Virus record (IMG/VR): IMGVR_UViG_3300024999_000030
Location: 124,001 to 188,000 of that record
Strand: one strand, 5' to 3'
DNA length: 64,000 bases
The notes under the pieces were generated by a model. That model was not told the DNA's origin and did no database searches. It saw only the letters and a program-made list of their open reading frames with translations. This document shows positions 1 to 64,000 of this stretch, one piece after another. Made by a program: the position numbers and the translations under genes. The number at the start of each line of letters is the position of its first letter. Positions within the stretch are counted from its first letter, which is position 1.

Positions 1-2
1 GC

Positions 3-647
3 ACCGCTGCTCTTTTAGGTATTAATAAAGCCGCTAGGGTAACTTGCATTAAACCCAGTGGTACCACAAGTTTAGTGTTTGGTTGTTCATCTGGAATTCA
101 TGAATGGCACGATGAATATTATATTAGAAGAATGCGTATTGGTAAAAATGAAGAATTATACAAATATTTAAGTGAACATTGTCCAGATATTTTAGAAGAT
201 GATTTTTTTAAGCCTACTATTCAAGCGGTAATTAGTATTCCACAAAAGGCCCCAGAGGGAGCTATTTTAAGAAAACATAGTGATCCAATTAAACTTTTAG
301 AGCGCGTAAAAAAGTTTTCTCAAGAATGGGTTGTACCTGGACATAACGACGGTGATAACAGACATAATGTTTCGGTTACAGTTAGCTTAAAGGATGATGA
401 GTATCAAATTACTGGCGAGTGGTTATGGAAAAATAGGGACCATTATACTGGTATTACAGTGCTCCCGCTTGATGATCATTCGTATATGCAAATGCCCTTT
501 GAATCATGTACTGAAGAGGTGTATGATAAAATGTTACGTAAAATTAAAGATATTGATTTGTCTAAGGTTGTTGAGATAGACGACCACACCACGTTAACAG
601 AACAGGCGGCATGTGCTGGGGGAGCCTGCACTATTACCAGAGTATAA
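3..647 (+). CDS. nrdJ: Class II (adenosylcobalamin-dependent) ribonucleotide reductase, C-terminal part; 5' end lies outside the window
   Basis: Frame open from base 3: TAALLGINKAARVTCIKPSGTTSLVFGCSSGIH (KPSGT motif). C-terminal Cys pair AACAGGACTI is typical of monomeric class II RNR. Confidence 0.88.
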   Translation, partial: TAALLGINKAARVTCIKPSGTTSLVFGCSSGIHEWHDEYYIRRMRIGKNEELYKYLSEHCPDILEDDFFKPTIQAVISIPQKAPEGAILRKHSDPIKLLERVKKFSQEWVVPGHNDGDNRHNVSVTVSLKDDEYQITGEWLWKNRDHYTGITVLPLDDHSYMQMPFESCTEEVYDKMLRKIKDIDLSKVVEIDDHTTLTEQAACAGGACTITRV

Positions 648-676
648 TTGAAAAAAACCTATTTTAGAGTTATATT
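648..676 (+). promoter_or_regulatory. Sigma70-like phage promoter TTGAAA-N17-TATATT
   Basis: Exact 17-bp spacing; upstream of RBS taaggag and ATG 694. Confidence 0.6.
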
Positions 677-693
677 TACATAAGGAGAGCAAA

Positions 694-858
694 ATGACGA
701 GAGATCAGGTAAAATGTTCCCATTGCGGTGGAGACACAAAGTTTGTAAGAAAATATGAAACAGTGTATATATTTCAGTGTATTCTTTGTCGTAGAAAAAC
801 TCAAATTATGACTGAAATGATTAGGGAGCCGGAGAAGAAAAAGAATGAGAGGAAATAA
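694..858 (+). CDS. 54-aa zinc-ribbon protein (CxxC...CxxC), not in the ORF track
   Basis: MTRDQVKCSHCGGDTKFVRKYETVYIFQCILCRRK; RBS aaggag. Confidence 0.65.
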   Translation: MTRDQVKCSHCGGDTKFVRKYETVYIFQCILCRRKTQIMTEMIREPEKKKNERK

Positions 859-1369
859 TTCTAGTTTTATTCGTATTGGTGATGCTATTAAATCTTTCGT
901 GATTGTACCAGATACAGAACGGACTTATGTGTCGCATTATGTTAATATTGATGGTAAAAATCAAAAGCGAAATTGTCATTGTAATGCGACTTGTCCATAT
1001 TGCCTCAATGGAACGAGTACTTTTAAGGGAGTTTATGCTATTGCTTTAGCTGAAGGCGGTCAGCTTGGGTTTATTGATCTTAAACCCGGCTTGATTAAAC
1101 AGCTTAGTATAACCGCTGCAAAGGAAGGTGTTTCATTAGGTGTATTTTTAAATAAGCGTCTTTTGGGAGTTAGCAGAGAAATTAAAAATCATTATACTGA
1201 ATATCAAATCAATAGTACGATTTTAACTGATGCCGATCATGACGCTTTGATGCGCTCTATTTATGAGGGTAAAAATAGCGATACAATGATGAAATTAATG
1301 GAAAAATTAGAAACGTTAGTCGTTCCAGGATCGGAGAGAGAAGATGGCGGATTCGACAATCAAAATTAA
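845..1369 (+). CDS. Hypothetical Zn-binding protein, possibly gp32-like ssDNA-binding fold
   Basis: SHYVNIDGKNQKRNCHCNATCPYC resembles the H..C..CPxC Zn site of T4 gp32; acidic C-terminal tail. Confidence 0.3.
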   Translation: MRGNNSSFIRIGDAIKSFVIVPDTERTYVSHYVNIDGKNQKRNCHCNATCPYCLNGTSTFKGVYAIALAEGGQLGFIDLKPGLIKQLSITAAKEGVSLGVFLNKRLLGVSREIKNHYTEYQINSTILTDADHDALMRSIYEGKNSDTMMKLMEKLETLVVPGSEREDGGFDNQN

Positions 1370-1509
1370 TTCAAAGGATATTGAAACATTATATAATATT
1401 ATGATTAAGTATCAAGATTTTTTTATAGATTTAGCTAAAATCGGCGGCACAGAGCATGTACATGACTTCAACACGGTAGCTAAAATTATAAATGATATGT
1501 TGGAGCAGG

Positions 1510-1538
1510 TAGACAGTCATTAAAAATAATGTTATATT
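1510..1538 (+). promoter_or_regulatory. Promoter TAGACA-N17-TATATT
   Basis: Matches the window-wide consensus with one mismatch; upstream of ORF 1606. Confidence 0.45.
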
Positions 1539-1605
1539 TCTAAAGCTGTTCAGAAATGAACAGCTCTTTTCCTATTAATAATTGTTAATTTAGCGGAGGT
1601 GTCCT

Positions 1606-1893
1606 ATGGCGTGTGGCGGCTGTGGCGGTTATCGTAAAATTGAAAAACCGGCAGTTCAACAACCGGCGATTTCATCTGTTCCCCAACCTCTTCCACCCCC
1701 ACCCCCTCCTCCAATTTCGGTAACTTCTGTTCCTGGTACACCTACCCCTCCACCAAAACCCAAAACTGTGGTATTGGCTGTTTCATCCACTCCATCTAAA
1801 CCAGTGGACGCACAAGAGGCAGTAACAGACTTGATTAAAAAGAAAAGAGAAGCTCTTTTGGCTCTTAGGCGTAGTCAACAAAGACAATACTAA
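1606..1893 (+). CDS. Pro-rich hypothetical protein with N-terminal CGGCGG
   Basis: RBS gcggaggtg; poly-Pro tract. Confidence 0.65.
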   Translation: MACGGCGGYRKIEKPAVQQPAISSVPQPLPPPPPPPISVTSVPGTPTPPPKPKTVVLAVSSTPSKPVDAQEAVTDLIKKKREALLALRRSQQRQY

Positions 1894-1902
1894 GGAGAAA
1901 AA

Positions 1903-2172
1903 ATGCCAAGTTGTTGTTCTACAGGTTGCTCTTCAGGTTGTAATTCTAATACTTCTGAGTTACTCAAGGTCCCATTTGATGTTTTTGCCTTGACCCCAGA
2001 ATACTTTCAACCTAAACTCTATAATCAAAAACAATTTAATATGTTAAGTGAAACGGGAAAAAAACTATACATAGATAATATTGTGACTTTTAATTCTCTA
2101 TGTCGGGATGCGGAGCGTTTGGATTTATTAATTAATGAAAACGCCCCATGGTCGAATGACACGCAAAGCTGA
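1903..2172 (+). CDS. Hypothetical protein, Cys-rich N-terminus
   Basis: RBS aaggag; MPSCCSTGCSSGC. Confidence 0.6.
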   Translation: MPSCCSTGCSSGCNSNTSELLKVPFDVFALTPEYFQPKLYNQKQFNMLSETGKKLYIDNIVTFNSLCRDAERLDLLINENAPWSNDTQS

Positions 2173-2470
2173 GTTGTTATCAACTCTACAGTTAAGCGGC
2201 GGGAATACCATAGATGTCATTCGTAAGTCTCTCCCCAACTATAAAGTAGGGCAAATTGACCCAGGTGATGCTTCAGAATATAAGATATTTGTCTCATATG
2301 GTCAATCCCCAAAGGAACAGGCTATTACTACAATTCATGAATTAATTCATATCGTGGAATGTATGGTACAAGACGGAACACATTTACACGATCCAAACGA
2401 TTATGATTTGCTCGCTTATTTTATATATAATACCGTAGCTTCAGTGGAGAGCGCGGGAAAGGAGAATTGA
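2135..2470 (+). CDS. Small HExxH putative metallopeptidase
   Basis: TTIHELIH motif. Confidence 0.5.
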   Translation: MKTPHGRMTRKAELLSTLQLSGGNTIDVIRKSLPNYKVGQIDPGDASEYKIFVSYGQSPKEQAITTIHELIHIVECMVQDGTHLHDPNDYDLLAYFIYNTVASVESAGKEN

Positions 2471-3119
2471 GAATGAAACCTGCCGAAAGAAATTATGTAG
2501 TAAGATTATTTTTCAACAATGGATCTCATGAGCAGGTTAAATATGAGAACCAAACTGAAGCGACGACAGCTTATAATGCCATTACAGCTGCCGTGGAAAA
2601 TAGAAGTTATGTGGGCGAACTTACACTACATGATGGAACTAAATGTAGTTTTAGAGTGGGTCGTTTGGTTTACTGGAAAGTATTTCGTTACACAGAACCT
2701 TCTAAAGAAGAACGCGGAAGATAATTAATTTTTATAATTATAGTTCAAGAGCCCAGAATCTTTTCTGGGCTTTCTTGATTTTTATCAACAATAGTGTTAT
2801 ATTAATTTTGATTGGGGATGGAATGATTATAAAAGCTTATATTAAAGATGAGCCCTCATATATGAGATATGAGGCTTCGTATAGAATCCCAAGAAAACTA
2901 GTATATGCTTCCAATGTAATTATACTATTTTTGAGAGATGGCGCGTCTAAAATTATAAAATCCAGATTTAAACAACCCGAAGAAAAATTTGTTCCAAACT
3001 CCATTCAAAGAAGATGGTATTTACAGTCTTTGAAAATCAAAGATAGTGATTTAAAGTATCGTATAAATTCTATTTCATTTGGTATATCACAAAAAGATAT
3101 TGACTTTTTTGTGTTTTAA
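2467..3119 (+). CDS. Two hypothetical ORFs (2467-2724; ~2820-3119)
   Basis: ORF track; a hairpin terminator and a promoter lie between them. Confidence 0.5.
2747..2775 (+). terminator. Intrinsic terminator
   Basis: agcccagaa-tctt-ttctgggct followed by T-rich tract. Confidence 0.6.
2775..2803 (+). promoter_or_regulatory. Promoter TTGATT-N17-TATATT
   Basis: Exact spacing. Confidence 0.6.
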
Positions 3120-3128
3120 GATTATATT
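3100..3128 (+). promoter_or_regulatory. Promoter TTGACT-N17-TATATT
   Basis: Exact spacing; upstream of the GC-richer two-gene cassette. Confidence 0.7.
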
Positions 3129-3168
3129 AATAATGAGCACAATATGTGCAGATAGGAAGGAGAGAAGG

Positions 3169-3552
3169 ATGAATAAGAGTAAAAATAAGACTAAAACTAG
3201 CTCTACGCCGCCCCATAAGCTGACAGTAAAACAGGATTCTTTGTCGCGTCAGATTGAGAATATTTTGACGTCCAATGTCGGCTGCCGTAGCAATGACGTG
3301 CTGCTTTACACTACTCTACTTAACCGATATTTTGGAGTAGAAATTGCAGATGATCGCCTTATGCTTGATCTCAATGTAGCTAAGGTAGGCGGCTATCCTC
3401 CCCTGGAATCTGTGTCCCGCATTCGTCGGGCCTTCCAGGCTAAGGGCTGGTTCCACTCCACTACTCGCCGCGAGCAGTTTGTTCGGGCAACCAAAGTACG
3501 AAAGGGCTCGATTTCTAAGGTCGCTCTCAAGCGCCTCAGTAAGTCGAAGTAA
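3169..3552 (+). CDS. Basic hypothetical protein (possible DNA-binding)
   Basis: RBS aggagagaagg before ATG 3169; K/R-rich; GC-richer codon usage. Confidence 0.65.
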   Translation: MNKSKNKTKTSSTPPHKLTVKQDSLSRQIENILTSNVGCRSNDVLLYTTLLNRYFGVEIADDRLMLDLNVAKVGGYPPLESVSRIRRAFQAKGWFHSTTRREQFVRATKVRKGSISKVALKRLSKSK

Positions 3553-3566
3553 TGGGAGGTGATATT

Positions 3567-3821
3567 ATGAGCGCTGACGTCAAGGTTGCGGAGATTCGGG
3601 GCCTTAAGGTTAAGAAGGTTCTGACCTCAAAGAAAAAGTTGGAAATTACGTTTGAAGGCAAGGTGGACGAAGTAAGTGCAGTGGGAAAGACAATCGACGA
3701 GGCCGTAAGAGAGGCCAACAAGGCGTCTATGATGGAGCTTTGTACATCTATCAGTGTCTCGGTTATGCCAGATTCTGGAGAGACTGACGAAGAGAACGAT
3801 GGCGGAAAGAAAAGCAAGTAA
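3567..3821 (+). CDS. Hypothetical protein
   Basis: RBS ggaggtg before ATG 3567. Confidence 0.65.
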   Translation: MSADVKVAEIRGLKVKKVLTSKKKLEITFEGKVDEVSAVGKTIDEAVREANKASMMELCTSISVSVMPDSGETDEENDGGKKSK

Positions 3822-3841
3822 AGCCACGTAGGTTGTCTAAG

Positions 3842-3875
3842 CCGCCCTCTCCTCCCCGGGGAGGGCGGTATTTTT
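3842..3875 (+). terminator. Intrinsic terminator
   Basis: ccgccctc...gagggcgg followed by attttt. Confidence 0.6.
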
Positions 3876-3889
3876 ATTATGGAGGATTC

Positions 3890-4435
3890 ATGAAACTTAA
3901 TTATGTACAATGCCGTCCCTATGACGGTTATTTTGATGTGGGTAAACCTAAAGGCGATGCGGCGGTAGACCTAAGAGCTTTAGAGGTTCAAGCCTTAGAT
4001 ATGCGAGGTTGTTTGCCAATTATAAGTAAAATGGGGGTCCAAACTGGTGATTGGGGGCAACTAGATACAGAATATATTTTTGGACATGAAGATTATGGGC
4101 ATGTGTGGGAGCTTCGCCCCCATACCATGCATAAAATTTATACTGGCGTAAGGATTCACTTGGGAGATGGATATGAAGGTAAAATTTGTTTACGTTCTTC
4201 TAGTGGACTGCTTGGGCTTGTGATGCCTAATGCCCCTGCTTTAATTGATAGTCACTATGTTGGGGAACTTATTGTCCCAATATTAAACCCAATGTCATAT
4301 AGTATTTATATTGCTCCTGGTTCAAGATTTGCTCAATTGAGTGCATTGACTTTTGAACCAACGGAACCTATATTGGTTATGGAACTAGCAGAAACAGAGC
4401 GAGGCAGTAAGGGCTTTGGTTCTACAGGCGCTTAG
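3890..4435 (+). CDS. dut: Trimeric dUTPase
   Basis: LRSSSG, LIDSHYVGEL, RFAQL and C-terminal RGSKGFGSTG motifs; RBS ggagg before ATG 3890. Confidence 0.9.
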   Translation: MKLNYVQCRPYDGYFDVGKPKGDAAVDLRALEVQALDMRGCLPIISKMGVQTGDWGQLDTEYIFGHEDYGHVWELRPHTMHKIYTGVRIHLGDGYEGKICLRSSSGLLGLVMPNAPALIDSHYVGELIVPILNPMSYSIYIAPGSRFAQLSALTFEPTEPILVMELAETERGSKGFGSTGA

Positions 4436-4451
4436 AAAGAGAAGGTGATGA

Positions 4452-5771
4452 GTGGCAACAATCAACGTGATTAAGCTAAAAAATAAGCCAGTAGTAATTC
4501 ATTATCGAGCATTTGAAAAATGTTTTAGGATGCAATATGTTTTACCTTACGCTGGAGCTGCTCATGAAAAAATTCCCGGGCTTGCCCATGCAACTGAACA
4601 TATGTTGGTTTTCAATAAACTAGGAAATCATAATATAGCCAATGAAGCCGCAGCTACATTTGGAGTCAACATCAATGCCTTCACCGGTTTTGCAATGGCT
4701 GGTTTAGACGCATCTGGTGTCGTTTCCACTAAAGCTTTAGACGAAGTGGCTAGACAATGGTCCGCTCAACTTGTTAGTGAAAATTATACACAAGAAAATT
4801 GGAATTGTGAAAAAGAAATTATTAGAGCCGAAGCTCTTGATGCTGATAACACTGCGGCTTTTATTGATGTTTTTATGAGGGCTGTTACCCGAACCTCTCC
4901 AAGATACAAACAAGGTGTTATGATTGGTACTGATTTTTTGGATGGTATTTCAGTAGCCGATCTTCGTAAGGCTCATCAAAATTGGAACACCTGGGGAGAC
5001 CAAAGTTTCGTTCTTATTGTTGGCGATTTGTGTCCAGAGGATATTAATCGCTTTATGACGAAAATGGATTTTGGTAATTATAATGCCTCCCTTAAAGTTA
5101 AATTAGATAAAAGCAGACCCAAAGCTTACGATCAAAAAATGTCTACATGGTCATTAGCTAATTATACCTTATCTGGTATAGAGGCAAGACGATATCACTT
5201 TATGGAGGCCTCTGGTCCTTTGCTTGGGACGCAAGCGTGGTACGATATGTTGGCCATCGGTGGTCTCTTTTTCACTGGTGGTAATTCCAAAGCTCATAAG
5301 GTACTACGTGGAGACCATGGTATTTGTTATGACTGTGGTGGTTTAATTTCTCGGGTAGATGGTGGGGTAGTATTGGGTATTGAATATGCCATGGAAAAAA
5401 AGCTTACCACTGGCCCCAAAGATCATGAGTTGTTATCGAAAATTGTAAAACAAGCCGCTTCGGATGTAACTCCAGAAGCAGTAAAAATGATAGCCATGAA
5501 TATGAAAACTAATTATTGTTTAATTCACAATAGTATTGAAGATTTAGTTGACGCGTTGGGAGATGAATTAACTATCATGTCCTATGAAACAACCCTAGCT
5601 GAATTTCAAAAAAATGCAAAACTTTTGACGCTTGATAATAGATTAGCAATGTTGGATAATCTTAATGTTGGTAGGTTACAACACCTTGCTAATAGATTTT
5701 CTAAGAGTAAATATACTGTGCATTATTTTACAGAAAAATGTGAGCACATTAAGAAGGGAAAAAAGAAATGA
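4452..5771 (+). CDS. M16 (inverzincin/pitrilysin-like) Zn peptidase
   Basis: GLAHATEHML (HxxEH) with downstream EKEIIRAE. Confidence 0.78.
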   Translation: MATINVIKLKNKPVVIHYRAFEKCFRMQYVLPYAGAAHEKIPGLAHATEHMLVFNKLGNHNIANEAAATFGVNINAFTGFAMAGLDASGVVSTKALDEVARQWSAQLVSENYTQENWNCEKEIIRAEALDADNTAAFIDVFMRAVTRTSPRYKQGVMIGTDFLDGISVADLRKAHQNWNTWGDQSFVLIVGDLCPEDINRFMTKMDFGNYNASLKVKLDKSRPKAYDQKMSTWSLANYTLSGIEARRYHFMEASGPLLGTQAWYDMLAIGGLFFTGGNSKAHKVLRGDHGICYDCGGLISRVDGGVVLGIEYAMEKKLTTGPKDHELLSKIVKQAASDVTPEAVKMIAMNMKTNYCLIHNSIEDLVDALGDELTIMSYETTLAEFQKNAKLLTLDNRLAMLDNLNVGRLQHLANRFSKSKYTVHYFTEKCEHIKKGKKK

Positions 5772-6412
5772 AAATTATAGGAATTTCTGGAAAGGCAAGA
5801 AGCGGTAAAGACACTACTGCTAATTTTTTGAGAGATAAATATGGTTTTTCAGTGATTCATTTTGCTGACATTCTTTATGCGGAAACACAGGAAATTTATA
5901 AATATTGCACATTAGTGGTTGGCGACAATGCCGAATATACTGGTGTTAAATTAGAAAATGGAATTGTCGTACCGTTACCCTCATCTTTCCCGCCCTCTCT
6001 TTTAAGAGATGGAATGAAGGAAAAAAATGGTAATTTTTTACAATGGTGGGGAACTATTCGACGTAATTATTTTAAAAAAGACTATTGGGTTGAACGTGTT
6101 GAAGATACTTTAGCTAATTTTGAAGCCAATGGAATAAAAAATGTTGTTGTAGCTGATGTGAGACTTCTGAATGAAGCTAATTTTATTAAGGGTGTCAGGG
6201 GAAAATTATTGAGAACGATAAGGTATAATGCAGACGGAAGTCCATTTATTGATCCCAATCGTGATCCTAAACATGAATCAGAAATTGAATTAGATGATTA
6301 TCCTGATTTTGATGCTATTCTAATTAACTTACATGATATTCAATTTCTCTGCGATAGTGCCGAGGAATTGTTATTTAAAATTTTTCCAGATATAACATGT
6401 AACTTATCCTAA
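5768..6412 (+). CDS. Deoxynucleoside monophosphate kinase
   Basis: MKIIGISGKARSGKDT P-loop; LQWWGT, YWV, VVVADVR..NE, HESE motifs. Confidence 0.85.
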   Translation: MKIIGISGKARSGKDTTANFLRDKYGFSVIHFADILYAETQEIYKYCTLVVGDNAEYTGVKLENGIVVPLPSSFPPSLLRDGMKEKNGNFLQWWGTIRRNYFKKDYWVERVEDTLANFEANGIKNVVVADVRLLNEANFIKGVRGKLLRTIRYNADGSPFIDPNRDPKHESEIELDDYPDFDAILINLHDIQFLCDSAEELLFKIFPDITCNLS

Positions 6413-6421
6413 GGAGAAAAT

Positions 6422-8083
6422 ATGAGTACGCCCAAGAAAGTATATCTTAAAGAAGAAGCTCAGCGACTTTTAAGTAAAGGGGTAAATACAATTACAGATG
6501 TGGTGGCCTGCACTTTAGGTGCTCAAGGCCGAGTTGTAACTATTGACCGTGGCCGTTATGGTACTACCGTTACAAAAGATGGGGTCACTGTCGCCAATGA
6601 AACTATTTTGGAAGATCCAGCTGAAAATATCGGCGCCGACATGATAAGAACCGCCGCTAATACAACAAATGACACCGCTGGAGACGGGACCACCACCGCA
6701 GCAGTCTTAACTAGAGAAATCTATAATGAGGGTCGAAGGGCCATGGCAGTAGGTGTAAACATTGCCGAATTAAGACGTGGCATTAACGCCAGTAAGGATG
6801 TTGCTGTTTCAGAATTAAAACGTTTAGCTACTTCCGTGAAAGATGGTGATATTCAAAAAATTGCCACTATTTCTGCTAACAATGACGATATCACTGGGGC
6901 TATTATTGCAGAAGCAATTAACAGGGTTAATAACGGTGTAGTAACGGTTGAGTTATCTCAGACAGCTGAGACTTATTATTCTTTAACAGAGGGCTTCCAA
7001 TTTGACAAAGGATTACCAACACCATATTTTGTAACTGATCAAATTAGAAATATTACTGAGTTTGAAGATGCATATATTCTCATTACTATGCATAAATTGA
7101 TGGCCGCTGAACCATTGGTCAATTTATTGAATGAAGTTAGTAAATCTAAAAAACCTCTTTTAATTATTGCCGATGGCTTTAGTAATGAAGTTCTTCAAAC
7201 GCTTGTCTATAATAAAATGAAGGGCGCCGTACAAGTTGCCGCTGTAAGCACCCCAGGCTATGGTGAGGCTAAAATTCAACTTTGTGAAGATATGGCAGCT
7301 TTAACTGGAGCACAATTTGTAGACCCAGAGGTAACTAATATTAATGATGTTTCTTTGGCATATTGTGGTCAAGCTAAAAAAATCATTTGTACTAAATTTA
7401 GCACCACGATTATGGGTGGGGGCGGAAACAAAGAAGTAGTGGATCAACGTATGGATAGAATTAAATATGCGTTGGCTCAAGAGCATTTGGCTCCCTTTGA
7501 AATTGATCAACTTAGAGATAGATTAAGTAGATTGCAGGGCGCCGTTGCGGTTATTCATGTTGGTGGTCTTAACGAAGAAGAAGCGAATGAAGCTAAAGAT
7601 AGAGTGGAAGATGCTGTTCATGCCACTCAATCTGCTATGGAAGAGGGTATCCTTCCAGGTGGTGGTCTTGCTTTCCTATATGCTTCCAAGGCAGTGGAAA
7701 CGGCAATGGAAAATCAAGCACATAAAGATGCTAAAATTGGATTTGATATTATTCGGAAGGCTTTAAAGGCCCCATCGCGTCAAATTGCAGCAAATGCTGG
7801 CTTAGACCCAGCGACAGAAGCGGTCACTAAAGCACTAGAGGCTTATCCCCAGCAATATGGTTATGGTTTTAATGCTGCTACGGAACAATATTCTAATTTA
7901 ATAGATGATGGGGTAATTGACCCAGCAAAAGTGAGTAGAGCAGCTCTAGAAAATGCCGTATCTGTTGCCCTGCTTATGCTTACCACGGACGCTCTCCTTG
8001 TAGAAACTGCATTTAGAGAAGACGATCCTAGAGTGGATAAAGTGGCTCGCCCAAGGGTTATGATGCAAAAACACAATCAATAA
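6422..8083 (+). CDS. groEL: Group I chaperonin GroEL (phage-encoded)
   Basis: TLGAQGR, TKDGVTVA, AGDGTTTA, GFQFDKG, EEGILPGGG, GVIDPAKV motifs; no GGM tail. Confidence 0.96.
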   Translation: MSTPKKVYLKEEAQRLLSKGVNTITDVVACTLGAQGRVVTIDRGRYGTTVTKDGVTVANETILEDPAENIGADMIRTAANTTNDTAGDGTTTAAVLTREIYNEGRRAMAVGVNIAELRRGINASKDVAVSELKRLATSVKDGDIQKIATISANNDDITGAIIAEAINRVNNGVVTVELSQTAETYYSLTEGFQFDKGLPTPYFVTDQIRNITEFEDAYILITMHKLMAAEPLVNLLNEVSKSKKPLLIIADGFSNEVLQTLVYNKMKGAVQVAAVSTPGYGEAKIQLCEDMAALTGAQFVDPEVTNINDVSLAYCGQAKKIICTKFSTTIMGGGGNKEVVDQRMDRIKYALAQEHLAPFEIDQLRDRLSRLQGAVAVIHVGGLNEEEANEAKDRVEDAVHATQSAMEEGILPGGGLAFLYASKAVETAMENQAHKDAKIGFDIIRKALKAPSRQIAANAGLDPATEAVTKALEAYPQQYGYGFNAATEQYSNLIDDGVIDPAKVSRAALENAVSVALLMLTTDALLVETAFREDDPRVDKVARPRVMMQKHNQ

Positions 8084-8143
8084 TTGGGCACACCTATTAA
8101 TAAAACAAATTTAAAGTAGCATTTTAAAAAGAGAGGTACGCCC

Positions 8144-9541
8144 TTGAGTGCACGTAAAAATAGCTATGCATCTTATGACGATTTTTTACTAGATATTGGT
8201 GAATATTTTATAAGTTTAAACGCTGCGTTGTTTATGGAAACAGTACCTCCAACTGAAACAGCTAAAGCCTCTAAGAGAATAAAAACTTTAACGGGTTTAG
8301 TTGTTACGGCAACTACAGTTTCTACCTCAGCTAAAAAATTAAGAGTAATTGCGGAAAGGGAATATATAAAAATTGCAACAAAAATGAAAAGATCTTCAAA
8401 TCTTCCCACCACACAACTGATGTGTGATTTTCAATTATCAGAATTAGAAATGCTTATTCTTTTATATTTGTCATGGCAGGAAGTTGGGACTGACAATATT
8501 TTTATGTATATTAAAAATATCAGTCCAGTCCTTAAATTCTTTTCTAATAATGAAAAAGATGTAGTGTCTCGTTTAAAACTATTTAGTAATGATGCTAAAA
8601 TGATTAATGGCGGATTGTTGCATATCCAACAAAGTGAAAGTGCGCCTCTTGGGGCTTCTGATTTAATGGTGTTGGAGCCACTTAGAGAAATGTTAGCGGG
8701 GATGACGGATTATGATTTAGCGGTATTGCAACAAAAAAAGAAATGCAAAGACACATGTCAAACCGCTGGAACCATTACTCTTATAGCAAAAGAAGCTACT
8801 ATGGAACAGCTTCATATGACGGAAGCATATTTAAAACACTATAAAAAGATTTTTGTGGATTGGGCACTTGGGGAATCCATTCCATATGGAAGTGGTATGG
8901 TTATTTTATTTCATGGCCCCCCTGGCACAGGGAAAACCCTCGCCGCCCGTTATTTAGCCCAACGTTGCAAAAAAGAATTAATTGTAGTGGATTATGCTGA
9001 TTTACTTAATAAATATGTTGGTGAAACAGAAAAGAAAATTAAAGAAATGTTCAAACGCGCTGCAAAATCTGGAGCCGTGCTCCTAATTGATGAAGCTGAT
9101 AGTGTGATGCACGCTAGAGGCGATGATTCAAAGAGTTGGGAAATTTCACAGGTCAACGTATTGCTTCAGTGTGTGGAAGCTCATGATGGTGTGGTGATTT
9201 TAACTACCAATCGTGAGGAATTATTAGATAAAGCGTTAATGCGTCGTGTTATTCTTAAAGTAGCATTTGAAATGCCAGATGCTAGTCAACGCGCCAAAAT
9301 ATGGCAAACGATGCTTAAAGAGCAAGCAATTGATAAGGCGGTTGATTTTAAAATTTTAGGTGAAGAATTTATATATGCCGGTGGTAATATTAAAAATGCT
9401 GTGTTATTGGCGGCTATTCTTGCTGCCAACAAAGGTAAAGAGAAGATTGGTATGGATGATTTACGTGAAGCCGCTATGTTAGAAAAGAAAAAAGTTACAC
9501 CGAAGGGTTCTAAAATTGGCTTCATGGGCGAATCAAAATGA
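8144..9541 (+). CDS. AAA+ ATPase with large N-terminal domain (SpoVK/Vps4/Afp15-like)
   Basis: Walker A FHGPPGTGKT, KYVGETEK, Walker B LLIDEAD, ILTTN, Arg finger ALMRR, GGNIKN. Confidence 0.88.
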   Translation: MSARKNSYASYDDFLLDIGEYFISLNAALFMETVPPTETAKASKRIKTLTGLVVTATTVSTSAKKLRVIAEREYIKIATKMKRSSNLPTTQLMCDFQLSELEMLILLYLSWQEVGTDNIFMYIKNISPVLKFFSNNEKDVVSRLKLFSNDAKMINGGLLHIQQSESAPLGASDLMVLEPLREMLAGMTDYDLAVLQQKKKCKDTCQTAGTITLIAKEATMEQLHMTEAYLKHYKKIFVDWALGESIPYGSGMVILFHGPPGTGKTLAARYLAQRCKKELIVVDYADLLNKYVGETEKKIKEMFKRAAKSGAVLLIDEADSVMHARGDDSKSWEISQVNVLLQCVEAHDGVVILTTNREELLDKALMRRVILKVAFEMPDASQRAKIWQTMLKEQAIDKAVDFKILGEEFIYAGGNIKNAVLLAAILAANKGKEKIGMDDLREAAMLEKKKVTPKGSKIGFMGESK

Positions 9542-9768
9542 AAAACTATGGCATGTATATATCCTGTCCCGCTTGTAAAGGTGACAGATTTTGGATTGCT
9601 TCTATTACAGATTTAAGTAAATGTAGCAAAGACCTTGATTTTATTAATAAAATAGCTTATATTGTAGATGGAACTTGTGAACAGTGTAATCATTTAGTTG
9701 CAGATATAAATGAACTAGAGGCTCTGTTAATCGGTTCCGAAGGAACGGGGAATGATAGAAAAGATTGA
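9538..9768 (+). CDS. Small Zn-finger protein
   Basis: CPAC...CEQC. Confidence 0.55.
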   Translation: MKNYGMYISCPACKGDRFWIASITDLSKCSKDLDFINKIAYIVDGTCEQCNHLVADINELEALLIGSEGTGNDRKD

Positions 9769-10384
9769 TAAATTAATTTTTATAGACACCGAAACTACAG
9801 GTCTTAGTCCAACAACACATGAAATTATTGAAATTGGTATAGTGCAGGTGGACCCAATTACGCTTAACGATTTTGATCAAGCGGAATACAAAGTCTTACC
9901 TCAGAGCATTGCCACGGCTGATGAGCGAGCCTTAGCCATGAATCATTATTCGTTTATGTCTTGGCGAGGAGCAAAACCCTTTCAAGATGAGGTTGGCCCA
10001 TATCTTTCTAAATTAAGCACTCCTAAATCTATTATATGTGGACATAATATAAAATTTGATATAGCTTTTTTAGAATCAATGTACAGTAAATATTCGCCAG
10101 AGTTATCTTTTTCATATGGTGGAACTCTTGATACTCAGTCTCTGGCCAAACACTTAGCCGTTGCTACTCCATCGTATAGATTAGGAGTTTTGTGTCAGAA
10201 ATTTGGTGTTGAAATTGAAACCAGTAAACAACACAGTGCATTATATGATATTTTAGCTAATGTGGCGCTTTTTAAATCTATGTTTCGTAATTATAGTATT
10301 CCATTGTCCGAGGCCATCGTGTTGGGGCCCTGCGGAAAGAAAAATCAAAAGAAAATCATTACAGCCACAAAAACAGTGAGCTAA
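9752..10384 (+). CDS. DEDDh 3'-5' exonuclease (DnaQ/epsilon-like)
   Basis: IFIDTETTGL, GHNIKFD, HSALYD. Confidence 0.9.
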   Translation: MIEKIDKLIFIDTETTGLSPTTHEIIEIGIVQVDPITLNDFDQAEYKVLPQSIATADERALAMNHYSFMSWRGAKPFQDEVGPYLSKLSTPKSIICGHNIKFDIAFLESMYSKYSPELSFSYGGTLDTQSLAKHLAVATPSYRLGVLCQKFGVEIETSKQHSALYDILANVALFKSMFRNYSIPLSEAIVLGPCGKKNQKKIITATKTVS

Positions 10385-10398
10385 GAAAGGAAGACATC

Positions 10399-13300
10399 GT
10401 GGGATATAATAGTAAGGATATTAAGGTCCTTAAGGGCCTGGATCCTGTTCGTCAACGCCCTGGTATGTATATTGGAAACACGGATGACGAGACAGGAACT
10501 CATCAAACTGCATTTGAAATTATAGACAACGCAATAGACGAGGCCATGAACGGCTATGCCGATTTGGTCGCTGTCACCGTTCATGCGGATGGAAGTCTTT
10601 CTGTGCGCGATAATGGTCGGGGCGTGCCTGTGCAGATGCATCCTACCGAGAAAAAATATGGTGTTGATCTTGTTTTTACAGTACTTCATGCTGGCGGAAA
10701 ATTTGACGAACAGGCATATAAAACATCTGGTGGTCTTCACGGCGTGGGAGCCTCAGTGGTCAACGCTCTTTCTGAATGGCTTAAAGTTGAAGTAAAAAGA
10801 GATGGCAGGAAATATTTTAGAGAATATGCTAATGGTAATCCTATTGGCGAACTTCAGGATCTCGGTCCAAGTAAGAAAACCGGCACTATCGTTACATTTA
10901 AACCGAGCGTTAAGGTGTTTAGAAAGCCGGAATTTAGCTTTGAAATATTAAAAAATAGATTAGAAGAATTAGGCTTTCTCAATGAAGGCGTTGCTATTAA
11001 ATTAACCGATGAGCGCACCAATGAGGAATTTGAAGTTGGTCATAATGACGGTTTGAAACGTTTTGTGGAGAGAATTGAACCGAAGGCTCAAATTCTCACT
11101 CCTCTTATCCAAGTGTCTAGCGCCAAAGGCGAAAAAGTACGAGTGCGTTGTGCATTGCAGTGGAAGTTAGATTTTGATGGAGATAGGCTTCTCGCTTTTA
11201 CTAATAATATTCGTAATGGTGACGGCGGTACTCATGTAGTTGGTTTTAAAAATGTTTTAACACGATGTCTCACTAAAGCCCTAACGGGCAAAAAGGGAGC
11301 TAGCCTCGTTACTGGGGATGATGTTCGTGAGGGCCTTGTTGCTATTATTGATGTTAAAATGAGTGACCCTAAGTTTTCGTCTCAGGTTAAGTCAAAACTC
11401 GTTTCCGAAGAAGCTCGTACGGCATTGGAGAATATGTCTGGGGCCTTTGAAGATTATTTTGAAAAAAATCCAGCTCATTTAAATCGCGTAATGCAAAATG
11501 CCGTGAGAGCTGCGGAATCTAGGGAGGCAGCTCGTAAAGCAAGAGATTTATCTCGAAAGAAAAACGCAATGGATATCGGAGTTCTTCCTGGTAAATTAGC
11601 GGATTGTCAAAGTAAAGATCCAGCCATTAATGAATTATTCTTAGTTGAAGGAGATTCAGCCGGTGGAACAAGTAGACAGGGTAGGGATAGAAAATTTCAA
11701 GCGATTCTTCCATTGCGTGGTAAGGTAATCAACGCAGAAAAAGCGACCCTACATAAACTATTGGCAAATGAAGAAATTAAATCACTCATTGCTGCAATTG
11801 GAACTGGTATTGGAGAAAATTTCGATATTGAGCGTTTAAGATATCATAAGATTTGTATTATGACTGACGCCGATAGTGTTACTGGAGACACCCCCTTAAT
11901 GGTTTTTAATAAGGAAACCAAAGAAATGAAACTATATCGCACAGACGATTTTATTGATAATGTTTGTACGGATATTTCTAAATATCAGATAGTGGCATGT
12001 GATTTGAAACACAAGTCTTTTGGTTTTAGAAACTTACAACAAGTGTATAAGCATCCAAGTAAAAAGCAATTATTTAGAATTACAGATGACAATGGACATC
12101 ATGTAGATGTAACATCAGATCATAGTGTTTTTGTGTATCGGAAAGAAACAAGGTCATTTGAAGCCGTATCTACAGTGCGTCTTTCTGTCGAGGACCAACT
12201 CGTTTCATCTAGAGCTATACCAGATATTACAACAACAGAAATGAAAATTAATCCATATTTGCTTGGTTTATTTATTGGTCATGGGCAAGTAGATAGTCAA
12301 GGTCATTTCAAATTACTGCGTAGTACGAGATTTAAACAACGGGCTGTGGATTTCAACAGCTTACCAGCAGTAAAAATTACCACTACAGATAGAGTAGCTC
12401 AAACAGAAACGTTGGAATTTACCAATAAACGTATTTCAACAATGATATCCAGTTTTAATATTACTAAATCTGAATTACCAAATTGTTTGTATACGGCACC
12501 AACGGCCCAAAAATTAGCTTTTCTGCGTGGTTTATTGGAGTCATGCGCAGCGGTGATGGTTCACCAGGGTATATCTATTTGTGCTGAAGATTCATTGGCT
12601 ACTGGGTTGATCTATCTACTGAGACAATTTGGAGTGTCTCCAGCTATTCTTAGAGGTGGGGCCAAGGCATTAATCAATATTAAAATTAAAGATATGGCAT
12701 TCATTGCTGGGGCCTGGGATCATCATAAAGCAGTTAAAGATTTTGGTGATCTTGTTGCTCCATCCAAAGAATATGAATTGGTAAAAATTAAATCAATTGT
12801 GGAGCTTCCTCAACAACCATATGTTTACGATTTGTCTGTGGATGTGGATCAGAATTTTGTGGCAGGAACGGGAGCAACTCTCTTACACAACACCGATGGG
12901 GCCCACATTAAAACGCTATTGTTGACTTTCTTTTATCGACATATGCCAGAGTTAGTGAAAAAGGGACATATTTATATCGCTCAGCCGCCACTATATCGTT
13001 GTGTTATTCGTGGTAAGGTGCATTACATTTTGAACGATGGGGAATTAAGATTGTTTAAGGTAAAAGAAAAATATGGATTACTTAGAACTTATAAAAAGGG
13101 TAAAAAATATGCTTTTCCACAAGAACAAATTTTTGATATGCCAAAGGGAACTCTTTTATATTCAGATAAACTACTATTTGATGTTCCCATAGAAGATATT
13201 ATGAAACTAGTTACAGAACCAAGAGAAGATCTTAAGCTTCAGCGGTTCAAAGGGTTGGGAGAGATGGCAGCAGAACAATTAGCTGAAACCACTCTAAACC

Positions 13301-13443
13301 CATCTAGCAGAAGAATGTTACAAATTAAAATAGAATCAACAGAAGCTGCAGATAACATGATTACAACTTTGATGGGTGATGACGCAGAGGCTCGTCGCAC
13401 CTTTATTATGGAAAATTGCCAATTCGCTACTCCAGACGTGTGA
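10399..13443 (+). CDS. gyrB: DNA gyrase subunit B interrupted by an intein
   Basis: RPGMYIG, EIIDNAIDE, GGLHGVG, VEGDSAGG, PLRGK, IMTDAD|intein|TDGAHI, QRFKGLGEM. Confidence 0.95.
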   Translation: MGYNSKDIKVLKGLDPVRQRPGMYIGNTDDETGTHQTAFEIIDNAIDEAMNGYADLVAVTVHADGSLSVRDNGRGVPVQMHPTEKKYGVDLVFTVLHAGGKFDEQAYKTSGGLHGVGASVVNALSEWLKVEVKRDGRKYFREYANGNPIGELQDLGPSKKTGTIVTFKPSVKVFRKPEFSFEILKNRLEELGFLNEGVAIKLTDERTNEEFEVGHNDGLKRFVERIEPKAQILTPLIQVSSAKGEKVRVRCALQWKLDFDGDRLLAFTNNIRNGDGGTHVVGFKNVLTRCLTKALTGKKGASLVTGDDVREGLVAIIDVKMSDPKFSSQVKSKLVSEEARTALENMSGAFEDYFEKNPAHLNRVMQNAVRAAESREAARKARDLSRKKNAMDIGVLPGKLADCQSKDPAINELFLVEGDSAGGTSRQGRDRKFQAILPLRGKVINAEKATLHKLLANEEIKSLIAAIGTGIGENFDIERLRYHKICIMTDADSVTGDTPLMVFNKETKEMKLYRTDDFIDNVCTDISKYQIVACDLKHKSFGFRNLQQVYKHPSKKQLFRITDDNGHHVDVTSDHSVFVYRKETRSFEAVSTVRLSVEDQLVSSRAIPDITTTEMKINPYLLGLFIGHGQVDSQGHFKLLRSTRFKQRAVDFNSLPAVKITTTDRVAQTETLEFTNKRISTMISSFNITKSELPNCLYTAPTAQKLAFLRGLLESCAAVMVHQGISICAEDSLATGLIYLLRQFGVSPAILRGGAKALINIKIKDMAFIAGAWDHHKAVKDFGDLVAPSKEYELVKIKSIVELPQQPYVYDLSVDVDQNFVAGTGATLLHNTDGAHIKTLLLTFFYRHMPELVKKGHIYIAQPPLYRCVIRGKVHYILNDGELRLFKVKEKYGLLRTYKKGKKYAFPQEQIFDMPKGTLLYSDKLLFDVPIEDIMKLVTEPREDLKLQRFKGLGEMAAEQLAETTLNPSSRRMLQIKIESTEAADNMITTLMGDDAEARRTFIMENCQFATPDV
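11875..12891 (+). mobile_element. 339-aa intein (Ser1...His-Asn, +1 Thr) with degenerate LAGLIDADG endonuclease
   Basis: Block A SVTGDTP; block B VTSDHSVF; block F VYDLSV; block G LLHN/T; HEN-like blocks YLLGLFIGHG and FLRGLLESCA. Confidence 0.92.
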
Positions 13444-13450
13444 GGATAAA

Positions 13451-14500
13451 ATGTCGACTATCAATAAAATTATAGGTAAAGGACTAACATTTGATGATGT
13501 CTTGTTAGTGCCCGGTTATTCTGAAATATCTTCCCGTAATGATATTACGGTTAAAGCTCAGCTCCATCCCAATCTCTGTTTAACTGTGCCGGTTATTTCA
13601 GCTAACATGGACACAGTAACGGGTGAGGAGATGTGCCGGATTATGCATAAACATGGGGGATTGGGAATTCTACATAGGTTTGCTCCAGAAGCAGAATTAA
13701 TTTCAATTGTGGAGACCCTACAAGAAGATAAGGTTAGATTTGGTGTTTCCGTAGGGGTAAACCTAGATGATGAAAAGCTTTTTAATTTATATTTATCTCG
13801 TGGTATAAATATTTTTTGTGTAGACGTAGCCCACGCTCATCATCAAAAGGTTAGATATCGTTTGAGACACATTAGAAATGCTAAAAAAGATGCTATTATT
13901 ATTGCTGGAAATGTAGCCACTCTCGATGGAGCTAATTTTCTTGCAGAAAATGGAGCCGATATCATTAAAGTCGGGATTGGCCCAGGTTCGCTGTGCTCAA
14001 CCCGCATTATGACGGGTTGCGGAGTTCCCCAGCTCACCGCTATTATTGATTGCGACGTTATTAAACAGAACCATCCTCATGTTAAAATTTTAGCTGATGG
14101 TGGAATTCGTTATCCAGGTGACATCACTAAGGCAATCGCGGCAGGGGCTGATGCGGTTATGATTGGTGGTATGTTAGCTGGCACAGAACAAACTCCAGGT
14201 TTAATCATTAAGAAGGGCACACCATCTAGGCCATTACTATATAAACGCTATCGCGGTTCTGCTTCCATGGAAGCTAAATCGTCTTCTGGTCGAGATATTA
14301 AATTTATAGAAGGGGTTTCAACAGATATTCCATATAGAGGGGACGCTTCCCTCGTTATTGATGAGATTATAGATGGATTAAAATCTGGGTGTTCTTATGT
14401 TGGAGCTAGTAGTTTATTGGAATTACAGGCTAAGGGCAGATTTGTAGAGGTTACACATGCAAGTTATGTTGAGGGAACTCCCCACGGTTCAGGCTATTAA
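13451..14500 (+). CDS. guaB: IMP dehydrogenase/GMP reductase family enzyme, no CBS domains
   Basis: [56 protein letters not shown] vs GMPR cannot be resolved by eye (flap YRGSAS). Confidence 0.8.
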
Positions 14501-14541
14501 TAATAGAATATTGTTTTACGGATGAAAGCTGGAGGGATACC

Positions 14542-15258
14542 ATGTCAGACAATGAAGTAGCAGGTATTGTGACTCAATTAGAAAGTCTACATACTAAACA
14601 TAAGGTAAGTAGCTACATCGGGCTTGGATTAGTGTTGTTAATATTGTTTTTTGCTGGTGTTGGAGCTTATATGCTTATGGGTCAACTTAAGGATCAAGCT
14701 GCAACAAATCAACAACTCGCCGCAACGCAGCAGCAAATTACTGATAAATTACAAACAATAGATACAAATAATCAAATTATTTTTGACCTTAAAAAGGAAA
14801 TTCAAGATATTAAAACTCAACAACAAATTACCACTGCTAAATATGATGTTTTATTAACACAAGCTGGTAGACAACTTCCCCAGCCACAACAAGATGCCTT
14901 TTTCACCTCTCGTGGTTTTATTCCCTCTTATTATCAAACAGATGGTGGTAGATTGTTTGGATCACAGGCTACAGTTAAGCTTCAAACGGCAATTGTGGAA
15001 GGTGAGAAGTGTGAAGAGTTGTCTGCTCAAAAGGATATCGAAATTGTTAAAAAAGATAATCTTATCGATACATATCAGAAACAAGTAATTGAATATCAGG
15101 GTGTTGATGGATTAAGGCAAGAAGAATTTAAAATTGTTGATAATGAACTTAAAAAAACACAAAAAGAATTGCGACGTGAAAAAATTAAAAAGTGGTTATG
15201 GACGTGCGCTAGTATTTCCGCTGCGGGATATGTCGGGTATCAAGTCGGCCATAACTAA
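14542..15258 (+). CDS. Membrane-anchored coiled-coil protein (spanin-like architecture possible)
   Basis: N-terminal TM helix, Q/K/E heptads, hydrophobic C-terminus. Confidence 0.5.
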   Translation: MSDNEVAGIVTQLESLHTKHKVSSYIGLGLVLLILFFAGVGAYMLMGQLKDQAATNQQLAATQQQITDKLQTIDTNNQIIFDLKKEIQDIKTQQQITTAKYDVLLTQAGRQLPQPQQDAFFTSRGFIPSYYQTDGGRLFGSQATVKLQTAIVEGEKCEELSAQKDIEIVKKDNLIDTYQKQVIEYQGVDGLRQEEFKIVDNELKKTQKELRREKIKKWLWTCASISAAGYVGYQVGHN

Positions 15259-15271
15259 TGGGAGTTAACAA

Positions 15272-16169
15272 ATGGAAGGTTTAATTTTAAACATGTTAAG
15301 GGTTTCTGAATTCTTACATACCAATGAGAGGTTGGTGCTTGCTGGGACCATAGACAATGTTTTGGCCACCATTTTAAAATTTGCAGACATAGCTTTTGCC
15401 GAAAAAACCTTTTTTAAGAAATTAAAGGATATTATTTCCCACTATGGTCTTTCTTTCGATCAGGTTTTTTCCCAATTGGAAGCGTGGAAGACACAATTGG
15501 TACATATTGAATATGATTGGCGCATTGGTCTCCCTGAAGAAGAAATTGCTCGGGAAAAACCAGACTTTATGAAACGAGTTATTTTAGCAACAGATGAAAT
15601 TTATAATATTGCTAAGCCTTTTCATGGTGCAGTAGGAATGGAAAGTAAAAAATGGGGAGATATTATGCAATCCCCCGTTGAGACTTGGATGAAAAAATAT
15701 AAAGACTCTTTACAGAACAATGTCTAAAAAATATTTAGTTGCTAAAAACAGATTTACTCCTGGAACTCCTGGGTTAACCATTCAGGGTTTTCCAGGCTGC
15801 GATGTCCTAGCTGATTTTAAAAACTCAACCGGCGACAGTGTTTTAAAGGTAATGTCTAATGGGGAATTAGTATGGAAGGGAACTTCACAAATTTCAACTG
15901 ATTATTTTAAACATTTAAATATTTTTACACAAACATGCCTAGATACAATTCAAATTTTCATTGACAACCCCAATAATATTAATCATTGTAGGGTCGCTGA
16001 TATGGGGACTAATGGTGGTCATTGTGGTATGGAATTTCGCACTATGTGTTCATTTTTTGAACGACTACACGGCAAAGAAATGAAAATTATTGGAGAATTA
16101 TCTCAAGATCTTTTAACTTGTATTGAATTTGTAGCAGCATTTCAAACCGCCCAAGAAACCCCCCAATAG
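15272..16169 (+). CDS. Two hypothetical proteins (15272-15727, 15720-16169)
   Basis: ORF track; overlapping start/stop. Confidence 0.6.
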
Positions 16170-16178
16170 GACAATATA

Positions 16179-16421
16179 ATGATTGGAGAATTCATTGCTT
16201 TTGGCGTTGGGGGGCTTACTTTATTAGGTGCTTTTTTAAATGTTAAAAAGGTTCGTTTTTCATTTATAATATTCTCAATATGTAATATTTACTGGGCTGG
16301 TTATGATTTTTATTTGGGGGCAACGGCTCAAGGTTTTCTTATGTTAGCATTTTTAATAACGTCCATATATGGTTATTTTTCTTGGACAAAAGAACCAGAT
16401 GACAAAGACAATTTGATTTAA
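16179..16421 (+). CDS. Small 3-TM protein, PnuC-like
   Basis: LLGAFLNVKK..F..F...NIYW..........YGYFSW pattern. Confidence 0.5.
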   Translation: MIGEFIAFGVGGLTLLGAFLNVKKVRFSFIIFSICNIYWAGYDFYLGATAQGFLMLAFLITSIYGYFSWTKEPDDKDNLI

Positions 16422-16427
16422 ATATTA

Positions 16428-16450
16428 ACCGGGGTTGAGTCCCGGTTTTT
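16428..16450 (+). terminator. Intrinsic terminator
   Basis: accggg-gttgagt-cccggt followed by T tract. Confidence 0.65.
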
Positions 16451-16500
16451 TCATATATTAATAAGTTCCGTTGGAAGTAAACGTTTCTAGGAGATAAATC

Positions 16501-17358
16501 ATGTCTGATTATAAAGCTATCATTGTTAAATTAATTGATAAGGGCGCCCCTGCCGGCACACTTCTAGCCGCTTTGGAAACCAATAATCTTTTGGAAGTTG
16601 TTAATATCGCTATGGTGCACGACGTCACCGAAGAGGTTTTAGCGCTTAAAGAGGCTAAAGAAAGGGGACCACTCAATGAACCTAAATTACATAAAGAGGT
16701 TCCACTGCGTCCCATGGACCCCGAGGAATTAGCACGTAAGCAGCAACATAAAAAACATGTTTTTAATTTGGGACTCAAAAGGCTAACAACACCTAAAGAT
16801 ATAACAGAAGAAGAGGTAGAAAAAGAGAAATGTGATGATTTGCCCGTTAAAGCTAGTTCATATGAAATTTCAGATTTAATAATTACTGCCGATGTTCCTC
16901 CATTTTTACGTAATCTTTCTCCTGATGAACGTATCAAACGACTTAAAGAATTACAACGAGGATTGTCTCCCGAAGAGCTTCGAAAAAAAGAAGAAGAGGA
17001 AGCAGCTCACGCTCAAAAAGTGAAAGAAGAAGTTGAAAAAGAAAATACACCAAAAATAGAAGAGGAACCTAGACAACAGAGGCTTCCCATGGAGGCCTCT
17101 GAGCGTGTTCATTTAGTATTAGCAAAAGCTAAATCTAACCTTAAAGGACTAACTAAACACTGGAAAGAACACTTTAAAGGGCGCCCGAAAGGTAGTTTTA
17201 CCAAAGCAGTTAAAAAGCTTAAGGCACACGGTGTTGATAAACCTGAAGCTCTAGCCGCATATTGGGAACATAAGTCTACTGGTAAATGGCCAGCCGAAAA
17301 GGGTAAGAAAAAGAAAGCCACTATTACCTATCGCAAGAAAGAAGCTGGAATTAAATAA
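16501..17358 (+). CDS. Charged hypothetical protein (possibly virion-associated)
   Basis: RBS aggag; E/K-rich. Confidence 0.55.
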   Translation: MSDYKAIIVKLIDKGAPAGTLLAALETNNLLEVVNIAMVHDVTEEVLALKEAKERGPLNEPKLHKEVPLRPMDPEELARKQQHKKHVFNLGLKRLTTPKDITEEEVEKEKCDDLPVKASSYEISDLIITADVPPFLRNLSPDERIKRLKELQRGLSPEELRKKEEEEAAHAQKVKEEVEKENTPKIEEEPRQQRLPMEASERVHLVLAKAKSNLKGLTKHWKEHFKGRPKGSFTKAVKKLKAHGVDKPEALAAYWEHKSTGKWPAEKGKKKKATITYRKKEAGIK

Positions 17359-17359
17359 A

Positions 17360-17842
17360 ATGTGTCAAGCAAGTGTTGATATAGCATTAACGGTAATGGA
17401 GCGTTTGGAAAAATCCGCTTCAAAGTTATATAAGTTATTGTATTATACTTTTGATACTAAAGATGATGAAGCGGCTTTTTTATTTTATCGTATGCATTTA
17501 GAAGAAAAAACACACTGGCTTCTTGTCCAATATCTAAGGCGTATGGCTGATTCAATAGAAACTGAAATTGCCCCACAAGATACGAAAATATGTGTACAAA
17601 CACTTAAGCGTTATGCTGATAAAATAGACACCATTATTAGTGAAATTAAAAATCCATCAGTTGGAAATGCACTTACTTTAGCCCTACAGCTAGAAGAGGG
17701 TTATGCAATTTTATATAAAGAGACGATACAGGAATACTTTAAGCACCCGATAATGACCGATTTAGTTAATTCTCTTATCGAAGGCGACCACATTGAACAT
17801 CTTAAAAATTTTATTGATAATAGAAGTAATAGGTGGCGTTAA
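17360..17842 (+). CDS. Ferritin-like/rubrerythrin-like di-iron protein
   Basis: E...LY, EEKTH, ALQLEE..A.LY, EGDHIEH helical metal-ligand pattern. Confidence 0.65.
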   Translation: MCQASVDIALTVMERLEKSASKLYKLLYYTFDTKDDEAAFLFYRMHLEEKTHWLLVQYLRRMADSIETEIAPQDTKICVQTLKRYADKIDTIISEIKNPSVGNALTLALQLEEGYAILYKETIQEYFKHPIMTDLVNSLIEGDHIEHLKNFIDNRSNRWR

Positions 17843-17919
17843 TAATTTATTTAAAAATAAATTCCTACTGCGCTTGGACGAAAGAAAGTTCGGTAAGATA
17901 TTAGATGTAGGGGGAGTAT

Positions 17920-18255
17920 ATGGATATGATGGCGAAAATTACTTCCAGCTCTAAAGCCGTAATGGTGGCCACAAAAAACACAGCCAAAAGTACTTTTGTT
18001 CCCAAAAGGGGAGATAGAAAAACTCGTATGACCGTTCTCACTATGTTATTATTTCTAGCAATTAATGTATGGGCCATGACGAAGTATCAGGTTGATGTTG
18101 TGGAGGTTTTAAAGTTGAATGCAGATTTTATGTGGAAAGTGTTAACGGTTTTTGTTGCTGGTAACGGTGTATCGGCAATCGCCGATGGATTTGGTGGTAA
18201 ATCTAATAAGCCCCCAAGCCCAGCTTTTGATGCGGATGATCTTAAGGGAGATTAA
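17920..18255 (+). CDS. 2-TM membrane protein (holin-like candidate)
   Basis: Basic N-terminus, two hydrophobic helices. Confidence 0.4.
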   Translation: MDMMAKITSSSKAVMVATKNTAKSTFVPKRGDRKTRMTVLTMLLFLAINVWAMTKYQVDVVEVLKLNADFMWKVLTVFVAGNGVSAIADGFGGKSNKPPSPAFDADDLKGD

Positions 18256-18258
18256 CCA

Positions 18259-18723
18259 ATGGGACGTTTAGGACTTAAGGGCGGCGTTGGAGATAAACTT
18301 CAACCCGAAGATGTAGATAAAAAACAATTAGAAATGGGAATCAAGGTAGAGCAAGAGCACGTAAAACATAGTAAGTCTCTATCTAAGAAGGAAAAAGACG
18401 ACCTCGCTCGTGATATAGCTATGGATCACCTTGCTGAAATTTCCGACTATTATACAAGATTAAAAAAAATGGAAGAAGAGGCAAAAAAAGATAAAAATGT
18501 AGATGTAAAAGAAGATGAGGAACTGGAGAAAGAAGCTATTTTTGCTCCATGGCACACAACTGAACATCCATCTCAAATTCCCAAGGATGCACCAGTGTCA
18601 CCCATGCCTCAAATGCATCACAGGTATCCCGCCGATCAAGCAACTTGGCCCAAAGCTAAAGAAGAAATGATTAAAAGAGAAAAGCTTAAGGTAAAAGCCA
18701 GGAGAAAGAAGGAGTCGACGTGA
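18259..18723 (+). CDS. DUF5661-family protein
   Basis: GIKVEQEH...ARDIAMDHLAEISDYYTRLKKME. Confidence 0.8.
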   Translation: MGRLGLKGGVGDKLQPEDVDKKQLEMGIKVEQEHVKHSKSLSKKEKDDLARDIAMDHLAEISDYYTRLKKMEEEAKKDKNVDVKEDEELEKEAIFAPWHTTEHPSQIPKDAPVSPMPQMHHRYPADQATWPKAKEEMIKREKLKVKARRKKEST

Positions 18724-18984
18724 CAAAAGATGAAGTTTTAGCCTTTTTACCAGAAATGAGTATAGAAGAGTTATCTACCATTAAACATGAAATAAATAAG
18801 CTCATGTATGAACATAATAAAACTGGCTTAGATGAGATTCTAGCTAATCCGCCAAAAGCCTTAAAGAATCTAGAAACATTACAACTCCCCAGAGAAATTA
18901 AAGACGCCATGGAAATGAATAAAGAAGCAATTATGGCAGCCTATGGTGTGATGAGAAGTTTAGGATTAATTACGGAGATTGAAA

Positions 18985-19536
18985 ATGACCCCTCCCACAA
19001 GCCGAAAGACTGAAGAAACTAAACATACATTCAAAACTTTAGCTAAAAAAATGGGCTTGGACGAAGTATCTATTCCGTTTCAATGGATGTGGAAAATTGT
19101 AGCTGTGGTGTTTGCGGGTGGGATGGCTTGGGCTACTCTCTATGGTAGTGTATCTGGTTTAAAGCAAAAAAATTCCAATTTGGAATCTATTCAACAATCT
19201 CAAGCAATCCAAGTATATGCCATGCACGATGATTTGGTCACTATGAAAGGGCAGATGGACTTGTTGCAATTTAAAATGGATGAAATGTTAAAGCGCACCA
19301 ATCGGTCTGCAAGATTTACCTCCGCTGCAGAGTTAATGAGCTTACCCTCCCCAGAGGAAGCCCCTATAAAACACAAAACAACACAGTATGAAGTTGAAGA
19401 CGGGGAATCTCTTTGGGACGTGGCTAAGAAATTAAATGTATCTCCCGATAGTCTTATTAAAAGCAATCCAGATTTATTACAACCTGGAGCTAAATTTGGC
19501 AAAGGGTTGATTTTAAAATATGAGAAACAAACTTGA
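18985..19536 (+). CDS. TM + coiled coil + C-terminal LysM protein
   Basis: YEVEDGESLWDVAKKLNVSPDSLIKSNP LysM signature. Confidence 0.8.
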   Translation: MTPPTSRKTEETKHTFKTLAKKMGLDEVSIPFQWMWKIVAVVFAGGMAWATLYGSVSGLKQKNSNLESIQQSQAIQVYAMHDDLVTMKGQMDLLQFKMDEMLKRTNRSARFTSAAELMSLPSPEEAPIKHKTTQYEVEDGESLWDVAKKLNVSPDSLIKSNPDLLQPGAKFGKGLILKYEKQT

Positions 19537-19561
19537 CAATAACTGATTTAAAAGTTATATT
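19533..19561 (+). promoter_or_regulatory. Promoter TTGACA-N17-TATATT
   Basis: Exact spacing. Confidence 0.75.
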
Positions 19562-19574
19562 TATTTGAGGAAAG

Positions 19575-21129
19575 ATGAACAAAATTCAAATATACAGAGA
19601 AAAAGTGCTTATTGAATACTTACGTTCTTTACGTGAAATTGAGCAAGCTTTACTTGATAGCCCAAAAAAGATTTCTTTAGAACTTATAGATAAAATGAGT
19701 AATTTATTATATATGGACGCTACACCAGTTTGCGATGTGTGTTCCTATTCATGTCGGCAGGATGACACCTTACAACCTCACTGTTATATGGCAAGCTTAG
19801 CGACCACGAGCGTGAGGCATTTTTTGCATTTATATTCTATTACTTATGATCAGAAAACTGCTAGAAAACAAATATTGGAACAAATTCCCAAAGTGATTGT
19901 TGGGCTTATGGAAGTTCAAGCCCAAGTTATGGCACAATTTGGAGTTGAAAATGAGACTGTTTAAAATAGCTAGAGATGTTCTCACCCTTAGTCAAACATT
20001 TAATCCGAATGCCATTAGTAAAATGTTTCCTCCAGGACATCCCAATAAAAGCGAGGCTCAGAAATATAGAGAAGCAATAACTTTTTATTATACTGTATCC
20101 ACTCAAGTTCGTGGGGTCGACCAAGCCGCTAAGGCTAATTTATTTAATGAATGCGGTCAACTTCTTTCAAATATCCAAGCTGAACCATTAGATTCCTTTA
20201 TGGCTCATTTAAATGCTAAAATAGCAGAAATTAAGAGCGCCAAACTCACAGTGCGCCCTTTGATATGATAGGAGGAAATAAATGTCAAATAATGCACCAA
20301 TTGGAGATTATTCTTTAAATCAACCGGGGTATTACACAATAAAATCATATAATAATTGCATAGACAATCAAGATAGTTGTAATATTACCGCTTCAAGCGA
20401 CAATACGGAATGGCAAATGACGACATCCACAACCACAACCATCCCATACGCCACAACTAGCCTACCGTACACCGCTGCCACAGCCACCTATGGCCCGATT
20501 ATTCCCACAACTGGTAGTTGGAGTAGCAATGTAATATCTCTTAATGCGGAGGCAATGGTGGACGTTATAGACGGCTATGATATGCTTCCTATTTTCTTTG
20601 GAGATCAGTCGGCTTCAGCAAAAGCATTAGAAAGGCTTATTAGGCTTCATTATAAAAATAAAGATGAAATTGGTGAAAAAGTAAAGGAAGCAATTATCAA
20701 TAAAACTAATGCAGCATTAACATTACCCTGGTTGTTAGCATATCTTTTCTCTAAAAGATCAGAGCATGAAGCCTGTGCAGAGTATATAGAAGATATCTGT
20801 AGGGCTAATTTTATTAAAAGCAATGTCTTAACATTAGTAGGTTCCCATGGGAGCGTTTGGGAGGTTTTTACTAGCTATGAGGGAGACTTGACGCAGCTTG
20901 CATTAGAATTCTCTGCGTATTGTCAGACTATTTAAATTTTATGAAAATTTCTCTTAATATAGACATTAATGATAAACAATTAGCCCAATTGAAAGACGAG
21001 GCCCAAAAGAGCTTTAATAATTGGAGCGATACTTTTGTAGATTCTCGTCATGAAGACAATGGGTATTGGCCAACTCCATTAGAGCTTTTTGCCATACGGC
21101 TTTTATTGTTTGAATTAACAAAAGAATAA
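19575..21129 (+). CDS. Cluster of four hypothetical ORFs (19575-19964, ~19951-20268, 20282-20935, 20941-21129)
   Basis: ORF track; RBS aggagg before 20282. Confidence 0.55.
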
Positions 21130-21140
21130 AGATATCAACA

Positions 21141-21181
21141 TAGCCGTCATAAAGTTATTATGTATTTATGGCGGCTATTTT
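21141..21181 (+). terminator. Hairpin terminator
   Basis: atagccgtcataa...ttatggcggctat followed by ttt. Confidence 0.55.
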
Positions 21182-21196
21182 GCGTCTAAATTACGG

Positions 21197-21225
21197 TTGA
21201 CAATTTTATCAATAAGGGTTATATT
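21197..21225 (+). promoter_or_regulatory. Promoter TTGACA-N17-TATATT
   Basis: Exact spacing; upstream of the dnaJ operon. Confidence 0.75.
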
Positions 21226-21243
21226 ATTTAAGATGGAGGAAGT

Positions 21244-21633
21244 ATGCGACGGCCAAATAGCAATAAGTATGTGACAGTGGAAGCAATTAAAGCTTGGTTC
21301 TATTGGCATGAATGCGACATGTGCGGGGTGCGTTTTAAATTTGAACCTGGATATGATGTTTTTACACATTTAAAACTTACCCAACCAACTGAGAAAGAAA
21401 GAGAGTCGGGTATTCGTTGGAGATATGAATATCCCATTAAACAATGTGTTTGTGATAGTTGTGGAAAACGTCTTTTTGGAGTTAATCCATTTATGATTAC
21501 TCATCAAGATTTTCAGGATAGATTATTTAGAATTCACGATGGTCCGAAAATTGAAGAACAAATTCATGTTGAAAAAACTATGACAAATGCTCAACCTGGA
21601 TTAGTAGAAAGGGCTGCTTACAGCAGTAAATAA
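21244..21633 (+). CDS. Hypothetical Zn-binding protein
   Basis: CDMC...CDSC. Confidence 0.55.
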
Positions 21634-21635
21634 CA

Positions 21636-22652
21636 ATGAGTTATTATGAAGCTTTAGGTGTTACTAAAGAGGCAACGGCGGAAGAAATTAAAAAGGCATA
21701 TAGGGAAGCCGCTCTTAAGTATCATCCCGATAGAAATCCTGGTAACCAAGAAGCTGAAGATAAGTTTAAAGTTGTTTCTGAAGCGTATTCTATTTTATCT
21801 GATGTTGAAAAACGCAGACAATATGATATGGGTGGCCAGAGCTATGATTTAAATGATCATGAAATGTGGGACGCTTTTTTTCCAGGTTTCCGCCCTAATT
21901 ATGGAGCGCCCGGCTCTCATAGAAGAAATTGGCCAGCAAGAGATGTGGAAACTGTTCTAAATATTACTTTAGAAGAGGCTTTTAGTGGAGTTGATAAAGA
22001 AATTTCATATCGAGCGGACATACCATGCTCGACTTGTAATGGGACCGGAGATTCCTCTGGGTCTAGAGCACAATGCTCTCATTGTCGAGGAACTGGAATG
22101 GAAAGCTCAAGACGAGGCAATTTTGTTGTACAGCGTGCCTGCCCCATATGTGGTGGAGATGGAAATTCTATCACTAATAAATGTGGTAAATGTAATGGGA
22201 GAGGCAGTATTAAAGAAGATAAAATTGTATCTGTAACTATTCCCGCCGGAATTCCAAATAGGGCTCAAATGAGAGTTCCAAACCACGGTGGAACTGGTGG
22301 CTTCCCAGGTCATGAAACTGTGACTGGAGATTTATATGTAAATATTATCATTCAACCACATCCAGAATTTATAAGGCAGGGAGAAGATATTAATTATCAA
22401 TTAAATATCTCTCCAGCTAAAGCTACTCTTGGTGGTACTGTAGATTTAAGTAATTTTATGTTTCATGGAACTGTGAAAATTCCGCCAGGAACCGCCAGTG
22501 GAACTAAATTTGCCGTTCGAGGAAAGGGAATGCCAAAATTTCAAAATAAAGGTCGGGGAGACTTTTATTATGAAGTAATAATTGTTCCCAAGACCCAGTT
22601 AACTGACAAGGAAACTGAACTATATCGACAGTTATTGGAGATGGAACAATGA
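21636..22652 (+). CDS. dnaJ: Type I DnaJ co-chaperone
   Basis: J domain with HPD; four CxxCxGxG repeats; C-terminal IPAG and GKGMP motifs. Confidence 0.95.
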
Positions 22653-24687
22653 AGGAATGGAGAATTTATAAGGCAGATTTTAGTATAGATCCTAATCTTG
22701 GGGTACTTGTTTCCTGTTCTTATTTTGTTACTCAAGATGTAAGAGATATTCTGAAAAGTTTAAATTCCTTTTTTCTACAACAACTTAGGAATTTGGAGGC
22801 AACGGAAGATATTGGTCATTTTGTTTTGGTAAAATTATCTGATTCTGAAAGTAGTTTAATAAACAACGTATTTCCTATTTATGAAATTAAAACAATTGAA
22901 AATGACACGCCAGTAGTTTATTTTACTAATCATTTAGGTTGGGTAAAAGATTTGAACGTACAAGAAATTAGTTCCATTAAGTTAAAATATTCTGATGTCC
23001 ATATTATATATGAAGGAAAGGAGTAATCATGATGGGATCTATGAGTGCGGCTTATGAAAACAGACCACCGTCCAACAATACTGAATCTTTATCTGATCAA
23101 ATTAGTCGAAATTTAGATATGATAACGAGTAAAACCTTTAGTAGCGTAGTCGATTTATCTAATGAAGAGTTTGAATTAATGCAACGTAGTTTTATGTCAA
23201 CTTTAGGTGATGTTGAGCAATCTACTAACGCATTGTTGCATTATTTTAATGATATGGATTTTTATGAAGATTGGGCTGCCGCATTGTTAGCTGCAACTGA
23301 TACTGGATTAGAATGTGGTAGTAGTAACGTCCCAACTGAATTTATGCAAATCAAACATGCCTTATCTGGTGTTTTAATGTCTATTCAACTTTTTCATATT
23401 ATTGCTGATAAGGCTTCCAATTCAACTTTAATTAAAGACACATTAGATGCTCGTTCTCGTTCAGAATTGATTTCAGAGGCCAGAGATCGAGTGGCTGCTT
23501 TGCATAATGGCAATAAATATAATGGGTTGTTGAAAACGGCAAATTATGAATCTGAAAAAGTCAATATTTCTAAAATTTATCTCGAAAGAATGAATTTTAT
23601 TAGTCCAATCATTCTATTTTTTCCAGCATGGTCCGTTACAGCTAATCACAGTTTAAATTCTCAATTGAGGAACCTAATTGCTTCAGCTAATGCTAAGGGA
23701 ACCGTATCAATGATGCCTGACGCCCAAAGACTTATACAATTTATTAGTTTGGCTTCTAGAGTTAATTTTGACATATCTAATGTATCTCTTCAGCTTATAC
23801 GCTGGACAAAATAAAATAAGGAGAAAGAAAAATGGAAGAAAGTTTAGGTATTAAACAAGCTATTGCAGCGGTAGATGAGGCTATTAATGATACTAAATAT
23901 ATTGTATTAAATCCACCTCCGAAGCCAAAGGTAACTATGGCCCATGCTCTAACCCGTCGCCTTAATCGCGCTTTAGAACTACAGCGTAGAAATAAAGTGG
24001 CCTTTGCTAAACGTAGGGCTAAGAATAAAGTAGCCCGTATTAGTCGTAGGATGAATAGGAGTAAATAATTATGGGTATTCCACGTAAGATTAAACTTGGA
24101 AAGGTTCGCATACGCATTCCCCTCCCAAAGCGTTCTGGGAAAACTATGCTAACTAAATTAGATAAAAAGAATCGAGAACGTAAGAGCGGTTCTGAGTACC
24201 TTCAAGAAAGCCAAGAAGAGTGGGAAGTAGGTGAGGAAGAAGATGGAACTGAATCCGAGTGATAAAATGAAACTTGACTCTTTAATGAAAGAGAGAATGA
24301 AGCTTTTTAGTATGCTTTCTCAAGCCAAAGAAATGGCTTTAGATCCAGTTTTTGTTCGGCTTGCTAAGTTAGGTATGCCAGAACAAAGCACATTGGTAAG
24401 CGCTTATCAACAACCCTTATCTAATACCAAACTATATCCCATCGTTGAAATTATTCCTGAAATTGAACGGAGATTAATAGAGAATGAGCAGCTCATCAAC
24501 GCACTTGTGCCCGCTGTGTAAATCACAATGCTATATTTCAACTATAGTTGAAAGTAAATGTGTTTTATGTGACGAAGACTTAATTTATAATGGCAAACCT
24601 TTACAACTTTGTCATAAATGCGCAGTCAAATTTCAACGCTGCGCTTTATGTTCTGTGAAATTAATTGAAATTGAACAGGATAAATAA
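22649..24687 (+). CDS. Run of six hypothetical ORFs, including two short K/R-rich proteins (23832-24068, 24071-24262)
   Basis: ORF track; tight coupling. Confidence 0.55.
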
Positions 24688-24808
24688 GTGGAGAATAAGG
24701 AGCGAAAATGTATTGGATGCTCCCGGCTCCTACCTGTAGATTTCTTATTTTCACTTTGTGATGATTGTTTTATATATTATTTAGATTTTATTAAAAAGGG
24801 GCGTAACA

Positions 24809-25579
24809 ATGGGGCATAGTATAGTGCCAGAAGCTGAAGCAATTTTAGATCAATCGTTTCCCGTGTTAGATAAGGGGTTTATACGTTTAGTTGATTATAA
24901 TGGTAGCGATAGTCGTATTGTTCAGGCTGCTAGAGTCTCATATGGAAATGGTACTAAAACCATGCGTGAAGACGCTAAGCTTATTGATTATTTATTGAAA
25001 CATGAGCACATGTCGCCATTTGAGATGGTTAATTTTACATTCCACCTTAAGTTGCCAATTTTTGTTTTCAGGCAAATGGTTAGGCATCGAACAGCGCGAT
25101 TAAATGAGATTTCTGGTCGATATTCTGTACTGGAAGATGAGTTTTATGTCCCCAATCCAGGTGATATAAGATCACAAGATACTGTAAATAAACAAGGAAG
25201 ATCTGAAGAAATGCTGCCAGATGCACTTTTTCAATGTGCTGATTTTCATGATGAACAGATTAGGGACTATGCAGAATATAAACAGCGTGTAGACGCCGGA
25301 ATGGCCAGAGAATTAGCTCGTATCAACCTACCGGTTTCATTGTACACACAACTGTATTGGAACATTGATTTACGAAATCTGTTTAATTTTCTCAAATTAA
25401 GGCTGGATGTTCATGCTCAATATGAAATACGTGAATATGCAAGAGTTCTTATGGATTTAGTACAAAAGGTATCACCTATGGCCTTTGCTTCGTTTGAGGA
25501 ACATATTCTATATGCTATTAAGTTAAGTAGGTCAGAGGTGTTAGCTGTGGAAGGAAATTTTAAAATTGAAGAAAAATAA
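24809..25579 (+). CDS. thyX: Flavin-dependent thymidylate synthase
   Basis: AARVSY, HMSPFE, RQMVRHRTARLNEISGRY, LKLRLDVHAQYEIR. Confidence 0.95.
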   Translation: MGHSIVPEAEAILDQSFPVLDKGFIRLVDYNGSDSRIVQAARVSYGNGTKTMREDAKLIDYLLKHEHMSPFEMVNFTFHLKLPIFVFRQMVRHRTARLNEISGRYSVLEDEFYVPNPGDIRSQDTVNKQGRSEEMLPDALFQCADFHDEQIRDYAEYKQRVDAGMARELARINLPVSLYTQLYWNIDLRNLFNFLKLRLDVHAQYEIREYARVLMDLVQKVSPMAFASFEEHILYAIKLSRSEVLAVEGNFKIEEK

Positions 25580-26237
25580 TTTTAATATTTATGAAACTTG
25601 GTATGGTCGACGATTTAACGGCGCTGTAAGAAACATGAGAAGACAAATAGAAGCAGAAGAAGATAGAAAGATTATGGAGCTTTTGGATGCAGAAGTAATG
25701 GGTCTCAAAAAAGATGAAAGTAAGGATGGAGATGTATAATGAGAGTCCATATGATTATTTCTCATGTTAAATTAATTAAAGACGCAATTCCTAAAGACAA
25801 CGATAATTTTGCAGATATGGAAGTAAAGAGAAAGCTATGGGATAAATGGTCTAGAACAATAGACGTGGATGCTAGTATAGTTCCCCGTGCTGGAGATGCT
25901 GTTTATAATATATTTGATAATGGTGTGAGTTATATGGTTGCTACTGTTTCATGGGACTATCAATCGGAAACCCCCACAATTCGCGTTTTATTAGCGGATA
26001 TTCAAATTGAATTAAAATGAAAAAATTGAACGTTAAATATACATGGAAAATAAATAATCCACACAGGAAATATAGTGGCTCTACTCTTTTTGGGGTACAT
26101 TATTGCATTTTAAAACATAAACCAGTACACCCAAAAGAGGGTGATGCTTTAATTGATGTCGAAAAGTGGGAAATAGAAATATTCTTATTTGAAGAATGGC
26201 GCCCACTTGATTTTAATTTATTAGGAGGGCCTCCACT

Positions 26238-26492
26238 ATGACAAGAGAACCATCTTCTTCTGAAGTTTTAGCTCTTAGAGAGCGTTCAGGCGCTGGTATT
26301 ATGATTTGCAAGAAAGCCTTGGAGGTTTGTAATGGTGATTTTCTTTTAGCGGAGGGATATATCAAGTATTATGGTTGTGCCATCAACGTTCGCCCTAAAG
26401 AGGGGGAAATTGCTTCTGAGGCTTACGATAAATGGGTAATGGAAAAGGCTCAAGAGTGGAAAGATCTTAAATTAAAGAAGACTGTAAAGTGA
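26238..26492 (+). CDS. Stand-alone EF-Ts N-terminal (UBA-like) domain protein
   Basis: VLALRERSGAGIMICKKALEVCNGDFLLA vs EF-Ts [29 protein letters not shown]. Confidence 0.75.
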   Translation: MTREPSSSEVLALRERSGAGIMICKKALEVCNGDFLLAEGYIKYYGCAINVRPKEGEIASEAYDKWVMEKAQEWKDLKLKKTVK

Positions 26493-26833
26493 TTGCACCT
26501 ATTATTGTGGTAATAATTGTGCTCATAATTGGCTTCTTTGTTGACAAACTAGATAAACCAAACTCTCCTATTATTCTTACTTGGGCTTGGTTTTAAGGGG
26601 CAAGGATATCGTAAAAGCTTTCCAGTTCAAAAATAAGGAACACAAAATGGCAATTAAAGAATCATCAGATTCATCTTTTAGGAGTGTGTATCGTACTTGG
26701 CGTCGGCATGGTTTCAAACAGGTTATAGAATCGTATATTATACAACGTCCCAATATTTTAGTTAATTCGGTCTTTTCTACTTGGCAATCTTATATAATTA
26801 AAGAAATCACATATTACAAATTACAAAAATAAA

Positions 26834-26857
26834 GAAGGCCGCCACTTGGCGGCCTTC
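26834..26857. terminator. Bidirectional terminator hairpin at a convergent strand switch
   Basis: gaaggccgcca-ct-tggcggccttc. Confidence 0.75.
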
Positions 26858-26893
26858 AGGCTATGTCGTAACATAGTCGGGGATATTTGTTGT

Positions 26894-27874
26894 TTATTGC
26901 TGACTTAATTCATCTCTTAATCTAATTAAAACAGATAAAGCTAAATCTAATTTAGTTGCCTCTGTTCTTTTTCCATTTTCATCTAAGGTACCAGCTGTCA
27001 CATATAATAAATTAAATGCTCTTTGATTAAATTTAGTTGTCCAACTTGGGTATCTCACATCAATATCATCAGTAATCGGAACAACAGGCGTAGGCTTCTT
27101 TTTTACTCTTTCAATTTCCACATCATCTGTAGGTTCACTGATTGCTTTATCTAAAATTTGCCACGCTAACATTAAATCCGCTTGATTTTCTTCTGGTTCA
27201 TCTTCGCTAAAAATAGCGCTTTCTAAGTCTGATATTTGAAATGGAGAAAGGGTTAAAAGGAAATCTTTTAATTTTTTCGTGTTGGTCGAGCCCAATTCTC
27301 TCACTGCGGTTAACACTAAATCTACAACATTAATATCATTATCTATTTTATCTGCTTGAACTAATATTTTCACGGCAGCATCTAGTGTATTGGCTTTTTC
27401 ATATTCCCCACACTTATCTAAAGAATTAGATAAATTAATTAACCATCCGGCGATATTCACATTCTTCTCCTTTAGCAAGTCTTTGTTTTTCATCAAATCT
27501 ATGGTGCTTATAAGCGAAGAAAGTCTGTTTATTTCATTCTGAGTCATATATTTAAGTTTTTCATTTAGATGTTTCATGCTCTGGGCTCGCAGAAAACTAA
27601 GATATTTGAGTTGATATCTCCGCTTACCATCCCGTAGGACGTCTTTAACGGCCTCAGGATCGGCGTTAGAGATGATTTTCACATTCCCCACCGCCTCCAT
27701 TAGTTCCTCTTGGCTGAGGACCGCTGAATGGTCCCCCCTATGTAAAAGATTATAGGTCAACTTCTCCCTAATTACCTCTAGTGTGCCCGCCAATTGGAAA
27801 ATAGCCTCTTCTAAATCAGTATCGTGCATGCCGGGGAGAGTAGGTTGAGTGGGAGAAGTTAAAGATGACTTCAT
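26894..27874 (-). CDS. Hypothetical protein with repeated LD..G....A..LD helical motif
   Basis: LSNSLDKCGEYEKANTLD and AGTLDENGKRTEATKLD. Confidence 0.65.
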   Translation of the reverse strand: MKSSLTSPTQPTLPGMHDTDLEEAIFQLAGTLEVIREKLTYNLLHRGDHSAVLSQEELMEAVGNVKIISNADPEAVKDVLRDGKRRYQLKYLSFLRAQSMKHLNEKLKYMTQNEINRLSSLISTIDLMKNKDLLKEKNVNIAGWLINLSNSLDKCGEYEKANTLDAAVKILVQADKIDNDINVVDLVLTAVRELGSTNTKKLKDFLLTLSPFQISDLESAIFSEDEPEENQADLMLAWQILDKAISEPTDDVEIERVKKKPTPVVPITDDIDVRYPSWTTKFNQRAFNLLYVTAGTLDENGKRTEATKLDLALSVLIRLRDELSQQ

Positions 27875-27907
27875 AATATTAAGCTAAGACTATTAATAGG
27901 CGTAAAC

Positions 27908-27936
27908 TTGACTTTTATTATATATGGTGCTATATT
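27908..27936 (+). promoter_or_regulatory. Promoter TTGACT-N17-TATATT
   Basis: Exact spacing. Confidence 0.7.
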
Positions 27937-28123
27937 ACTATGGAGGGAAAAATGGATTTTTTTAATTTTAAACCAACAACTATTAAAGAAGTTTGGAATA
28001 ATTGGAAATTTAAAGCAATCGGGCAAGCGATGCTTAATCCTATTCGTCGCCAAATAGACTATGAGGGCCTATCTCGTAGAATTTTCAAGGTGGAGCCCTT
28101 ACCCGCAAAAAAGGATGATCCAG

Positions 28124-28507
28124 ATGGAACTTGATTTCATACGATATCTAATTGTCAATAAACGTGAATTATCAATCCCACAGCGGGACGGCTTGGCTAA
28201 GTTTTTGAAAAATTTAGATATGGCATTGGATTTATATTTAGAAAAACCGGATCAAGACTCTATTAAAGTGGTTCTCACTGCCCTAGCGGGTCCACGACGG
28301 AGTTTTGACGATATGAAGTATCCTAATTGTAATTTGACTATGTTATTTCGTTCATGTCGTGGTTGTCCATGTGTAACTGGACAACATCCCTATGAAGTGT
28401 GTAGTGCAATTATGGGTTGGTCTCAAATGCTACGTGGTGGCGACTGCTCTCCAGAACTTTTTCTTCACTTTATGCAACTCAAAGCCCAATTGGAAATAAT
28501 AAAATAA
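28124..28507 (+). CDS. Divergent Cys4-family paralog
   Basis: C..C..CPC...C...FLHFMQLKAQLE. Confidence 0.55.
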   Translation: MELDFIRYLIVNKRELSIPQRDGLAKFLKNLDMALDLYLEKPDQDSIKVVLTALAGPRRSFDDMKYPNCNLTMLFRSCRGCPCVTGQHPYEVCSAIMGWSQMLRGGDCSPELFLHFMQLKAQLEIIK

Positions 28508-28533
28508 GACCCGGTTTTTCAACCGGGTCTTTA
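28507..28533. terminator. Bidirectional terminator
   Basis: aagacccgg-tttttcaa-ccgggtctt. Confidence 0.7.
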
Positions 28534-28582
28534 TGTCACCATTGCTGGGAGCTGGCGACTGCCCCCAGAAGGATGACTCTTT

Positions 28583-28804
28583 TTAAAGCTCGTTCGCAGC
28601 GTTTTCAATGCGACCGAGGGCGGTAACCAAACCAATCTTCTTAGCACGAGCATACTGAAGCACGTCATGTAGAATCTTATGGTTGGTGTTCTCGATGCGA
28701 CCAATAGCCGTATACCAGCCAATCTTACGGGAGCGGGCATAGTTACGAATGGCCTTAGCGAGATCGTGGCGAGAGGGAACCGTGTTCTTAAGCTTATTAG
28801 ACAT
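28583..28804 (-). CDS. 73-aa basic protein with an internal duplication
   Basis: YARSRKIGWYTAIGRIEN / YARAKKIGLVTALGRIEN; RBS gaaaggagg. Confidence 0.75.
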   Translation of the reverse strand: MSNKLKNTVPSRHDLAKAIRNYARSRKIGWYTAIGRIENTNHKILHDVLQYARAKKIGLVTALGRIENAANEL

Positions 28805-28826
28805 TGTCTTTCCTCCTTTCATAGAT

Positions 28827-28855
28827 AATATAACTCTTATAATTAAAAAAGTCAA
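28827..28855 (-). promoter_or_regulatory. Promoter TTGACT-N17-TATATT
   Basis: Exact spacing on the - strand. Confidence 0.7.
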
Positions 28856-29531
28856 GTTTTTGATGGAATATGATTTTCATCTTCTGAATTTTTATCACCT
28901 AACGTTATATATCTATTGAAATATCTTTCGGCCCTATCTTTGTTCATAGATTCATATTCTTTTTTCCAAGTTTTTATCCATAAAAACTTAATTAATCTAT
29001 AAACTATATAGTTATCATTAAATCTATCATACACAAGTTTAAGCCTAGACATTGCAGCTCCCTTAATCTCCAAAGGCTTCCATTTGAGTGTCGTCAAATA
29101 CCATCACTTCATTTCCCATGGTATTTCCTGTGGGCTGTAATATATATCTTATAGCTGGTTTATCATTTAAGAAATGTTCTAACATAACAACTTTAACTTC
29201 CATAAGTTGATCATGCCAAAACACCAAGTCTCCTGGGCTGAACTTAACTAAATAATTTTGCATTTTTAGACTTCTTTTCTGTAGTAATAGTCGCATTACT
29301 AAGACAACTACTACGATTACGATATGATAATTCACCAATTAACTCTATGGCCCCACCCAAAAGGCCAATTGCTAAAATAATTAATAGTGCAATGTTCATA
29401 TTCTAAATCCACTTGAGATGGCTAAGATAGCTTTTAACGCCTCTTTAATTTTTTGTGCCCCCAAGTAGTGAAGCCATCTCCATTTAATATTTTTGTTCGG
29501 TGTCATTTATGTCTCCATGTTTATCTATAAC

Positions 29532-29628
29532 AATATAATTCAAAACAGAAAAGAAGTCAATATTCATTAATATTATTTAATTTTATTGATTAGTTGTATT
29601 TGACAATTAATCATTTGATAGTTATATT
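29532..29628. promoter_or_regulatory. Divergent promoter pair: TTGACT-N17-TATATT (-, 29532-29560) and TTGACA-N17-TATATT (+, 29600-29628)
   Basis: Back-to-back consensus matches. Confidence 0.7.
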
Positions 29629-29954
29629 TTATGTGGAGATGACTATGTTTCCTATTTGGTTTAAACGAGCTATGCATCTAGAAAAAGAAGGTAAAGTTTC
29701 ACAAGCTTTAAACCTCATCTACGGTAATATGGATTGGTTACTTGAAAAAGATAGATTTGAAGATTGTAATCTTCTCCTAATAGAGAGCATGAAACATAAA
29801 CTTTCCGTACATATAGTTTTAGCTCTTTTAACAACTACCCTCCCTGCAGCTCATTTACTTTCTTCTCGCGCTTTGTTTTATAAGGAAAGTACAAAAAAGC
29901 TTATTGAGGATGGAGAAATAACGTTCGGTCTATTAGATGGTTTAGAATCATAAT

Positions 29955-31000
29955 ATGAATAAACGTAATATGTCACGTCTTATTAAACAGTTGGAATTAG
30001 TCGCTCTAGATAGTGGAGAAATAGCAAAAAAACTAATTAAATGGGAGAATGGAAATCCAGCATGTGTATTATGGGAGACGTATAGTGATGTTTTTATGGA
30101 ACAATCTCGTTTTTGTCGAAGGTGCCCCGCTAAGTTAGAAGCTGGTAGGTCAAAATGTCAACTGCAACGGTACATTGAAGGTGAAATTAATGAAGGTTCA
30201 TTTTTATTATTAGTTATAGAAATGATTGCATATTTGAAAGTGAGAAGTGATGACAAAATATCTTAAAAAATTAATTGAACTTAAAAACTCTCATAATTTT
30301 AATGTAGAGTCTTTTAATGAGATTTATACTCAAGCCTCTGAAGAAGATAATAAAAAAATACCCTTTGCCATAGCCTTTATCGGATGTGATCAGATATGTA
30401 GTGCTTGCGTGTTTATGTCCCCAGACGAAATGAAACGCACTCCATGTATAATTGGTGAATTAGCTTTTTCTTTAAAAGAAATGAAAAATTGTGATGATAA
30501 TCAATATGAGGCCTTTAGGCTTTTAAAGCTAATACAATTTCAAGCCGCTTTGGAGATATATGAATCCAATCATTCGTTCGGGCGAATCTGAAACAACTCA
30601 GGATAGAATAACTCGACTTAAGGATAAAGCGTTGGCAAAAGAAGCTGTGCTTGTTTCTTATAAAATAATTGAAGCATTTAAAATGGATCCAACTTTAGAA
30701 AATGCCATTCGGATTACATATGCATTATATCCAAATGATAGTTTAGGTCCTGAAAATAGATCAGGAATATTTATTAATGGATGTGCTCTTCTACGTGCTC
30801 ACGGTGGTGAAAATTGGAGTTGTAATAAGTGTTGTTGGCAACATGAAAAACTATGTGATTTGTTATCTTTAATTAATCCAAACATATCCCTCATAGAAAA
30901 AGAAGAAATGCTTGGTAGAGTTCTGATGGCGGCAATTGAAATGCAGGTAACGCTTAGGGTTCATCCAGCTTTTTGTTGGGTGTTTATGGGTATGCCTTGA
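29955..31000 (+). CDS. Three tandem divergent Cys4-family paralogs (29955-30266, 30247-30591, 30560-31000)
   Basis: CxxC..C cores followed by L(I)EMIAYL / LIQFQAALE / AIEMQVTL helices. Confidence 0.6.
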
Positions 31001-31025
31001 TTTTTTATTAATTGTGTCTTATATT
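30997..31025 (+). promoter_or_regulatory. Promoter TTGATT-N17-TATATT
   Basis: Exact spacing. Confidence 0.55.
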
Positions 31026-31201
31026 GTTGTCTGGGAGATTATGGTTTTAATCAATAGTATATTCTACCAATCAATGTACTATTGATATTAATAAGATTGG
31101 GTATTTGAACGAGGCCCCAGGCACTGCTTAAATATATGGCAATTCGCCAAGGCAAAAAATAATAATTATATATATTTAATGTTTATCTCCCAGATAACAA
31201 A

Positions 31202-31230
31202 AAGAGGGCCGTTTCCGGCCCTCTTATTTT
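31202..31230. terminator. Bidirectional terminator
   Basis: aagagggcc-gtttcc-ggccctctt with A/T tracts on both sides. Confidence 0.7.
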
Positions 31231-31246
31231 TTGTTAATGCATTTAG

Positions 31247-31864
31247 TTATTTACCTAGAATATTTACTCGTTGTTTCTTTTTCAATACAGGCACAATGAT
31301 TTCTAACATACCATTGTCTTTAAACTCAGCTGTACTGCTCTCCACATCGAATGGTCCATTTAAACCAATTTCAACTCTGTTTTTACCTTTGGGAATTTCA
31401 TTTAAAACGATGAATTTAATGTCATTTTGCGCGTCTTCTTGGGTAACTGGCTCAGGTTTGATTTCAATTGTAATTTTAGCTCCCTCCATAAAAACACTTA
31501 CATCTTCTTTGGGTACACCTGGCACAGCCGCCAGGATATGGAGTTTTTCTAAAATTCTATCTTCATTGGCCTCTCTGATGATTCGTAATTTTGGATATGT
31601 GCCATGTACCCAAATGTTTCCATCGTTGTTATTAATTTCCCTGTAATTGGAGTTAAGTCCTGTTTTGTTAGTCGGTAAATCTAGGTTTGAATTGGTTGGA
31701 TTTGGAATCATTTTATTCCCACGAAAAGGTTCCCAGTAAACTGGGGCGAAGTCTGTGCCAAACTGCCTGTCGATTGCGGTCAGCATGTCTAAGATATCGT
31801 TGTTAAAAACAGCATTAAATAATGGGGGGCGTTCAAGAAAACGGGTGTTATTTTTGGTGCTCAT
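31247..31864 (-). CDS. Hsp20/alpha-crystallin small heat-shock protein
   Basis: AVPGVPKEDVSV...ITIE...AEFKDNGMLEIIVP; RBS ggagg. Confidence 0.82.
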   Translation of the reverse strand: MSTKNNTRFLERPPLFNAVFNNDILDMLTAIDRQFGTDFAPVYWEPFRGNKMIPNPTNSNLDLPTNKTGLNSNYREINNNDGNIWVHGTYPKLRIIREANEDRILEKLHILAAVPGVPKEDVSVFMEGAKITIEIKPEPVTQEDAQNDIKFIVLNEIPKGKNRVEIGLNGPFDVESSTAEFKDNGMLEIIVPVLKKKQRVNILGK

Positions 31865-32007
31865 TTTAATACCTCCTACCTTCAGTAAGGTTTTGCGTCC
31901 CCGCTAAGGTAACGCCGTTATCTGCCTTTGGCTAGATAACGTTTGCACGTGCAAGATATTAAAATTTTATTAATAGGCGTTATAAATCTATATAGTTAAG
32001 CCTTAAG

Positions 32008-32036
32008 TTGATTTTACATGAGTTAGGAATTATATT
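32008..32036 (+). promoter_or_regulatory. Promoter TTGATT-N17-TATATT
   Basis: Exact spacing. Confidence 0.65.
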
Positions 32037-32051
32037 GTTACTGAGGATGTA

Positions 32052-32624
32052 ATGATAGATCCAACTAATATTACAAAATACGATAGAACCGACGAGGAGT
32101 TAGAAGAGTTTATCGTTTTCTCTATTTTAGTGGCTGGGCACAATGCAAAGAACACTGCTATGGGCTTAGAACGCTTTCTAGGGGCCTTTAGGGACGCGAA
32201 ACCATTCCGAGTGATAGACGGACACGTAAAAGCAGGAACTCTTGTCCTGGCGCTCAAGAACGCGGGAATAGGCTGTCAAACAATAAGGGCTAAATCTCTT
32301 CAATCTCTTCTAGAAAGCCATTTAGACTTAAGAACCTGCACGGTAGATCAATTAGAACAAATTTCTGGTGTGGGCCCCAAGACATCTCGATTCTTCATTT
32401 TACACTCCAGGCTCAATGCGAGAGTAGCAGCTTTAGATGTTCATATCCTTAGATATCTTAAATCTTTGGGATATAATGTGCCCACCGTGACTCCAACTGG
32501 AAAGAATTATCGTAAGATTGAAGAAATATTTTTACAAGAAGCAGATAAAAGTGGAATGACCGTTGCGGATTTCGATTTATTTATTTGGAATATGAGTACG
32601 GCCAAGAAAATAAAAAATGTGTAA
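32052..32624 (+). CDS. HhH-GPD DNA glycosylase/lyase, Ogg-like
   Basis: LEQISGVGPKTSRFF (HhH with Lys) and ALDVHILRYL. Confidence 0.75.
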   Translation: MIDPTNITKYDRTDEELEEFIVFSILVAGHNAKNTAMGLERFLGAFRDAKPFRVIDGHVKAGTLVLALKNAGIGCQTIRAKSLQSLLESHLDLRTCTVDQLEQISGVGPKTSRFFILHSRLNARVAALDVHILRYLKSLGYNVPTVTPTGKNYRKIEEIFLQEADKSGMTVADFDLFIWNMSTAKKIKNV

Positions 32625-33431
32625 AATATTAAATGAAATAATAGAACATCCTGAAATATTAGACAATAACAATTATAGATCAAGGGAATTCTGTGTACAT
32701 TCCTGTGATGGTTGTTGTTTAGTTATAAATTGGGAATTAGGTATAGTCGACTTAACTGAGGCTCAATTTTTATTAAGATGTATTGAAAAAAGAGCTGAGT
32801 TAGAAATTAGTCCTTCGGTTTCTCAATAGTAAAATTAATTTCAAAAAACTCAACGGGCACCGTTAATTGTATGTTAACGGTGACCGTTCTTTCTTTGTTA
32901 TATATATAATTTGCCCACGTTCGTGAGGTGGTCATTCTGAATTATTGCCCTCCCACGTAACGATTTCCCATGGCTCAATTTTATGTTGAAGTTTAATCTT
33001 TTTTAAGATCATTCGAACATCTTCTAGTGAGCGCCAGGTATCGTTTTCGAAATATGACACCCTTTCCCATTTTTCTTCTATTTTCCAGAAAAGAAATTTA
33101 TGAGCCGGAACAAATTTTTGAATTTGATATATGTAATCACCATTGTCATCGTTGTACTGTCGTTGTCTTTGAATTCTATAAATGAAATCTTCCATTGTTT
33201 TATTCCTCTATAATAATATTGTCGATGTTATTAAGTGGAAAGATAAATTGAGATTTATCTTTATATACAATAAAACATCCGTTCAAGTAAGCATATGGTA
33301 CGGCGCTTTTAACTACGGTAATAACCGTATCTTCGTGATCTGAAAACATATATTGATGAGCCGCTCCGATATTCGTGTGAACAACAATTCTCTTTACCAT
33401 TTTATTTCTCCTTTTTATTTCATCCTTAATC

Positions 33432-33460
33432 AATATAATTATAAATCATGAAATAGTCAA
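33432..33460 (-). promoter_or_regulatory. Promoter TTGACT-N17-TATATT
   Basis: Exact spacing. Confidence 0.65.
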
Positions 33461-36400
33461 TGTATTTATTTAGATTCATTAAACGCTTCCATCACACCTT
33501 TCCACCAAGTATTTGGGCTGTTCCATTCCCACCACATATTTTGTCTCATCCAAAAACTCCAAATCTGGCGCACACTGAATGATGTCTTATTGGGCATGTG
33601 AGAGGGTTTCATTGTTTAAAACCCATCAAATAATGTTTGTAGGGAGATGGGATCTGAAGTTTCAAATGAAGCACATTCTTCTGCGGAATAGCGTGGGCTC
33701 ATCCATCCAATAACTTTAAAAAATTTAGTAGTGATTCCGTCTGTAATAAGAACTTTAATTGTCGCTCCCCTATTTCCAACCGGACGATCACCGATCCCTA
33801 AGTCATAATAACTACCTGCTTTCTCGGCTGCGGATTCAAAACTATCCGCTTCAAAGTCAATATAAAATGAAGAATTATCTGAATTAACAATTATAGCTTT
33901 AATTTTCAAATTTCCTCCTATCTACTTGGTGTTGGTGATTTTGCTTCCCGTCTCATTTTATAGAGATGCCAATTAATATAGATGGAGGCATCTCTATCTC
34001 TATGGTGAGACAAATCCAATTGATCACTAAGCCACTCAACAACAGAGGTCTTATTTTTACTCATTTTTCTTCTGTTTTTATGTCTTTTAATTTTTTAAAT
34101 AAGTCATGTGTTTTAGCCGCAGCTATTTTAAACGAGCAACCTAATTCTTGATTCTTTAATATGGAATTTACAAGAGCTTCTCTAAATTTCTTGTCACGCT
34201 CATATGCAATCCATTTCCACCAAGTTTTATTTATCGTTCGTTTAATAATCGTTGCCATCTTGTGCCTTCTTCAAGACTTCCATCACTTCATTTGCGTACC
34301 TCTTAGCAGCGTCTAAGTCCTCTTGAGTCCATATTTTTTGCTTTTTACGACAAGCAATGTCACGTTTTCTATCTAACTCTTCGGTGCTTTGTTTATCAAT
34401 TAATTTAGAGTGTAATTCTGTATTTTCGCTCATATTTTCTCCGTAAGTGAACATTTCCATATAGTATTTAAATCATATGGCTCTTCATCGGTTTGAAATT
34501 TAGCACCACACTCACAAACGATAGTGCAATTTATCTCTTTTGATAATTCGTAATAAATATTAGTTGCCGCTTGTTTAATATTACAAATTGGACAATCTAT
34601 ATGATTATGCACTACTTCTTTACAATCACAACAACAAAGCTCACGTGTAATTGTTAATCTTCCGCTCCAAGAGTATTTCCATGTGTCTTGGGTGCTAGTC
34701 ATCGCTCTTTTTACATGACCTGGTAATTAAATCATATTTCATATTTATTATATCTGAAATACTAATTGTAATATGAGATGTTATGGTAAATACAGGCATC
34801 TTTACATATTTATTGGAAAACTTATACCATGTATTTTTAATAGTGGGGGGCTTTATTTCTTTAGCAGTAGGCATTTTCATTGTTACCAGAGCCCCTTAAG
34901 TCGCATTGCCGCTTCCATAGATTTTTTCAAATCTATATAATACAACCACCTTTTCCATGTTTGTGCAATTCTCATAAACTTATCCTTCGTAATAATATAA
35001 GATTTATCACTATAATAGTCAAGGTGAGATGAAATAATGCCGAATGGAACGTTCATATTCAAACTGTTTTCGTAATTGCCACGTAGCGCTAATTGTAAGT
35101 ACAATATATTCTGTTTTTAATTTTCCATCAGTGGTTATTTCACAAACAGTATATGGCCAACCAACTCTACTAATCCATTCTGTAAATTCTTTATCGATCA
35201 TAACGTTGAAATTCTTCTCCTGTAAAAGTTTTGACTATTACATATATAAACCAGGTGTCTTTAATATTACGACTTAATATTTTTTTCATTATATTATTGT
35301 TTTAATTTAATTTTATAAATACATATTACTTATTTTAATACAATATTGTCCAGTTTTCTTTCTAATGTGATCTGCTTTATATTTCCACCAAACACTAGCT
35401 ATGCTTGGATTTTTATCTTTAAATATTTTTGCTATAATTTTCATTATTTGTCTCATTAGGGTTTTTTCCCAACGCCGCGTCTTTTCGTTGCCATGGCACG
35501 GGCTCGACCATGATTTCGCCATACAATACTATCAGTGGGAATATCATGAAATATACAATATTTATACCAATTACAATCGATGTTATGGCGTGTTCTTTTT
35601 TTATCTTGAAACGATTGATATAAGCTTCCACAAATGCGTAAAAAGAGGCAACTGCTATAGCTAAACATAAGAGGTCCATTTATTTATTCCTCTTTAGTTT
35701 CCAAAGATGATGAATTGGTGTAGTTGGATCCATGCGAATATCATTATACTGTTTCCAATATCTCCAATTAAATTTAGTATTTATATATAAAGTAACACCC
35801 TTAATAGTACTTGCGGGCATTTGAATTTTAATCCAAGAAGAGAAGGACATCATGACACTATCTCCTTAGTCAACTTTCGATAATAAAGCCAAAGGCACCA
35901 CGTCCTTTTGGCGTATCTGAATGAATATATATGAGAAGGTGATCCTTTGGCCATCCGCCAAGATGTCTATCTCCCCCAGCTACTTCAAGCGCAGAAATCC
36001 ATTGGGAAAAAGATATCATTCTTCTCTCTTTTTTTAAAATCTTTTTCTATTTGCCATAAAATCCAATTATCATAAATATTAATAATTAGATCTGTGTCTA
36101 AATTTACTGATTCTATTTGTCGACGAATCCAGTCAGAATATTTTTGTCTTAATTTTACATCAACCACGATGGCCCACTCTCCCTTAGGATTTTTTACTTA
36201 TCCACCGCCAAAGCCAAGTGTTAAAGATACAAATATTTAAATTTTGGTGTGGCCAATTTAACTTTTGATTAATTAATTTAACATATTTAAGATCTAATTC
36301 TTTTTCGTTCATTTGTCGTCTTTATGGCTTCGTTTATGGCTTCGTGGCTTGTATAATAATTTCGAAGTCTCCAGGTTGACTCTGGTGTGTCGTCATGCGC

Positions 36401-37770
36401 ATAATCAAAACGTCCACCAGAATCAACCGACATTATCCATTTTTTCCATTCCTTAAATGTCATCTTTTTACTTCCACCCATTTATCACTTGGACTGGGGT
36501 GTTCGGTTAACTCTCTCTTAATCCACGACTCAGCCGCCCACAATCCCCCAAAATATATAGTCTTGTCTTCGGCTCCAGTTACATCTACCCAATCGTAGCT
36601 GGCGTATGGCGATGGAGTGAGATTTAATCGTGGGGTCCATTTCCATTCTTGAATCTTATATCTTTCTCCATTTGTAACAATCCTGAATCTAGTACCAATT
36701 GGCCTAACATATGGATGTTCTGGAATTTCTGGAATATTTATTTCTGATGGAATTGATTGATTAGCTTGAAATCTTCCTTGAGTAATATTGGAATTAGAGT
36801 GCCCCTTAATGGTATATGTGGTCTTACCCAAGTCAGTTTTTCCAAAACAATAAATAATCGTTATAACTAAACCTATAAAAAACATAATCATTGCAATATT
36901 AGTAGCTTGAGCTTTATTCATATTATTTATCTTTCTTTTGTGTGGAACAAATAACGGTTGCCCCATATATGGTGGCTATGTGTCCAGATTGAATCATTTC
37001 TCTTTTTATTGCAGCAATTTTATTACGAGTTTCCCACTGTTTCCATGTGTTGAAAATATTAGGTTTCGTCTTTTTATATTTAAGGGAGTGCCAATCTTTC
37101 CAGTCTTTCATGCTACCACTCTATATATTTTAAATTCTTGATTAATGTCCATCACACTACATATAATTGTTCCAATATTATATTTTCCATTTGCGTTACT
37201 CAGCGCCCGCTTTCGGGTGGCCACATGATAAATCATCCAAGCATAAAGAATTGAATTATAACGAATGTTAATAAACTTATTCATATTACCACCCTATAAA
37301 TTATGCATTTATTATTATTGCGAATTGTTAACATTGAACCTGGAAATAAATCATATTTATTTGAACAGCTAAGCCAAGTGTGTATAACAGAACCGAATGA
37401 TATAAATTTTGTCATTTTATTCGGTTTCTCTTAATTTTTCAAGTCTTTTGGCGTGTTCAATCATCCAAGGTTCAATATCAATCTTACGAGTGAAGGCTGC
37501 GGCATATAAAGCTCCGAGACTGTCTTTAGGTGCTCCCTCTTTAACACATATTTCAATTATTTTAATTAGCAAGTCAGTTTGCCTTGCGGTTAAACTTTCA
37601 GATAATTCGCTTACAACTTCTACGTCAGTCATTTTATTTCCTTATATCATTAGATTAAATTATTTCTCTTTTTATTGTGGCTATTTTAATGGAAATTTTC
37701 CATTAAAATAAAACCTAATAAACCAATAATGTTTCCAGGTACTCTTAATTGTTGGGGCCCACGTTTTACA

Positions 37771-37833
37771 ATTAGTATCTAAAATTTTAATATCCGAATT
37801 ATAATTGATATCTAAAATTTTAATATCCGAATT
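37771..37833. repeat. 33-bp-period tandem duplication (tatctaaaattttaatatccgaatt x2) encoding NSDIKILD x2
   Basis: Seen directly in the sequence and in ORF 37681-37863. Confidence 0.85.
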
Positions 37834-37859
37834 AAACGCCGTACCTAAATCAATAATCG

Positions 37860-38369
37860 TCAAAATTCTTTTCCATCACAATAACGATGAATGTTAATCA
37901 ATTCTATATCAACTGAGCGGACAAGAACATCGGCTTCTTCAAGCATAATTACAGATCGTTCATGCGAGGCTTTCCAATTTTCCCATTTACCGAGTTCTTT
38001 CATGTGTTTTTCCCAGCCTGAATCAATAATAATCTCTTTGATACCAACCTGAATAATAGCCCTGGCACAATCAGCGCAGGGAAAAGCACTAATATAGATT
38101 CGGCATCCTTTTAAAGATACACCCTCACGAGCCGCAGAATAAATGGCATTGCGTTCGGCGTGTTCCATCCAAAAGTATTTTTCTCCATTTTCACGAGATT
38201 GTCTTTCAGAAACATCATCTTTAATACCACGAGGAAATGAATTATATCCGGTGGCCTTTACTATATTATCTCTATTTACAACTATTGCACCGATATGGGT
38301 GTTTTGATCTTTACTTCTCGTGGAAAGTAAGTGTACAAAATTTAGAAAGTAATTATCCCAGTCATTCAT
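37860..38369 (-). CDS. dCMP deaminase
   Basis: WDNYF, RSKD, GYN, HAERNA, PCADC. Confidence 0.92.
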   Translation of the reverse strand: MNDWDNYFLNFVHLLSTRSKDQNTHIGAIVVNRDNIVKATGYNSFPRGIKDDVSERQSRENGEKYFWMEHAERNAIYSAAREGVSLKGCRIYISAFPCADCARAIIQVGIKEIIIDSGWEKHMKELGKWENWKASHERSVIMLEEADVLVRSVDIELINIHRYCDGKEF

Positions 38370-38388
38370 TTAATAACCTCTCAGTTTA

Positions 38389-38417
38389 AATATAATCCCT
38401 GGCTATCAGAATGTCAA
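38389..38417 (-). promoter_or_regulatory. Promoter TTGACA-N17-TATATT
   Basis: Exact spacing; upstream of the dCMP deaminase. Confidence 0.7.
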
Positions 38418-39558
38418 TACTGGGTGGCATAAATAACACAAAAGCTCCCAAAGGGAGCCCGCCCGGCCCAATACCCTTTTTCTTGCTACTCCTTTGAGTG
38501 TCGAACCCAACTACCCTTCAATAACTCATTGTACATATATTCAGTTTTTTGGCCCTCGAAATATAATTTAAACCTAATCCATTTAAGCCAATTATTTCGA
38601 ATTGACGCCTGTTGTTTATTATATTTAGTATATTTGGCCCAAGCCGAAAATTCTGACATATTATTCCTCGTCCCTTAATCTTAAGCTTAATCGCCATCTT
38701 ATAATCATTATTTTAAAAACATATCCCTTCCACATTTGAATTATTGAATTAGATTTTATTTCATTAATATCTATCATGAATTAAAATTCATTCCTTATAA
38801 ACCTATCAAAGTATTGCCATAATCTCCAATTTTGAGAAATGGTAATTTTACCCAAGATCTCCTTCGCAGCCTGGGGCTGCCAGCTATTAGCCCATTTACC
38901 AAAAGACTTGATCATCTATTTGTTTCCTATCTTATAAATCTATTGAAATATCTCCACATTCTCCAATTTTGAATAATAGTGATATTATTTTTTGGTGTTT
39001 TGCTTTTAGTCAACCAATGACCAGCGGACCAAATACTGAAAGACGTCATCTTGTCCATTCGTCTCCATACATGTTATAGTTTTTCCATAAATACCAAATC
39101 TTCCATGTTGGCATATTACCGTTACATAAAAAAGCAACCCAATCGTTGTAAGAAAAGGTAAGAAGCCATTTATCATTATATAATAAAAGTGGTTGAGGAA
39201 ACATGTACCCTCCATGAATATTCTCAATCCATATTTTAAAACTTGGCTCTTTCATCTATTCCTTCCTAAGTAAGCCCGCTCGCCTATATTATACCATTCC
39301 CACTCTTCCCAAGTCCGAGATATGTTTAATATTTCAGTAATACCAGCAATTTGCAACCATTCCTGAAAGGTTCTATTAATCAAATTAAATTCCTTTATGT
39401 TAATGGTCTCTAGTATAATTAAGGCCGCTGTACCATTTCCACTCTTCCCAAGTCCGAAATGTATTTAACGCTTCAATAGTGTTAATAACCTGTAACCATT
39501 CCTGAAAGGTTATCTTTTCTTGAAAGGTTGTTTTAGTCAAATTAACTTCCTTAAAAAC

Positions 39559-39587
39559 AATATAACTTATAAATAATAATTTGTCAA
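39559..39587 (-). promoter_or_regulatory. Promoter TTGACA-N17-TATATT
   Basis: Exact spacing. Confidence 0.7.
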
Positions 39588-42466
39588 TTCCCTAAAGTAG
39601 AGCGCCAAAGATAAAAAATCCAAACATAACGAATACTCATTTTCGTATTAAACTTATATCAAAAAAACTAATACCATGAATAATTCTATAGCGATCATAA
39701 TAAAACTTCGTCCAAGTTTTATGAATGCTCATTCTTTTTTGATCTCCGTGATGCAATCACCATTGCAATTGGCCAAAATGAAAAATTAAGACAATATACT
39801 AAAAATAACGCAGGAAGAGAACTATTGTTAGGGTATTCTTCTCGCTGTCTTTTTACTGCATAACCACCCCAAAACACACCCGTTACTATATAACTCCATG
39901 TTAAATAATGTAGTAATGTCCAAATCATTTTAAATTCTCCTTTTAAATTATTATTTTTCCACTTGTATTGTTTCTTCGCCTTGTATTGTTTCTTCGCCAA
40001 GGCGGATTATATGTCGTATTTATATAAATATGTTGACTTGCCCTCCATCTTAAATTTGATATATAATTTTGCCAAGTTTGAAAAATGTAACGTTTAGGCT
40101 TATCAGTACGATAAGTCCTATAAAATATAATTATTATAGCTAAAATAATAAAACCTTCCGTTATTGCCCAAAATGCAAGTGGGTTCATTTAAACTCCAAA
40201 AGATAGGCATTTTGATTTCTTCTTTTAAAGAATGAGTAATATAACATTGATTCCATTAATTTTCTCCTTTAACCTGGTATTTCTTCTTTTAGCATAAAAA
40301 GGGTTTAGGGAATAATATTTATCAATATACCAGATGCGTCTTGTTGGTTCTGTGCAACATATACTTTATAATCTTCGTAATGTATAAGATCAGCTTGAAT
40401 AAGCCAATTCAATGTAAATAATATTTCTTCTCGTAGGCGCTGATGAAGCTCATGATCATTTTTGAAACATCTATACTTCTTTGATAAAAAATTAATAAGA
40501 TCTTGTTCCACGTCTCCATCTTCGTCTGGAGAACTGAAATAAAATAAGGAAGGATCTTGAAGCATCCATGCCCCTTTAGTGCTAAATATTTCTGGTTTCA
40601 TTTTGTCATCCTCATTACCCTTTTCCCACCTACCCAATGTATTATTTGACCATAGCGTATAAACCATGACCAATGAGACCAAATAGTGGCAATAGTGAAG
40701 GGCTGTAGATAGGGGCAGCTCAATCTCATCCATTCTGAAAAAGTAACTTTTTGTAACTCTGAACGTTTCATCTATTATATTTTTCCGTTTCTCTTTTTGT
40801 GTGTATAAATTCTAAATAAGCTTGCCAATTTTTATAAACGGTTGGAGTAAGATATAAGTCTTTATTCTTTAGAAACATTATAAGATCTGCAAAAATAAAA
40901 TCATTTGCCATGAGTCCAAGTCTCCGTCTCCAGGAAATCACTTCCCATACAATACCATATCCAGGTCCAATAAATGCTAGATCCCCTACGCATGACTCTT
41001 CACATAGTGCTTCGCGTTATATGATACCCAAACCCACTTAATCGTTCCCCGTTTAATTAAGATGAGGGCCCTTTTAAAGGAAGTCTCAATAATCTGATTA
41101 GTCTGATTTAAATTCATACTTCCATGGTTGAACATAATCTGAAAGTTTATCAGGGGACATATACCACATACTTTGTTGATATACTTTCCAATAAAACCAA
41201 GTTTGAGACGGATTATCCCCAAGAACAATTCCTGGTTGATATCTACATTGTTTAGCCAACCACTCATTAAAGGTTAATTTTTCAAAAAAACCCATATTTA
41301 GCTCCGTGAAAATTTATATGTCTGATATACCTTCCAAATCATCCAAGTTCCTCCTGGAGTGTCGAACTTCCCCCAGGTTCCTCTCCATCGCCATCTCTTA
41401 ACCCATTCATTAAAGGTTAACTTAGTAGAAGGATTCAAGTTCCACCTCTCTATTAACATGAGTATTAAAATATACCCAGAGCGCCCAAGTTTGATCTGGG
41501 GTGTCCGTTATCACATAGTTCTTTGTTTCAGAAATACAAGCCTCCAGCCATTCACCAAACGTCATTTAAGATTACTCTTGAAAATATAATGAAAATATAT
41601 CCAGAGTGACCAAGTTTGATGTGGGGTGTCTATGTAATTCGTTCTTGAGACATAATTTTCTAACCATTGATTAAATGTCATATTCTATTTCCGCCCCACA
41701 TTAAATCCCTCATATAGGGTCCAAAGCTTCCAGGTTCCACATATGGTTTTTCTAGCTAAATCAAAATTTATATTATTCCATTCACCATACCATTTATTTT
41801 CGCCAACTACTGTAATCCATTGATTAAATGTCATAAGCTCACTTTTTAACGAGTTTATTAAGAATGATATAATTATACCAGGTCCAAGAAACAGGGATGC
41901 TGGATTTAATTACAACATACTTATCATATAAAGACTCACAATAAAGAAATAAGAAAAATAAGAGTAAAATTATCATCAGTCTTAAAGTACCTTTACTGCT
42001 TCTATAAGTTTCTGTTTAATTTGTAGAAATTCCTCTTCATTGCTTTGATATTTAGAATTCATATAGCAAAGTAAATCAGAGGGGGAACCTAAATTATACT
42101 CGATGTTCCATTCCCAATCTTTACTGTCTGCCTTTAAGGTCAATTGAATTGCCGTATGCTGATGTTCCTCAATTTTACCATAAATTACTGAATCATCATC
42201 TAACATTAGATTATGCTTATAATAATAAGGAAGCTCAATATCTATTTCCTTTTGAATTGTGGTTTTCTCAGGTACTATAAATCTAGCCATTTTTATCTCT
42301 CCTTTATCTTTCTGATCTATATTCTTCTGGCTCATCACTATCGTTTTTCTCTATAGATATATAATAGCCAGCCCGACAAAATATCTTATGAATGCAATTT
42401 TCACATGCCTGTTTATTATTGATAAGTTTAGTACAAATAGCATAAGTAATGTCTTTCATAGGTAAT

Positions 42467-42495
42467 AATATAAGATATAATCAATCAAAAATCAA
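42467..42495 (-). promoter_or_regulatory. Promoter TTGATT-N17-TATATT
   Basis: Exact spacing; upstream of ORF 41982-42338. Confidence 0.6.
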
Positions 42496-43903
42496 GGCAT
42501 AATCTAAAATCTTGTCCTATGCCCGACTGACACAAGATATAATTGATATATGTTCCAATTCCATGTGATATTGATTTTCTCGGGTCTAATAACTAATTCG
42601 AGCCAATCATGAAAAGATATATCATAAAAGGATATTGTAGAGTTATTCATTCTTTTGCCTCTTTAATAGAAGTTGACAAGATACCATTTAAATATATGCC
42701 AAGTTCTAAAAATACTGACTCCATTTTTATGTGTAGTATTCTTCATATTAATCAACTATATCATACCACATATGCATCCCAAGTCCATTTAATATTAAGA
42801 CTATCCCGTTTATTATGTTTCATAATTATATCACACCATTCTTTTATATGTTCTCATGTTTTCTAATTGATATTTTATACCATTGAAACATATTCCAATT
42901 CCATTCAATATTTCTATTAGAGGGTGCTGTTAAAATTACTTTAAGCCATTCATTGAAAGAAGGGATTTTCATATCAAGTTTTCTCCAATTATATAAGACT
43001 TATAGGTTCTATATAACGACCAAGTCCATTTTATAGGAATAATACCCCTATAAGAATCAACTCCGTTTACATTAAGCCATGTCTTATATGTCATCTTCTG
43101 AAATATAGACACCAGTACCTCCACAAACGGCACAATCCTCATTTAAGTAATCTTTACCAGTACCAGTGCAATTATCGCATTCTTTGGTAGTCCAGGTTCG
43201 CGTATCTGCACTAGTTTTCCAGTAATAATAAAAGCCCCATGTATCAGCTATTGCAGTGGCTATGATAAGAGTACCAATCCTTTATGTCTATATTGTCGCC
43301 ATACATTTATAATATAGTAATTTTGTTTATCCATATAATATGATGAATAAGGTATGCCAATCATAAGTAATAATACACACAATAAAAGGAAATATTCTAA
43401 ACCATTCATCCAGCCCATTGCCGCTCCATTAAATCCATTAAAAATGAATCCATGTATATAGGCTCCACATTCTACGAATAGAGATAACTTGATATTTAGG
43501 AAGCCTATCAGTACCAAAATTCAATTGATACCACTTAGTTCTCTTATACTGTTCTAAATTTATCTTAGCCTTCATATTACCTCTCATAGATAAAGCCATA
43601 CATAAAAAGCCCATACCTTACGAATGGATGTTTTTTCTGTAGGTTTATTATCACATAGCCATAGATTCAATAATTGTTTAAAGGTAACCATGATATATCT
43701 CCTTATCCAAAAATTCTAAGCCATATGTATATACGCCATCTTCTATGAATAGACATAAATTTATTTCCTAAAATAGGACACTCCATCTGTATGAAATCTT
43801 TGCCACATATACCATCCATATGTATCCCATGTCCAAGAGATAGAAATAGCTTTATTGCAAAGGGCGAATACACATACTAAGGAATTCTTTAAAAGTTAGC
43901 ATT

Positions 43904-44374
43904 CTATCTCTTCATCTCTAAAAGAGCGGCTAGTTCCAAGAAAGTAAGGATACTGGTTTCATTCATATTAGTATTCATCATAATATCACAATCTATAAGG
44001 ATATAAGTTCCCCGAGAAGCATCAGTATATAGATTAGTATTAGGAATGGCATCTTTTAGTATTCTAGTTTTACTCCATGGGCACTCAGAACAATTTAATA
44101 TATTATTATCCGTAAGTATACAAGTCGGATTCTTTATATCATTATGCCGAGTAATACTTCCACGTGCAGCTCTCCATTTATGATCTGGATTAACTATTTC
44201 TTCTGCTTGTTTAAAGTGTTTAATATACTGTCTATTGATGTTATTAAGAGAATTACACCACTCTTCCCCTTTGTTTTCTTCAGTTACACATGATTCAAAG
44301 TCGCGTATGTATGAATGTATACGGTAGAGGGTTGAGTCGATAATGTAAGATTTATGTGTTGACTGTTCGCTCAT
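43904..44374 (-). CDS. Divergent Cys4-family paralog
   Basis: C...CSECPW...C...ILTFLELAALLE. Confidence 0.55.
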   Translation of the reverse strand: MSEQSTHKSYIIDSTLYRIHSYIRDFESCVTEENKGEEWCNSLNNINRQYIKHFKQAEEIVNPDHKWRAARGSITRHNDIKNPTCILTDNNILNCSECPWSKTRILKDAIPNTNLYTDASRGTYILIDCDIMMNTNMNETSILTFLELAALLEMKR

Positions 44375-44389
44375 TATGGCCTCACTATC

Positions 44390-44418
44390 AATATAATTTG
44401 AACGTTGTTAATTGTCAA
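44390..44418 (-). promoter_or_regulatory. Promoter TTGACA-N17-TATATT
   Basis: Exact spacing; heads the long leftward transcription unit. Confidence 0.72.
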
Positions 44419-44574
44419 GTAAGAGTCGATGATAATTAAATAAGGATAATAATGGGGCCGCCGTTAAGAGGATACTGTATAGGATTGATATGGGTATTGT
44501 ATGGATATTGGGTATTTAAACAGGAGGTTATAAAGAGATCGGTGTAATAATGTAAAGGCTTATGAATACTGAAT

Positions 44575-44890
44575 AAGTGAGTCATTTATGACACAGTATA
44601 ATAATAAGATAAGTGAAATAATATAGAGAGGAGTTAGGAGAGAGTTAGGAGAGAGATACTGAGTTGTGTCTACAAAAATGACACATGTGACTTAAATGAC
44701 ACACTGGCGTATAATAGATAAGTGAAATTTATAATGAAATGACATTAAGATAACTATTAGATACTGGTAAAAGTGAGTCATTTATGACACACTTTACTAA
44801 TAGTATGAGCGGTTAAGTGCGATAATATGAGATAATATGAAGAATATATACTGATAATCAACATGTGACAAAAATGACTCACTTTCACTT
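44575..44890. repeat. Iteron-like cluster: aagtgagtcatttatgacac x2 (44575-44594, 44771-44790) plus an inverted variant (~44860-44889)
   Basis: Identical 20-mers with internal palindrome gtcat-tt-atgac, in an AT-rich non-coding divergent region. Confidence 0.75.
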
Positions 44891-45088
44891 AAGTTGTGAA
44901 AATACTACCCCCCAGACAATAAGAGTCTGAGGTAATATCAGTATCTCCCCGCCCTAAGTCTAAGCCAAGCATCAAGCGACTTACACTTGTAAAGAGTTTG
45001 GCCAGTATCAAAGTATAGCGTGACGCTGTGTCATGCTAGATACTGGCGCGAGTGTAAGAGACTTAGATACTGGCCAAAGGAGTTAAAG

Positions 45089-45481
45089 ATGGCTAACATC
45101 TTGAGCATGAAGGGCTTGGGCGTCAAGGTTACCGTCAAGGTAATCAAGAAGCACAAGTTCGTGGACGGTTCTCCCGAGCTGTCCCACAAGGGCGAGTACA
45201 CTCTCACCCTGTCGGCGGGGTCCAAGTCCGTCTCTACTAAGTGCGTGGGGACGGGCGAGTTGTTCGCCAAGTGCTACGCCATGATGAGCGTGCACTTCCC
45301 CAAGAGCTATGCTAAGTTCCAGGCCATCAGCAAGGTGGAGAAGGCCGCGAACAAGGCGAAGGCGAAGGCGAACCACAAGGCGAAGAAGGCGGCGGCCAGC
45401 GGCGTGGACTTGAAGAGCCTCGCCGCACTCCTCAACCGGGCGAAGAAGGGCAACGGTAAGATGCTGGCCCTGTTCCTCTAA
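45089..45481 (+). CDS. Highly basic Lys/Ala-rich protein, paralog 1
   Basis: RBS aaggag; GC-rich codons; aligns by eye with 56703-57104. Confidence 0.8.
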   Translation: MANILSMKGLGVKVTVKVIKKHKFVDGSPELSHKGEYTLTLSAGSKSVSTKCVGTGELFAKCYAMMSVHFPKSYAKFQAISKVEKAANKAKAKANHKAKKAAASGVDLKSLAALLNRAKKGNGKMLALFL

Positions 45482-45659
45482 GCCAGTATCTCATCATCTT
45501 TCCAGTATCTTATTATAGATACTGACACAATCTAAAGTAACTCATGGGTGGGTTAGTATAATACTAACCCTCTCTGGTCAGTATTCTCCCACCTGCGCGT
45601 GGTACTGACTGCTGATAGATACTGGTCTATCACAACGGGAGAAGATAAGGAGGAGTAAG

Positions 45660-45830
45660 ATGGGACAAGCTAGACAAAGGGGAACCCGGGAACAGCGTGT
45701 CGAACAAGCCCAAGGCCGCAAAGTCGGGGTGCCGGTTAACCTCACGGCACAGCTCCAGCGTAACTTCAGTAACAAAAGGAGTTTCCGTGAGTCGTTGTTC
45801 ACTCGGCTCACTCGTCTCTTTCGCTCTTAA
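45660..45830 (+). CDS. 56-aa basic protein, not in the ORF track
   Basis: RBS aaggaggag; MGQARQRGTREQR... Confidence 0.65.
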   Translation: MGQARQRGTREQRVEQAQGRKVGVPVNLTAQLQRNFSNKRSFRESLFTRLTRLFRS

Positions 45831-46027
45831 GGGGCAGCATCTCAATCATCTGCCTTGACCTCAGTACGTTGAAGTGCTCTGAGGCTAAGTAGGACTAGGA
45901 CTCTCTTATAGTAGAGCCAGCCTACCCCCAAATATAGCCAGTATCCAGAGCTGGTCGATCAGTATCTTAATTACTTAGATATTGGTCGGCCATAATGTGG
46001 GTACTGTATATAGTGGTGTGTGTTTGA

Positions 46028-46199
46028 ACCATACCACATATAGACAGAAAGATGGGTTTTGAGAAAAATGAGATCTAATACCTATAGTTAGTTAGTATCT
46101 CATTGTATAATACTGGCGCTATAATTAAGTATGTCTATATGTAGTGGTGTTAGTAAAGACCATACCACATATAGACAGAAAGATGGGTTTTGAGAAAAA
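46028..46199. repeat. 41-bp direct repeat (46028-46068, 46159-46199) with a partial third copy at ~46223
   Basis: accataccacatatagacagaaagatgggttttgagaaaaa seen twice. Confidence 0.9.
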
Positions 46200-46317
46200 A
46201 CAGTTGTGGTGTGTTATAAAGACACTACCACATATAGTAGTGTAACATAACAGCGCCAGTAATAAAGATACTAGCTAAACCATATGATACTGGATAAACC
46301 AACGGAGGGAAACCACA

Positions 46318-49300
46318 ATGGCTTATCATAAGTCTCAACGCCGCAATCTCAAACCTACAACCATCAGACAGTATCATTATGCTGTAAGCCGGCTTCTCAA
46401 TGCTTGCCCTCCCAATCTTCTCATACAAGTTATGAAAATGATTCGGGCAGGAGCAAAGACTTACCCAGTGTCTAAGATTCAATCTTTCATGGCCGGTAGT
46501 GGATTCTACATGTATTCACGAGAGATTAACAAAGCCATCAACGCTATGCAATGGGGATTATGCCCGCCTCAATATCGCATCTCCAAGAATAATCGCTGGT
46601 ATTTGGATACATTCCCTCAAGAGCCTGGACCGGTTGCTTATGCTGCCATGGAAACGGTCAGTATCAATCATCCAATTACTGCCCCCACACTTCAACCTGC
46701 CATGAACATTGTGTAAATAAAGATACTGGTCTGTAATTCTACCAGTATCTTACCTTCGCCGCCTAGTTACTTTGCATAGTGCAGGGAAACTTCGGCGCGA
46801 TCATAGGCTAATACAAGGAGGACAATATGGATTACGGGTAGCTAAGCTCAAACCTTAATTCAGTGTCTAGAGATGGCGGTCAGTATCGTCCAGTACAAAT
46901 GATTATAAACACTGGGATACTGGCCGTCACACTGTAGATACTGGACAAAACTTTCAATAGGAGGAGGCTACAATGGCCTACACACTATATAATCCACCGA
47001 CTAAGTGGTGGAAAAGGCAACACAGTATCACAATAACTATCTGGCCTAAGTGGTTAGCTCAGAAGCTTTGCAATCACTCTGCACCTAAACCTTCATGGAT
47101 TACTTCAAACACTTGCTACTCTTGCCCGGACTGTTACACTCTTATGATTCCTCCAGGAGCAGTCACCACGAAGGAATAGGGAGCGAGGTGAACGATGAAC
47201 GAGCAACCCAATAGTTCCATCTCAATCGTCCGTTACTCCAGAGATGGCTTCGTGGCTAAACGGCAGTCCAAACATATGTATAATGTTTGGCATGAGCTGT
47301 TTAAGTTTAATAGCCATGACATGCCAGAACATCTTCGTGGTGTCAGCGTAGAAGCACACCATAAGATCGTCCCTTTCTATCGTGAACACCTCGCTGATTT
47401 TAACTGGGGCATCTGGGTATTCATAGAGGGACACGATAACATGATGTCTCTCAATCATCTGCACGGTCAAGATAGGATGGGGCTTAAGCGTTGGACTGCT
47501 GTAATTCCCAGTAACACAGAGGTTTACGGTGTGGGGTGGGATGTCATTGTCTCTATTAGTGATTTCATTCCACAGATGTTCGGCTGCTTCATACCCAAAC
47601 GAAACATTCCTCTCATCACGGATATCAAGTGTGACGATGAATGTGATGTGGAGTTAGAGCTAGAGAGGTATGACTGGGAGCGTGAAGAAGAGAATCGCAT
47701 GCTCCGTTGTGGGTATTAGAAAGGAGGTGTCTTAAGTTGCCAGTCTTCATCGTTCAACAACTCGAAGGCGTCCACTGGTTTGATTCCGGTGATCATGGGG
47801 CCTGTCTGACGCGAATCCTTTCCAGCCAGAGAGAGGGGCTGGAGTTTGCGAGGGATGTTACCAGACGAACACAATTCGAAACCCGAGTAGTGGAGACAGA
47901 CAAAAACCGAATTGTTTACAACGTCTGGTCTCCGCACGCTCCATAACAATCCGTTCTTCACAGAGTACTCCTGTTAAAGGGAGTACTCAATCCCGTCAAT
48001 GTATACTAGCTGGTGGGACGGGGTAAGAGCACAATATATAGTAGTGCTCAGGCTAGTATGCCACAACATATAGGAGAACACATGAACATCAGTCGGCGTA
48101 AGAGGGGTTACATAAATCAGAGAGGAGGATAACAATGAATAGGGCTGATGTCCTCTTGATACTGGACGAAAAGTTTGCCAAGAAGGTGACGGATGAATAC
48201 AAGAAACGCACTGGATACAGTAATGTAATCGGTAGCGTTTCTAGCAATATGAAAGTCTTTATCCCCATCATTAAAGATATTCTTGATGATGGGCTTCGTG
48301 TACAAGAAGAAAACGAAAGAGAGGTGCGACATGATAAAAGTTGAACCGATGGAACCGCTGGACACAGAAAACTACGCCGTGCCCTTGAATCCTTTTCATC
48401 AAGACATATACAGTATGGGGACGACGCTGGGGACAAACGTGACGGTGATGTACGGAAATCATACTCACACTCATCAACCTTACATCATCGTTGTTAACCT
48501 GGATACTGGCGAACGAATCAAGATCGCTTTCTGAAAGGGAGGTGTGTCATGAACGAAAAGGAAAAGAACAGGATGCGACGATTATTGGAAATGGCTTATT
48601 TGTTTGCATGGGGTCCAGATGGTACGGCTGACCGCAGAGATGAATGGTGGGAACTTAAAGCTTTACTTCCCAACGTAGGAACGATGTGTTATGGTGGTAA
48701 TGGTAAATTCCGATGGGACGAATGAGCCAAATAGGTTCAGTTCTTTTTCATAAGGAGGCGTGCCATGGAACCGATCTTTGTTAACAATTGGGGCGAAATA
48801 CGAGGCGGTATCTCAGTGGATGAAGTCTTGAAGGGGGATGGTAAGCTAGCTGGCTTTACTGTCTCTGGCAAGAATCAAGATGGTAAGGAGTTCTGCATTG
48901 ACTTCTTCGTTCATGTTGGTGCCAAAAACATCACCATCACTTGCAGCTAAGGGAGGAGGAACTACATGGAATGGAAAGTCGTTGATACTGGCGATGAAAT
49001 CACCATCGTTCCTGAAACCCGCAATCTCCCCGGCAAAGTTCTTTTCGTCGGAACCTCAGTGGATTGCGATGAATATCTATATGAACTGAGCAACGACGAA
49101 TAACCTAACCCCATAAGGAGGCTCAACATGGAATGCGGATATCTAATTGCGTGGGTCGGTCCTTGTAAAAGCCAACCATCGGACGACAGTTCGTGCCGAT
49201 GTGACAAACACAAGGACAAAGTCTGTGCATCTTGTGGTGCTCCAGCCACTCAGGAATGCGATACGACGGGACAGTTCGTTTGTGGTGCTCCTCTCTGCAA

Positions 49301-50004
49301 CGATTGCGAGCACACCATCGCAGAAGACGGAACCAATGGTGGGGTTGGTTTCGTTCAACTCTCTCCCCTCCCACCGGGCTACAAGCCACACTGCAAGAAA
49401 ACGGAACAGAAATTCACCCCCTGGTTCATGAGGCCACTTTCGGAGAGCTAAGGAGGCTCGACATGCCACTAAAACCTGGCGATCGTTTACCCCGTGCTAA
49501 GGTAGATATCATGGACCTTAGCGAAGTGATGGATGAGGATATGAGGGGTAAGTTGGACACCCTTCGCACCCTCACTCCTCCTAAGCCCAACCTGTTTCAA
49601 CTGGAAGGAGGACCGGCGGATGGATAGAAAAGATCGAATCATCCAGCGCCAGAACAATGAAATACTGCTAATGGAGCTTCGTCTAGAGGAACTGGAAAGG
49701 ACCCTCGGTGAAGCGGTTAATCTCATCCAAGAAATCCACACAGAGATGATGACCGAGCTTCATACCTGTGCTCTGTTCGATGATAAGGTCTGGGTCATCG
49801 ATCAAGAATTGGCAATGGCCCACGCTGCCTTTGAGGAGGATATGGCAAAGGGCCTTGAGACACTTCAAGACGATGAAAGGTCAGATGGCGTACTGGATTC
49901 ATGAAGCAGAGCAGGGAGAGGCATCTGGATATCTTGGTCCCGATAAGAGTGAAGAGTTTCTCAGTAGGATCCTTAACAAGCTGGATGTGCCTCCAGAGGA
50001 TTAA
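46318..50004 (+). other. Cluster of ~14 short hypothetical ORFs with strong SD sites, including Cys-rich Zn-finger 49128-49451
   Basis: aggagg-type RBS before nearly every start. Confidence 0.6.
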
Positions 50005-50054
50005 ACCAGTATCTCTATAGTCTTAAAGATACTGGCGAAGTAATAGATACTGAG

Positions 50055-50920
50055 CATGGATGACACGTGACTCAGTTCTATAGGTAAGCCTAGCATATAG
50101 CATGTAGCGTCTCCTATAAGAGGCACGTGACTATATGTTGTCGGATGGTGGCTAGGCATGTCGGGTAGCAGGCGGGTGGCTAATCCGATACTTCAGTTTC
50201 AATCATCGCACGTCACCTACTAAATAAGTGGTACGGCGGTAGTTGATTAGAGCCCATTTTAATCGCGTGACGATGATTCAGGGTAGGTCCAGTGACTCCT
50301 GCAATACACTTACCTCTGACGGGCTGATAACCCCTCATGCGAGTAATGTGACGGGAGACCATAGCACATGAATGCCCTTATCCCTATAGGGGACGGAACG
50401 TATGTGACTATGAGAATCGTCCAGAGTAAGAGCCTGGATGATAGGAGAGACGCGTAAGCGACTCTAAAGACTGGACGAATTAGACGGCAGGTGGGTGGCC
50501 AGTCTAATGGGTTTGCAAAACTATTCTACTGCATGGAGGGACGGCAAAAGCCCTTCCCAGTTTCCGTTAAGCGGTGCTGACCGTGACGGTGGAATAGTTT
50601 AAAGGGTAGGCTTAGAAATATACCACATGGAGAAGACACCCCAATCGAGTGGAGTCAGTCATATAGATGGCCTGTGATGGTATAGGGGCTTATGGAGAGT
50701 AAGCCAGGCTAAGCGGTTAGGGTGAGCAGGTGAGTGGCTTCCTAACACTTAAGTTAAACTGGTGTCTATCATATAGGTAGCGTCCGGTAGAGTCCGGTGT
50801 GTATGATGGGCCAGGAAAGGTAAGCGAGGAGATGGCATCGTAGATGTGGGAGTTTTCTTCCTATGGTGCAGATTAGGCGGTCCTCGCGTGGCGTCAGCAG
50901 GTGGGTGGCAGGCGCTCTCG
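50055..50920 (+). ncRNA. Candidate large structured non-coding RNA (~870 nt)
   Basis: No ORF >=60 aa in the track; many nested stems with G-U pairs; four GC-AGGYGRGTG-GC stem-loops. Confidence 0.72.
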
Positions 50921-50943
50921 GAATAATATGAAAGGAGGCGGCT

Positions 50944-51294
50944 ATGACTTCAAGAGAAAATCTTCAAAGAATTAATGAAGCAATCAAAGCCGCTAAACAT
51001 TTAATTAAACACCCCCATAGTAAATCGGCATGGGGGAGTTTAGATTATAACACTCTGCCAATAGGCAATTATTCATCAAAAGGATTTACTTGTCCAATAA
51101 GTTGTGATAATTGTCCACTGGCATTGGGAATAACTCCGTTGAATCTTCCTGAGTTTATTTGTGAGGGTAATGCCCATGACATTATAATGGAAAAACAAAT
51201 CATGGGAGAGGTTATATTACTTCTCATTCAATTTGTGGCCACTATGGAAGTAGTCCAGGAGGATATTAAAAGGGGCCAAGGAGGTACAACATGA
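50944..51294 (+). CDS. Cys4-family paralog
   Basis: CPISCDNCPL...FIC...GEVILLLIQFVA. Confidence 0.8.
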   Translation: MTSRENLQRINEAIKAAKHLIKHPHSKSAWGSLDYNTLPIGNYSSKGFTCPISCDNCPLALGITPLNLPEFICEGNAHDIIMEKQIMGEVILLLIQFVATMEVVQEDIKRGQGGTT

Positions 51295-51593
51295 GAAAAT
51301 TAAATAATAAAGAAAGACGAGCACAGATAGAAGCAGTAAAACAATTATTAGATGACGTTAAAGATATTTATCTTTGGAGATAATTACATTCTGTTACTGG
51401 ATTCTTTAATTCAATAGATTTCTGTCCGGACCTTCCTGGTCAAATTTTAAGGTGTCTGCATTGTCCCTTAAGATTGAACTCAGCAACTCATTTATGTCGA
51501 TATAGACATCAGAATTATAAGGAAGTCATAATATCGGATGGTGAAATAACCATTAGGCTTCTGGAGTTTCTAGCCTATATACAAATAACCTAA
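51291..51593 (+). pseudogene. Cys4-family paralog with in-frame TAA at 51381-51383
   Basis: ...IYLWR*LHSVTG...CPDLPGQILRCLHCPLR...HLCRY...DGEITIRLLEFLAYIQ. Confidence 0.8.
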
Positions 51594-51609
51594 CGAAAGG
51601 AGGCTTCAG

Positions 51610-52023
51610 GTGAGAAAATGTAATGGATGTAAGCAGACCAAAGATGAATATTACATGCTTAAACCTGAAGTCTGGATACAGGCATGTATGAAGCCCGTTA
51701 AAAACATCCCAGTAATATCTGTCCTACGCATGCTTTGTGTATCATGTGTAGAAAAGAGACTGGGAAGGGAACTTAACTGGCGGGACTTTGCTCTTTGCCG
51801 ACTTAACTTGGACCCATCTGAACCGAGAACGGCTATACTTCAAGATCGAATGAGTGGTATAACCAATCGCCTTCCACAGTGGTTCTTCAATAGATACGGT
51901 GAAGATCAATGGGATGTGTCGGCCTTAGCTTATGGATGGCCACTGAGAGGAGGATGCAATGAAAAACACACCGATAGAAAAAGCAAAGCGGGCGGCGGAG
52001 TATCTAATCAAGCATCCTCATAG
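51610..52023 (+). CDS. Hypothetical phage protein
   Basis: C..C, YML...VW, LCVSCVEKRLGREL...DF. Confidence 0.6.
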   Translation: MRKCNGCKQTKDEYYMLKPEVWIQACMKPVKNIPVISVLRMLCVSCVEKRLGRELNWRDFALCRLNLDPSEPRTAILQDRMSGITNRLPQWFFNRYGEDQWDVSALAYGWPLRGGCNEKHTDRKSKAGGGVSNQASS

Positions 52024-53528
52024 TAGAATCGCTTGGGCTATGTTAAGCGATAATACTTCTCCTTCGTGGGGCAATAAACTAATTCGGTGTCCATTTGATT
52101 GTTATAACTGCCCATTAAGAACTGGCGCAAATGAATTAGGTCTTCAGACATATATATGTGGTAAGTCTGATTTTGAATCCAAGAGTGGTAATTTATTCGG
52201 AGAGGTTATATTGTACCTCATCCAATTTGTTGCTTTTGTGGAAGCGTTTCAAGGGGCAAAGCCATGATAATCACATTTAAAAGTGTCATCAACATGCCTG
52301 ATTAGATTCATTGCCTTTGCTCAGGTGGAAGTGGAGGATTCCCATGAAAGTCCCAGATAAAGAGGATAGGCAATTACAACTCACGACGATTTACGACCTG
52401 ATAAATAACTTGGATGATCCCAAGTATTGGAGAAGACTTTGGAACGTTACTGGGGGGCACTATGAGGAGCCAAAAGCAGAATGGAAAGATTTTTGTCCAT
52501 CTATTGATGGTTCGCTCCGGTGCTATAATTGCCCCCTTCGAGTGTTGGGTGAACATTATCAAGTCAACTATCTCTGTCGCCATAGTGGTTCTAACAAACC
52601 TGATCCAGCTAATGGAGAAGTCCTTCGTAGGTTATTGGAGTTTCTAGCCTACTCACAATTATAAGGAGGGTCCAAATGAAATGAGAGGATATGAAATAAG
52701 GACCCAGGAACAAATGGAACATCAAATAAAAGTAGCCCAAGCATTACTTAACGACTTAAGTAATGTGAATCTATGGAAGGAACTGTCTCGTATAACTGGA
52801 CTACAACCAGTCGTAGTAAGTAAAACTAGATTAACTAAGACTGATTACTGTCCAGGTTTATCCGTCTCAACTCCCTCACGGTGTAAAATCTGTCCTCTTT
52901 GTCTCCCTAGAGCCCAAGTACCTGGACAAACTTCAAAATGGGATTACTATCTCTGCCGAAGGTATATGTCTCATGAAAAATTGTGTCCAGAGATAGAAGA
53001 TGGGGAAGCGACTCGTAGGCTATTGGAATTCATAGCCTTCATACAAATACAACCCGACTCATAGGAGGTGACGATGAAAATCTCTCGCGTTCCATCACAG
53101 TTCGCCCCTGGTCGCTACAACGATGAATTCGTTTATAGGGAGGTGATCATGAAGCATGGTGTTACATGACCAACTCAAATAGTACAACCCCCATCAAAAT
53201 CATCAAAGAAATCCCTGAAGAACAAATCAAAGCAGCCCAGTATCTAATCAATCACATTGATGATCCTGAAGGCTGGAAACGCTTGCAGGAAGTAACTGGT
53301 GATACTGGGATCTTTGAATCCACAATCGATCACTGTGGCGACAATGCATACTCTGGAAGGCTGCCACAGATCACATGTTCAGCGTGTCCCCTCAGGGTAG
53401 AAAGTAGCACATATCTCTGCCGATATAGTCACCCAAATTATCCTCATGTCAATATGGAGGACAGTGCGATAATTCTGAAACTGATAGAGTTTATCGCATA
53501 TGTTCAAACAGTTTTTCCTAAGGCATGA
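51959..53528 (+). CDS. Four tandem Cys4-family paralogs (51959-52267, 52344-52664, 52681-53064, 53166-53528)
   Basis: C..CxxCPL..Y(L/I)C..GE...L(L/I)(E/Q)F(I/L/V)A in each. Confidence 0.8.
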
Positions 53529-53846
53529 GATATACTTGGAAGGAATGCAGAGAGTTAATTAGCTGCTGCACTTAAAGTAGTAGCTAAGCCACGATCCAAG
53601 AAAGCCTGGAAGGAACTGGGTAAAGTTACTGGTGTGAATTATCGCACACCCGACAATAGTCTAGTCGGGAAAGAAGTCGATTTTTGTAAGAAGGCTTGTT
53701 CCAAATGTCCCTTGTATGTAAAGAGAGCGGTATACATTTGCCGCAAGGACATTTGGCCAGAAATGTTGATAGACGTTAGTGAGGGCGAAATCCTTCGTCA
53801 CTTGCTAGAGTTTATCGCTCACATCCAAATACAGGAGGAGCAGGAC
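53525..53846 (+). pseudogene. Cys4-family paralog with a +1 frameshift near 53560 and no stop before ORF 53847
   Basis: ATGA overlap start MRYTWKECRELI; other frame continues AAALKVVAKPRSKKAWKELGKVTG...CSKCPL..YIC..EGEILRHLLEFIA. Confidence 0.65.
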
Positions 53847-53984
53847 ATGGCAAACGCATCTCAACTCCGTCGGGCCAAAGCGAACAAACTCACCGCCACC
53901 CAGGAACGCAAGCAGTCTCTCAAGGCTAATCGTGTCTTCGGACAGACGAGGACGACGATGCCAAGGAAGTCCAAGAGCCGTTAG
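53847..53984 (+). CDS. 45-aa basic peptide with its own RBS
   Basis: ggaggag then ATG; MANASQLRRAKANK. Confidence 0.55.
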   Translation: MANASQLRRAKANKLTATQERKQSLKANRVFGQTRTTMPRKSKSR

Positions 53985-54108
53985 TCTCCGTTAGTATTCA
54001 GAGCCAGTGGGCCAGTATCTTATAATGTAACAATCTCAACAATGAGATACTGGCTCATTGTAATGTGGATACTAACTCTGGGGCGAAAGTTTAAATGGGA
54101 GGTGGACA

Positions 54109-54768
54109 ATGGAAAAACTGATATTGCCCCTGATGAAGCCCGACCCGAAACAAATAGCAAAGGAAATGAACATAATGAACATGAAGACGGTCGGAAGCAA
54201 TTATCTTGAGAATCTCTTTCGGCCCCCAGGATATGCAAAGCTTATCATCACTGCCACCATTCAATTCATGAATACTCAATTTCCCAAGGATACTGGGCTG
54301 ATTGTTACTGGACTTAGCGGAAGTTTACTGGGATATGCCATCATGCTCTTGGGTGGTATTCCAGTAGCCTTTGTCCGTAAGGATGATGAACATTCTCATG
54401 GTGAAAGGATTGAAGGTATCCTCGCAAAGAAAGTCGTGTTCTTTGACGACTTCATTGCTAGGGGGACGACCTTTTTAAATATTCAAACGGCCATCCAGAA
54501 ACACAATCACATATTATCCAGCAAGGTTAAATTTGCTGGCTCTTTCTTCTGGTCATATTTCGATGTTATGTGTAAGGAAGAAGTTGCCAAGAACGGTCCC
54601 GTGTTTCGACTTCAGGTTGCCCGTTCTCCTGGGTCAAGTTATATCCAACGCTGGAACGATCATGACTCTAGGTGGAAGCTTCTTGAAAAATACAAGCTAG
54701 GATCCTATGACGATCCTTCTTGGAAACAACCTCCCAAGGAAATCAACTTATCTGGCGATGCTGTGTAA
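54109..54768 (+). CDS. Type I phosphoribosyltransferase (orotate PRTase-like)
   Basis: VAFVRK..HSHG..IEG and PRPP-binding VVFFDDFIARGTT. Confidence 0.75.
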   Translation: MEKLILPLMKPDPKQIAKEMNIMNMKTVGSNYLENLFRPPGYAKLIITATIQFMNTQFPKDTGLIVTGLSGSLLGYAIMLLGGIPVAFVRKDDEHSHGERIEGILAKKVVFFDDFIARGTTFLNIQTAIQKHNHILSSKVKFAGSFFWSYFDVMCKEEVAKNGPVFRLQVARSPGSSYIQRWNDHDSRWKLLEKYKLGSYDDPSWKQPPKEINLSGDAV

Positions 54769-55048
54769 TTAAACTACAACCAAGGAGGTGGGAATGAACA
54801 TAAGAAAACTGGAAGTCATCCGGCAGGTATATCGTCGGGCATTCCTGGATCAGTCTCATACCTTTAAATTGAAAGACCGGCTCCAACGCATCTCTCAATT
54901 GAACGGCAAGAATGCTGAAGGAACAACAGTCTTCTTCGTTCGGGCATTTAAGACTGGGTGTGGTGGGGGTGTTTACTACGAGATTATCAAGGAAACGGAG
55001 AACAAAGACATCCCCCATATAAACTGTCTTTCCTGAAGGGATAAGACG

Positions 55049-55258
55049 ATGGTACTGGCAGACTTCAAACCTGGCGACCGGGTTAAGGTCGTGTCGGAAG
55101 AGAACTGGGGCAACCGCAAGAACCTCGTGAATAAGACGGGGGTGGTTGTTAAGACCATGAACGTCCATAAGGATGGCGTGGTGATGGTTAACATGGACGA
55201 CAGAAGGTGGAGACAGCAGACCTTCTATCCGTCCCAACTCAGTATCGTCCAGGACTAG
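55049..55258 (+). CDS. Single KOW/SH3-like beta-barrel protein
   Basis: FKPGDRVKV....TGVVV....VMVNMD. Confidence 0.55.
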   Translation: MVLADFKPGDRVKVVSEENWGNRKNLVNKTGVVVKTMNVHKDGVVMVNMDDRRWRQQTFYPSQLSIVQD

Positions 55259-55748
55259 GAAGAGTTAACAGGTCGTGGTCAAACTCCCAGTGATGGTTTG
55301 GGCATAAGATGTGAGTGTTTTTCGGCCCATTAATTTCCCCTAGAGTCATAGGCACTGGACACTTTGATATGGCTATGATGTGAGCGACTTCAACATGCTT
55401 ACTGTAGCCACACACCTGACATCCCTTGCTTAATCTCTCTCGATTCCAGCGCCTGGCTAATCCCCTAATGCCCGAATACCTATTAGCGGGTAAACCTTTG
55501 CTTGTCTTGTGGCCATTGAGGTGTTCTTCAAGAGTAGATGACTTCAATTTTGCGGCAAGTTTATCTATCTCTTTCCTACATGGCAGGCAAAATGTTCTCC
55601 TGCTGGTACATGGTCCTCCACATTTAGCACATTTATGCTCTGGCTTGCGTTTAGGGTGGCGTAGATTGTTGTAGGTTGCGGCACAAGATTTAGAACAGAA
55701 CTTGTCATTGTCATGGGACTTTAAACACTGGGGACATTGCTTCTGCAT
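55239..55748 (-). CDS. HNH endonuclease with N-terminal Zn fingers
   Basis: FCSKSC; CQVCG...EVAHI...N...LCPNHHWEFD; RBS aaggag. Confidence 0.85.
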   Translation of the reverse strand: MQKQCPQCLKSHDNDKFCSKSCAATYNNLRHPKRKPEHKCAKCGGPCTSRRTFCLPCRKEIDKLAAKLKSSTLEEHLNGHKTSKGLPANRYSGIRGLARRWNRERLSKGCQVCGYSKHVEVAHIIAISKCPVPMTLGEINGPKNTHILCPNHHWEFDHDLLTLPSPGRY

Positions 55749-55809
55749 GTTAATCTCCTTTGAACACACTATATACTGTTTTATTAATATAGCGTGTTCA
55801 AATCTTTTT

Positions 55810-55885
55810 GGGTCGTTAGCTTAGCATTGAAAGCCATCGGCTCATAACCGATAGATCACAGGTGAGAATCCTGTACGACCCACCA
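55810..55885 (+). tRNA. tRNA with CAT anticodon (elongator Met or Ile2), atypical elbow
   Basis: Acceptor gggtcgt/acgaccc + ACCA; anticodon arm atcgg-ctcataa-ccgat; T arm acagg-tgagaat-cctgt. Confidence 0.85.
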
Positions 55886-55886
55886 T

Positions 55887-55961
55887 GGGCCCGTAACTCA
55901 ATGGTAGAGTATCGCCCTTTTAAGGCGAGAGTTGAGGGTTCGAGTCCCTCCGGGCCCACCA
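55887..55961 (+). tRNA. tRNA-Lys(TTT)
   Basis: Acceptor gggcccg/cgggccc + ACCA; tcgcc-cttttaa-ggcga; TTCGAGT. Confidence 0.95.
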
Positions 55962-55999
55962 CTTATCTTATACAGGCGAACGCCAGGAAGGAGGTAACC

Positions 56000-56380
56000 G
56001 TGCCGTGCGATTGCGGTAATTGCCATTTCGGATTCAACTGTTCCAAAGAGTGGCAGACTCTCCACCCCGGAACGACCTGGTACGCCTGCGAGTTCTGCGG
56101 ACTCTATCAGGCTTCAGCTCCCATGTGTAACAAGTGCGAGCTGCAGGAGGAAGAGACCAAGTCCGGTATGAAGAGGTACGAGTTCCAGCGGCGCTCCCCA
56201 TTCTCTGGTAAGATTCACACCATGACCATCCAGATGACGGAGCAGCAGTTCGCGGAACTCTCCCAGCCCAACGGTCGTCACATCCAGGACATCCTCCCCC
56301 ATTGCACCCCCGATGAGAGGGAGTTCATCATGACCGGTATCACTCCCGAGGAATGGGAGCAGACCTTCGGGAAGAAGTAG
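56000..56380 (+). CDS. Cys-rich N-terminus plus conserved phage domain (IQ...P...EREF..TG.T..EW)
   Basis: RBS ggaggt before GTG 56000. Confidence 0.65.
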   Translation: MPCDCGNCHFGFNCSKEWQTLHPGTTWYACEFCGLYQASAPMCNKCELQEEETKSGMKRYEFQRRSPFSGKIHTMTIQMTEQQFAELSQPNGRHIQDILPHCTPDEREFIMTGITPEEWEQTFGKK

Positions 56381-56387
56381 TTACTTT

Positions 56388-56473
56388 GCGGCTGTGGTGG
56401 AATGGCATACACTACAGACTTAAAATCTGTCGGTCGTAAGACCTTGCGGGTTCGAATCCCGCCAGCCGCACCA
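56388..56473 (+). tRNA. tRNA-Leu(TAA), long variable arm
   Basis: Acceptor gcggctg/cagccgc + ACCA; acaga-cttaaaa-tctgt; TTCGAAT. Confidence 0.95.
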
Positions 56474-56702
56474 GCCCTTCCCAGTATCTCTTTCGTCCGA
56501 ACCGATAGGATACTGTCTCTGGCATTTCCCAAGGTGGAGATGCTGTATAATCGTAAGACCCACGGTAATGTATAGAGAGGATAAGCCTACTCTATCTATT
56601 GTGGGGACGGAGTAGTACCGCATTCCAGTATTAAAATGAGTCCAGGATACTGGTCTTGCGGAAACTTAAACTGGACCAAAGATCATAGGGGTTTTACAAC
56701 AA

Positions 56703-57104
56703 ATGAATATTCTCAACCAGAAAGGCCTCGGCGTGAAGTTCGTGGTTAAATGCACCAGGAAGGCAGTCTTCATCGAGGGTTCGCCCGAGAAGTCTTCCAA
56801 GGGGCATTACAACCTCACCGTCAGCGCCGGCGCCAAGAAGTTCTCCACGACCTGCATTGGTTCGGGAGAGCTGTTCGCTAAGGCATGGGCGATGTTGGCT
56901 GCCCACTTCCCCGCCGCCTATAAGAAGGCGACGGCCATCTCCAAGCAGCAGCGCGATGAAAACCGCGCCAAGGCAAAGACCACCCGGAAGGCGAAGAAGT
57001 CCGCTGCCTCCGGCGCCGATGTCAAGACGCTGCTTCAGGCTCTTGCTCGTCAGGGTAAGGGCAAGGGTAAGGGCAACGGTAAGCTTGTTGCCCTCTTCCT
57101 GTAG
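56703..57104 (+). CDS. Highly basic Lys/Ala-rich protein, paralog 2
   Basis: Shares NIL..KGLGVK, GSPE.S.KG, GELFAK, ASG.D.K.L, GNGK..ALFL with 45089-45481. Confidence 0.8.
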   Translation: MNILNQKGLGVKFVVKCTRKAVFIEGSPEKSSKGHYNLTVSAGAKKFSTTCIGSGELFAKAWAMLAAHFPAAYKKATAISKQQRDENRAKAKTTRKAKKSAASGADVKTLLQALARQGKGKGKGNGKLVALFL

Positions 57105-57124
57105 TCGGAACTTTTAATCCGGCT

Positions 57125-57345
57125 ACCCACAATCTGAATTAACCCCCGGAGGGTCCCTGACGGGACCCTTCAATCCTGCCGGTGTCCCGTCGCTCGTGGG
57201 GCAGGGTAAGCAGACTTTATAGTTTGCAGGCGATGGGAAAGAAGTTCGGTTAGTGTCATTAGACACTAAGAAAGGTAGGTGCCGATGAAGCAGAGTTTTA
57301 AGGCTTAGTCTATTGGTAGACTATAGCCGGCACCACAGGCGATAC
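57125..57345 (+). ncRNA. Candidate structured RNA or leader
   Basis: Hairpins agggtccc/gggaccct, ttagtgtc/gacactaa, ggtgccg/cggcacc enclosing tagtcta/tagacta. Confidence 0.4.
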
Positions 57346-57384
57346 TCAACGACTTAGAGTTTTATCTCCACACAGGAGGTTACG

Positions 57385-57648
57385 ATGAGCGAAACCAAAG
57401 GTACTCTCGGTAGCGTTTTGGCAAAAGCCCTTCACAACACCCCCATCGAAGCCCGGCTCAAGGAAGAGAAGTTCAATGCTTCCCAGCGGGAATGGCTCAA
57501 GGACATCCTCATGCGCGACTTGAGGTTGGTGGAACCCAAGGTTCTGGGAGACGCCATTCATGAGGCTTCCGTCCGAATCAACAAGGGTGAAAACGAGTGG
57601 CGACTGCTCCGCGACAAAGCTGTTCGAGCACTCTCTCTTCGCAAGTAA
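57385..57648 (+). CDS. Hypothetical protein
   Basis: RBS caggagg; GC-rich codons. Confidence 0.7.
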   Translation: MSETKGTLGSVLAKALHNTPIEARLKEEKFNASQREWLKDILMRDLRLVEPKVLGDAIHEASVRINKGENEWRLLRDKAVRALSLRK

Positions 57649-57849
57649 GTTAACCTTCACTTAGTCTACTCCGGATAGGTCGGCCAGGTACATTCGCCGG
57701 GATTATCTTGGAGGTGGGGTAGGCATTGGCATAGAACTATGTGGGTGAGAACGGTCGTAAGGCCCGGAGTGACCACATATCATTAGTTATGTCATGTAAG
57801 CCCTATCCCTTTAAGGCTTTACCAGTATCAACCTTCGTAGGAGACAGAC

Positions 57850-58614
57850 ATGAGAAGGCGCAATCCTAAGGTATTAGTACTGGATGGGGAGGTTGTCGGG
57901 AGGCCCAGCGAAGTAGACTGCATGAACCACAATAGAATCGAGTGTATCAACGAGGAAAGGTTCAATGCTGACACTGACAAGATGAAGCTTCACGTTCTCA
58001 TCTATGACTTCCTTCTCAGGTGTCTCCCCATCTCTTCCAATTTCTCTCCGGTGGCCAGGCTTCTCTCTCTTTGTGGACCGGAACTCGAAGGACACCACAC
58101 CCTGTGGATGGAAGCCATTGAGAGACATAAGATGAGGTGTGTCACGCCCGCATTCATTGAGAGAAGCAGCGAGGTCATCAAAAAGAACCACCTCATCGAT
58201 AAGGCGGTTAAGTGTAAAGCCACTTTGATCGAGGGAAGCGTCGAAGACTACATCGGTTACGGGTTTAACTGCCTCGATCTGGATTACTGTGGGAACTTCA
58301 AGTCTATGGCCAAGTTCCTCTTTTCTTCTCTGAACAGGAACTTGATGCCTCCCTCTCTTACTATTCATGTTACTAGTGGATATAGGGGGAAAGATAAGGA
58401 CGGGGGAAATGGTGTGACCGCTGAGGAACGGGACGACATTATGCACCGTCTCGATAAGCTCATGTACCGCAAGTTTTACACGAAAGGCTCGGCGTGGGAA
58501 GAGCCGACGAAGGAGACGTTGGACGAGGAAAGTGGTAAGAAGGGACAGGCGATGAGATGCTTCTGTCGTTCTTATCACAGAAACTACGCTCGGATTGCTC
58601 GGGAACTTTCTTAA
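57850..58614 (+). CDS. Putative class I SAM-dependent methyltransferase-fold protein
   Basis: LLSLCGP motif I-like, acidic IE, FNCLDLDYCG motif IV-like. Confidence 0.4.
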   Translation: MRRRNPKVLVLDGEVVGRPSEVDCMNHNRIECINEERFNADTDKMKLHVLIYDFLLRCLPISSNFSPVARLLSLCGPELEGHHTLWMEAIERHKMRCVTPAFIERSSEVIKKNHLIDKAVKCKATLIEGSVEDYIGYGFNCLDLDYCGNFKSMAKFLFSSLNRNLMPPSLTIHVTSGYRGKDKDGGNGVTAEERDDIMHRLDKLMYRKFYTKGSAWEEPTKETLDEESGKKGQAMRCFCRSYHRNYARIARELS

Positions 58615-58739
58615 TCACCTATGGCCGGTATGTCCCATGGGTTGTGTCACTTATCTATTGGCAGCGAGATAGTCTATGAGCCGGTATCTTCAACGGTGGA
58701 AACACTCACGAAGACACTGGACATGATGGGGGCAGAATC

Positions 58740-61225
58740 ATGAAATTAAACCACTTCGGTCCTGTAGTTTCCAGAAAGGTCTGGGAAGCGAAGGCCGCTG
58801 GTAAGACGGAAGTCTCTCTCACGATGGAGGAACTGGAAGCCATTAGCGAGAAGATTTCCTCCTTGGACCGTACTGCCGCAACCTACTTCGACCTGCTGAG
58901 CGACGAGGACAAGAAGAAGGTATGCGGCGAGATGTTCAAGGACCCTAACTGATGGACCTTCATCCCTTTCGGACAATCTCGGCCCTGAAGAAAGAGTTAT
59001 CTGCCGAGCGTAAACTAAGGGAGGAGCGTGAGGTTCTTTACCAGGACGCTCTGAGGAATAACTACTGGCTACACAAGCAGAATGAAGCCATGGGATTGGC
59101 TCATGCTGCTAAGGTCCAGTCTCTTACGGCTGAGATTGTCTGGCTCAGTAATCAGAGTCGGGCCTATTACAAACTCTCTGAAGCATACGGCCAGAGAGTA
59201 CTTATGTTACTGGCTAAGAAGATTAACCAGTAACTCCATCATGCGGACGATCATGGAAGATACTTGGCGCATGTATTCAGGATTGCCGGTGAAGAATAGG
59301 TTTTATCCTGCGTATTCATATCACAACAAGGATAAGAGCACTCTTCACCGCCGTAAGAAGAACCGACTGGCCCAGGCTTCTCGCAAGGCCAATAGGAGAA
59401 AGTGATGGCCGAGTGCAGATATCGCCCGACTGAAAGGGCGGGGCTTTACTTCATGGTCTTCATCATCCTTCTCTACATTCTTGACTTGAGTTGGACGACA
59501 GAGAAGATGGAGAAAGACCTGGCAGCCGTAAAGGCAGCCGTCGTGAAGGCTGAAGCACCCGAAGTTAAGAAGTAACGGATGCAGTATGATTAGCATCCAA
59601 CTTCTCGGGCAGGGAGACACCATTCTCCCAACAGATTGGTGTCGGCCTTTGGACTATTTATACACTGAGTTTGGGGAACTGCACCTTACCAATGCCTACA
59701 GCGGCAAACCCATCAATCATCTTCGGTGGCTCAGGGTAAGTGATGTGCTGGGGGACTGTTGGTTTGGTAAAACGGTTGGGCAGTATCATTCCTTTCCGGG
59801 TGCTGGCTTCTTAGAATTCGTAAGAGGCCACATCCCTCCATCCCACCAGTTTGATACTTGCAGGGGGACATGATGATACTGAATGAAGACGGCCTGAAGA
59901 AACATTGGAAGGCCATTCCGAAACGGCGCAAGAAGATACTCCTGAAGTTGATGGAGGAGTACATCGACTCGAAGAACAAGTGGGCGAAGAAGGCCAGGAA
60001 AGGCCGATAGGAGACGATGGTGAAGTTCCTTCAGACCCTCGCGCTTTTTCTGAAGTATAAGGCTGAGGAACTGTGGAAACCGGTTCTCGGCTTTACGATT
60101 CTAATCCTGTTCTGCTGGGGAGACAAGTGGCTCTTCTGTGACTACCTGAACTTGACGGGAGTCGATGCGGTTGTTATTCCACTTGGCTTGCTGTTCTGGG
60201 TTTTGTGTGCCATCTGGGCCAAGACGGCATGTGTGTATCTTTACCATCGTCTGCGGTCGGATGTGTACAATTACGGTAGTGCGGACGAGTGGATGTTAAT
60301 TACTGGCATCTATGCCGGCTTTATCACCAGTGCTGTTACTTTCCCCTGGGCCGCTGAGATGGCGGATAAGGATACTGCCTTTGCCGGTCCATTTCTCGCT
60401 GGCATTCTAGCCAGTCTGCTTGTTGGTGGTGGCCTTCTACTCCTTAACATCTTCCTGGGTATCGCCGATGGTACTTGGAAGTTTATCCGCTCCAACTGGG
60501 ACCGAGCAAAGTGGGCCGTGGAACATAAGGAATATGTCAAGGAGATGGAAGAGGACGAGAAGTAACAACCACAAAGGAGAACCCCATGACTACCAAGGCG
60601 ACGCTCTGTCTCATCTGTGGTCTCCCCATCAAACAGTCGGGCAAGGATAACATCCATCCCAAGTGTCAGCCGAAGCCCGCCAAGTTGAAGAACTAGTAAC
60701 ATGAAGCGCCTGTTCAGTTATCTACAGTATCTATTCCGTAGGGAGACACTGGCACGGGAAATCCAAAGGCTTAATTCTCCCTTCATGAAGTATCGTGAAG
60801 CGGTAGACGAAGCCGAGTTTTGGATGTCGTTCTCTAAGGGGTAACTCATGGATCCAAACACCGGACAAGTTATCGTTGTATTGGCGGGGTTTGCTTTAAT
60901 TGGTTTTTGCGCATGGTTGGCATACAAAAGACAAAAACTAATTAAGTAGCCGGAGGAAAACATGAGCGGATTTAAATATGTTGTTTTCCAAATGGCAACT
61001 GAAATCGAAGAGATTACTCTCTTTGCAACCACGCTATCACACAGGGAGATGTCGCAAGCCTTCTGTTCCTATTTTCGTGGGGCAAAGCCAATCCGCGCTG
61101 GGTTCTGCGGTGTTGGTGTCGATGGTACAATGGGAGCTTATGGAGACAGTGAGTCACTAAAATTGAAGTCAGACCCCGTAGTGGACTCTAGGATGTTAAA
61201 CAACATTAACTATAGGGGTTTCTGA
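58740..61225 (+). other. Run of short hypothetical ORFs, including multi-TM protein 60017-60565
   Basis: ORF track; coupled starts. Confidence 0.55.
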
Positions 61226-62556
61226 TGGAAGAAATCAAAGTAGGGAGTCATGTTCAATTCAGGACTAAACGCCTACATGGCGTGATTGGAAAGGTTCATG
61301 CTATTTTCGATTCTTTAACCAGTGACCCACTCGCTAGAGTAGAATGGGAAGATGGTTTGGGCGGACTTTTCAAGATTAGTTCCCTTATTTTAATTCATGT
61401 AATTCCATCCATTCGTGAAGTCAAATTTAAAGTCGGGGCCAAGATTACTTGTAATGGAAGAGAGGGAACCTGGATCGACGGCCTGAAGAATAAAGTTGGA
61501 AGGGTTGTGGGTGGCGGAATCAATGGAAAAAATAATGTCTTAGTTGATTTCGATGAGATGGGCCGATGGTGGGTAGACTTAGATGGGCTTACCCTAGTCG
61601 AAGATCCACCTGAAGAAACTTACCAATTCAAATGCGGCGACTGCGTTAAACTTAAAGGCGGAAGCCGGATAACTGGAAAGGTTATGGGTCTTAACGACTG
61701 TGGCCCCACCGTCAAATGGCCCAATGGTACAGAAAGTCTGTGCCCATCTAGTCTTTTGACTCTCGTCATCATCTCTAAGTTTAATGTCGGGGATGCCGTT
61801 ATGACCCACAATGGTTATACTGGCAAGGTGGTGAGGGTCTATGTTTCATTTGACAATCACGCTGTCAAATATTTGGTTCGGTGGGATTGGTCTGGTAAGG
61901 AAGGTTGGAGAAACGAAGACACCATTTCTCAATCCAATCGTTTTTCACTTCACTCTATTGTTCCCATCTTTGGGCAAATCGTTCAACATGCCAATGGAAA
62001 ATTTGGGAGAATCAAAAGTCACAGGAGGGTCCCACAGCTGGGATGTGAGAATGGTAAGGTTCAGTATCAAGTATACTGGCCTCGCCTAGCTGAGACCTCC
62101 TGGTGGGATCCTGACGACCTTAAATCAGCTCACGAGTGGAAACACAAAAGGATGTTCATCTTGTGTGACCGAGTTTCGGACTGGCGAGGCAACTTGGGTA
62201 CGATTGTTAGAATTAACAATCCTTCCCAAACCACAACTCAAGATAATTCAGATCAAATTCTTACCGTCTTATGGGACGATGGTACGAAAAATCTTATTGC
62301 CCCCTGGCACATCCAACTCACAAGCCTTCCTTCTAAAGGAGATAACATGAACCCGAAAGATACCGATTCTTCCTCTTCAAATAGTACAACCCCCACCGCC
62401 CATTTAGTTTATGGGAATGGCAAATCCTACTTCTTCTTAACCGAAGCTGCTGCGAGAGTCTTTGCTGAAAAACAAACCGCTGAAACTGGGGTTGATCATC
62501 TTCTCTTTGAGAAAAAAGCCAAGTGTTCTCCCCACAGAAATGTAGCCTGGGAATAG
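61225..62556 (+). CDS. Protein of ~6 tandem KOW/SH3-like repeats
   Basis: Repeated F(K/N)xG(D/A/S)xV...G(K/R)V...V.(W/F)D units. Confidence 0.7.
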   Translation: MEEIKVGSHVQFRTKRLHGVIGKVHAIFDSLTSDPLARVEWEDGLGGLFKISSLILIHVIPSIREVKFKVGAKITCNGREGTWIDGLKNKVGRVVGGGINGKNNVLVDFDEMGRWWVDLDGLTLVEDPPEETYQFKCGDCVKLKGGSRITGKVMGLNDCGPTVKWPNGTESLCPSSLLTLVIISKFNVGDAVMTHNGYTGKVVRVYVSFDNHAVKYLVRWDWSGKEGWRNEDTISQSNRFSLHSIVPIFGQIVQHANGKFGRIKSHRRVPQLGCENGKVQYQVYWPRLAETSWWDPDDLKSAHEWKHKRMFILCDRVSDWRGNLGTIVRINNPSQTTTQDNSDQILTVLWDDGTKNLIAPWHIQLTSLPSKGDNMNPKDTDSSSSNSTTPTAHLVYGNGKSYFFLTEAAARVFAEKQTAETGVDHLLFEKKAKCSPHRNVAWE

Positions 62557-62563
62557 AAGACCA

Positions 62564-63660
62564 TATGGACAGAGAAACGGTTACAGAAATTGGACTTTGG
62601 ACTGTTCGCATCCTTCTTGTTATTGGAGGAATCGTGGGCGGGATCTTAGGTAGTCCAACAGTTATAGGTTTTTGTGTGGTTGGCCTAATGCTCACCATTT
62701 TCTTCTTGTAGGCAACTATGAAACAAGTCATAGACACCACTAAAGTTTACGGTGCAATTGCCTTACTCTTGTTCTTTTCATTATGGTTATGGGAGCAATG
62801 TTAGCTTCTGTAGCCTGTAGTAATTCTTCCACTCCCCCGGTTATTATCCCAGACACCTGGACGGTGTTCTATATTGGTGACGATGTACTTTGTAGAGGAA
62901 CCCGCATCATTACCTATGAGGGCTGTGAGTATTTGATTACTGGGTTTCATGGTGGGTTTACTCTTTGCCATAAAGGAAACTGTAAAAAACCCCATTCACA
63001 TCTATGCTCCCGTTAAGAGGGAATCGGTAGGGCCATAATGCCAGCCTATTGCATTTGTATAGATAATGGCGTCAGTTGCAAACACCATGAGGGCTCTGGA
63101 TGTAAATTTCTTTCGGGAGATTGTGTTCCGATTGAAATGCAAGTCCCCAGTCAATCGTCTCGTGTTCTTTTGGTTGTTCCCATAGAAAACTGTCATGCAC
63201 CACAATTAGAACAACATGTGGTATTCTTTCATGGGAATGACTGGCATAAATCCATTTCCTAAAATCAGGGAGGATAACCACAATGCCCCTATGTAAAAAA
63301 TGCAGGGAATCTAAGGAACATTGCTTTCACACGACAGCCGACGAATGTACAAGGGTGATGAGACTCGCATACGGATATGGTAAGTGCGATAACCCTCAAG
63401 AACATCATGACTTCATTCCAGAGGAAACTTTGGAAGAAGAAGTTGTTAGACTGAAAAAAGAAGCGTGGGAGATAACAAAACAAAACACCGTTATTCATAA
63501 TCGTTTAACCGCGCTGGGGAAAACAGAAAGCACCTGAGAAAAGCTCTTTCGTTTTATGCTGAGGAGTCCAATTGGTTGGAACAGGAAACGGGTATCGGAA
63601 TGATACCCAGTGATGCTGTTTCTGACTCTGGTAAACATGCTCGTATTGCGCTGAGGGAGA
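62564..63660 (+). other. Short hypothetical ORFs (membrane peptides and Cys-rich peptides)
   Basis: ORF track. Confidence 0.5.
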
Positions 63661-63664
63661 AGCC

Positions 63665-63844
63665 ATGACCAAGTGGGAACACAAAGAAGTGACCTTTACG
63701 ACGGGTAACTTAGCAAACACACTGTCTAATTGGGGACGGCAGGGATGGGAATTGGTATCTGTTGTGAGATCAACAACCGCAGATCCCAATAATCGAGCCT
63801 ATCTCAAGAGGCCAGTCCAAGAAACCGATGAGACTAATTCTTAG
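63665..63844 (+). CDS. DUF4177-like small protein, not in the ORF track
   Basis: MTKWEHK...LSNWGRQGWELVSV...YLKRP. Confidence 0.7.
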   Translation: MTKWEHKEVTFTTGNLANTLSNWGRQGWELVSVVRSTTADPNNRAYLKRPVQETDETNS

Positions 63845-64000
63845 TCTTCCCTTCGTCGTGTATCTCTACCGTCAGTATCTCTTTGCCAAAGCTTATTTAC
63901 TTTGGGAGATACTGAATGTCCAGGATCGTTGGTTGCTTGTGTGTCCCTTTGAACAGACAATCAACGATGAGTTCTGTGATATCATGGAGAGACTCGACTT

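What the first reader, a model, noticed from the sequence alone, without database searches (positions are those of the whole stretch)
11875..12891. Intein splitting the TOPRIM DxD motif of a phage GyrB, with a decayed endonuclease
Seen: MTDAD|SVTGDTP...LLHN|TDGAHI, 339 aa, Ser1, with +1 Thr where the usual motif DADVDG has Val. The EGDSAGG site used by the Synechocystis GyrB intein is uninterrupted here. The LAGLIDADG catalytic Asp positions read IGHG and LLESCA. Inference: homing is dead but splicing is essential, so gyrase activity could be gated by splicing conditions.
Basis: partly seen in the sequence, partly recalled or inferred. Interest (0 to 1): 0.6.

Follow-up and report, generated by a model that had tools for sequence, protein, structure and literature searches.

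The report
Nuclease-dead intein in jumbo-phage GyrB
A groundwater jumbo phage carries a gyrase B gene interrupted, in its metal-binding catalytic motif, by a self-splicing intein whose homing nuclease has lost both catalytic residues but keeps its fold; this is a clear but ordinary late stage of the known intein life cycle.

Summary
Window 11875-12891 encodes a 339-aa class-1 intein (Ser1, TxxH, block-F Asp, His-Asn, Thr+1). It sits between the residues that match E. coli GyrB D500 and V501, inside the Toprim DxDxD motif of a 1014-aa GyrB ORF (10399-13443). The record is a 332.7-kb tailed-phage genome.

The site is not unusual. At least 113 GyrB clusters, mostly Patescibacteria, DPANN archaea and Chloroflexi, carry an intein at this junction. 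Most are about 525 aa, with an HTH accessory region and intact LAGLIDADG motifs.

The phage version lacks about 137 aa of accessory region. It has His and Cys where 103 and 104 of 113 relatives have the catalytic Asp. An AlphaFold model (pLDDT 93.9) still superposes almost fully on nuclease-bearing inteins (PI-PkoII Z 32.2; TliVMA; PhoVMA).

All eight GyrBs of this syntenic phage lineage carry a short, Asp-less intein. No intein-free close relative was found. The nuclease-like domain is under purifying selection (dN/dS 0.12), like the exteins.

"Homing dead, splicing required" is well supported by inference. "Gyrase gated by splicing conditions" has no evidence.

Side finding: the phage has no GyrA gene.

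The parts
10399..13443 (+). gyrB ORF, a 1014-aa precursor with a GTG start and an AAGGAAG Shine-Dalgarno-like site 7 nt upstream. It has GHKL ATPase, transducer, Toprim (interrupted) and GyrB C-terminal domains.
   Evidence: NF011501 (DNA gyrase subunit B) scores 856 bits against a cut-off of 796. The GTG start is shared by four relatives.
10399..11874 (+). N-extein (492 aa), ending ...IMTDAD. The last Asp matches E. coli GyrB D500.
11647..11667 (+). EGDSAGG Toprim motif (E. coli 424-430), uninterrupted. In other GyrBs a different intein allele is inserted directly after it.
11875..12891 (+). Intein, 339 aa, class 1 with Ser1 ... His338-Asn339.
11875..12213 (+). N-terminal half of the HINT splicing domain (intein residues 1-113). 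It includes block A (SVTGDTP) and block B (TSDH at 12112-12123; T80 and H83).
   Evidence: S1 and H83 are invariant in 113/113. Position 80 is T in 109 and S in 4.
12214..12753 (+). LAGLIDADG-fold nuclease-like domain (intein residues 114-293), with the complete two-fold alpha-beta core but no accessory HTH region.
   Evidence: Model secondary structure. Nearly the whole chain superposes on PI-PkoII, TliVMA and PhoVMA, and the central domain also matches I-DmoI. About 137 aa are missing relative to the roughly 525-aa relatives. There is no PF14528 hit even at E<=1.
12253..12285 (+). LAGLIDADG helix 1 motif PYLLGLFIGHG. His136 (12280-12282) sits where the family has the catalytic Asp.
   Evidence: The family profile aligns this position to the active-site acid of PI-PkoII.
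12517..12549 (+). LAGLIDADG helix 2 motif AFLRGLLESCA. Cys224 (12544-12546) replaces the catalytic Asp, and Ala225 replaces Gly.
12754..12891 (+). C-terminal half of the HINT domain (residues 294-339). It includes block F (VYDLSV at 12823-12840; D319) and block G (LLHN).
   Evidence: Y318, D319, H338 and N339 are invariant in 113/113.
12892..13440 (+). C-extein (183 aa), beginning TDGAHI. Thr+1 stands in place of E. coli V501, followed by the D502 equivalent.

Best explanation
This is a splicing-competent but homing-incompetent intein. It belongs to a widespread GyrB allele inserted between the second Asp and the following residue of the Toprim DxDxD motif.

The ancestral form is about 525 aa: a HINT splicing domain, an HTH accessory DNA-recognition region and an intact LAGLIDADG nuclease. 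In a lineage of groundwater jumbo phages it became fixed. The accessory region and both catalytic Asp were then lost.

The element now persists by vertical descent, for two reasons. First, a 339-aa insert in the metal-binding site has to splice out for the phage GyrB to work. Second, only an exact deletion could remove it without harm.

The nuclease-like domain is kept as a folded scaffold under purifying selection. The most likely reason is that the HINT domain has come to depend on it for folding or splicing, the HINT-HEN 'mutualism' described for other inteins.

Splicing would proceed in four steps: an N-O acyl shift at Ser1, transesterification by Thr+1, Asn339 cyclisation and an O-N shift. 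The mature protein would read DAD-TDG at the junction.

Shown: the anatomy, homology, fold, substitutions, selection and distribution. Inferred: that it splices, that the nuclease is inactive, and why the scaffold is retained.
For: - Intein identity and intact splice residues.
- Exact host-site restoration.
- Same-site allele in at least 113 protein clusters, all with Ser1 and a Thr/Ser+1. Most carry PF14528, and some carry HTH or Hom_end hits.
- The family profile matches PI-PkoII, VMA inteins, PI-PfuI and PI-SceI. Its extra region matches MBF1/XRE-type HTH proteins.
- D136H and D224C are specific to the phage clade. About 137 aa of accessory region are missing.
- Confident model with whole-chain matches to nuclease-bearing inteins, including PhoVMA, whose nuclease is experimentally inactive; PMC8966425.
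- All eight GyrBs with 54% or more N-extein identity carry a short Asp-less intein. They lie in syntenic phage loci (dUTPase-Cpn60-AAA-RNaseT-GyrB, followed by IMPDH where the contig extends that far).
- The nearest intein-free GyrBs are bacterial, at 55% identity or less.
- dN/dS for the one unsaturated pair (L006-L007): nuclease-like domain 0.12, exteins 0.09-0.12, Toprim core 0.03. Other pairs have saturated dS, yet the nuclease-like domain keeps 55-71% amino-acid identity and no stops.
- Intein GC and GC3 match the genome.
- In four groundwater runs from two studies, every contig of this phage carries the intein.
Against: - No experiment shows splicing or lack of cleavage.
- His and Cys are themselves metal ligands and are conserved in all four close relatives. 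That conservation is not statistically meaningful: 44% of the domain's columns are invariant, so p is about 0.2 for two sites.
- The net charge of the nuclease core (+6) lies within the range of intact relatives (median +7). Residual DNA binding cannot be excluded.
- The two phage clades' inteins are only 18-30% identical in the HINT-N and nuclease-like parts. That is less than clade 1 shares with Patescibacteria-type long inteins (37-41% in HINT-N). Their deletions also differ in part.
- The tree joins the two clades only weakly (support 69), with a long-branch warning. One ancient acquisition versus two parallel invasions and decays is unresolved.
- The mutualism explanation for scaffold retention comes from other inteins (PMC8966425) and was not tested here.
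Confidence: 0.72

Rival explanations
1. Conditional protein splicing. The intein acts as a switch, so that active phage GyrB forms only under certain conditions such as metal, redox state, temperature or stage of infection.
For: - The intein sits in an essential catalytic motif. It is flanked at -3, -1 and +2 by the Mg-binding Asp residues.
- It has been kept for a long time under purifying selection.
- The literature held in the library includes conditional splicing of other inteins, for example Mtb RecA (PMC11377839, listed).
Against: - No sensor feature was found.
- Ser1/Thr+1 excludes disulfide traps on a catalytic Cys.
- Persistence is fully explained by the need for exact deletion plus scaffold dependence.
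- The same site carries ordinary mobile inteins in over 100 cellular lineages. The location therefore reflects target conservation, not regulation.
Confidence: 0.1
2. The nuclease-like domain has been put to a new use. It might be a DNA-binding or metal-binding module, for example a His136/Cys224/Glu222 site where the two LAGLIDADG helices meet, rather than a passive scaffold.
For: - Purifying selection on the domain (dN/dS 0.12).
- H136, E222 and C224 are invariant in the four close relatives.
- The fold and net positive charge are retained.
Against: - Conservation of these residues is not above the background for the domain.
- The second phage clade has Ala/Ala at the same two positions. No common new site exists across the lineage.
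- The HTH DNA-recognition region is deleted.
Confidence: 0.1
3. The intein is still mobile. It would either cleave with a non-canonical active site or be mobilised by a nuclease acting in trans (collaborative homing).
For: - The same phage has an RNR intein with intact LAGLIDADG motifs.
- A relative (P0034) has picked up a second GyrB intein at the EGDSAGG site. Intein traffic in these phages is therefore ongoing.
Against: - Both catalytic acids and the accessory DNA-recognition region are lost.
- No free-standing homing endonuclease gene flanks gyrB.
- No intein-free target alleles were found in close relatives or in the source samples.
- The intein sits on a very long branch, consistent with long isolation.
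Confidence: 0.05
4. The insert never splices. The precursor is the functional product, for example a GyrB that binds host GyrA but cannot support DNA cleavage.
For: - The phage encodes no GyrA. Its GyrB must act through the host subunit.
- A Toprim-disrupted subunit would be a plausible poison.
Against: - Every splice-chemistry residue is intact and invariant.
- The Toprim residues on both sides of the intein are the most conserved part of the gene (dN/dS 0.03). That is not expected if the motif were never assembled.
Confidence: 0.03

Closest known systems
PhoVMA intein (Pyrococcus horikoshii V-ATPase; PDB 7qst) compared with TliVMA (7qss/7qsu)
   Same: A HINT domain with a nested LAGLIDADG domain that keeps its architecture but lacks the catalytic Asp in both LAGLIDADG helices. 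It is read as a late stage of the homing cycle (PMC8966425). Structural match: Z 27.3 over 293 residues to PhoVMA, Z 32.0 over 316 residues to TliVMA.
   Different: The host protein is different (V-ATPase, archaeal) and it uses Cys1 chemistry. PhoVMA has a truncated helix 2 and still splices when its nuclease domain is deleted. Here both helices are full length with His/Cys substitutions, and dependence on the scaffold is untested.
Long (about 525-aa) GyrB inteins at the same DAD|T/S-DG site in Patescibacteria, DPANN archaea and Chloroflexi (e.g. P0007, P0013)
   Same: Same insertion point, with Ser1, TxxH, block-F Asp, HN and Thr/Ser+1. They share 25-41% identity and are homologous over the whole length.
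   Different: They keep the HTH accessory region and both catalytic Asp, and they hit PF14528. The phage form lacks about 180 aa in total and both Asp, and it sits on a long branch.
Synechocystis-type GyrB intein (the single gyrB allele listed by Soucy et al. 2014, PMC4071816)
   Same: An intein in the Toprim domain of GyrB.
   Different: A different site (directly after EGDSAGG, with Cys1 and Ser+1, as seen in relatives) and a different lineage. That site is empty in the window. Equating it with the Synechocystis intein rests on my memory of that intein's first residues.
GyrA inteins of Staphylococcus jumbo phages (DC4, PALS2, MarsHill, Madawaska)
   Same: Jumbo-phage gyrase genes interrupted by a LAGLIDADG intein that appears to be inherited from a common ancestor (PMC10638138).
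   Different: They are in GyrA, not GyrB. The endonuclease domain is detectable with PF14528. Those phages encode both gyrase subunits.
PI-PkoII / PI-TkoII (PDB 2cw7), PI-PfuI (1dq3), PI-SceI (1vde)
   Same: Best structural and profile matches, with the same two-domain intein architecture.
   Different: These are active nucleases with acidic catalytic residues and extra DNA-recognition domains.

Membership tests
Intein (HINT domain, class 1) | In-frame insert in a conserved host protein, whose removal restores the host motif | tested here: met
   E. coli GyrB residues 5-500 and 500-557 align on either side of the insert. Intein-free relatives read DADVDG.
Intein (HINT domain, class 1) | Block A nucleophile at residue 1 (Cys/Ser) and block B TxxH | tested here: met
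   Ser1, Thr80 and His83 are present. S1 and H83 are invariant in 113/113 homologues.
Intein (HINT domain, class 1) | Block F Asp, C-terminal His-Asn, and a +1 Cys/Ser/Thr | tested here: met
   D319, H338, N339 and Thr+1 are present, and all are invariant or T/S in the family.
Intein (HINT domain, class 1) | HINT fold | tested here: met
   Model pLDDT 93.9. Mini-inteins match at Z 17-22 with rmsd 1.3-2.2 A. Pfam PF14890 scores above its cut-off.
Intein (HINT domain, class 1) | Autocatalytic protein splicing | not testable with these tools
   Inferred only, from intact residues and strong purifying selection on the flanking Toprim residues.
LAGLIDADG homing endonuclease | Two LAGLIDADG helices packed in a pseudo-two-fold alpha-beta core | tested here: met
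   Model helices 127-136 and 210-224 with the beta-strands that follow them. The whole chain matches PI-PkoII and TliVMA, and the central domain matches I-DmoI and I-Tsp061I.
LAGLIDADG homing endonuclease | An acidic residue (Asp/Glu) at the end of each LAGLIDADG motif to bind the catalytic metals | tested here: not met
   His136 and Cys224 stand where 103 and 104 of 113 same-site homologues have Asp. The profile aligns these positions to the PI-PkoII active-site acids.
LAGLIDADG homing endonuclease | Match to the family's sequence profile (PF14528) | tested here: not met
   No hit at E<=0.1 on the protein or at E<=1 on the genome. The RNR intein of the same phage scores 64-67 bits.
LAGLIDADG homing endonuclease | Site-specific DNA cleavage | not testable with these tools
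   Needs a cleavage assay on an intein-less gyrB target.
DNA gyrase subunit B | GHKL ATPase, transducer, Toprim and C-terminal domains with the catalytic motifs | tested here: met
   PF02518, PF00204, PF01751 and PF00986 are all above their cut-offs. NF011501 scores 856 bits against a cut-off of 796. EGDSAGG, the QxK loop and DxDxD are present. TIGR01059 scores 787, below its cut-off of 882, as expected for an interrupted sequence.
DNA gyrase subunit B | A cognate GyrA partner encoded with it | tested here: not met
   No PF00521 or TIGR01063 match, and no tblastn match to E. coli GyrA below E=1, in the 332.7-kb record, which CheckV rates complete.
Conditionally splicing (regulatory) intein | An identifiable sensor, such as a redox-active Cys pair involving Cys1/Cys+1 or a metal site that controls the splice centre | tested here: inconclusive
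   Ser1/Thr+1 excludes traps on a catalytic Cys. Cys31 is conserved in 91/113 for unknown reasons. No other feature was found. Biochemistry is needed.

The most novel reading that the evidence does not exclude
The nuclease-dead LAGLIDADG domain is not a passive scaffold. In this reading it has become a sensor or DNA-binding module, for example a His136/Glu222/Cys224 metal site at the former active centre. It would control when the intein splices. An orphan phage GyrB that must pair with host GyrA would then mature only at a particular stage or condition of infection.
Probability: 0.06. Interest if true: 0.7.

Novelty: new member of a known kind. Interest (0 to 1): 0.3.

Why it matters
The locus is a clean natural example of the late stage of the homing cycle. 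The intein is fixed in a whole lineage of jumbo phages. Its catalytic residues and DNA-recognition region are gone, yet the nuclease fold is held by purifying selection as strong as that on the host protein. This supports the idea that HINT and nuclease domains become mutually dependent. It offers a compact 339-aa, cysteine-free (Ser1/Thr+1) intein to test that idea.

The work also documents that the GyrB DxDxD junction is a major intein site in uncultured bacteria and archaea. I could not find this allele described in the searchable literature.

Finally, it shows a phage that carries GyrB without GyrA, which raises the question of how a phage subunit takes over the host enzyme. None of this changes current understanding of inteins.

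Tried and rejected
- Megablast of the gene against cultured phage genomes found nothing.
- tblastn of the intein found only terminase inteins of Vibrio phages, at 25% identity. No cultured relative exists in that collection.
- IMG/VR scans found no closer viral GyrB than 51% identity, apart from a fragment of the same phage. None of the 68 loci where the site could be read carries an intein there. Twelve loci could not be read with my simple pattern.
- Reads: contigs that appear to skip the intein (joints 11826>12895 and 11875>12964) have short flanks of 33-38 bases. The table rows for contigs that end in this region are under 90% alike. I read them as other organisms' intein-free gyrB aligned on the conserved Toprim blocks, not as an intein-less phage allele.
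- Net charge of the nuclease core, used as a proxy for lost DNA binding, does not discriminate.
- Conservation of His136 and Cys224 as evidence for a new site is not above background.
- One origin versus two for the short phage inteins could not be resolved. The joining branch has support 69 with a long-branch warning, and the indel patterns differ in part.
- An alternative genetic code for the ORF-poor stretch 33.0-44.5 kb gave no long frames under any stop reassignment. The stretch is an array of small minus-strand genes.
- Literature searches for a name or description of this GyrB site found nothing specific.
- The spliced (joined) GyrB was not built, searched or folded.
- No complex prediction was run, and none of the claims rests on one.
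Full report
**1. What is in the sequence**

Window 10399-13443 (+) is one open frame of 1014 codons. Pfam finds HATPase_c, DNA_gyraseB, Toprim (cut short at residue 492), Intein_splicing (residues 527-831) and DNA_gyraseB_C. NCBIfam places the protein in DNA gyrase subunit B (NF011501, 856 bits, cut-off 796). It also finds the intein N- and C-terminal splicing regions above their cut-offs.

Translating exactly 11875-12891 gives 339 residues that start SVTGDTP and end LLHN. MTDAD precedes them and TDGAHI follows.

For numbering I fetched E. coli gyrB. There, EGDSAGG is residues 424-430 and DADVDG is 498-503. tblastn of E. coli GyrB on the phage genome aligns residues 5-500 up to the insert and 500-557 directly after it. 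The insert therefore lies between the equivalents of D500 and V501, inside the Toprim DxDxD motif, and Thr replaces Val as the first C-extein residue. Of the 114 nearest intein-free GyrBs, 113 read DADVDG and one reads DADIDG.

**2. It is a phage**

The window is bases 124001-188000 of a 332,730-bp IMG/VR virus record that CheckV rates complete. The record encodes a large terminase (phrog_675, E 5.7e-60) and a portal protein (phrog_16240, E 7e-45).

Genes around gyrB are typical jumbo-phage cargo: dUTPase, a dNMP-kinase-like protein, Cpn60, an AAA ATPase, an RNase T-like exonuclease, an IMPDH/GMP-reductase-family protein and DnaJ.

The DNA occurs in groundwater metagenomes from two studies.

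**3. The insertion site is common**

I searched the big protein collection with the intein part of the query while letting candidate length follow the whole protein. This returned 175 GyrBs with E<=0.001, of which the best 120 were listed and examined. In 113 of these the junction is the same: (T/C/A/S)DAD|S(V/L/I)...HN|(T/S)DG. All have Ser1 and a Thr or Ser at +1.

Where a source names them, they are Patescibacteria, Woesearchaeota/Nanoarchaeia or Dehalococcoidia.

Most of these inteins are 505-535 aa and carry precomputed PF14528 (LAGLIDADG_3). Some also carry PF05204 or PF12844 (an HTH family).

A profile of the family matches PI-PkoII (E 1e-36), TFIIB and VMA inteins, PI-PfuI and PI-SceI. 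Its extra region matches MBF1/XRE-type HTH proteins.

Two other GyrB intein sites appear in the same set. One lies directly after EGDSAGG (Cys1, Ser+1). The other is in the ATPase domain.

Older surveys list a single gyrB allele (PMC4071816) and 33 bacterial GyrB inteins (PMC4760082). I found no paper that describes the DxDxD-site allele. It is nevertheless plainly abundant in public data.

**4. The nuclease domain is structurally whole and chemically disarmed**

In the 113-sequence alignment, intein position 136 is Asp in 103 sequences and His only in the window's clade of four. Position 224 is Asp in 104 and Cys only in those four. Position 225 is Gly in 109 and Ala here. The HMM alignment to PI-PkoII puts these columns on that enzyme's active-site acids.

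Relative to the long relatives, the window's intein lacks about 137 residues between the N-terminal HINT half and LAGLIDADG helix 1. That is the HTH accessory region. It also lacks about 45 further residues in small deletions.

PF14528 does not detect the domain even at E<=1. The RNR intein of the same phage scores 64-67 bits.

The fold is still complete. An AlphaFold model built on the family alignment has pLDDT 93.9 and pTM 0.92. Its best structural matches are:

| Structure | VIA Z | rmsd (A) | Residues aligned (of 339) |
|---|---|---|---|
| PI-PkoII (2cw7) | 32.2 | 2.8 | 314 |
| TliVMA (7qsu) | 32.0 | 3.3 | 316 |
| PhoVMA (7qst) | 27.3 | 3.0 | 293 |
| PI-PfuI (1dq3) | 26.8 | 3.9 | 325 |

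Foldseek also matches the central domain to the free-standing LAGLIDADG enzymes I-DmoI and I-Tsp061I.

PhoVMA is the published precedent. It lacks the catalytic Asp in both helices, keeps the architecture, does not cleave, and regains cleavage when the active-site residues are grafted back (PMC8966425).

**5. Splicing machinery and host gene are under selection**

Ser1, His83, Tyr318, Asp319, His338 and Asn339 are invariant in all 113 homologues. Thr80 is Thr in 109 and Ser in 4.

I recovered DNA for three close relatives (L005, L006, L007) and computed Nei-Gojobori rates per segment. Synonymous sites are saturated for every pair except L006-L007, which has dS 0.5-0.7. For that pair:

| Segment | dN/dS |
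|---|---|
| N-extein | 0.086 |
| C-extein | 0.120 |
| Toprim core next to the intein | 0.032 |
| HINT halves | 0.10 |
| Nuclease-like domain | 0.122 |

Across the saturated pairs the nuclease-like domain still keeps 55-71% amino-acid identity. No stop or frameshift occurs in any homologue. The domain evolves two to five times faster than the N-extein at the protein level, but it is far from neutral.

The intein's GC and GC3 equal those of the genome.

**6. Distribution in the phage lineage**

Searching with the N-extein alone shows the nearest GyrBs to be P0003, P0005 and P0004 (85-93% identity) and then P0035 and P0038 (60%). Everything below that is bacterial, at 55% identity or less, and intein-free. 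P0041 and P0034 are at 54-56%.

The contigs of P0003, P0004, P0005, P0038 and P0034 are syntenic with the window. They share the order dUTPase-Cpn60-AAA-small ORF-RNase T-GyrB, followed by IMPDH where the contig extends that far.

All eight proteins carry a 339-345-aa intein at this site without catalytic Asp. Clade 1 has His/Cys and clade 2 has Ala/Ala.

In the source samples every contig of this phage contains the intein. The few joints that skip it have short flanks, and the contigs tabulated in that region are under 90% alike. I read them as other organisms' gyrB.

The intein tree puts each phage clade on a very long stem (1.9 and 2.1 changes per site). It joins them only weakly (support 69) and warns of long-branch attraction. 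The two clades share just 18-30% identity in the HINT-N and nuclease-like parts, and their deletions differ in part.

I therefore cannot say whether the intein entered once before the clades split or twice. Within each clade it has clearly been inherited vertically through saturating synonymous divergence.

**7. Interpretation**

The most economical reading is the standard homing cycle: invasion, fixation and loss of nuclease function. Two things then stall the cycle. Only an exact deletion could remove an insert from the DxDxD motif. The purifying selection on the dead domain suggests that the splicing domain now needs it as a scaffold, the mutualism proposed for TliVMA and MvuTFIIB (PMC8966425).

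The role of the Toprim acidic residues in metal-dependent DNA cleavage is established knowledge for E. coli GyrB E424, D498, D500 and D502 (my knowledge, not tested here). Hence splicing should be obligatory for activity.

The conserved His136, Glu222 and Cys224 tempt one to propose a new metal site. However, 44% of the domain's columns are invariant in these four sequences, and the sister clade has Ala/Ala. I rate that reading as unlikely.

**8. Side findings**

- The phage has no GyrA. There are no PF00521 or TIGR01063 matches, and no tblastn match to E. coli GyrA below E=1. The phage subunit would have to work with host GyrA.
- The class II RNR gene just upstream of the window carries a 367-aa Cys1/Cys+1 intein with intact LAGLIDADG motifs.
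- The portal gene may hold a third, weakly detected intein.
- One relative (P0034) has two inteins in GyrB.

**9. Limits**

Everything about activity is inferred. That covers splicing, absence of cleavage and dependence on the scaffold. The exteins were handled separately by reference.

Noticed in passing
whole record G000 (332,730 bp); gyrB at window 10399-13443: Orphan GyrB. The phage genome has no GyrA/ParC/gp52-type gene: no PF00521 match, no TIGR01063 match, and no tblastn match to E. coli GyrA below E=1. The phage subunit would have to pair with host GyrA.
   Followed up: partly
G000:C1:122617-123717 (just upstream of the window); the ORF ends at window 647: A second intein (367 aa, Cys1/Cys+1) sits in a B12-dependent class II ribonucleotide reductase gene. 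Its LAGLIDADG motifs are intact (PF14528, 64 bits), in contrast to the disarmed GyrB intein in the same genome.
   Followed up: partly
G000:C1:326925-329378 (L094 1-2454): The portal protein ORF (phrog_16240, E 7e-45 over its first 264 residues) continues into a stretch with weak Intein_splicing (E 0.003) and weak LAGLIDADG_3 matches. This may be a third, degenerate intein.
   Followed up: partly
window 3833-9541, 13451-14500 and 21636-22652: Unusual cargo, conserved in order across related phage contigs: dUTPase, a dNMP-kinase-like protein, a full-length Cpn60/GroEL chaperonin, an AAA ATPase, an RNase T-like exonuclease, an IMPDH/GMP-reductase-family enzyme and a complete DnaJ.
   Followed up: partly
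window 33000-44400: An 11-kb stretch of low GC (0.31-0.35) has almost no ORF of 100 aa or more. It is packed with minus-strand ORFs of 45-170 aa. No stop-codon reassignment opens long frames, so it looks like an array of small genes rather than recoding.
   Followed up: partly
window 44000-64000; tRNAs at 55810-55885, 55887-55961 and 56388-56473: GC jumps from about 0.31 to 0.43-0.53 at about 44 kb and stays high. The high-GC module holds tRNA-Met(CAT), tRNA-Lys(TTT) and tRNA-Leu(TAA).
   Followed up: no
protein P0034 (related phage contig, 22.8 kb, no DNA available): This relative's GyrB (1453 aa) carries two inteins: the short Asp-less one at the DAD|TDG site and a second one directly after EGDSAGG (Cys1, Ser+1). 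Phage gyrB is still being invaded at other sites.
   Followed up: no
window 11965-11967 (intein residue Cys31): Cys31 of the intein is conserved in 91 of 113 same-site inteins, although the splice chemistry uses Ser1 and Thr+1. Its role is unknown.
   Followed up: no
L060 and L061 (IMG/VR contigs): Some distant viral type IIA topoisomerase B subunits read DADTDG with no intein. Others have Gln, Pro, Tyr, Asp or Ala between the two Asp. The position that is Thr+1 here therefore tolerates many residues in viral enzymes.
   Followed up: no

Follow-up and report, generated by a model that had tools for sequence, protein, structure and literature searches.

The 84-aa protein analyzed here, named mini EF-Ts, was found to consist of a homolog of the three-helix N-terminal domain of the translation elongation factor EF-Ts, followed by a conserved tail with a fourth helix. 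Together with its relatives it forms a previously undescribed and unmodelled phage family with the architecture "TS-N + fourth helix". The original prediction had missed this family; mini EF-Ts is a member of a widespread and conserved group of phage proteins and not a one-off truncation. Its most likely function is that of a docking module for helix D of the host EF-Tu that modulates or adapts this factor, a prediction which we consider quite possible but still short of probable.

Genomic location of the mini EF-Ts gene

The window, i.e. the whole stretch of 64,000 nucleotides that was analyzed, comprises bases 124001-188000 of a 332,730-bp IMG/VR virus record, which is rated complete by CheckV. 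The source is a groundwater metagenome, and the same DNA is present in groundwater metagenome runs. The genome contains 29 tRNA genes, and a Cpn60 chaperonin, an AAA ATPase, an intein-containing GyrB, an enzyme of the IMPDH/GMP-reductase family, DnaJ and ThyX are encoded upstream of mini EF-Ts in the window. Due to the genome size, the tRNA set and the gene content of the window, the source is regarded as a jumbo phage.

The mini EF-Ts gene (26238-26492, + strand, stop codon included) starts with ATG. It is one of the last genes in a long + strand array that comprises early/metabolic as well as small genes. A Shine-Dalgarno sequence AGGAGG (26223-26228, + strand) could be read 9 nt upstream of the start codon. 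The gene overlaps with both of its immediate neighbours. The stop codon of the upstream 74-aa gene (26017-26241, + strand), for which no Pfam match was found, overlaps the start of mini EF-Ts (ATGA), and the GTG start of a downstream gene for a hydrophobic peptide of 35 aa (26489-26596, + strand) overlaps its stop codon (GTGA). Between the end of the array and a convergent gene on the − strand (26894-27874), a GC-rich palindromic hairpin was identified (26834-26857), which is likely a terminator. Its stem of 10 bp contains 8 GC pairs, and a T-run is present on the − strand. The scan for sigma-70 promoters around mini EF-Ts gave no signal above the shuffled controls.

An ortholog with 71% identity is encoded on a 173-kb phage contig (L005), where the order of the genes near ThyX is the same and the 74-aa and the 35-aa neighbours are kept as well. 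The comparison of the two orthologs resulted in a dN of 0.19 and a pS of 0.96, the synonymous sites being saturated. From this low dN at saturated synonymous sites it follows that the mini EF-Ts gene is under strong purifying selection. The peptide that follows the ortholog (L005 8252-8422) resembles the 35-aa peptide; it is a transmembrane peptide and ends in "TW.WF".

The chaperone genes of the array (window 6422-9541 and 21636-22652, + strand) encode a Cpn60/GroEL-like protein of 553 aa, an AAA ATPase of 465 aa and a full DnaJ of 338 aa; L005 likewise encodes a DnaJ and additionally shows a weak HSP20 match. In the phage GyrB homolog (1,014 aa; window 10399-13443, + strand), the intein (Intein_splicing, residues 527-831) is inserted between the Toprim and the C-terminal domain. 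Genes of nucleotide metabolism are those for the IMPDH/GMP-reductase-family enzyme (window 13376-14500, + strand), whose ORF, with the start that is listed, shares about 70 nt with the end of gyrB, and for the flavin-dependent thymidylate synthase ThyX (24809-25579, + strand). Two adjoining small Cys-rich ORFs of 67 and 43 aa lie just upstream of ThyX (window 24484-24819, + strand) and contain several CxxC pairs of zinc-ribbon-like appearance.

In the last 20 kb of the window (44001-64000), the G+C content jumps to 0.43-0.51, after 0.32-0.38 in the sequence before. This region consists mostly of short ORFs with no clear Pfam matches and contains three tRNAs, those of the window being specific for Met, Lys and Leu and located within 55810-56473. 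Elsewhere in the genome (14708-14783), a tRNA with the anticodon CTA, which reads TAG, was labelled tRNA-Pyl by ARAGORN. A recoding of TAG was considered on account of this tRNA but is not supported: reading TAG as sense brought no specific gain in ORF coverage and no specific ORF lengthening, and whole-genome recoding is therefore not evident.

Homology to the N-terminal domain of EF-Ts

The similarity of mini EF-Ts to the N-terminal (TS-N/UBA) domain of EF-Ts spans residues 6-63 overall. With the profile TIGR00116 ("tsf"), residues 7-62 were aligned to profile positions 6-60 (E 1e-7, 31.5 bits), and residues 4-60 of E. coli EF-Ts (1efu_B) were aligned with an E-value of 1.2e-6, which confirms the close match to the EF-Ts N-terminus that had been proposed for this gene. 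The Pfam model EF-Ts_N was matched with an E-value of 0.0036. The three-helix TS-N/UBA domain itself covers residues 7-46 (26256-26375, + strand; LRERSGAGIMICKKAL) and includes the helix1-loop-helix2 hairpin. It is homologous to the N-terminal domain of EF-Ts and retains the motif LRE.(T/S)GAG..CKKAL..(C).GD of that domain. Over residues 10-46, the identity to 18 bona fide EF-Ts N-domains is 46-54%, which is about equal to the closeness to its own family.

The alignment with TIGR00116 ends at profile position 60, so that the core with Asp80/Phe81 is absent from the 84-aa protein. The EF-Ts core model PF00889 had no match in the whole 332,730-bp genome, searched in six frames. Thus, the original prediction was right in that only the N-terminal domain is present and in that the core with the Asp-Phe motif is missing. 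The score of 31.5 bits is far below the TIGR00116 cut-off for full-length equivalogs (104.05 bits). By this score and by the absence of the core, mini EF-Ts is not an EF-Ts, whereas it does belong to the TS-N/UBA fold. In comparison to EF-Ts (tsf; TIGR00116; PDB 1EFU chain B), it shares the homologous three-helix domain (EF-Ts residues 1-54) but lacks the core with its subdomains N and C, Asp80/Phe81, the coiled coil and the C-terminal module. Unlike EF-Ts, it carries a family-specific linker and a fourth helix.

Since the Asp80/Phe81 wedge of the EF-Ts core, by which GDP/Mg2+ is expelled, is missing, no nucleotide exchange by the EF-Ts mechanism is expected. A split EF-Ts, with a further part encoded elsewhere in the phage genome, was also searched for, and none was found. 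No EF-Tu-like GTPase is encoded in the phage genome. Since neither an EF-Tu nor an EF-Ts core is encoded by the phage itself, mini EF-Ts would have to find its partner among the host proteins.

Conservation and distribution of the family

Six relatives of mini EF-Ts were detected by a word-indexed search. The exhaustive profile search resulted in 2,076 matches at E<=1e-3 and in 71 clusters at E<=1e-10. The best matches are mainly proteins of 66-105 aa which span the full profile, tail included; the lower-scoring matches are ordinary EF-Ts N-termini.

The conservation was determined from an alignment of 69 family proteins that are 30-71% identical to the query. An EF-Ts-like block comprises L13, R14, T/S17, G18, G20, a hydrophobic residue in position 21, C/A24, K/R25, A27 and L28. 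The family-specific block consists of D34, L37, A38, G40, Y41, L42, Y44, G46, C47, A48, I/V49, W66, A71 and W/Y/F74, with W66 found in all 69 proteins, A71 in 68 and A38 in 66. The family motif LLA.GYL(K/R)Y.GCA(I/V) follows the GD turn, and W, A and an aromatic residue (position 74) are found in the C-terminal helix. Mini EF-Ts is a typical member with respect to its length (family range 66-105 aa), the motif, the invariant W66/A71 and the aromatic residue in position 74.

In the Pfam analysis of the 69 members, EF-Ts_N was matched by 26 and each of the generic UBA models by 2-4; there is no dedicated family model. A weak match to PF00542 (L12 C-terminal domain; E 0.0028) was found in two of the 69 members, and no match to this model for the protein of the window. 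PHROGs contains no family for the mini EF-Ts proteins, and PADLOC gave no match for the window protein and four other proteins with the family domain. In the ESM Atlas, mini EF-Ts is found among clusters of unnamed proteins of 58-78 aa, some of them labelled Uroviricota. Some source pipelines label members as "translation elongation factor EF-Ts".

The megablast search of the mini EF-Ts region against deposited and cultured phages yielded nothing. For five family members, the tblastn search of 50,697 deposited phage records gave weak matches at best (E 8e-5 to 1e-3), which cover the UBA part only (53-69% query cover). Three of these fall within annotated tsf genes of bacterial contigs that had been mis-filed; the other two come from human faecal samples and are located on "Bacteriophage sp." contigs that carry no annotation. 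At the sensitivity of tblastn, the family is practically missing from these records. No family member was found in limited scans of representative bacterial genomes for prophage copies. The family is nearly confined to metagenomic phages and prophages.

Predicted structure and the family-specific tail

The structure of mini EF-Ts was modelled with AlphaFold2 using an alignment of 7 sequences (mean pLDDT 89.9, pTM 0.77). Helices were predicted for residues 7-17, 21-30 and 35-44, followed by a long fourth helix (59-82); residues 45-58 have no assigned helix or strand. The first three helices form a compact bundle with a Gly-containing loop 1, as is characteristic of the UBA-like/TS-N fold. In the comparisons with Foldseek and VIA-align, EF-Ts chains from EF-Tu:EF-Ts crystal structures ranked first. 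The VIA alignment of the model to EF-Ts residues 1-54 had a Z-score of 6.4-7.1 at 45-48% identity. The next-ranked structures were the UBA domains of NAC, Cbl-b and HYPK with Z-scores of about 5. The fourth helix aligns to no part of EF-Ts in the structural alignments; all four helices are matched by a small number of predicted proteins of about 80 aa that are viral or uncharacterised (TM 0.66-0.70).

The tail begins with the extended linker "CAINV..." (residues 47-58; 26376-26411, + strand), whose length varies across the family. C47, A48 and I/V49 are conserved in the linker, and roughly half of the members have gaps at positions 54-60. The fourth helix (residues 59-82; 26412-26483, + strand) was modelled as a block with a pLDDT of 88-93 and carries the invariant W66 as well as A71 and W/Y74. 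The tail (residues ~47-84) is thus a conserved, family-defining structural element. The earlier view of an unrelated tail holds in that no similarity to EF-Ts is detectable, but it has to be revised with respect to conservation, which is evident from G46, C47, A48, W66 (69/69), A71 (68/69) and W/Y74.

Mimicry of the EF-Ts C-terminal module by the tail helix was considered but is not supported. The structural alignments cover EF-Ts residues 1-54 only, and a tail-only HMM led to other carriers of the family domain and to no genuine EF-Ts.

The fourth helix and the linker also distinguish the family from other small TS-N proteins. The 59-aa "Elongation factor Ts-like protein" of Sinorhizobium phage phiN3 has an EF-Ts-N-like UBA domain without the tail, and DUF4342 proteins have an N-terminal TS-N domain but lack the family linker and fourth helix (GCA...W....A..W/Y).

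Considering the length of the protein, which covers no more than the initial ~20% of an EF-Ts, and the naming of some members as EF-Ts by the source pipelines, a decaying and functionless fragment of a captured tsf gene was taken into account. This explanation is effectively refuted by the conservation data and can hardly be credited any more. A dN of 0.19 with saturated synonymous sites against an ortholog of 71% identity does not fit to decay, nor does the fact that dozens of divergent clusters agree in length and in their non-EF-Ts tail. The strong RBS, the coupled start/stop overlaps and the confident four-helix model speak against it as well.

The fold resemblance to ubiquitin-binding UBA domains (Z 4-5) and the few members that match generic UBA models could also indicate a true UBA domain, which would bind a bacterial ubiquitin-like protein and act, for example, against a ubiquitin-like conjugation defence. 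However, the EF-Ts matches are clearly above the UBA matches in both sequence and structure, and EF-Ts_N is matched by 26 of the 69 members compared to 2-4 for each UBA model. In addition, no PADLOC match or association with defence was found. We therefore regard this explanation as very unlikely.

Genomic context of the relatives

In all eight fetched contigs with a stand-alone family gene, this gene was located on phage or prophage DNA and was part of an early, replication/recombination or small-gene module. The ortholog on L005 lies on a syntenic jumbo-phage contig. L006 and L007 represent a temperate phage with Cro, S24 repressor and integrase, in which the gene is located between the replication genes and a ResIII helicase, and L008 and L009 are phage contigs rich in small ORFs of the early type. 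A recurrent T4-like locus was identified in unrelated metagenomic phages (L002, 2756-7533; L016; L017) with the order gp32 SSB, UvsX/RecA, three or four small ORFs, the family member and an ATPase-like protein of ~360 aa. For the latter, a P-loop motif is seen in L002, and no Pfam match is on record. In none of the eight contigs was the family gene found in a structural module. No neighbour is conserved across the groups, and thus the family protein appears to act alone.

The closest described phage case is gp247 of Caulobacter phage Colossus, a "truncated EF-Ts" of 98 aa that was proposed, without experiment, as a modulator of host translation (PMC3556154). Like mini EF-Ts, it is a phage-encoded, fragment-sized relative of EF-Ts. 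According to its description, on which this comparison is based, gp247 contains core subdomain N and the equivalent of Phe81 and is therefore the complementary piece to mini EF-Ts.

The idea of an accelerated translation that was put forward for the Colossus protein (PMC3556154) could be transferred to mini EF-Ts, which would then stabilize or activate EF-Tu for phage synthesis together with the 29 tRNAs and the chaperones, no decoy or inhibition being involved. The phage invests in translation and folding, with the tRNA set in the genome and Cpn60, DnaJ and the AAA ATPase in the same array. On the other hand, the nucleotide-release residues Asp80/Phe81 of the core are absent, no exchange activity is known for the isolated N-domain, and other family members belong to small temperate phages without a set of tRNAs or chaperones. 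A role as a positive helper of translation is therefore considered improbable.

Fusions to a HipA-type toxin and other domains

A complete family module was identified at the C-terminus (residues 429-500) of a bacterial kinase toxin of the HipA type (P0033, 520 aa). The protein consists of Couple_hipA (2-108), HipA_C (151-380), a linker and the family module, which keeps the elements LLAEGYLKY..CAINV and W...KA..Y. The P0033 gene is preceded and overlapped by a HipB-like XRE gene. It was found on three contigs from three samples (L011, 8001-9563; L012; L013) in a bacterial mobile-element context, adjoined by T4SS/T2SS-type (T2SSE) genes. The search for further HipA fusions recovered only P0033 itself. 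With PADLOC, P0033 gave two sub-threshold matches to PDC-M03A (E 0.006-0.009).

Other fusions of the module involve an unknown 200-aa domain, a Zn-ribbon-like N-terminus, transmembrane segments and a tandem UBA arrangement. In Pfam scans of 20 longer profile-matching proteins, which comprised true fusions as well as tandem-UBA and other matches, no further informative domain was found; one EF-Ts_N/short-chain dehydrogenase match among these 20 is probably a chimeric call.

Kinases of the HipA family phosphorylate components of translation, namely aminoacyl-tRNA synthetases and, in early in vitro reports, EF-Tu. The Doc kinase, which is unrelated to HipA, targets EF-Tu as well. Since toxins of the HipA class target translation, a translation-factor docking module on P0033 would be coherent with EF-Tu as the partner of the family. 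By analogy, this single case hints at a function of the module as the substrate-docking domain of the toxin, consistent with the EF-Tu idea.

EF-Tu as a possible partner

In the proposed mechanism, mini EF-Ts would be expressed from the long co-directional array of early/metabolic genes and would bind the G domain of the host EF-Tu at helix D via the retained helix1-loop-helix2 hairpin. The same hairpin would be the one that EF-Ts and the ribosomal protein L7/L12 use for helix D. With helix D occupied, a competition with EF-Ts and the L7/L12 stalk may result, from which the phage might benefit. Alternatively, the conserved fourth helix could act as a second interface that tethers something else to EF-Tu.

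The literature on this hairpin is in line with such a mechanism. In a passage of PMC4739770 that refers to Wieden (2001), helix1-loop-helix2 of the EF-Ts N-domain is given as an EF-Tu-binding alpha-hairpin common to L7/L12, and contacts of L7/L12 helices 4/5 to EF-Tu helix D are reported by Kothe (2004). The C-terminal domain of L7/L12 shares the alpha-hairpin motif reported to bind helix D (Wieden 2001, cited in PMC4739770), while its overall fold and context differ from those of mini EF-Ts.

The hairpin residues R14, G18, G20, the hydrophobic residue 21 and K/R25 are retained in the family, which, judged from the sequence, is consistent with docking to EF-Tu. The N-domain of E. coli EF-Ts reportedly contacts EF-Tu through R12, M19, M20 and K23 (Kawashima 1996; Zhang 1998), the equivalents of which in mini EF-Ts are R14, I21, M22 and K25. 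The positions R12, G16, G18, M19 and K23 (E. coli numbering) are kept across the 69 diverse members. The R12-equivalent is R in 54 of 65 sequences, G16 is G in 56 of 65 and G18 is G or S in 60 of 65; L, M or I is found at the M19-equivalent in 53 of 67 and K or R at K23 in 49 of 69. Position 22, corresponding to M20, is variable across the family, so that three of the four putative contact positions are well kept.

Further points are consistent with EF-Tu as the partner. These are the significant homology to the EF-Ts N-domain in both sequence and model, including the 46-54% identity, the weak L12 matches in two of the 69 members, the fusion in P0033, the early-type contexts in 8/8 contigs and the restriction to a host partner. 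The EF-Tu-binding decoy of the original prediction would be consistent with the retained hairpin, the identity to EF-Ts and the HipA fusion, and is plausible as a hypothesis.

Other observations argue against docking to EF-Tu. The strongest conservation is found in helix 3, the linker and helix 4 (L37, A38, G40, Y41, L42, Y44, G46, W66, A71) and not in the hairpin. TS-N/UBA domains are also present in DUF4342 proteins and in NAC, which are not known as EF-Tu binders, and the HipA fusion is a single case. Moreover, EF-Tu is extremely abundant, and an inhibition by a stoichiometric decoy would consequently need a very high expression of mini EF-Ts. The complex prediction with E. coli EF-Tu, which was folded without an alignment and may not be the EF-Tu of the host, resulted in values of 0.05 and 0.01 compared to a mark of 0.32, which by the rule of the tool itself speaks neither for nor against binding.

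As the main alternative, the EF-Ts-derived three-helix scaffold may have been repurposed and would address another host or phage partner via helix 3, the linker and helix 4, with the hairpin kept mainly for folding. Conservation is highest at family-specific positions (LLA.GYLKY.GCA, W66, A71, W/Y74), and UBA-like folds are generic protein-binding modules. The fusion of the module to partners as varied as a HipA kinase, the 200-aa domain, the Zn-ribbon-like N-terminus and transmembrane segments would fit to such a role, and the complex prediction lends no support to EF-Tu. However, the hairpin with its exposed Arg (the equivalent of EF-Ts R12) is kept among members of only 30-45% identity, and the domain has stayed equally close to EF-Ts and to its own family. 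In addition, W66, A71 and W74 are residue types that pack helix 4 onto the bundle and may belong to the core rather than to an interface. A repurposed scaffold is a possibility to be taken seriously, but we consider it rather unlikely.

EF-Tu in phage-host conflict and significance of the family

If the predicted docking of mini EF-Ts to EF-Tu is correct, an involvement in defence could be considered. The original prediction had suggested a shielding of EF-Tu from Lit, for which no specific support was found. The cleavage site of Lit in EF-Tu, Gly59-Ile60, belongs to the effector region and not to the helix-D face that is covered by the EF-Ts N-domain. We know of no characterised small protein from a DNA phage that is built on the EF-Tu-docking domain of EF-Ts.

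EF-Tu is involved in the conflict between phages and bacteria in several ways: it is cleaved by Lit and by type IV Thoeris, and Avs7 scaffolds on EF-Tu (PMC12803255). Avs7 binds to domains II/III and not to the helix-D face, and Qbeta replicase recruits EF-Tu together with EF-Ts (PMC12803255).

In its widest form, the hypothesis would be that a widespread family of phage early proteins clamps helix D of the host EF-Tu with a captured EF-Ts N-domain and thereby blocks the access of EF-Ts and L7/L12, or recruits a second factor via the fourth helix. This could re-tune translation or weaken those forms of immunity that depend on EF-Tu (Lit, type IV Thoeris, Avs7), and the same module would be the docking domain of a HipA-type toxin. 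Taken as a whole, this scenario is tentative and we would not expect all of it to hold.

Whichever partner is bound, the family at present carries incorrect labels, "EF-Ts" or "hypothetical", in the annotation of metagenomes. If it binds a partner other than EF-Tu, it would be an example of a translation-factor domain that was recycled as a generic adaptor. If it binds EF-Tu, the family would provide a compact natural ligand of helix D and a new class of phage factors for host takeover or anti-defence, as well as a clue to the target of the unusual HipA toxin. Mini EF-Ts, with its putative function deduced from homology and context, is a clean candidate for a phage factor that addresses EF-Tu.

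What the first reader, a model, noticed from the sequence alone, without database searches (positions are those of the whole stretch)
34883..43902. Array of ~20-25 Trp-rich microproteins, mostly invisible to ORF callers
Seen by manual translation of the - strand: head-to-tail 35-70 aa ORFs, often with ATGA overlaps, sharing an N-terminal (T/S)F.(E/Q)W and a C-terminal TW..W/Y.(W)Y around a hypervariable middle. Examples: MTFNQWLENYVSRTNYIDTPHQTWSLWIYF (41681), MTFGEWLEAC..DTPDQTWALWVYF (41565), MINRTFQEWLQI..SRTWEEWEWY (39383), MKIPSFNEWLKV..EWNWNMFQWY (42972), MTFKEWKKW..DTPESTWRLRNY (36463). Inference: a fixed two-helix scaffold with a variable loop, i.e. a library of small binders for host takeover or anti-defence. 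I do not recognise the family.
Basis: partly seen in the sequence, partly recalled or inferred. Interest (0 to 1): 0.78.

Follow-up and report, generated by a model that had tools for sequence, protein, structure and literature searches.

The report
Expanded Trp-rich mini-protein family, jumbo phage
An 11-kb stretch of a 333-kb groundwater phage genome is packed with about 40 tiny, basic, tryptophan-rich genes of one previously undescribed family that multiplies by tandem duplication; its function is unknown, most likely an arsenal of accessory host-interaction proteins.

Summary
On the minus strand from 32.8 to 43.9 kb, about 40-46 small ORFs (18-93 aa) share a helix signature [S/T/D/N]-[I/P]-x-x-[T/N]-W-x-x-[W/Y]. 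I counted 24 strict copies against 0.33 expected after shuffling residues within each ORF. About 20 of them also carry the N-terminal (T/S)-F-x-(E/Q)-W-(L/I) motif.

The conservation is at protein level. Third codon positions are free, there is no DNA tandem repeat, and a second phage (L092, GC 46% against 33%) has a syntenic array with orthologues (pN 0.19-0.49 below pS 0.5-0.9).

AlphaFold2 predicts helix-loop-helix for two subfamilies (pLDDT 79 and 86). The proteins are basic (median pI 9.7) and 6.4% Trp. Five near-identical sigma70-like promoters point to transcription by the host RNA polymerase.

The promoter-proximal half evolves by recent tandem duplication. The distal half is collinear between the two phages.

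No Pfam, PHROG, NCBIfam, PDB or fold match was found. There is only a weak link to DUF5419, and only two genomes carry the family.

The N-terminal motif resembles the capsid-targeting sequence of T4 internal proteins, so some members may be packaged and injected. The "binder library" function remains an inference. Automatic gene callers found about half of the genes, so they are not "mostly invisible".

The parts
32807..44374 (-). Whole block of tightly packed, often overlapping small genes. The family array lies between 32807 and 43873.
   Evidence: low GC (0.31-0.34) and negative GC skew
44390..44418 (-). sigma70-like promoter TTGACA-17-TATATT in front of the first gene of the block
39559..39587 (-). 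sigma70-like promoter TTGACA-17-TATATT in front of ORF 39540
38389..38417 (-). sigma70-like promoter in front of the dCMP deaminase gene. A terminator-like hairpin at 38442-38460 precedes it.
34994..35022 (-). sigma70-like promoter TTGACT-17-TATATT. It implies that the true start of the next gene is the ATG at 34975 (product begins MRIAQTW).
33432..33460 (-). sigma70-like promoter TTGACT-17-TATATT
43904..44374 (-). First gene of the block: 156 aa, Cys-rich, not a family member. It is 63-66% identical to its L092 counterpart and has no known family.
43584..43691 (-). Two-motif member, 35 aa (VTFKQL ... SIRKVWAFY)
42969..43142 (-). Two-motif member; likely start at 43094 (MTYKTW ... PIKWTWSLY)
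42844..42972 (-). Two-motif member, 42 aa. AF2 model: helices 6-13 and 22-41, pLDDT 86.
42504..42650 (-). Two-motif member, 48 aa; recent paralogue of 42972
   Evidence: D5
41685..41834 (-). Two-motif member, 49 aa (MTFNQW ... TICGTWKLW)
41562..41681 (-). Two-motif member, 39 aa, DTP..TW.LW subtype; not called by the automatic caller
41422..41565 (-). Two-motif member, 47 aa (P0001). AF2 model: helices 3-13 and 23-46, pLDDT 79.
41298..41459 (-). Two-motif member, 53 aa, DTP subtype
41098..41295 (-). Two-motif member, 65 aa, DNP subtype; paralogue of 41459
40598..40771 (-). Two-motif member, 57 aa
39400..39540 (-). Two-motif member, 46 aa, TTG start
39252..39383 (-). Two-motif member, 43 aa, TTG start. 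It still shares 78% DNA identity over 86 nt with 39540, so it is a recent tandem duplicate.
   Evidence: D2
39046..39255 (-). Two-motif member, 69 aa; orthologue at L092 7589-7795
38927..39058 (-). Two-motif member, 43 aa
38781..38915 (-). Two-motif member, 44 aa; tandem duplicate of 39058 (75% DNA identity over 64 nt)
   Evidence: D4
38486..38659 (-). Member, 57 aa (SEFSAW ... SIRNNWLKW)
36287..36481 (-). Two-motif member; the caller's start is 36463 (58 aa, P0011). DTP subtype, 73% identical to the L092 12393 orthologue.
35985..36167 (-). Member, 60 aa; orthologue at L092 12556-12741
35850..36019 (-). Frameshifted two-motif member. The N-terminal part is in one frame (36019-35870) and the C-motif in the -1 frame (35954-35850), with the junction at CCAAAAGG. 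The L092 orthologue is intact.
35680..35853 (-). Two-motif member, 57 aa; 53-55% identical to the orthologue at L092 13042-13230
35019..35201 (-). Two-motif member, 60 aa, with a long loop
33918..34064 (-). Member, 48 aa; orthologue at L092 15571-15732
43703..43873 (-). C-motif-only member (SIHRRWRIY)
43438..43614 (-). C-motif-only member, 58 aa (SIRRMWSLY)
43260..43517 (-). Transmembrane segment followed by the C-motif
42663..42823 (-). Two mini-ORFs of 20 and 30 aa carrying the C-motif (NIKWTWDAY, SIFRTWHIF). They are either tiny genes or remnants.
41839..41976 (-). Hydrophobic N-terminus followed by the C-motif, 45 aa
40768..40993 (-). Two C-motif ORFs (30 aa and 47-57 aa)
39943..40188 (-). 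Transmembrane segment followed by the C-motif, 81 aa
39584..39756 (-). A 39-aa ORF with the motif near its N-terminus (SIHKTWTKF), and a possible 17-18-aa mini-ORF (MSIRYVW...)
38661..38777 (-). C-motif ORF, 38 aa
37681..37863 (-). C-motif ORF, 60 aa, with an internal 33-nt tandem repeat
36923..37284 (-). Two C-motif ORFs (58 and 62 aa). ORF 37111 has an orthologue in L092.
36184..36312 (-). C-motif ORF, 42 aa (IFNTWLWRW)
34883..35522 (-). Three C-motif ORFs: 35522-35313, 35289-35191 and 34975-34883
34061..34880 (-). Two ORFs with the motif at the N-terminus followed by other sequence (34880-34695 and 34258-34061). Both have L092 orthologues. Two non-family genes lie between them.
32807..33612 (-). 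Distal members 33612-33466 (63-66% identical to its orthologue) and 32935-32807, interleaved with non-family genes
37860..38369 (-). Embedded non-family gene: dCMP deaminase
36460..36966 (-). Embedded non-family gene: 168 aa with an N-terminal transmembrane segment. Its C-terminal 89 aa are 80% identical to L092.

Best explanation
The region is a host-polymerase-transcribed accessory-gene block of a 333-kb phage. One undescribed family of small, basic, Trp-rich helical proteins has expanded there to about 40 tandem copies.

Shown or predicted here:
- All members share an aromatic amphipathic helix. It starts at a capping S/T/D/N followed by I or P, then x-x-T/N-W-x-x-W/Y, usually followed by more Y/F/W.
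- In about 20 members an N-terminal helix (T/S)F.(E/Q)W(L/I) packs against it, giving a 40-60-residue helix-loop-helix. The connecting loop varies in length (about 8-30 residues) and in sequence.
- The family grows by tandem duplication at the promoter-proximal end. It is kept as one-to-one orthologues at the distal end.

Inferred:
- The conserved aromatic residues form the structural core, and the loop and exposed helix faces give each copy its own target.
- The products are non-essential host-interaction proteins (takeover or counter-defence) made from the start of infection.
- This would make the region comparable to the hyperplastic early regions and internal-protein loci of T-even phages.
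For: - Motif far above chance and strand- and region-specific.
- Codon-level conservation.
- No DNA tandem repeat; DNA similarity is found only between adjacent paralogues.
- A second phage (L092, GC 46%) has a syntenic array with about 44 motif ORFs and 29 reciprocal best hits, with pN below pS in all comparable pairs.
- In the 43.9-38.4 kb half the nearest relatives are adjacent paralogues of the same genome. In the 37.6-32.8 kb half they are collinear orthologues.
- AF2 predicts helix-loop-helix for two subfamilies, pLDDT 79 and 86.
- Median pI is 9.7, net charge +4, and Trp content 6.4% against 0.6% in the long genes of the same phage.
- Five promoters TTGAC[AT]-17-TATATT with ribosome-binding sites.
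- Fourteen coupled start/stop overlaps.
- Analogy: in T4, small counter-defence genes amplify in tandem, and T-even internal proteins are diverse anti-defence proteins (PMC9391042, PMC3012670).
Against: - There is no direct evidence of expression. No RNA run was listed that holds the region.
- No partner or target is known.
- More than half of the members lack the N-terminal helix, so 'one scaffold' does not describe the whole family.
- Very aromatic, basic helices could instead act on membranes or nucleic acids.
- The AF2 models rest on an alignment of 31 paralogues from only two genomes.
- The promoter sites are consensus matches only.
Confidence: 0.5

Rival explanations
1. Internal-protein-like cargo. 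The N-terminal helix is a capsid-targeting sequence like that of T4 IPI/IPII/IPIII. On this reading the two-motif members are loaded into the prohead, sit as basic proteins in the packaged DNA, and are injected with it to act at once against host defences.
For: - The T4 capsid-targeting sequence (CTS) is MKTYQEFIAE (PMC8442874). I read T4 IPII/IPIII as MKTYQEFIAE and IPI as MKTFKEFTS from the T4 record.
- Targeting depends mainly on residues 4 and 7, the two aromatic residues (PMC9026906). The family's T-F-x-E-W-L has the same T, aromatic, E, aromatic, aliphatic pattern at the N-terminus.
- L092 6973 begins MLTFKEFLS, identical to IPI at 7 of 9 positions.
- A regular expression for this N-terminus hits exactly the 3 IPs in 15 kb of T4, 5 array ORFs in the window and 8 start sites (7 distinct ORFs) in L092. 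In control phage loci it hits 0.16% of peptides.
- The proteins are basic like the IPs.
- T-even IP loci are hypervariable and share only the CTS (PMC3012670).
- denV lies beside ipII/ipIII in T4 and inside the distal array of L092.
Against: - Only about 17-20 of about 45 members carry the motif, and in several it lies 4-14 residues from the predicted start.
- No conserved (L/I)-x-E processing site follows it.
- AF2 places this helix in the folded core.
- Mature products would be only about 30 residues long.
- No enrichment of T4-type late promoters.
- Whether this phage has a T4-type prohead protease and scaffold was not examined, because those genes lie outside the window.
- No Pfam or PHROG hit to IP families.
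Confidence: 0.22
2. Membrane-interface peptides. The Trp/Tyr-rich helix flanked by basic residues lies at the membrane-water interface. The family would then act on the host envelope, for example in superinfection exclusion, control of lysis, or inhibition of envelope enzymes.
For: - Very high aromatic content plus net positive charge.
- Several members in both phages place the motif directly after a transmembrane segment: window 43517, 40188 and 41976; L092 8749, 8967, 13149 and 13747.
Against: - Most members have no transmembrane segment.
- The conserved cap residues and the paired N-terminal helix suggest a defined soluble fold.
- About 40 diversified copies are not needed for plain lipid binding.
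Confidence: 0.12
3. Shared docking helix. The C-motif is a short recognition helix that brings many otherwise different small proteins to one common hub, such as a host machine or one of the phage's own chaperones.
For: - The motif occurs in different contexts: C-terminal, N-terminal, and after transmembrane segments.
- The phage encodes GroEL, DnaJ and Hsp20.
Against: - No partner was identified.
- The conserved positions are the hydrophobic stripe expected of a buried core rather than of an exposed ligand.
- AF2 buries it against the N-terminal helix in the two-motif class.
Confidence: 0.08
4. Library of precursors for ribosomally made, modified peptides, with Trp-rich cores such as W-N-W or W-T-W.
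For: Many small ORFs have conserved and variable parts. Some cores (NIEWNWNMF, NITWNWNIY) recall, from my memory only, Trp-crosslinked peptides.
Against: - None of the roughly 30 larger window ORFs scanned against Pfam or PHROGs matched a radical-SAM, YcaO, lanthipeptide or other maturase family.
- The conserved parts are at both ends and the variable part is in the middle.
- Members are predicted to fold.
Confidence: 0.02
5. Non-coding DNA repeat or regulatory element that merely translates into a recurring peptide, or an artefact of a recoded stop codon.
For: None beyond the recurrence itself.
Against: - Third codon positions are free.
- Identical residues are often encoded by different codons.
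- Orthologues persist across a 13-point GC shift with pN below pS.
- TRF and the repeat search find no array-wide DNA repeat.
- Reading any one stop codon as sense does not merge the ORFs, and all three stop codons are used.
Confidence: 0.01

Closest known systems
T-even phage internal proteins (IPI, IPII, IPIII) and their polymorphic loci
   Same: Small, basic, non-essential proteins that are diverse between related phages. They share an N-terminal M-x-T-(F/Y)-x-E-(F/W)-(I/L) signature. IPI and IPIII have anti-defence roles (PMC3012670, PMC9391042).
   Different: - The proteins here are 40-60 aa, against 95-193 aa in T4.
- There are about 40 copies of one family, where T4 has a few unrelated proteins sharing only a leader.
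- There is an extra conserved Trp helix and no conserved (L/I)xE cleavage site.
- Packaging has not been shown.
Hyperplastic early regions of T4-type phages, and tandem amplification of small counter-defence genes (tifA)
   Same: Blocks of small, overlapping genes driven by the host polymerase. Turnover between relatives is fast, and expansion by local duplication has been documented (PMC9391042).
   Different: T4 regions hold mostly unrelated ORFs (my own knowledge). Here a single family has been fixed as dozens of diverged paralogues.
DUF5419 (PF17441) / phrog_519, about 55-aa proteins of cluster A mycobacteriophages (e.g. Che12 gp95/96)
   Same: N-terminal M-(T/S)-F-x-x-W-(M/L), and some members have D-Q-T-W-x-D-W. 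Profile-profile match: 62% probability, E 7.6e-5. phrog_519 was also a weak independent hit of one array member.
   Different: - No member reaches any Pfam threshold.
- The DUF5419 hallmarks D-I-A-D and the third helix are absent.
- DUF5419 is single-copy and acidic to neutral by eye.
- Its function is unknown as well.

Membership tests
DUF5419 (PF17441) / phrog_519 | Match to the family HMM at or above the curated threshold | tested here: not met
   None of the 42 members matches PF17441 at E <= 1. One member hits phrog_519 at E 0.046.
DUF5419 (PF17441) / phrog_519 | Profile-profile homology over the whole domain, including the invariant D-I-A-D and the C-terminal helix | tested here: inconclusive
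   hhalign of A5 against an independent 7-sequence DUF5419 alignment gives 62% probability and E 7.6e-5. The D-I-A-D block has no counterpart.
T4-type internal proteins (CTS-bearing) | N-terminal capsid-targeting sequence M-K-T-(Y/F)-x-E-F with aromatic residues at positions 4 and 7 | tested here: inconclusive
   The signature is present at the extreme N-terminus of 5 window ORFs and 7 L092 ORFs, and displaced by 3-14 residues in others. The resemblance covers 5-7 residues only.
T4-type internal proteins (CTS-bearing) | Processing site (L/I)-x-E after the targeting sequence | tested here: not met
   No conserved Glu or (L/I)xE appears after the N-terminal helix in alignment A5.
T4-type internal proteins (CTS-bearing) | Presence in the virion, and a T4-type prohead protease and scaffold in the same genome | not testable with these tools
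   The structural genes lie outside the 64-kb window. The phage is uncultured.
RiPP precursor array | Dedicated maturation enzyme nearby | tested here: not met
   The Pfam and PHROG scans of larger ORFs in the window show none. The rest of the 333-kb genome was not examined.
Non-coding tandem DNA repeat | Nucleotide-level periodic repeat, with conservation independent of codon position | tested here: not met
   TRF finds only tiny local repeats. The logo shows codon periodicity. pN is below pS.
Stop-codon-recoded long genes | ORFs merge when one stop codon is read as sense | tested here: not met
   The longest ORFs stay at or below 208 codons under any single recoding. Stop usage in the motif ORFs is TAA 21, TGA 15, TAG 10.

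The most novel reading that the evidence does not exclude
A jumbo phage builds, by repeated tandem duplication, a diversified set of about 20 capsid-targeted hairpin mini-proteins on a common aromatic scaffold. It injects them together with its DNA as a pre-made, multi-target counter-defence cocktail. This would be an expanded, single-family version of the T-even internal-protein strategy.
Probability: 0.2. Interest if true: 0.8.

Novelty: new variant of a known kind. Interest (0 to 1): 0.62.

Why it matters
Phage accessory regions full of tiny genes are a main source of new anti-defence and host-takeover proteins, but they are usually collections of unrelated orphans.

Here one 40-60-residue fold has been copied about 40 times and diversified, with a conserved aromatic core and a free loop. 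If the copies have different targets, this is a natural example of scaffold-based diversification in a virus. It would also be a compact, easily synthesised set for screening against defence systems.

The T4-like targeting signature, if functional, would extend the internal-protein concept to jumbo phages and give a handle for loading cargo into large capsids.

The case also shows that roughly half of such genes are missed by routine annotation.

Tried and rejected
- **Near-identical DNA search in GenBank phages:** no match.
- **Family libraries:** Pfam, PHROGs and NCBIfam scans of all 42 members gave only scattered chance-level hits.
- **Word-based protein search with the family profile:** only the phage's own proteins.
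- **Exhaustive HMM search of 1.84 billion representatives:** self hits, one protein of the related phage (P0013), and one artefact, a 2067-aa tandem-repeat protein that matches only by repetition.
- **Structure and PDB searches:** PDB sequence profile search, Foldseek against PDB and BFVD, ESM Atlas search by shape, and a language-model look-alike search gave nothing specific. The look-alike search for the 156-aa first gene gave only composition-driven hits.
- **Search for further relatives:**
  - through the dCMP deaminase: 80 loci, none with the array except the window's own contig;
  - through the first gene and the conserved 168-aa gene in IMG/VR, JGI metagenomes, GTDB genomes and the 5.8-billion protein set: only the two phages.
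- **Degenerate DNA pattern for the two motifs:**
  - in viral contigs: chance hits plus Che12;
  - in bacterial genomes: a single-copy Rhodobacteraceae gene and chance hits, no arrays.
- **Strain variation for dN/dS:**
  - the ENA contig L091 differs at 3 of 17,937 bases;
  - the contigs of three groundwater DNA runs laid on the array show no variants; the low word shares reflected fragmentary assembly.
- **RNA evidence:** no listed run holds the region.
- **T4 late-promoter motif TATAAATA:** not enriched.
- **Literature:** no paper mentions DUF5419 or a comparable Trp-rich phage family.
- **YozE-like SAM domain (recalled from memory):** no Pfam support.

Full report
**Source and setting**

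The window is part of IMGVR_UViG_3300024999_000030, a 332,730-bp uncultured phage contig. The same phage was assembled repeatedly from groundwater metagenomes.

- Window 1-26 kb (+ strand) encodes ribonucleotide reductase, dUTPase, dNMP kinase, GroEL, an AAA ATPase, a GyrB/T4 gp39-like topoisomerase subunit with an intein, an IMPDH/GMP-reductase-like enzyme, DnaJ and ThyX.
- From 44.4 kb down to 32.8 kb the minus strand is one dense block of small genes. It has low GC (0.31-0.34) and strong negative GC skew.
- To the right of 44.4 kb, transcription diverges on the + strand and GC rises to 0.43-0.53.
- Nothing similar at DNA level exists in GenBank phages.

Yes. All quoted ORFs exist.

- About 46 minus-strand ORFs between 32.8 and 43.9 kb carry it. 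A few are probably chance or out-of-frame, leaving about 40.
- The strict form occurs 24 times, against a mean of 0.33 and a maximum of 3 in 1000 shuffles that keep each ORF's composition. Trp-richness alone therefore does not explain it.
- The N-terminal (T/S)F..W motif occurs 17 times against 1.2 expected, always within the first 27 residues.
- The + strand of the same DNA, the rest of the window, and 79 other AT-rich phage loci are at background.
- Fourteen gene junctions are ATGA-type overlaps.

**Protein or DNA?**

That criterion is not met.

- In the logo of 51 motif instances, first and second codon positions carry the information and third positions are free.
- In paralogue pairs, 20-40% of identical residues use different codons.
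- TRF finds no array-wide repeat. The repeat finder finds DNA similarity only between adjacent young paralogues and in the short MTFNQW-coding stretch.
- No single stop-codon reassignment merges the ORFs.

The exhaustive profile search recovered one foreign protein, P0013. It lies on a 172,952-bp JGI contig (L092, GC 46%) that carries a syntenic array with about 44 motif-bearing ORFs.

- Twenty-nine reciprocal best hits link the two blocks.
- For the 25 pairs with at least 25 aligned codons, pN is 0.11-0.49 (0.19-0.49 for the family members among them) and pS is 0.35-1.2 (mostly 0.5-0.9, largely saturated). This is purifying selection on the proteins across a 13-point GC shift.

**Anatomy and evolution**

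- **Transcription signals.** Five minus-strand sites share TTGAC[AT], a 17-nt spacer and TATATT. Each lies about 15-35 nt before a ribosome-binding site and start codon (44418, 39587, 38417, 35022, 33460). A terminator-like hairpin lies at 38442-38460. This suggests several host-polymerase units, i.e. early expression. That step is inferred from consensus matches.
- **Three classes of member.**
  - Two-motif proteins of 35-69 aa, about 20 in the window.
  - Proteins with the motif at or near the N-terminus followed by unrelated sequence, for example 34258, 34880, 39756 and 34975.
  - A few proteins with a transmembrane segment followed by the motif: 43517, 40188 and 41976.
- **Composition.** Members are basic (median pI 9.7, net charge +4) and 6.4% Trp. 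The long genes of the same phage are 0.6% Trp.
- **Two evolutionary regimes.**
  - The distal half (37.6 to 32.8 kb) is collinear with L092 11.3-17.6 kb and holds one-to-one orthologues.
  - In the proximal half (43.9 to 38.4 kb) each gene's closest relative is usually its neighbour in the same genome: 42972/42650, 41681/41565, 41459/41295, 39540/39383 and 39058/38915. The same holds in L092. Some of these pairs keep 75-88% DNA identity over 42-86 nt.
  - This is birth-and-death evolution by tandem duplication.
- **A broken copy.** One copy (36019-35850) is frameshifted at CCAAAAGG. A -1 shift there restores the DTP..TW.LW.YY consensus, and the L092 orthologue is intact.

**Structure**

AlphaFold2 was run with a 31-sequence alignment of two-motif members from both phages.

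- The 47-aa protein at 41565: helices 3-13 and 23-46, mean pLDDT 79, pTM 0.56.
- The 42-aa protein at 42972: helices 6-13 and 22-41, mean pLDDT 86, pTM 0.61.

The second helix begins at the conserved cap-(I/P) position. The region between the helices is the length- and sequence-variable part. Fold searches return nothing specific, as expected for a hairpin.

**Relation to known families**

- No member matches Pfam, PHROGs or NCBIfam, and no solved structure is related by sequence.
- A pattern scan happened on mycobacteriophage Che12 gp95/96, a DUF5419/phrog_519 protein. An independent DUF5419 alignment matches the family profile at 62% probability, and phrog_519 was a weak hit of one member. 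I treat this as a possible distant relationship. The family has no known function and no literature.
- A more informative resemblance is to the capsid-targeting sequence (CTS) of T4 internal proteins.
  - The CTS is MKTYQEFIAE (PMC8442874; confirmed for IPII/IPIII), and IPI begins MKTFKEFTS.
  - Residues 4 and 7 are the main targeting determinants (PMC9026906).
  - The family's T-F-x-E-W-L has the same pattern, and L092 6973 starts MLTFKEFLS.
  - A regular expression for this N-terminus finds exactly the three IPs in 15 kb of T4 and only array members in the window and L092. Its background is 0.16%.
  - T-even internal proteins are diverse, basic, injected anti-defence proteins that share only the CTS (PMC3012670, PMC9391042).
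  - Against membership: there is no conserved processing site, many members lack the motif, the helix is part of the predicted fold, and packaging cannot be tested here.

**Mechanism**

What is shown is a selected, rapidly duplicating family of small basic aromatic helical proteins in a block that looks host-transcribed. What is inferred is function.

I consider it most likely (about 0.5) that these are accessory host-interaction proteins whose conserved aromatic residues make the fold and whose variable parts give specificity. The rivals and their weights are:

- Packaging and injection in the manner of T4 internal proteins: about 0.2. This overlaps with the main reading in purpose but differs in route.
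- Action at the membrane interface: about 0.1.
- A shared docking helix for one hub: under 0.1.
- RiPP precursors or a DNA-level element: effectively excluded by the present tests.

**Novelty and limits**

The family is absent from curated libraries and is known from only two genomes among billions of sequences searched. Blocks of small accessory genes and tandem amplification of such genes are known in phages. A single mini-protein family fixed at about 40 diverged copies is unusual. I therefore rate it a new variant of a known kind.

There is no expression evidence, no population variation, and no host. Every functional statement is inference.

Noticed in passing
window 10399-13443 (+): The GyrB / T4 gp39-like topoisomerase II large subunit (1014 aa) is interrupted by an intein (Pfam Intein_splicing, residues 527-831).
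   Followed up: no
window 6422-8083 (+), 21636-22652 (+), 31247-31864 (-): The phage encodes its own chaperone set: GroEL, a full-length DnaJ, and an Hsp20-like protein.
   Followed up: no
window ~44400-45020 and rightwards: GC steps sharply from 0.31-0.34 in the array to 0.43-0.53 in the + strand genes to the right, inside one phage genome, with divergent transcription from this gap. tRNA-Met, tRNA-Lys and tRNA-Leu lie at 55810-56473. The right-hand ORFs scanned had no family match above threshold.
   Followed up: partly
window 46004-46068 and 46135-46199: A 65-nt imperfect direct repeat (87.7% identity), 131 nt apart, in the + strand region. It was seen as a secondary BLAST hit.
   Followed up: no
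window 35850-36019 (-): A family member is split by a frameshift at CCAAAAGG. A -1 shift there restores the family consensus. It is either a pseudogene or a slippage site. The orthologue at L092 12741-12911 is intact.
   Followed up: partly
window 37775-37849 and 39962-39998: In-frame tandem repeats inside small ORFs: a 33-nt unit x2.3 in ORF 37863-37681, and a perfect 18-nt unit x2.1 encoding AKKQYK twice in ORF 40000-39719.
   Followed up: no
L092 16282-16731: The related phage has a denV-type pyrimidine-dimer glycosylase (Pyr_excise) inside the distal part of its array, where the window phage has an unrelated 77-aa ORF. In T4, denV sits next to ipII/ipIII.
   Followed up: partly
window 36986-37036 vs 37652-37702: A 51-nt stretch encoding the tail of ORF 37111 recurs at 78% identity downstream of ORF 37863 in a broken frame. 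It is probably a remnant of an older duplication.
   Followed up: no
protein P0010 (not in the window): The best-scoring hit of the exhaustive profile search was a 2067-aa protein made of 25 near-identical repeats, each containing INPSESWRHWKQDF. Its score comes from summing the repeats, and I judge it unrelated.
   Followed up: partly

What the first reader, a model, noticed from the sequence alone, without database searches (positions are those of the whole stretch)
44760..57829. CCAGTATC/GATACTGG octamer field, frequently as inverted pairs
Seen: exact copies at 44760, 45002, 45039, 45066, 45483, 45502, 45618, 45938, 46286, 46722, 46742, 46916, 46937, 48158, 48502, 48984, 50006, 50028, 53301, 54012, 54046, 54289, 56481, 56646 and 57822, plus many 1-mismatch copies. 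I noticed only two in the first 44 kb (~23299, ~43950). Most are intergenic, and inverted pairs with variable spacers sit upstream of both basic paralogs, the large RNA and the PRTase, and downstream of tRNA-Leu. Both orientations occur, unlike Chi. Inference: a phage-specific operator or promoter element, or a protein-loading site protecting first-injected DNA.
Basis: partly seen in the sequence, partly recalled or inferred. Interest (0 to 1): 0.78.

Follow-up and report, generated by a model that had tools for sequence, protein, structure and literature searches.

The report
Repeated RNA hairpins in phage early region
The repeated eight-letter word is real and far above chance, but it is best read as the conserved stem core of hairpins in the early transcripts of an uncultured 333-kb groundwater phage, not as a DNA operator or promoter; what the hairpins do is untested.

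Summary
CCAGTATC/GATACTGG occurs 28 times in the window against 1.2 expected, and 26 copies lie in 44760-57829. The 7-mer core occurs 45 times after 44.4 kb and 4 times before. The field sits at the start of a higher-GC island of small plus-strand ORFan genes in a 332.7-kb groundwater phage. No related phage was found.

The interpretation changes. Nothing is conserved around the word beyond wAGATACTGGc, and there is no -35 box. About two thirds of the copies pair locally with an inverted copy. The pairing runs past the octamer through flanks that differ between copies. Three homologous ~90-nt two-tier hairpins lie in the window, and a fourth, diverged copy lies 8 kb downstream. They show compensatory changes in 11 of 29 pairs. 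They have 20 G.U pairs on the sense strand against 3 on the antisense strand, and fold much better as sense RNA. None is followed by a U-tract.

Best reading: intercistronic and leader RNA hairpins, probably processing or stability signals in the manner of T7 RNase III sites, with the octamer duplex as a recognition element. Function is inferred, not shown. A possibly related palindromic repeat occurs in one Prevotellaceae genome. Interest is moderate.

The parts
44375..45088 (.). Divergent control region at the left edge of the higher-GC island. It lies between the minus-strand gene 43904-44374 and the first plus-strand gene at 45089. It holds core copies at 44471, 44655, 44760 and 44939, plus several 20-bp palindromes of a different kind (GTGWGTCA-N4-TGACACAC).
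   Evidence: Sequence read; repeats D11, I1 and I2; promoter-like sites; GC profile.
44470..44515 (+). Four degenerate motif-like units spaced 11 bp apart (GGATACTGTAT AGGATTGATAT GGGTATTGTAT GGATATTGGGTAT). Unexplained. This is the one feature that hints at binding on double-stranded DNA.
   Evidence: Read directly from the sequence; 1-mismatch copies at 44471 and 44504.
44997..45078 (+). Leader hairpin of the first island gene. An 18-nt inverted repeat (94% complementary) is built on copies 45002 and 45066, with copy 45039 inside. An alternative longer fold (44951-45066) pairs 45002 with 45039 instead. The 3' arm runs into the Shine-Dalgarno sequence of gene 45089.
   Evidence: Repeat I9; folds (z -6.2; z -5.2).
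45482..45626 (+). Composite hairpin that starts 1 nt after the stop codon of gene 45089-45481. Copies 45483 and 45502 lie on the 5' side, and 45518 and 45618 on the 3' side. Other hairpins are nested inside.
   Evidence: Fold (-56.4 kcal/mol, z -6.4).
45929..46016 (+). Two-tier hairpin H-A. The lower stem pairs copy 45938 with a degenerate copy at 46000. The upper stem (16 bp) pairs 45959 with 45978. An asymmetric internal loop (AGAG / AUAAUGU) separates the stems.
   Evidence: Fold (z -5.7); alignment; covariance model hit of 89.7 bits; sense -42.7 against antisense -24.7 kcal/mol.
46720..46751 (+). Hairpin of 11 bp with reversed polarity (GATACTGG in the 5' arm). It starts 3 nt after the stop codon of gene 46318-46716.
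   Evidence: Fold (z -5.1).
46859..46945 (+). Two-tier hairpin H-B. Its copies are at 46860 (degenerate), 46880, 46916 and 46937. It ends 28 nt before the ATG at 46973, the first gene of a 12-gene tightly packed block.
   Evidence: Fold (z -7.3; 85 bits).
50006..50052 (+). Hairpin on copies 50006 and 50028, starting 1 nt after the stop codon at 50004, followed by a free copy at 50046. It leads into the 0.9-kb ORF-free structured stretch.
   Evidence: Fold; sequence.
53237..53308 (+). Inverted pair inside gene 53166-53528 (9 bp plus partial extension).
   Evidence: pairing probability 1.0.
53984..54084 (+). Two-tier hairpin H-C. It begins at the stop codon of gene 53847-53984 and ends 25 nt before the ATG of the PRTase gene at 54109. 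The upper stem (19+3 bp) is built on copies 54012 and 54046. The lower stem is built on degenerate copies at 53993 and 54068.
   Evidence: Fold (z -7.8); 112 bits; sense -48.9 against antisense -27.5 kcal/mol.
56481..56516 (+). Hairpin that starts 8 nt after tRNA-Leu (copies 56481 and 56509).
   Evidence: tRNA position; fold.
56625..56653 (+). Hairpin upstream of the second basic paralog gene at 56703 (copy 56625, degenerate, with copy 56646).
   Evidence: Fold.
59780..59882 (+). Weaker pair of core copies (59781 and 59875) closing a branched fold.
   Evidence: fold (z -2.0).
63872..63915 (+). Hairpin of the TCAGTATC/GATACTGA variant, inside gene 63828-64142.
48158..48165 (+). One of the single copies with no clear partner. 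The others are at 44760, 46286, 48502, 48984, 54289 and 57822. Most lie within about 60 nt of a start codon. Their role is not resolved.

Best explanation
The octamer is the conserved double-helical core of a family of hairpins that form in the sense-strand (plus-strand) RNA of the phage's early ORFan island.

Anatomy. The fullest form is a ~90-nt two-tier hairpin. It has a lower stem of about 11 bp, a conserved asymmetric internal loop (5' AGAG, 3' UAAUGU-like), an upper stem of 14-19 bp and a variable loop. The octamer duplex occurs once in each tier, 19-22 nt apart. Simpler forms are single stems of 9-18 bp.

Position. The 5' arm (CCAGUAUC) typically begins 1-8 nt after a stop codon or a tRNA. 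The 3' arm (GAUACUGG) lies about 15-60 nt before the next start codon. The hairpins therefore punctuate the long same-strand transcripts at the boundaries of gene blocks.

Proposed role. I propose they are RNA processing or stability signals, working like the RNase III sites between phage T7 early genes. A double-strand-specific factor would recognise the helix, with the octamer duplex as a positive sequence determinant. It would cut at or near the internal loop. This would leave a protective 3' hairpin on the upstream message and a defined 5' end just ahead of the next ribosome-binding site.

Shown versus inferred. Shown: enrichment, pairing, covariation, strand asymmetry and position. Inferred: that the single strand is RNA rather than plus-strand DNA, that there is cleavage or stabilisation, and which factor acts.
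For: - Enrichment and confinement to the island.
- No conserved flank beyond about 10 nt, yet extended complementarity within pairs. Four proximal pairs extend 5-7 bp outward through unrelated sequences.
- Fold z-scores of -5 to -8 for the main elements.
- H-A, H-B and H-C align over their whole length and share the internal loop.
- A covariance model built from them finds a fourth copy 8 kb downstream (42.8 bits). It has lost the octamer in the upper stem but keeps the helix through double changes, and keeps the AGAG/UAAUGU loop.
- On the four copies, 94.6% of cells are paired and 11 of 29 pairs have changes on both sides. None of 500 shuffles reaches this, and slid controls give 33-41% paired.
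- Strand asymmetry: sense folds are -42.7, -44.5, -48.9 and -36.0 kcal/mol; antisense folds are -24.7, -30.3, -27.5 and -18.4. There are 20 G.U pairs on the sense strand and 3 on the antisense strand, binomial p about 2e-4. The six longest stems have 10 G.U and 0 A.C.
- Polarity: CCAGTATC is the 5' arm in about 12 of 15 hairpins, and the first copy after a gene end is of that orientation in 9 of 10 spacers (read together with the gene list).
- All neighbouring genes are on the plus strand and tightly packed with strong Shine-Dalgarno sites.
- Helix length of about two to three turns plus an internal loop matches the described anatomy of RNase III substrates, in which such loops restrict cleavage to one strand and leave a protective 3' hairpin (PMC1540722, read).
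Against: - No RNA data exist for this phage, so no transcript end, cleavage or half-life has been seen.
- No relative was found, so covariation rests on four paralogous copies in one genome, in an alignment fitted to the model.
- When all weak pairs are pooled, G.U against A.C is only 26 to 17. The RNA argument therefore rests on the long elements.
- E. coli RNase III is reported to recognise substrates mainly by excluding certain base pairs rather than by a positive consensus (PMC1540722). The two octamer copies are arranged as a direct repeat along the helix, not with the two-fold symmetry expected for an RNase III dimer.
- About six exact copies lie inside genes, and about seven have no partner.
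- The 11-bp-spaced array at 44470-44515 looks like a DNA-binding array.
- No RNase III, dsRBD or other candidate reader was found among the island proteins scanned.
Confidence: 0.45

Rival explanations
1. The octamers are DNA-level binding sites for a phage-encoded, monomer-binding regulator, acting as operators or stoperator-like roadblocks. They would shut off or time the early island. The hairpin potential would be a by-product of placing sites in both orientations.
For: - A short asymmetric site with no flanking consensus, concentrated in intergenic DNA near gene starts and densest beside the divergent promoter region.
- Same-orientation neighbours are 18-22 bp apart, about two DNA turns.
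- The degenerate array at 44470-44515 has 11-bp spacing.
- Precedent: the 13-bp asymmetric stoperators of cluster A mycobacteriophages, bound by a monomeric repressor at about 30 sites (PMC9283540, listed).
Against: - It does not explain complementarity that extends through non-conserved flanks, the compensatory changes, or the fourth copy that keeps the helix but has lost the octamer.
- It does not explain the 20-to-3 sense bias of G.U pairs or the sense-strand energy advantage of about 70 kcal/mol in total.
- Stoperators are oriented one way relative to transcription. Here both orientations occur in a one-directional gene array.
- No DNA-binding domain was detected in the island proteins scanned. 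The basic paralog gave a low-confidence model with no fold match.
Confidence: 0.2
2. The elements are selfish palindromic repeats of the MITE, REP or REPIN kind that colonised the intergenic DNA of the island. The octamer would be the binding site of a transposase that acts in trans, and the repeats would have no role for the phage.
For: - One Prevotellaceae genome carries at least four copies of a ~126-nt near-perfect palindrome. Each arm has three (C/T)(C/T)AGTATCT units spaced 22 nt apart. The copies sit 2-45 nt after stop codons, in either orientation relative to the genes, and show no strand asymmetry. That is the behaviour of a young mobile palindrome.
- The phage elements share the 9-mer, the roughly 22-nt spacing and the tiered palindrome.
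- REP-type elements typically sit just after stop codons (established knowledge).
Against: - The phage copies are old and diverged, yet they keep sense-strand pairing through G.U pairs and double changes. That is purifying selection on structure, not neutral decay.
- They are confined to one 20-kb island and do not spread through the other intergenic DNA in the 82 kb seen.
- No target-site duplication or conserved termini were seen.
- No transposase or RAYT gene lies in the 82 kb examined, only an HNH endonuclease.
- The match to the Prevotellaceae element was found by searching for the motif itself, so coincidence is not excluded.
Confidence: 0.15
3. GATACT(GG) is a -10-like promoter element, and the inverted copy supplies the 5' arm of an upstream hairpin. 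Each unit would then be a composite terminator-promoter cassette, like the PeSL elements of T4-type phages.
For: - GATACT keeps the key A2 and T6 of a -10 hexamer, and is the -10 hexamer of the phage T7 A1 promoter (from memory).
- The copy nearest a gene lies 32-63 nt upstream of the ATG for genes 45660, 46318, 46973, 54109 and 56703.
- Four CCAGTATCT copies are followed directly by TATAAT-like hexamers (repeat D6), and one has a -35-like box (53997-54026).
- PeSLs are conserved stem-loop plus promoter units between ORFan genes in plastic regions (PMC4122927).
Against: - There is no -35 or any information upstream of the motif across 45 copies.
- There is no excess of sigma-70-like sites (25 found, 22 expected).
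- No U-tract follows the stems, so they are not intrinsic terminators.
- Copy 45066 and the lower stem of the fourth element sit so close to the ATG that a start there would remove the Shine-Dalgarno sequence.
- Half of the copies would drive antisense transcription.
Confidence: 0.12
4. The hairpins act as single-stranded DNA of the plus strand, for example as recombination sites that bound gene cassettes (in the manner of integron attC sites) or as replication or priming signals.
For: - The strand asymmetry is equally compatible with plus-strand DNA.
- The inverted cores have variable, non-conserved centres and sit directly after ORFs, in a one-directional array of small ORFan genes of deviant composition.
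- Gene 45089-45481 is bracketed by AGATACTGGC ... GCCAGTATCT (repeat I17).
Against: - No integrase, HUH nuclease or Rep gene lies near the array.
- The core differs from the attC core sites.
- Many adjacent genes have no site between them.
- G.T wobbles are poorly tolerated in DNA stems.
- The phage is a large double-stranded DNA phage with no known single-stranded stage (inference).
Confidence: 0.05

Closest known systems
RNase III processing signals between the early genes of phage T7 (R0.3-R1.3) and the conserved Bs-RNase III sites in Bacillus phage SP82 early mRNA
   Same: Both are hairpins placed between cistrons of a long early transcript. They start just after a stop codon and end ahead of the next ribosome-binding site. 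They have two stems separated by an asymmetric internal loop and about two or more helical turns. They are repeated several times per early region with partly conserved sequence. The T7 anatomy is as summarised in PMC1540722; the SP82 part is from memory.
   Different: No cleavage has been shown here. The octamer duplex is far more conserved than anything reported for E. coli RNase III substrates, and it occurs twice per helix as a direct repeat. Loop sizes vary from 4 to more than 40 nt. Some copies lie inside genes.
PeSL (promoter-early stem-loop) cassettes of T4-type phages
   Same: Both are conserved stem-loop units with a family-specific stem sequence. Both lie between small ORFan genes in a plastic, early-expressed region of a large phage (PMC4122927; PMC2839356).
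   Different: A PeSL is defined by a near-consensus sigma-70 promoter next to the stem-loop. No such promoter consensus accompanies the stems here. No evidence of shuffling is available, because there is no relative to compare.
Extended start-associated sequences (ESAS) of cluster K mycobacteriophages
   Same: Both are phage-specific, imperfect inverted repeats with a variable spacer. Both lie upstream of a subset of genes in the non-structural half of the genome, in many copies, with function unknown (PMC3203893).
   Different: ESAS arms are 17 bp with 4-13 bp spacers and are coupled to a 13-bp motif at the ribosome-binding site. Here the conserved core is 8-10 nt, spacers reach more than 100 nt, the elements are tiered, and there is no coupled start-site motif.
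Stoperators of cluster A mycobacteriophages (L5 gp71 sites)
   Same: Both are short asymmetric sites present in tens of copies, mostly in short intergenic gaps of a phage genome (PMC9283540).
   Different: Stoperators are single sites in one orientation relative to transcription, spread over the whole genome of a temperate phage. They act as double-stranded DNA. The copies here are mostly paired, extend into covarying helices, show strand-specific wobble pairs and are confined to one island.
REP / REPIN / MITE-type palindromic repeats, including the ~126-nt palindrome found here in a Prevotellaceae genome (CAMWKZ01 contigs)
   Same: Both are intergenic palindromes placed just after stop codons, with tiered arms. 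The Prevotellaceae element has the same 9-mer at about 22-nt spacing.
   Different: The bacterial copies are near-perfect, show no strand bias and occur in either orientation. The phage copies are diverged, biased to the sense strand, all in one orientation, and carry a conserved internal loop. No cognate transposase was seen.

Membership tests
RNase III-type intercistronic processing signal (T7 R-site kind) | Double helix of about two turns or more, formed locally in the transcript | tested here: met
   The two-tier elements have 29-33 predicted pairs, with z-scores of -5.7 to -7.8.
RNase III-type intercistronic processing signal (T7 R-site kind) | Internal loop or bulge separating an upper and a lower stem | tested here: met
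   A conserved asymmetric loop (AGAG against UAAUGU-like) is present in all four two-tier copies.
RNase III-type intercistronic processing signal (T7 R-site kind) | Acts in RNA of the coding strand | tested here: inconclusive
   The sense strand folds far better and has 20 G.U pairs against 3. This fits RNA but does not exclude plus-strand DNA. No RNA reads were available.
RNase III-type intercistronic processing signal (T7 R-site kind) | Cleavage by RNase III at a defined phosphodiester | not testable with these tools
   Needs an in vitro cleavage assay or transcript end mapping.
PeSL composite terminator-promoter cassette | Conserved stem-loop between ORFan genes in a plastic region | tested here: met
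   The island proteins have no Pfam or PHROG families.
PeSL composite terminator-promoter cassette | Adjacent sigma-70-type promoter (-35, 17-nt spacer, -10) conserved among copies | tested here: not met
   There is no information content outside the motif, and promoter-like sites are at the chance level (25 against 22.3).
Sigma-70-type or single-element phage promoter | One orientation relative to the transcribed genes, at a fixed distance from starts | tested here: not met
   There are 17 copies in one orientation and 11 in the other within a one-directional gene array. Some copies are too close to the ATG.
Intrinsic (rho-independent) terminator | GC-rich stem followed by a U-tract | tested here: not met
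   None of the motif hairpins is followed by a T-run. The terminator scan is at the chance level (10 against 10.4) and lists none of them on the plus strand.
Stoperator / monomeric-repressor operator | Asymmetric site acting as duplex DNA, oriented with transcription | tested here: not met
   Both orientations occur, and pairing extends beyond the site with strand-specific wobbles. Protein binding itself is not testable here.
REP/REPIN or MITE | Many near-identical copies spread over the intergenic DNA of the replicon, with a cognate transposase (RAYT or DDE) and/or target-site duplications | tested here: inconclusive
   The copies are confined to one island and diverged. No target-site duplication and no transposase were seen in 82 kb. 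250 kb of the genome was not examined.
Integron attC site | Core sites RYYYAAC ... GTTRRRY and a nearby tyrosine recombinase IntI | tested here: not met
   The core is CCAGTATC ... GATACTGG, and no integrase was found among the neighbouring proteins scanned.
Chi-like recombination hotspot | Single-strand-read octamer with strong orientation bias | tested here: not met
   Both orientations occur, mostly as the two arms of one hairpin.
Any described RNA family (Rfam 15) | Match to a curated covariance model | tested here: not met
   Only the three tRNAs match, at the gathering threshold or at E up to 1. The Prevotellaceae elements also have no match.

The most novel reading that the evidence does not exclude
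The octamer duplex is the address label of a sequence-specific double-stranded-RNA recognition system. A phage-encoded or host protein would read CAGUAUC/GAUACUG in A-form helices, two copies per element set two turns apart. Through these hairpins it would coordinate processing, stability or translation of a whole early gene island. The element would have been domesticated from a mobile palindromic repeat of the kind still active in a Prevotellaceae genome. The ~90-nt two-tier hairpin with its invariant internal loop would then be a new cis-regulatory RNA class.
Probability: 0.2. Interest if true: 0.75.

Novelty: new variant of a known kind. Interest (0 to 1): 0.5.

Why it matters
Huge phages are known almost only from metagenomes, and nothing is known about how they organise early gene expression. 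This is a statistically solid, precisely mapped set of about a dozen structured elements that mark the boundaries of gene blocks in an early ORFan island. It gives concrete handles for experiments: a covariance model, exact stems, an invariant internal loop and a testable 8-bp duplex.

If the octamer is read as double-stranded RNA, that would be a rare case of positive sequence recognition in a helix. If the link to the Prevotellaceae palindrome is real, it would be an example of a mobile repeat turned into a regulatory RNA.

If the hairpins turn out to be ordinary RNase III sites, the finding is still a useful annotation, but not a surprise.

Tried and rejected
- Relatives for comparison: none found. 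I tried megablast and tblastn against phage records. I searched IMG/VR with three island proteins, the 5.8-billion-protein collection with the basic protein, and JGI metagenomes with the paralog alignment. All returned only this same genome.
- Low-share sequencing runs turned out to be the same phage at low depth.
- Assembly chimera at the GC jump: rejected.
- Sigma-70 promoters and intrinsic terminators: at chance level.
- Bipartite promoter or longer consensus: rejected by the information profile.
- Dimeric operator: rejected by the variable spacing.
- Simple scan for inverted octamer pairs in IMG/VR: saturated with chance hits.
- Stricter two-tier patterns in IMG/VR: only this phage plus isolated single hairpins.
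- The Prevotellaceae palindrome has no match in the phage or plasmid collections or in Rfam.
- The basic paralog as candidate reader: ORFan, AlphaFold2 pLDDT 64.5, no significant fold match. Weak, non-significant rows for Whirly/PUR-like folds were not used.
- The resemblance of the 56-aa Arg-rich ORF (45660-45830) to the lambda N arginine-rich motif is from memory only. It does not fit, because the loops are not conserved.
- Pooled G.U against A.C over all weak pairs (26 to 17) is not decisive. Only the long elements carry the strand argument.

Full report
**Source and setting**

The window is positions 124001-188000 of a 332.7-kb viral contig (IMGVR_UViG_3300024999_000030) from a groundwater metagenome. 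The same genome was assembled at the same length, with different start points, in about 25 samples. It is probably a complete, circularly permuted genome of a huge phage.

The first 44 kb have 31-39% GC. They encode nucleotide-metabolism and chaperone functions: dUTPase, dNMP kinase, ThyX, the topoisomerase II large subunit, a DEDDh exonuclease, GroEL and DnaJ.

At about 44.4 kb the GC content jumps to 43-53% and the gene direction turns. From 45089 onward there is a dense array of small plus-strand genes with strong AAGGAGG ribosome-binding sites. Almost all of them lack any Pfam or PHROG family. The array also holds three tRNAs, an HNH endonuclease gene on the other strand, and a 0.9-kb ORF-free stretch. 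In 17.8 kb fetched beyond the window, GC falls back to 36-38% by 72-82 kb. An independent 24-kb contig from another assembler crosses the GC jump, so the junction is real.

**The observation**

CCAGTATC/GATACTGG occurs 28 times against 1.24 expected. All listed coordinates are right, and one copy (53237) was missed.

The real unit is wAGATACTG(G/A)c. The 7-mer core occurs 45 times in 44.4-64 kb and 4 times in the first 44.4 kb. The field is densest in 44.4-47 kb and thins out. The last exact 8-mer is at 64362, and there are none in 72-82 kb.

Intergenic density is 3.7 per kb and coding density is 0.42 per kb, with about 0.03 per kb expected by chance. The word is therefore concentrated between genes but is also over-represented inside them.

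**What the copies have in common**

Aligning all 45 core copies shows no information outside about 10 nt: no -35 box, no downstream element. Sigma-70-like promoters and hairpin-plus-T-run terminators are at chance level in the region.

The copies are, however, mostly paired. In local partition-function folds, the motif bases have a mean pairing probability of 0.83, against 0.61 for random positions. For about two thirds of the copies the dominant partner is another copy, often degenerate.

The pairing goes well beyond the octamer. Four nearby pairs extend 5-7 bp outward through flanks that differ from pair to pair (TTTGG, GGTCGAT, TGGCGGT, CAGTGGG). These flanks are not part of a shared consensus. 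The complementarity is therefore a property of each pair, not of a longer binding site. Folds of the intergenic regions have z-scores of -4 to -8.

**A defined element**

Three regions fold into the same two-tier hairpin: 45929-46016 (H-A), 46859-46945 (H-B) and 53984-54084 (H-C). Each has four parts:
- a lower stem of about 11 bp containing a degenerate octamer pair;
- an asymmetric internal loop;
- an upper stem of 14-19 bp containing the exact octamer pair;
- a variable loop.

The three regions align over their whole length, including the unpaired AGAG on the 5' side and A(U/C)A(A/C)UGU on the 3' side. The consensus fold has 29 pairs.

A covariance model built from them finds no further full copy in the window. 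It does find a fourth copy 8 kb downstream, at L119:21172-21254 (window-equivalent 72396-72478, 42.8 bits). This copy has lost the octamer in the upper stem (CAAUGUC with GGCGUUG). It keeps the helix through double changes and keeps the internal loop. It ends directly at the ribosome-binding site of the next gene.

On the four copies, 94.6% of cells are paired and 11 of 29 pairs carry changes on both sides. None of 500 shuffles reaches the observed values, and sliding the partner by 1-3 columns drops pairing to 33-41%. The caveats are that the copies are paralogues in one genome and that the alignment was fitted to the model.

**Which strand**

For the four elements, the sense (plus) strand folds at -42.7, -44.5, -48.9 and -36.0 kcal/mol. 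The complementary strand folds at -24.7, -30.3, -27.5 and -18.4 kcal/mol. The sense folds contain 20 G.U pairs and the antisense folds 3; the binomial p is about 2e-4.

An extension that treats G.T and A.C alike gives 10 G.U and 0 A.C in the six longest stems. Pooling all weak pairs gives only 26 to 17.

Double-stranded DNA sites or cruciforms would not show this bias. The selected molecule is single-stranded and of plus polarity. Every neighbouring gene is on the plus strand, so sense RNA is the simplest reading. Plus-strand DNA is not formally excluded.

**Position and polarity**

The 5' arm usually carries CCAGTATC and the 3' arm GATACTGG, in about 12 of 15 hairpins. The 5' arm begins:
- 1 nt after the stop codons at 45481 and 50004;
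- 3 nt after the stop at 46716 (this hairpin has reversed polarity);
- at the stop codon of 53984;
- 8 nt after tRNA-Leu.

The last 3' copy lies 15-63 nt before the ATGs at 45089, 45660, 46318, 46973, 54109 and 56703.

Tightly packed genes inside blocks (for example 46973-50004) have no hairpin between them. The hairpins therefore mark block boundaries. None is followed by a U-tract.

**Mechanism proposed**

The anatomy has three features: two stems totalling two to three helical turns, an asymmetric internal loop, and a position between cistrons of a long early transcript. This is the anatomy described for RNase III processing signals. There, internal loops restrict cleavage to one strand and leave a 3' hairpin that protects the upstream RNA (PMC1540722). 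T7 early mRNA is the classic case.

I therefore propose that these are processing or stability signals. The strong conservation of the octamer, while its flanks drift, argues that the sequence of the duplex is itself read by some factor. That step is inference. So are cleavage itself and the identity of the factor.

Points that do not fit neatly:
- the two octamers are a direct repeat along the helix, not two-fold symmetric;
- E. coli RNase III is reported to select substrates mainly by excluded base pairs;
- some copies are single or lie inside genes;
- a degenerate array with 11-bp spacing at 44470-44515 looks like a DNA-binding array.

**Rivals**

- A DNA operator or stoperator-like site remains possible for the single copies. 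It cannot explain the covarying helices or the strand bias.
- A -10-like promoter reading (GATACT) fits the distance to several start codons, and a few copies are followed by TATAAT-like hexamers (repeat D6). Against it, there is no -35, both orientations occur, and two copies lie too close to the ATG.
- A selfish palindromic repeat is suggested by the one outside match (next section). The phage copies, however, are diverged, biased to the sense strand and confined to one island.
- Cassette-type single-stranded DNA recombination sites lack a recombinase and do not match attC cores.

**Outside matches**

A 22-base-specified pattern taken from the 3' half of the two-tier element was scanned over one genome per species. 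It returned 8 stretches against about 4 expected by chance. Four of them come from one Prevotellaceae metagenome-assembled genome.

Each of those four is a ~126-nt near-perfect palindrome. Each arm is made of 22-nt units that start with (C/T)(C/T)AGTATCT, three per arm. The palindromes are placed 2-45 nt after stop codons, in either orientation relative to the genes, and fold equally well on both strands. That is the profile of a young mobile palindrome.

It shares the 9-mer, the spacing and the tiered design with the phage element. The inter-motif sequences differ, and the hit was found by searching for the motif itself. I therefore treat the relation as possible, not shown.

The same pattern and a looser one found no comparable field in IMG/VR apart from this phage. 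Rfam has no family for either element.

**Candidate readers**

The first island gene (45089) and its paralog (56703) are 59% identical. They encode basic proteins with a predicted four-strand sheet, a helix, and a long Lys/Ala-rich helix. They have no homologues in 5.8 billion proteins. The model is of low confidence (pLDDT 64.5) and has no significant fold match. Nothing links them to the motif except adjacency.

**Verdict**

The operator, promoter and protection interpretations are not supported for the well-resolved copies.

The best-supported description is a new family of sense-strand RNA hairpins with a conserved 8-bp duplex core, marking gene-block boundaries in the early island of a huge phage. 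Repeated conserved hairpins in phage early regions are a known kind of feature: T7 and SP82 RNase III sites, PeSLs and ESAS. This one differs in its tiered design, its sequence-conserved duplex and its invariant internal loop. Its function is untested.

Noticed in passing
window 50040-50945: A 0.9-kb stretch with no ORF of 50 aa or more, between the hairpin at 50006 and gene 50944. It folds with z = -5.8 (20 shuffles) and carries four copies of GCAGGYGRGUGGC (about 50170, 50488, 50727, 50897). It has no Rfam match even at E up to 1. It is a candidate large structured RNA.
   Followed up: partly
window 44570-44890: At least four copies of a 20-bp palindrome of a different kind (GTGWGTCA-N4-TGACACAC). 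They overlap -10-like TATAAT boxes in the divergent promoter region. They look like operators of a dimeric repressor.
   Followed up: partly
window 50944-53846: A tandem array of about eight paralogous small genes with conserved Cys pairs and a shared C-terminal LLEFIAY-type motif. Two copies look broken: a stop at about 51380 and a disrupted start region at 53529-53633.
   Followed up: no
window 46004-46250: Three related hairpins (tatatagtggtgt...accacatatag), two of them followed by the same 30-nt tail. They lie between H-A and gene 46318 and do not contain the octamer.
   Followed up: no
window 44400-72000 (extended through L119 and L123): A higher-GC island (43-53% against 31-39% for the flanks) peaking at 56-58 kb and decaying gradually downstream. 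It consists almost entirely of ORFan genes plus three tRNAs (Met, Lys, Leu).
   Followed up: partly
window 55239-55748 (minus strand): An HNH endonuclease gene (PF13391, E 1.3e-9). It is the only minus-strand gene in the island and sits directly upstream of the tRNA-Met/tRNA-Lys pair.
   Followed up: no
window 10399-13443: The topoisomerase II large-subunit ORF is 1014 aa, but it matches a 661-position PHROG profile end to end. It therefore carries about 350 aa of extra sequence, possibly an intein or an inserted domain.
   Followed up: no
window 45660-45830 and 53847-53984: Two very small, Arg/Lys-rich ORFs (56 and 45 aa). The N-terminus of the first recalls arginine-rich RNA-binding peptides such as lambda N. 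This resemblance is from memory and was not tested.
   Followed up: no
L133:2638-2674: The Prevotellaceae contig that carries one of the palindromes also has a match to the abiF RNA family (RF03085, 58 bits), about 1 kb upstream of the element.
   Followed up: no
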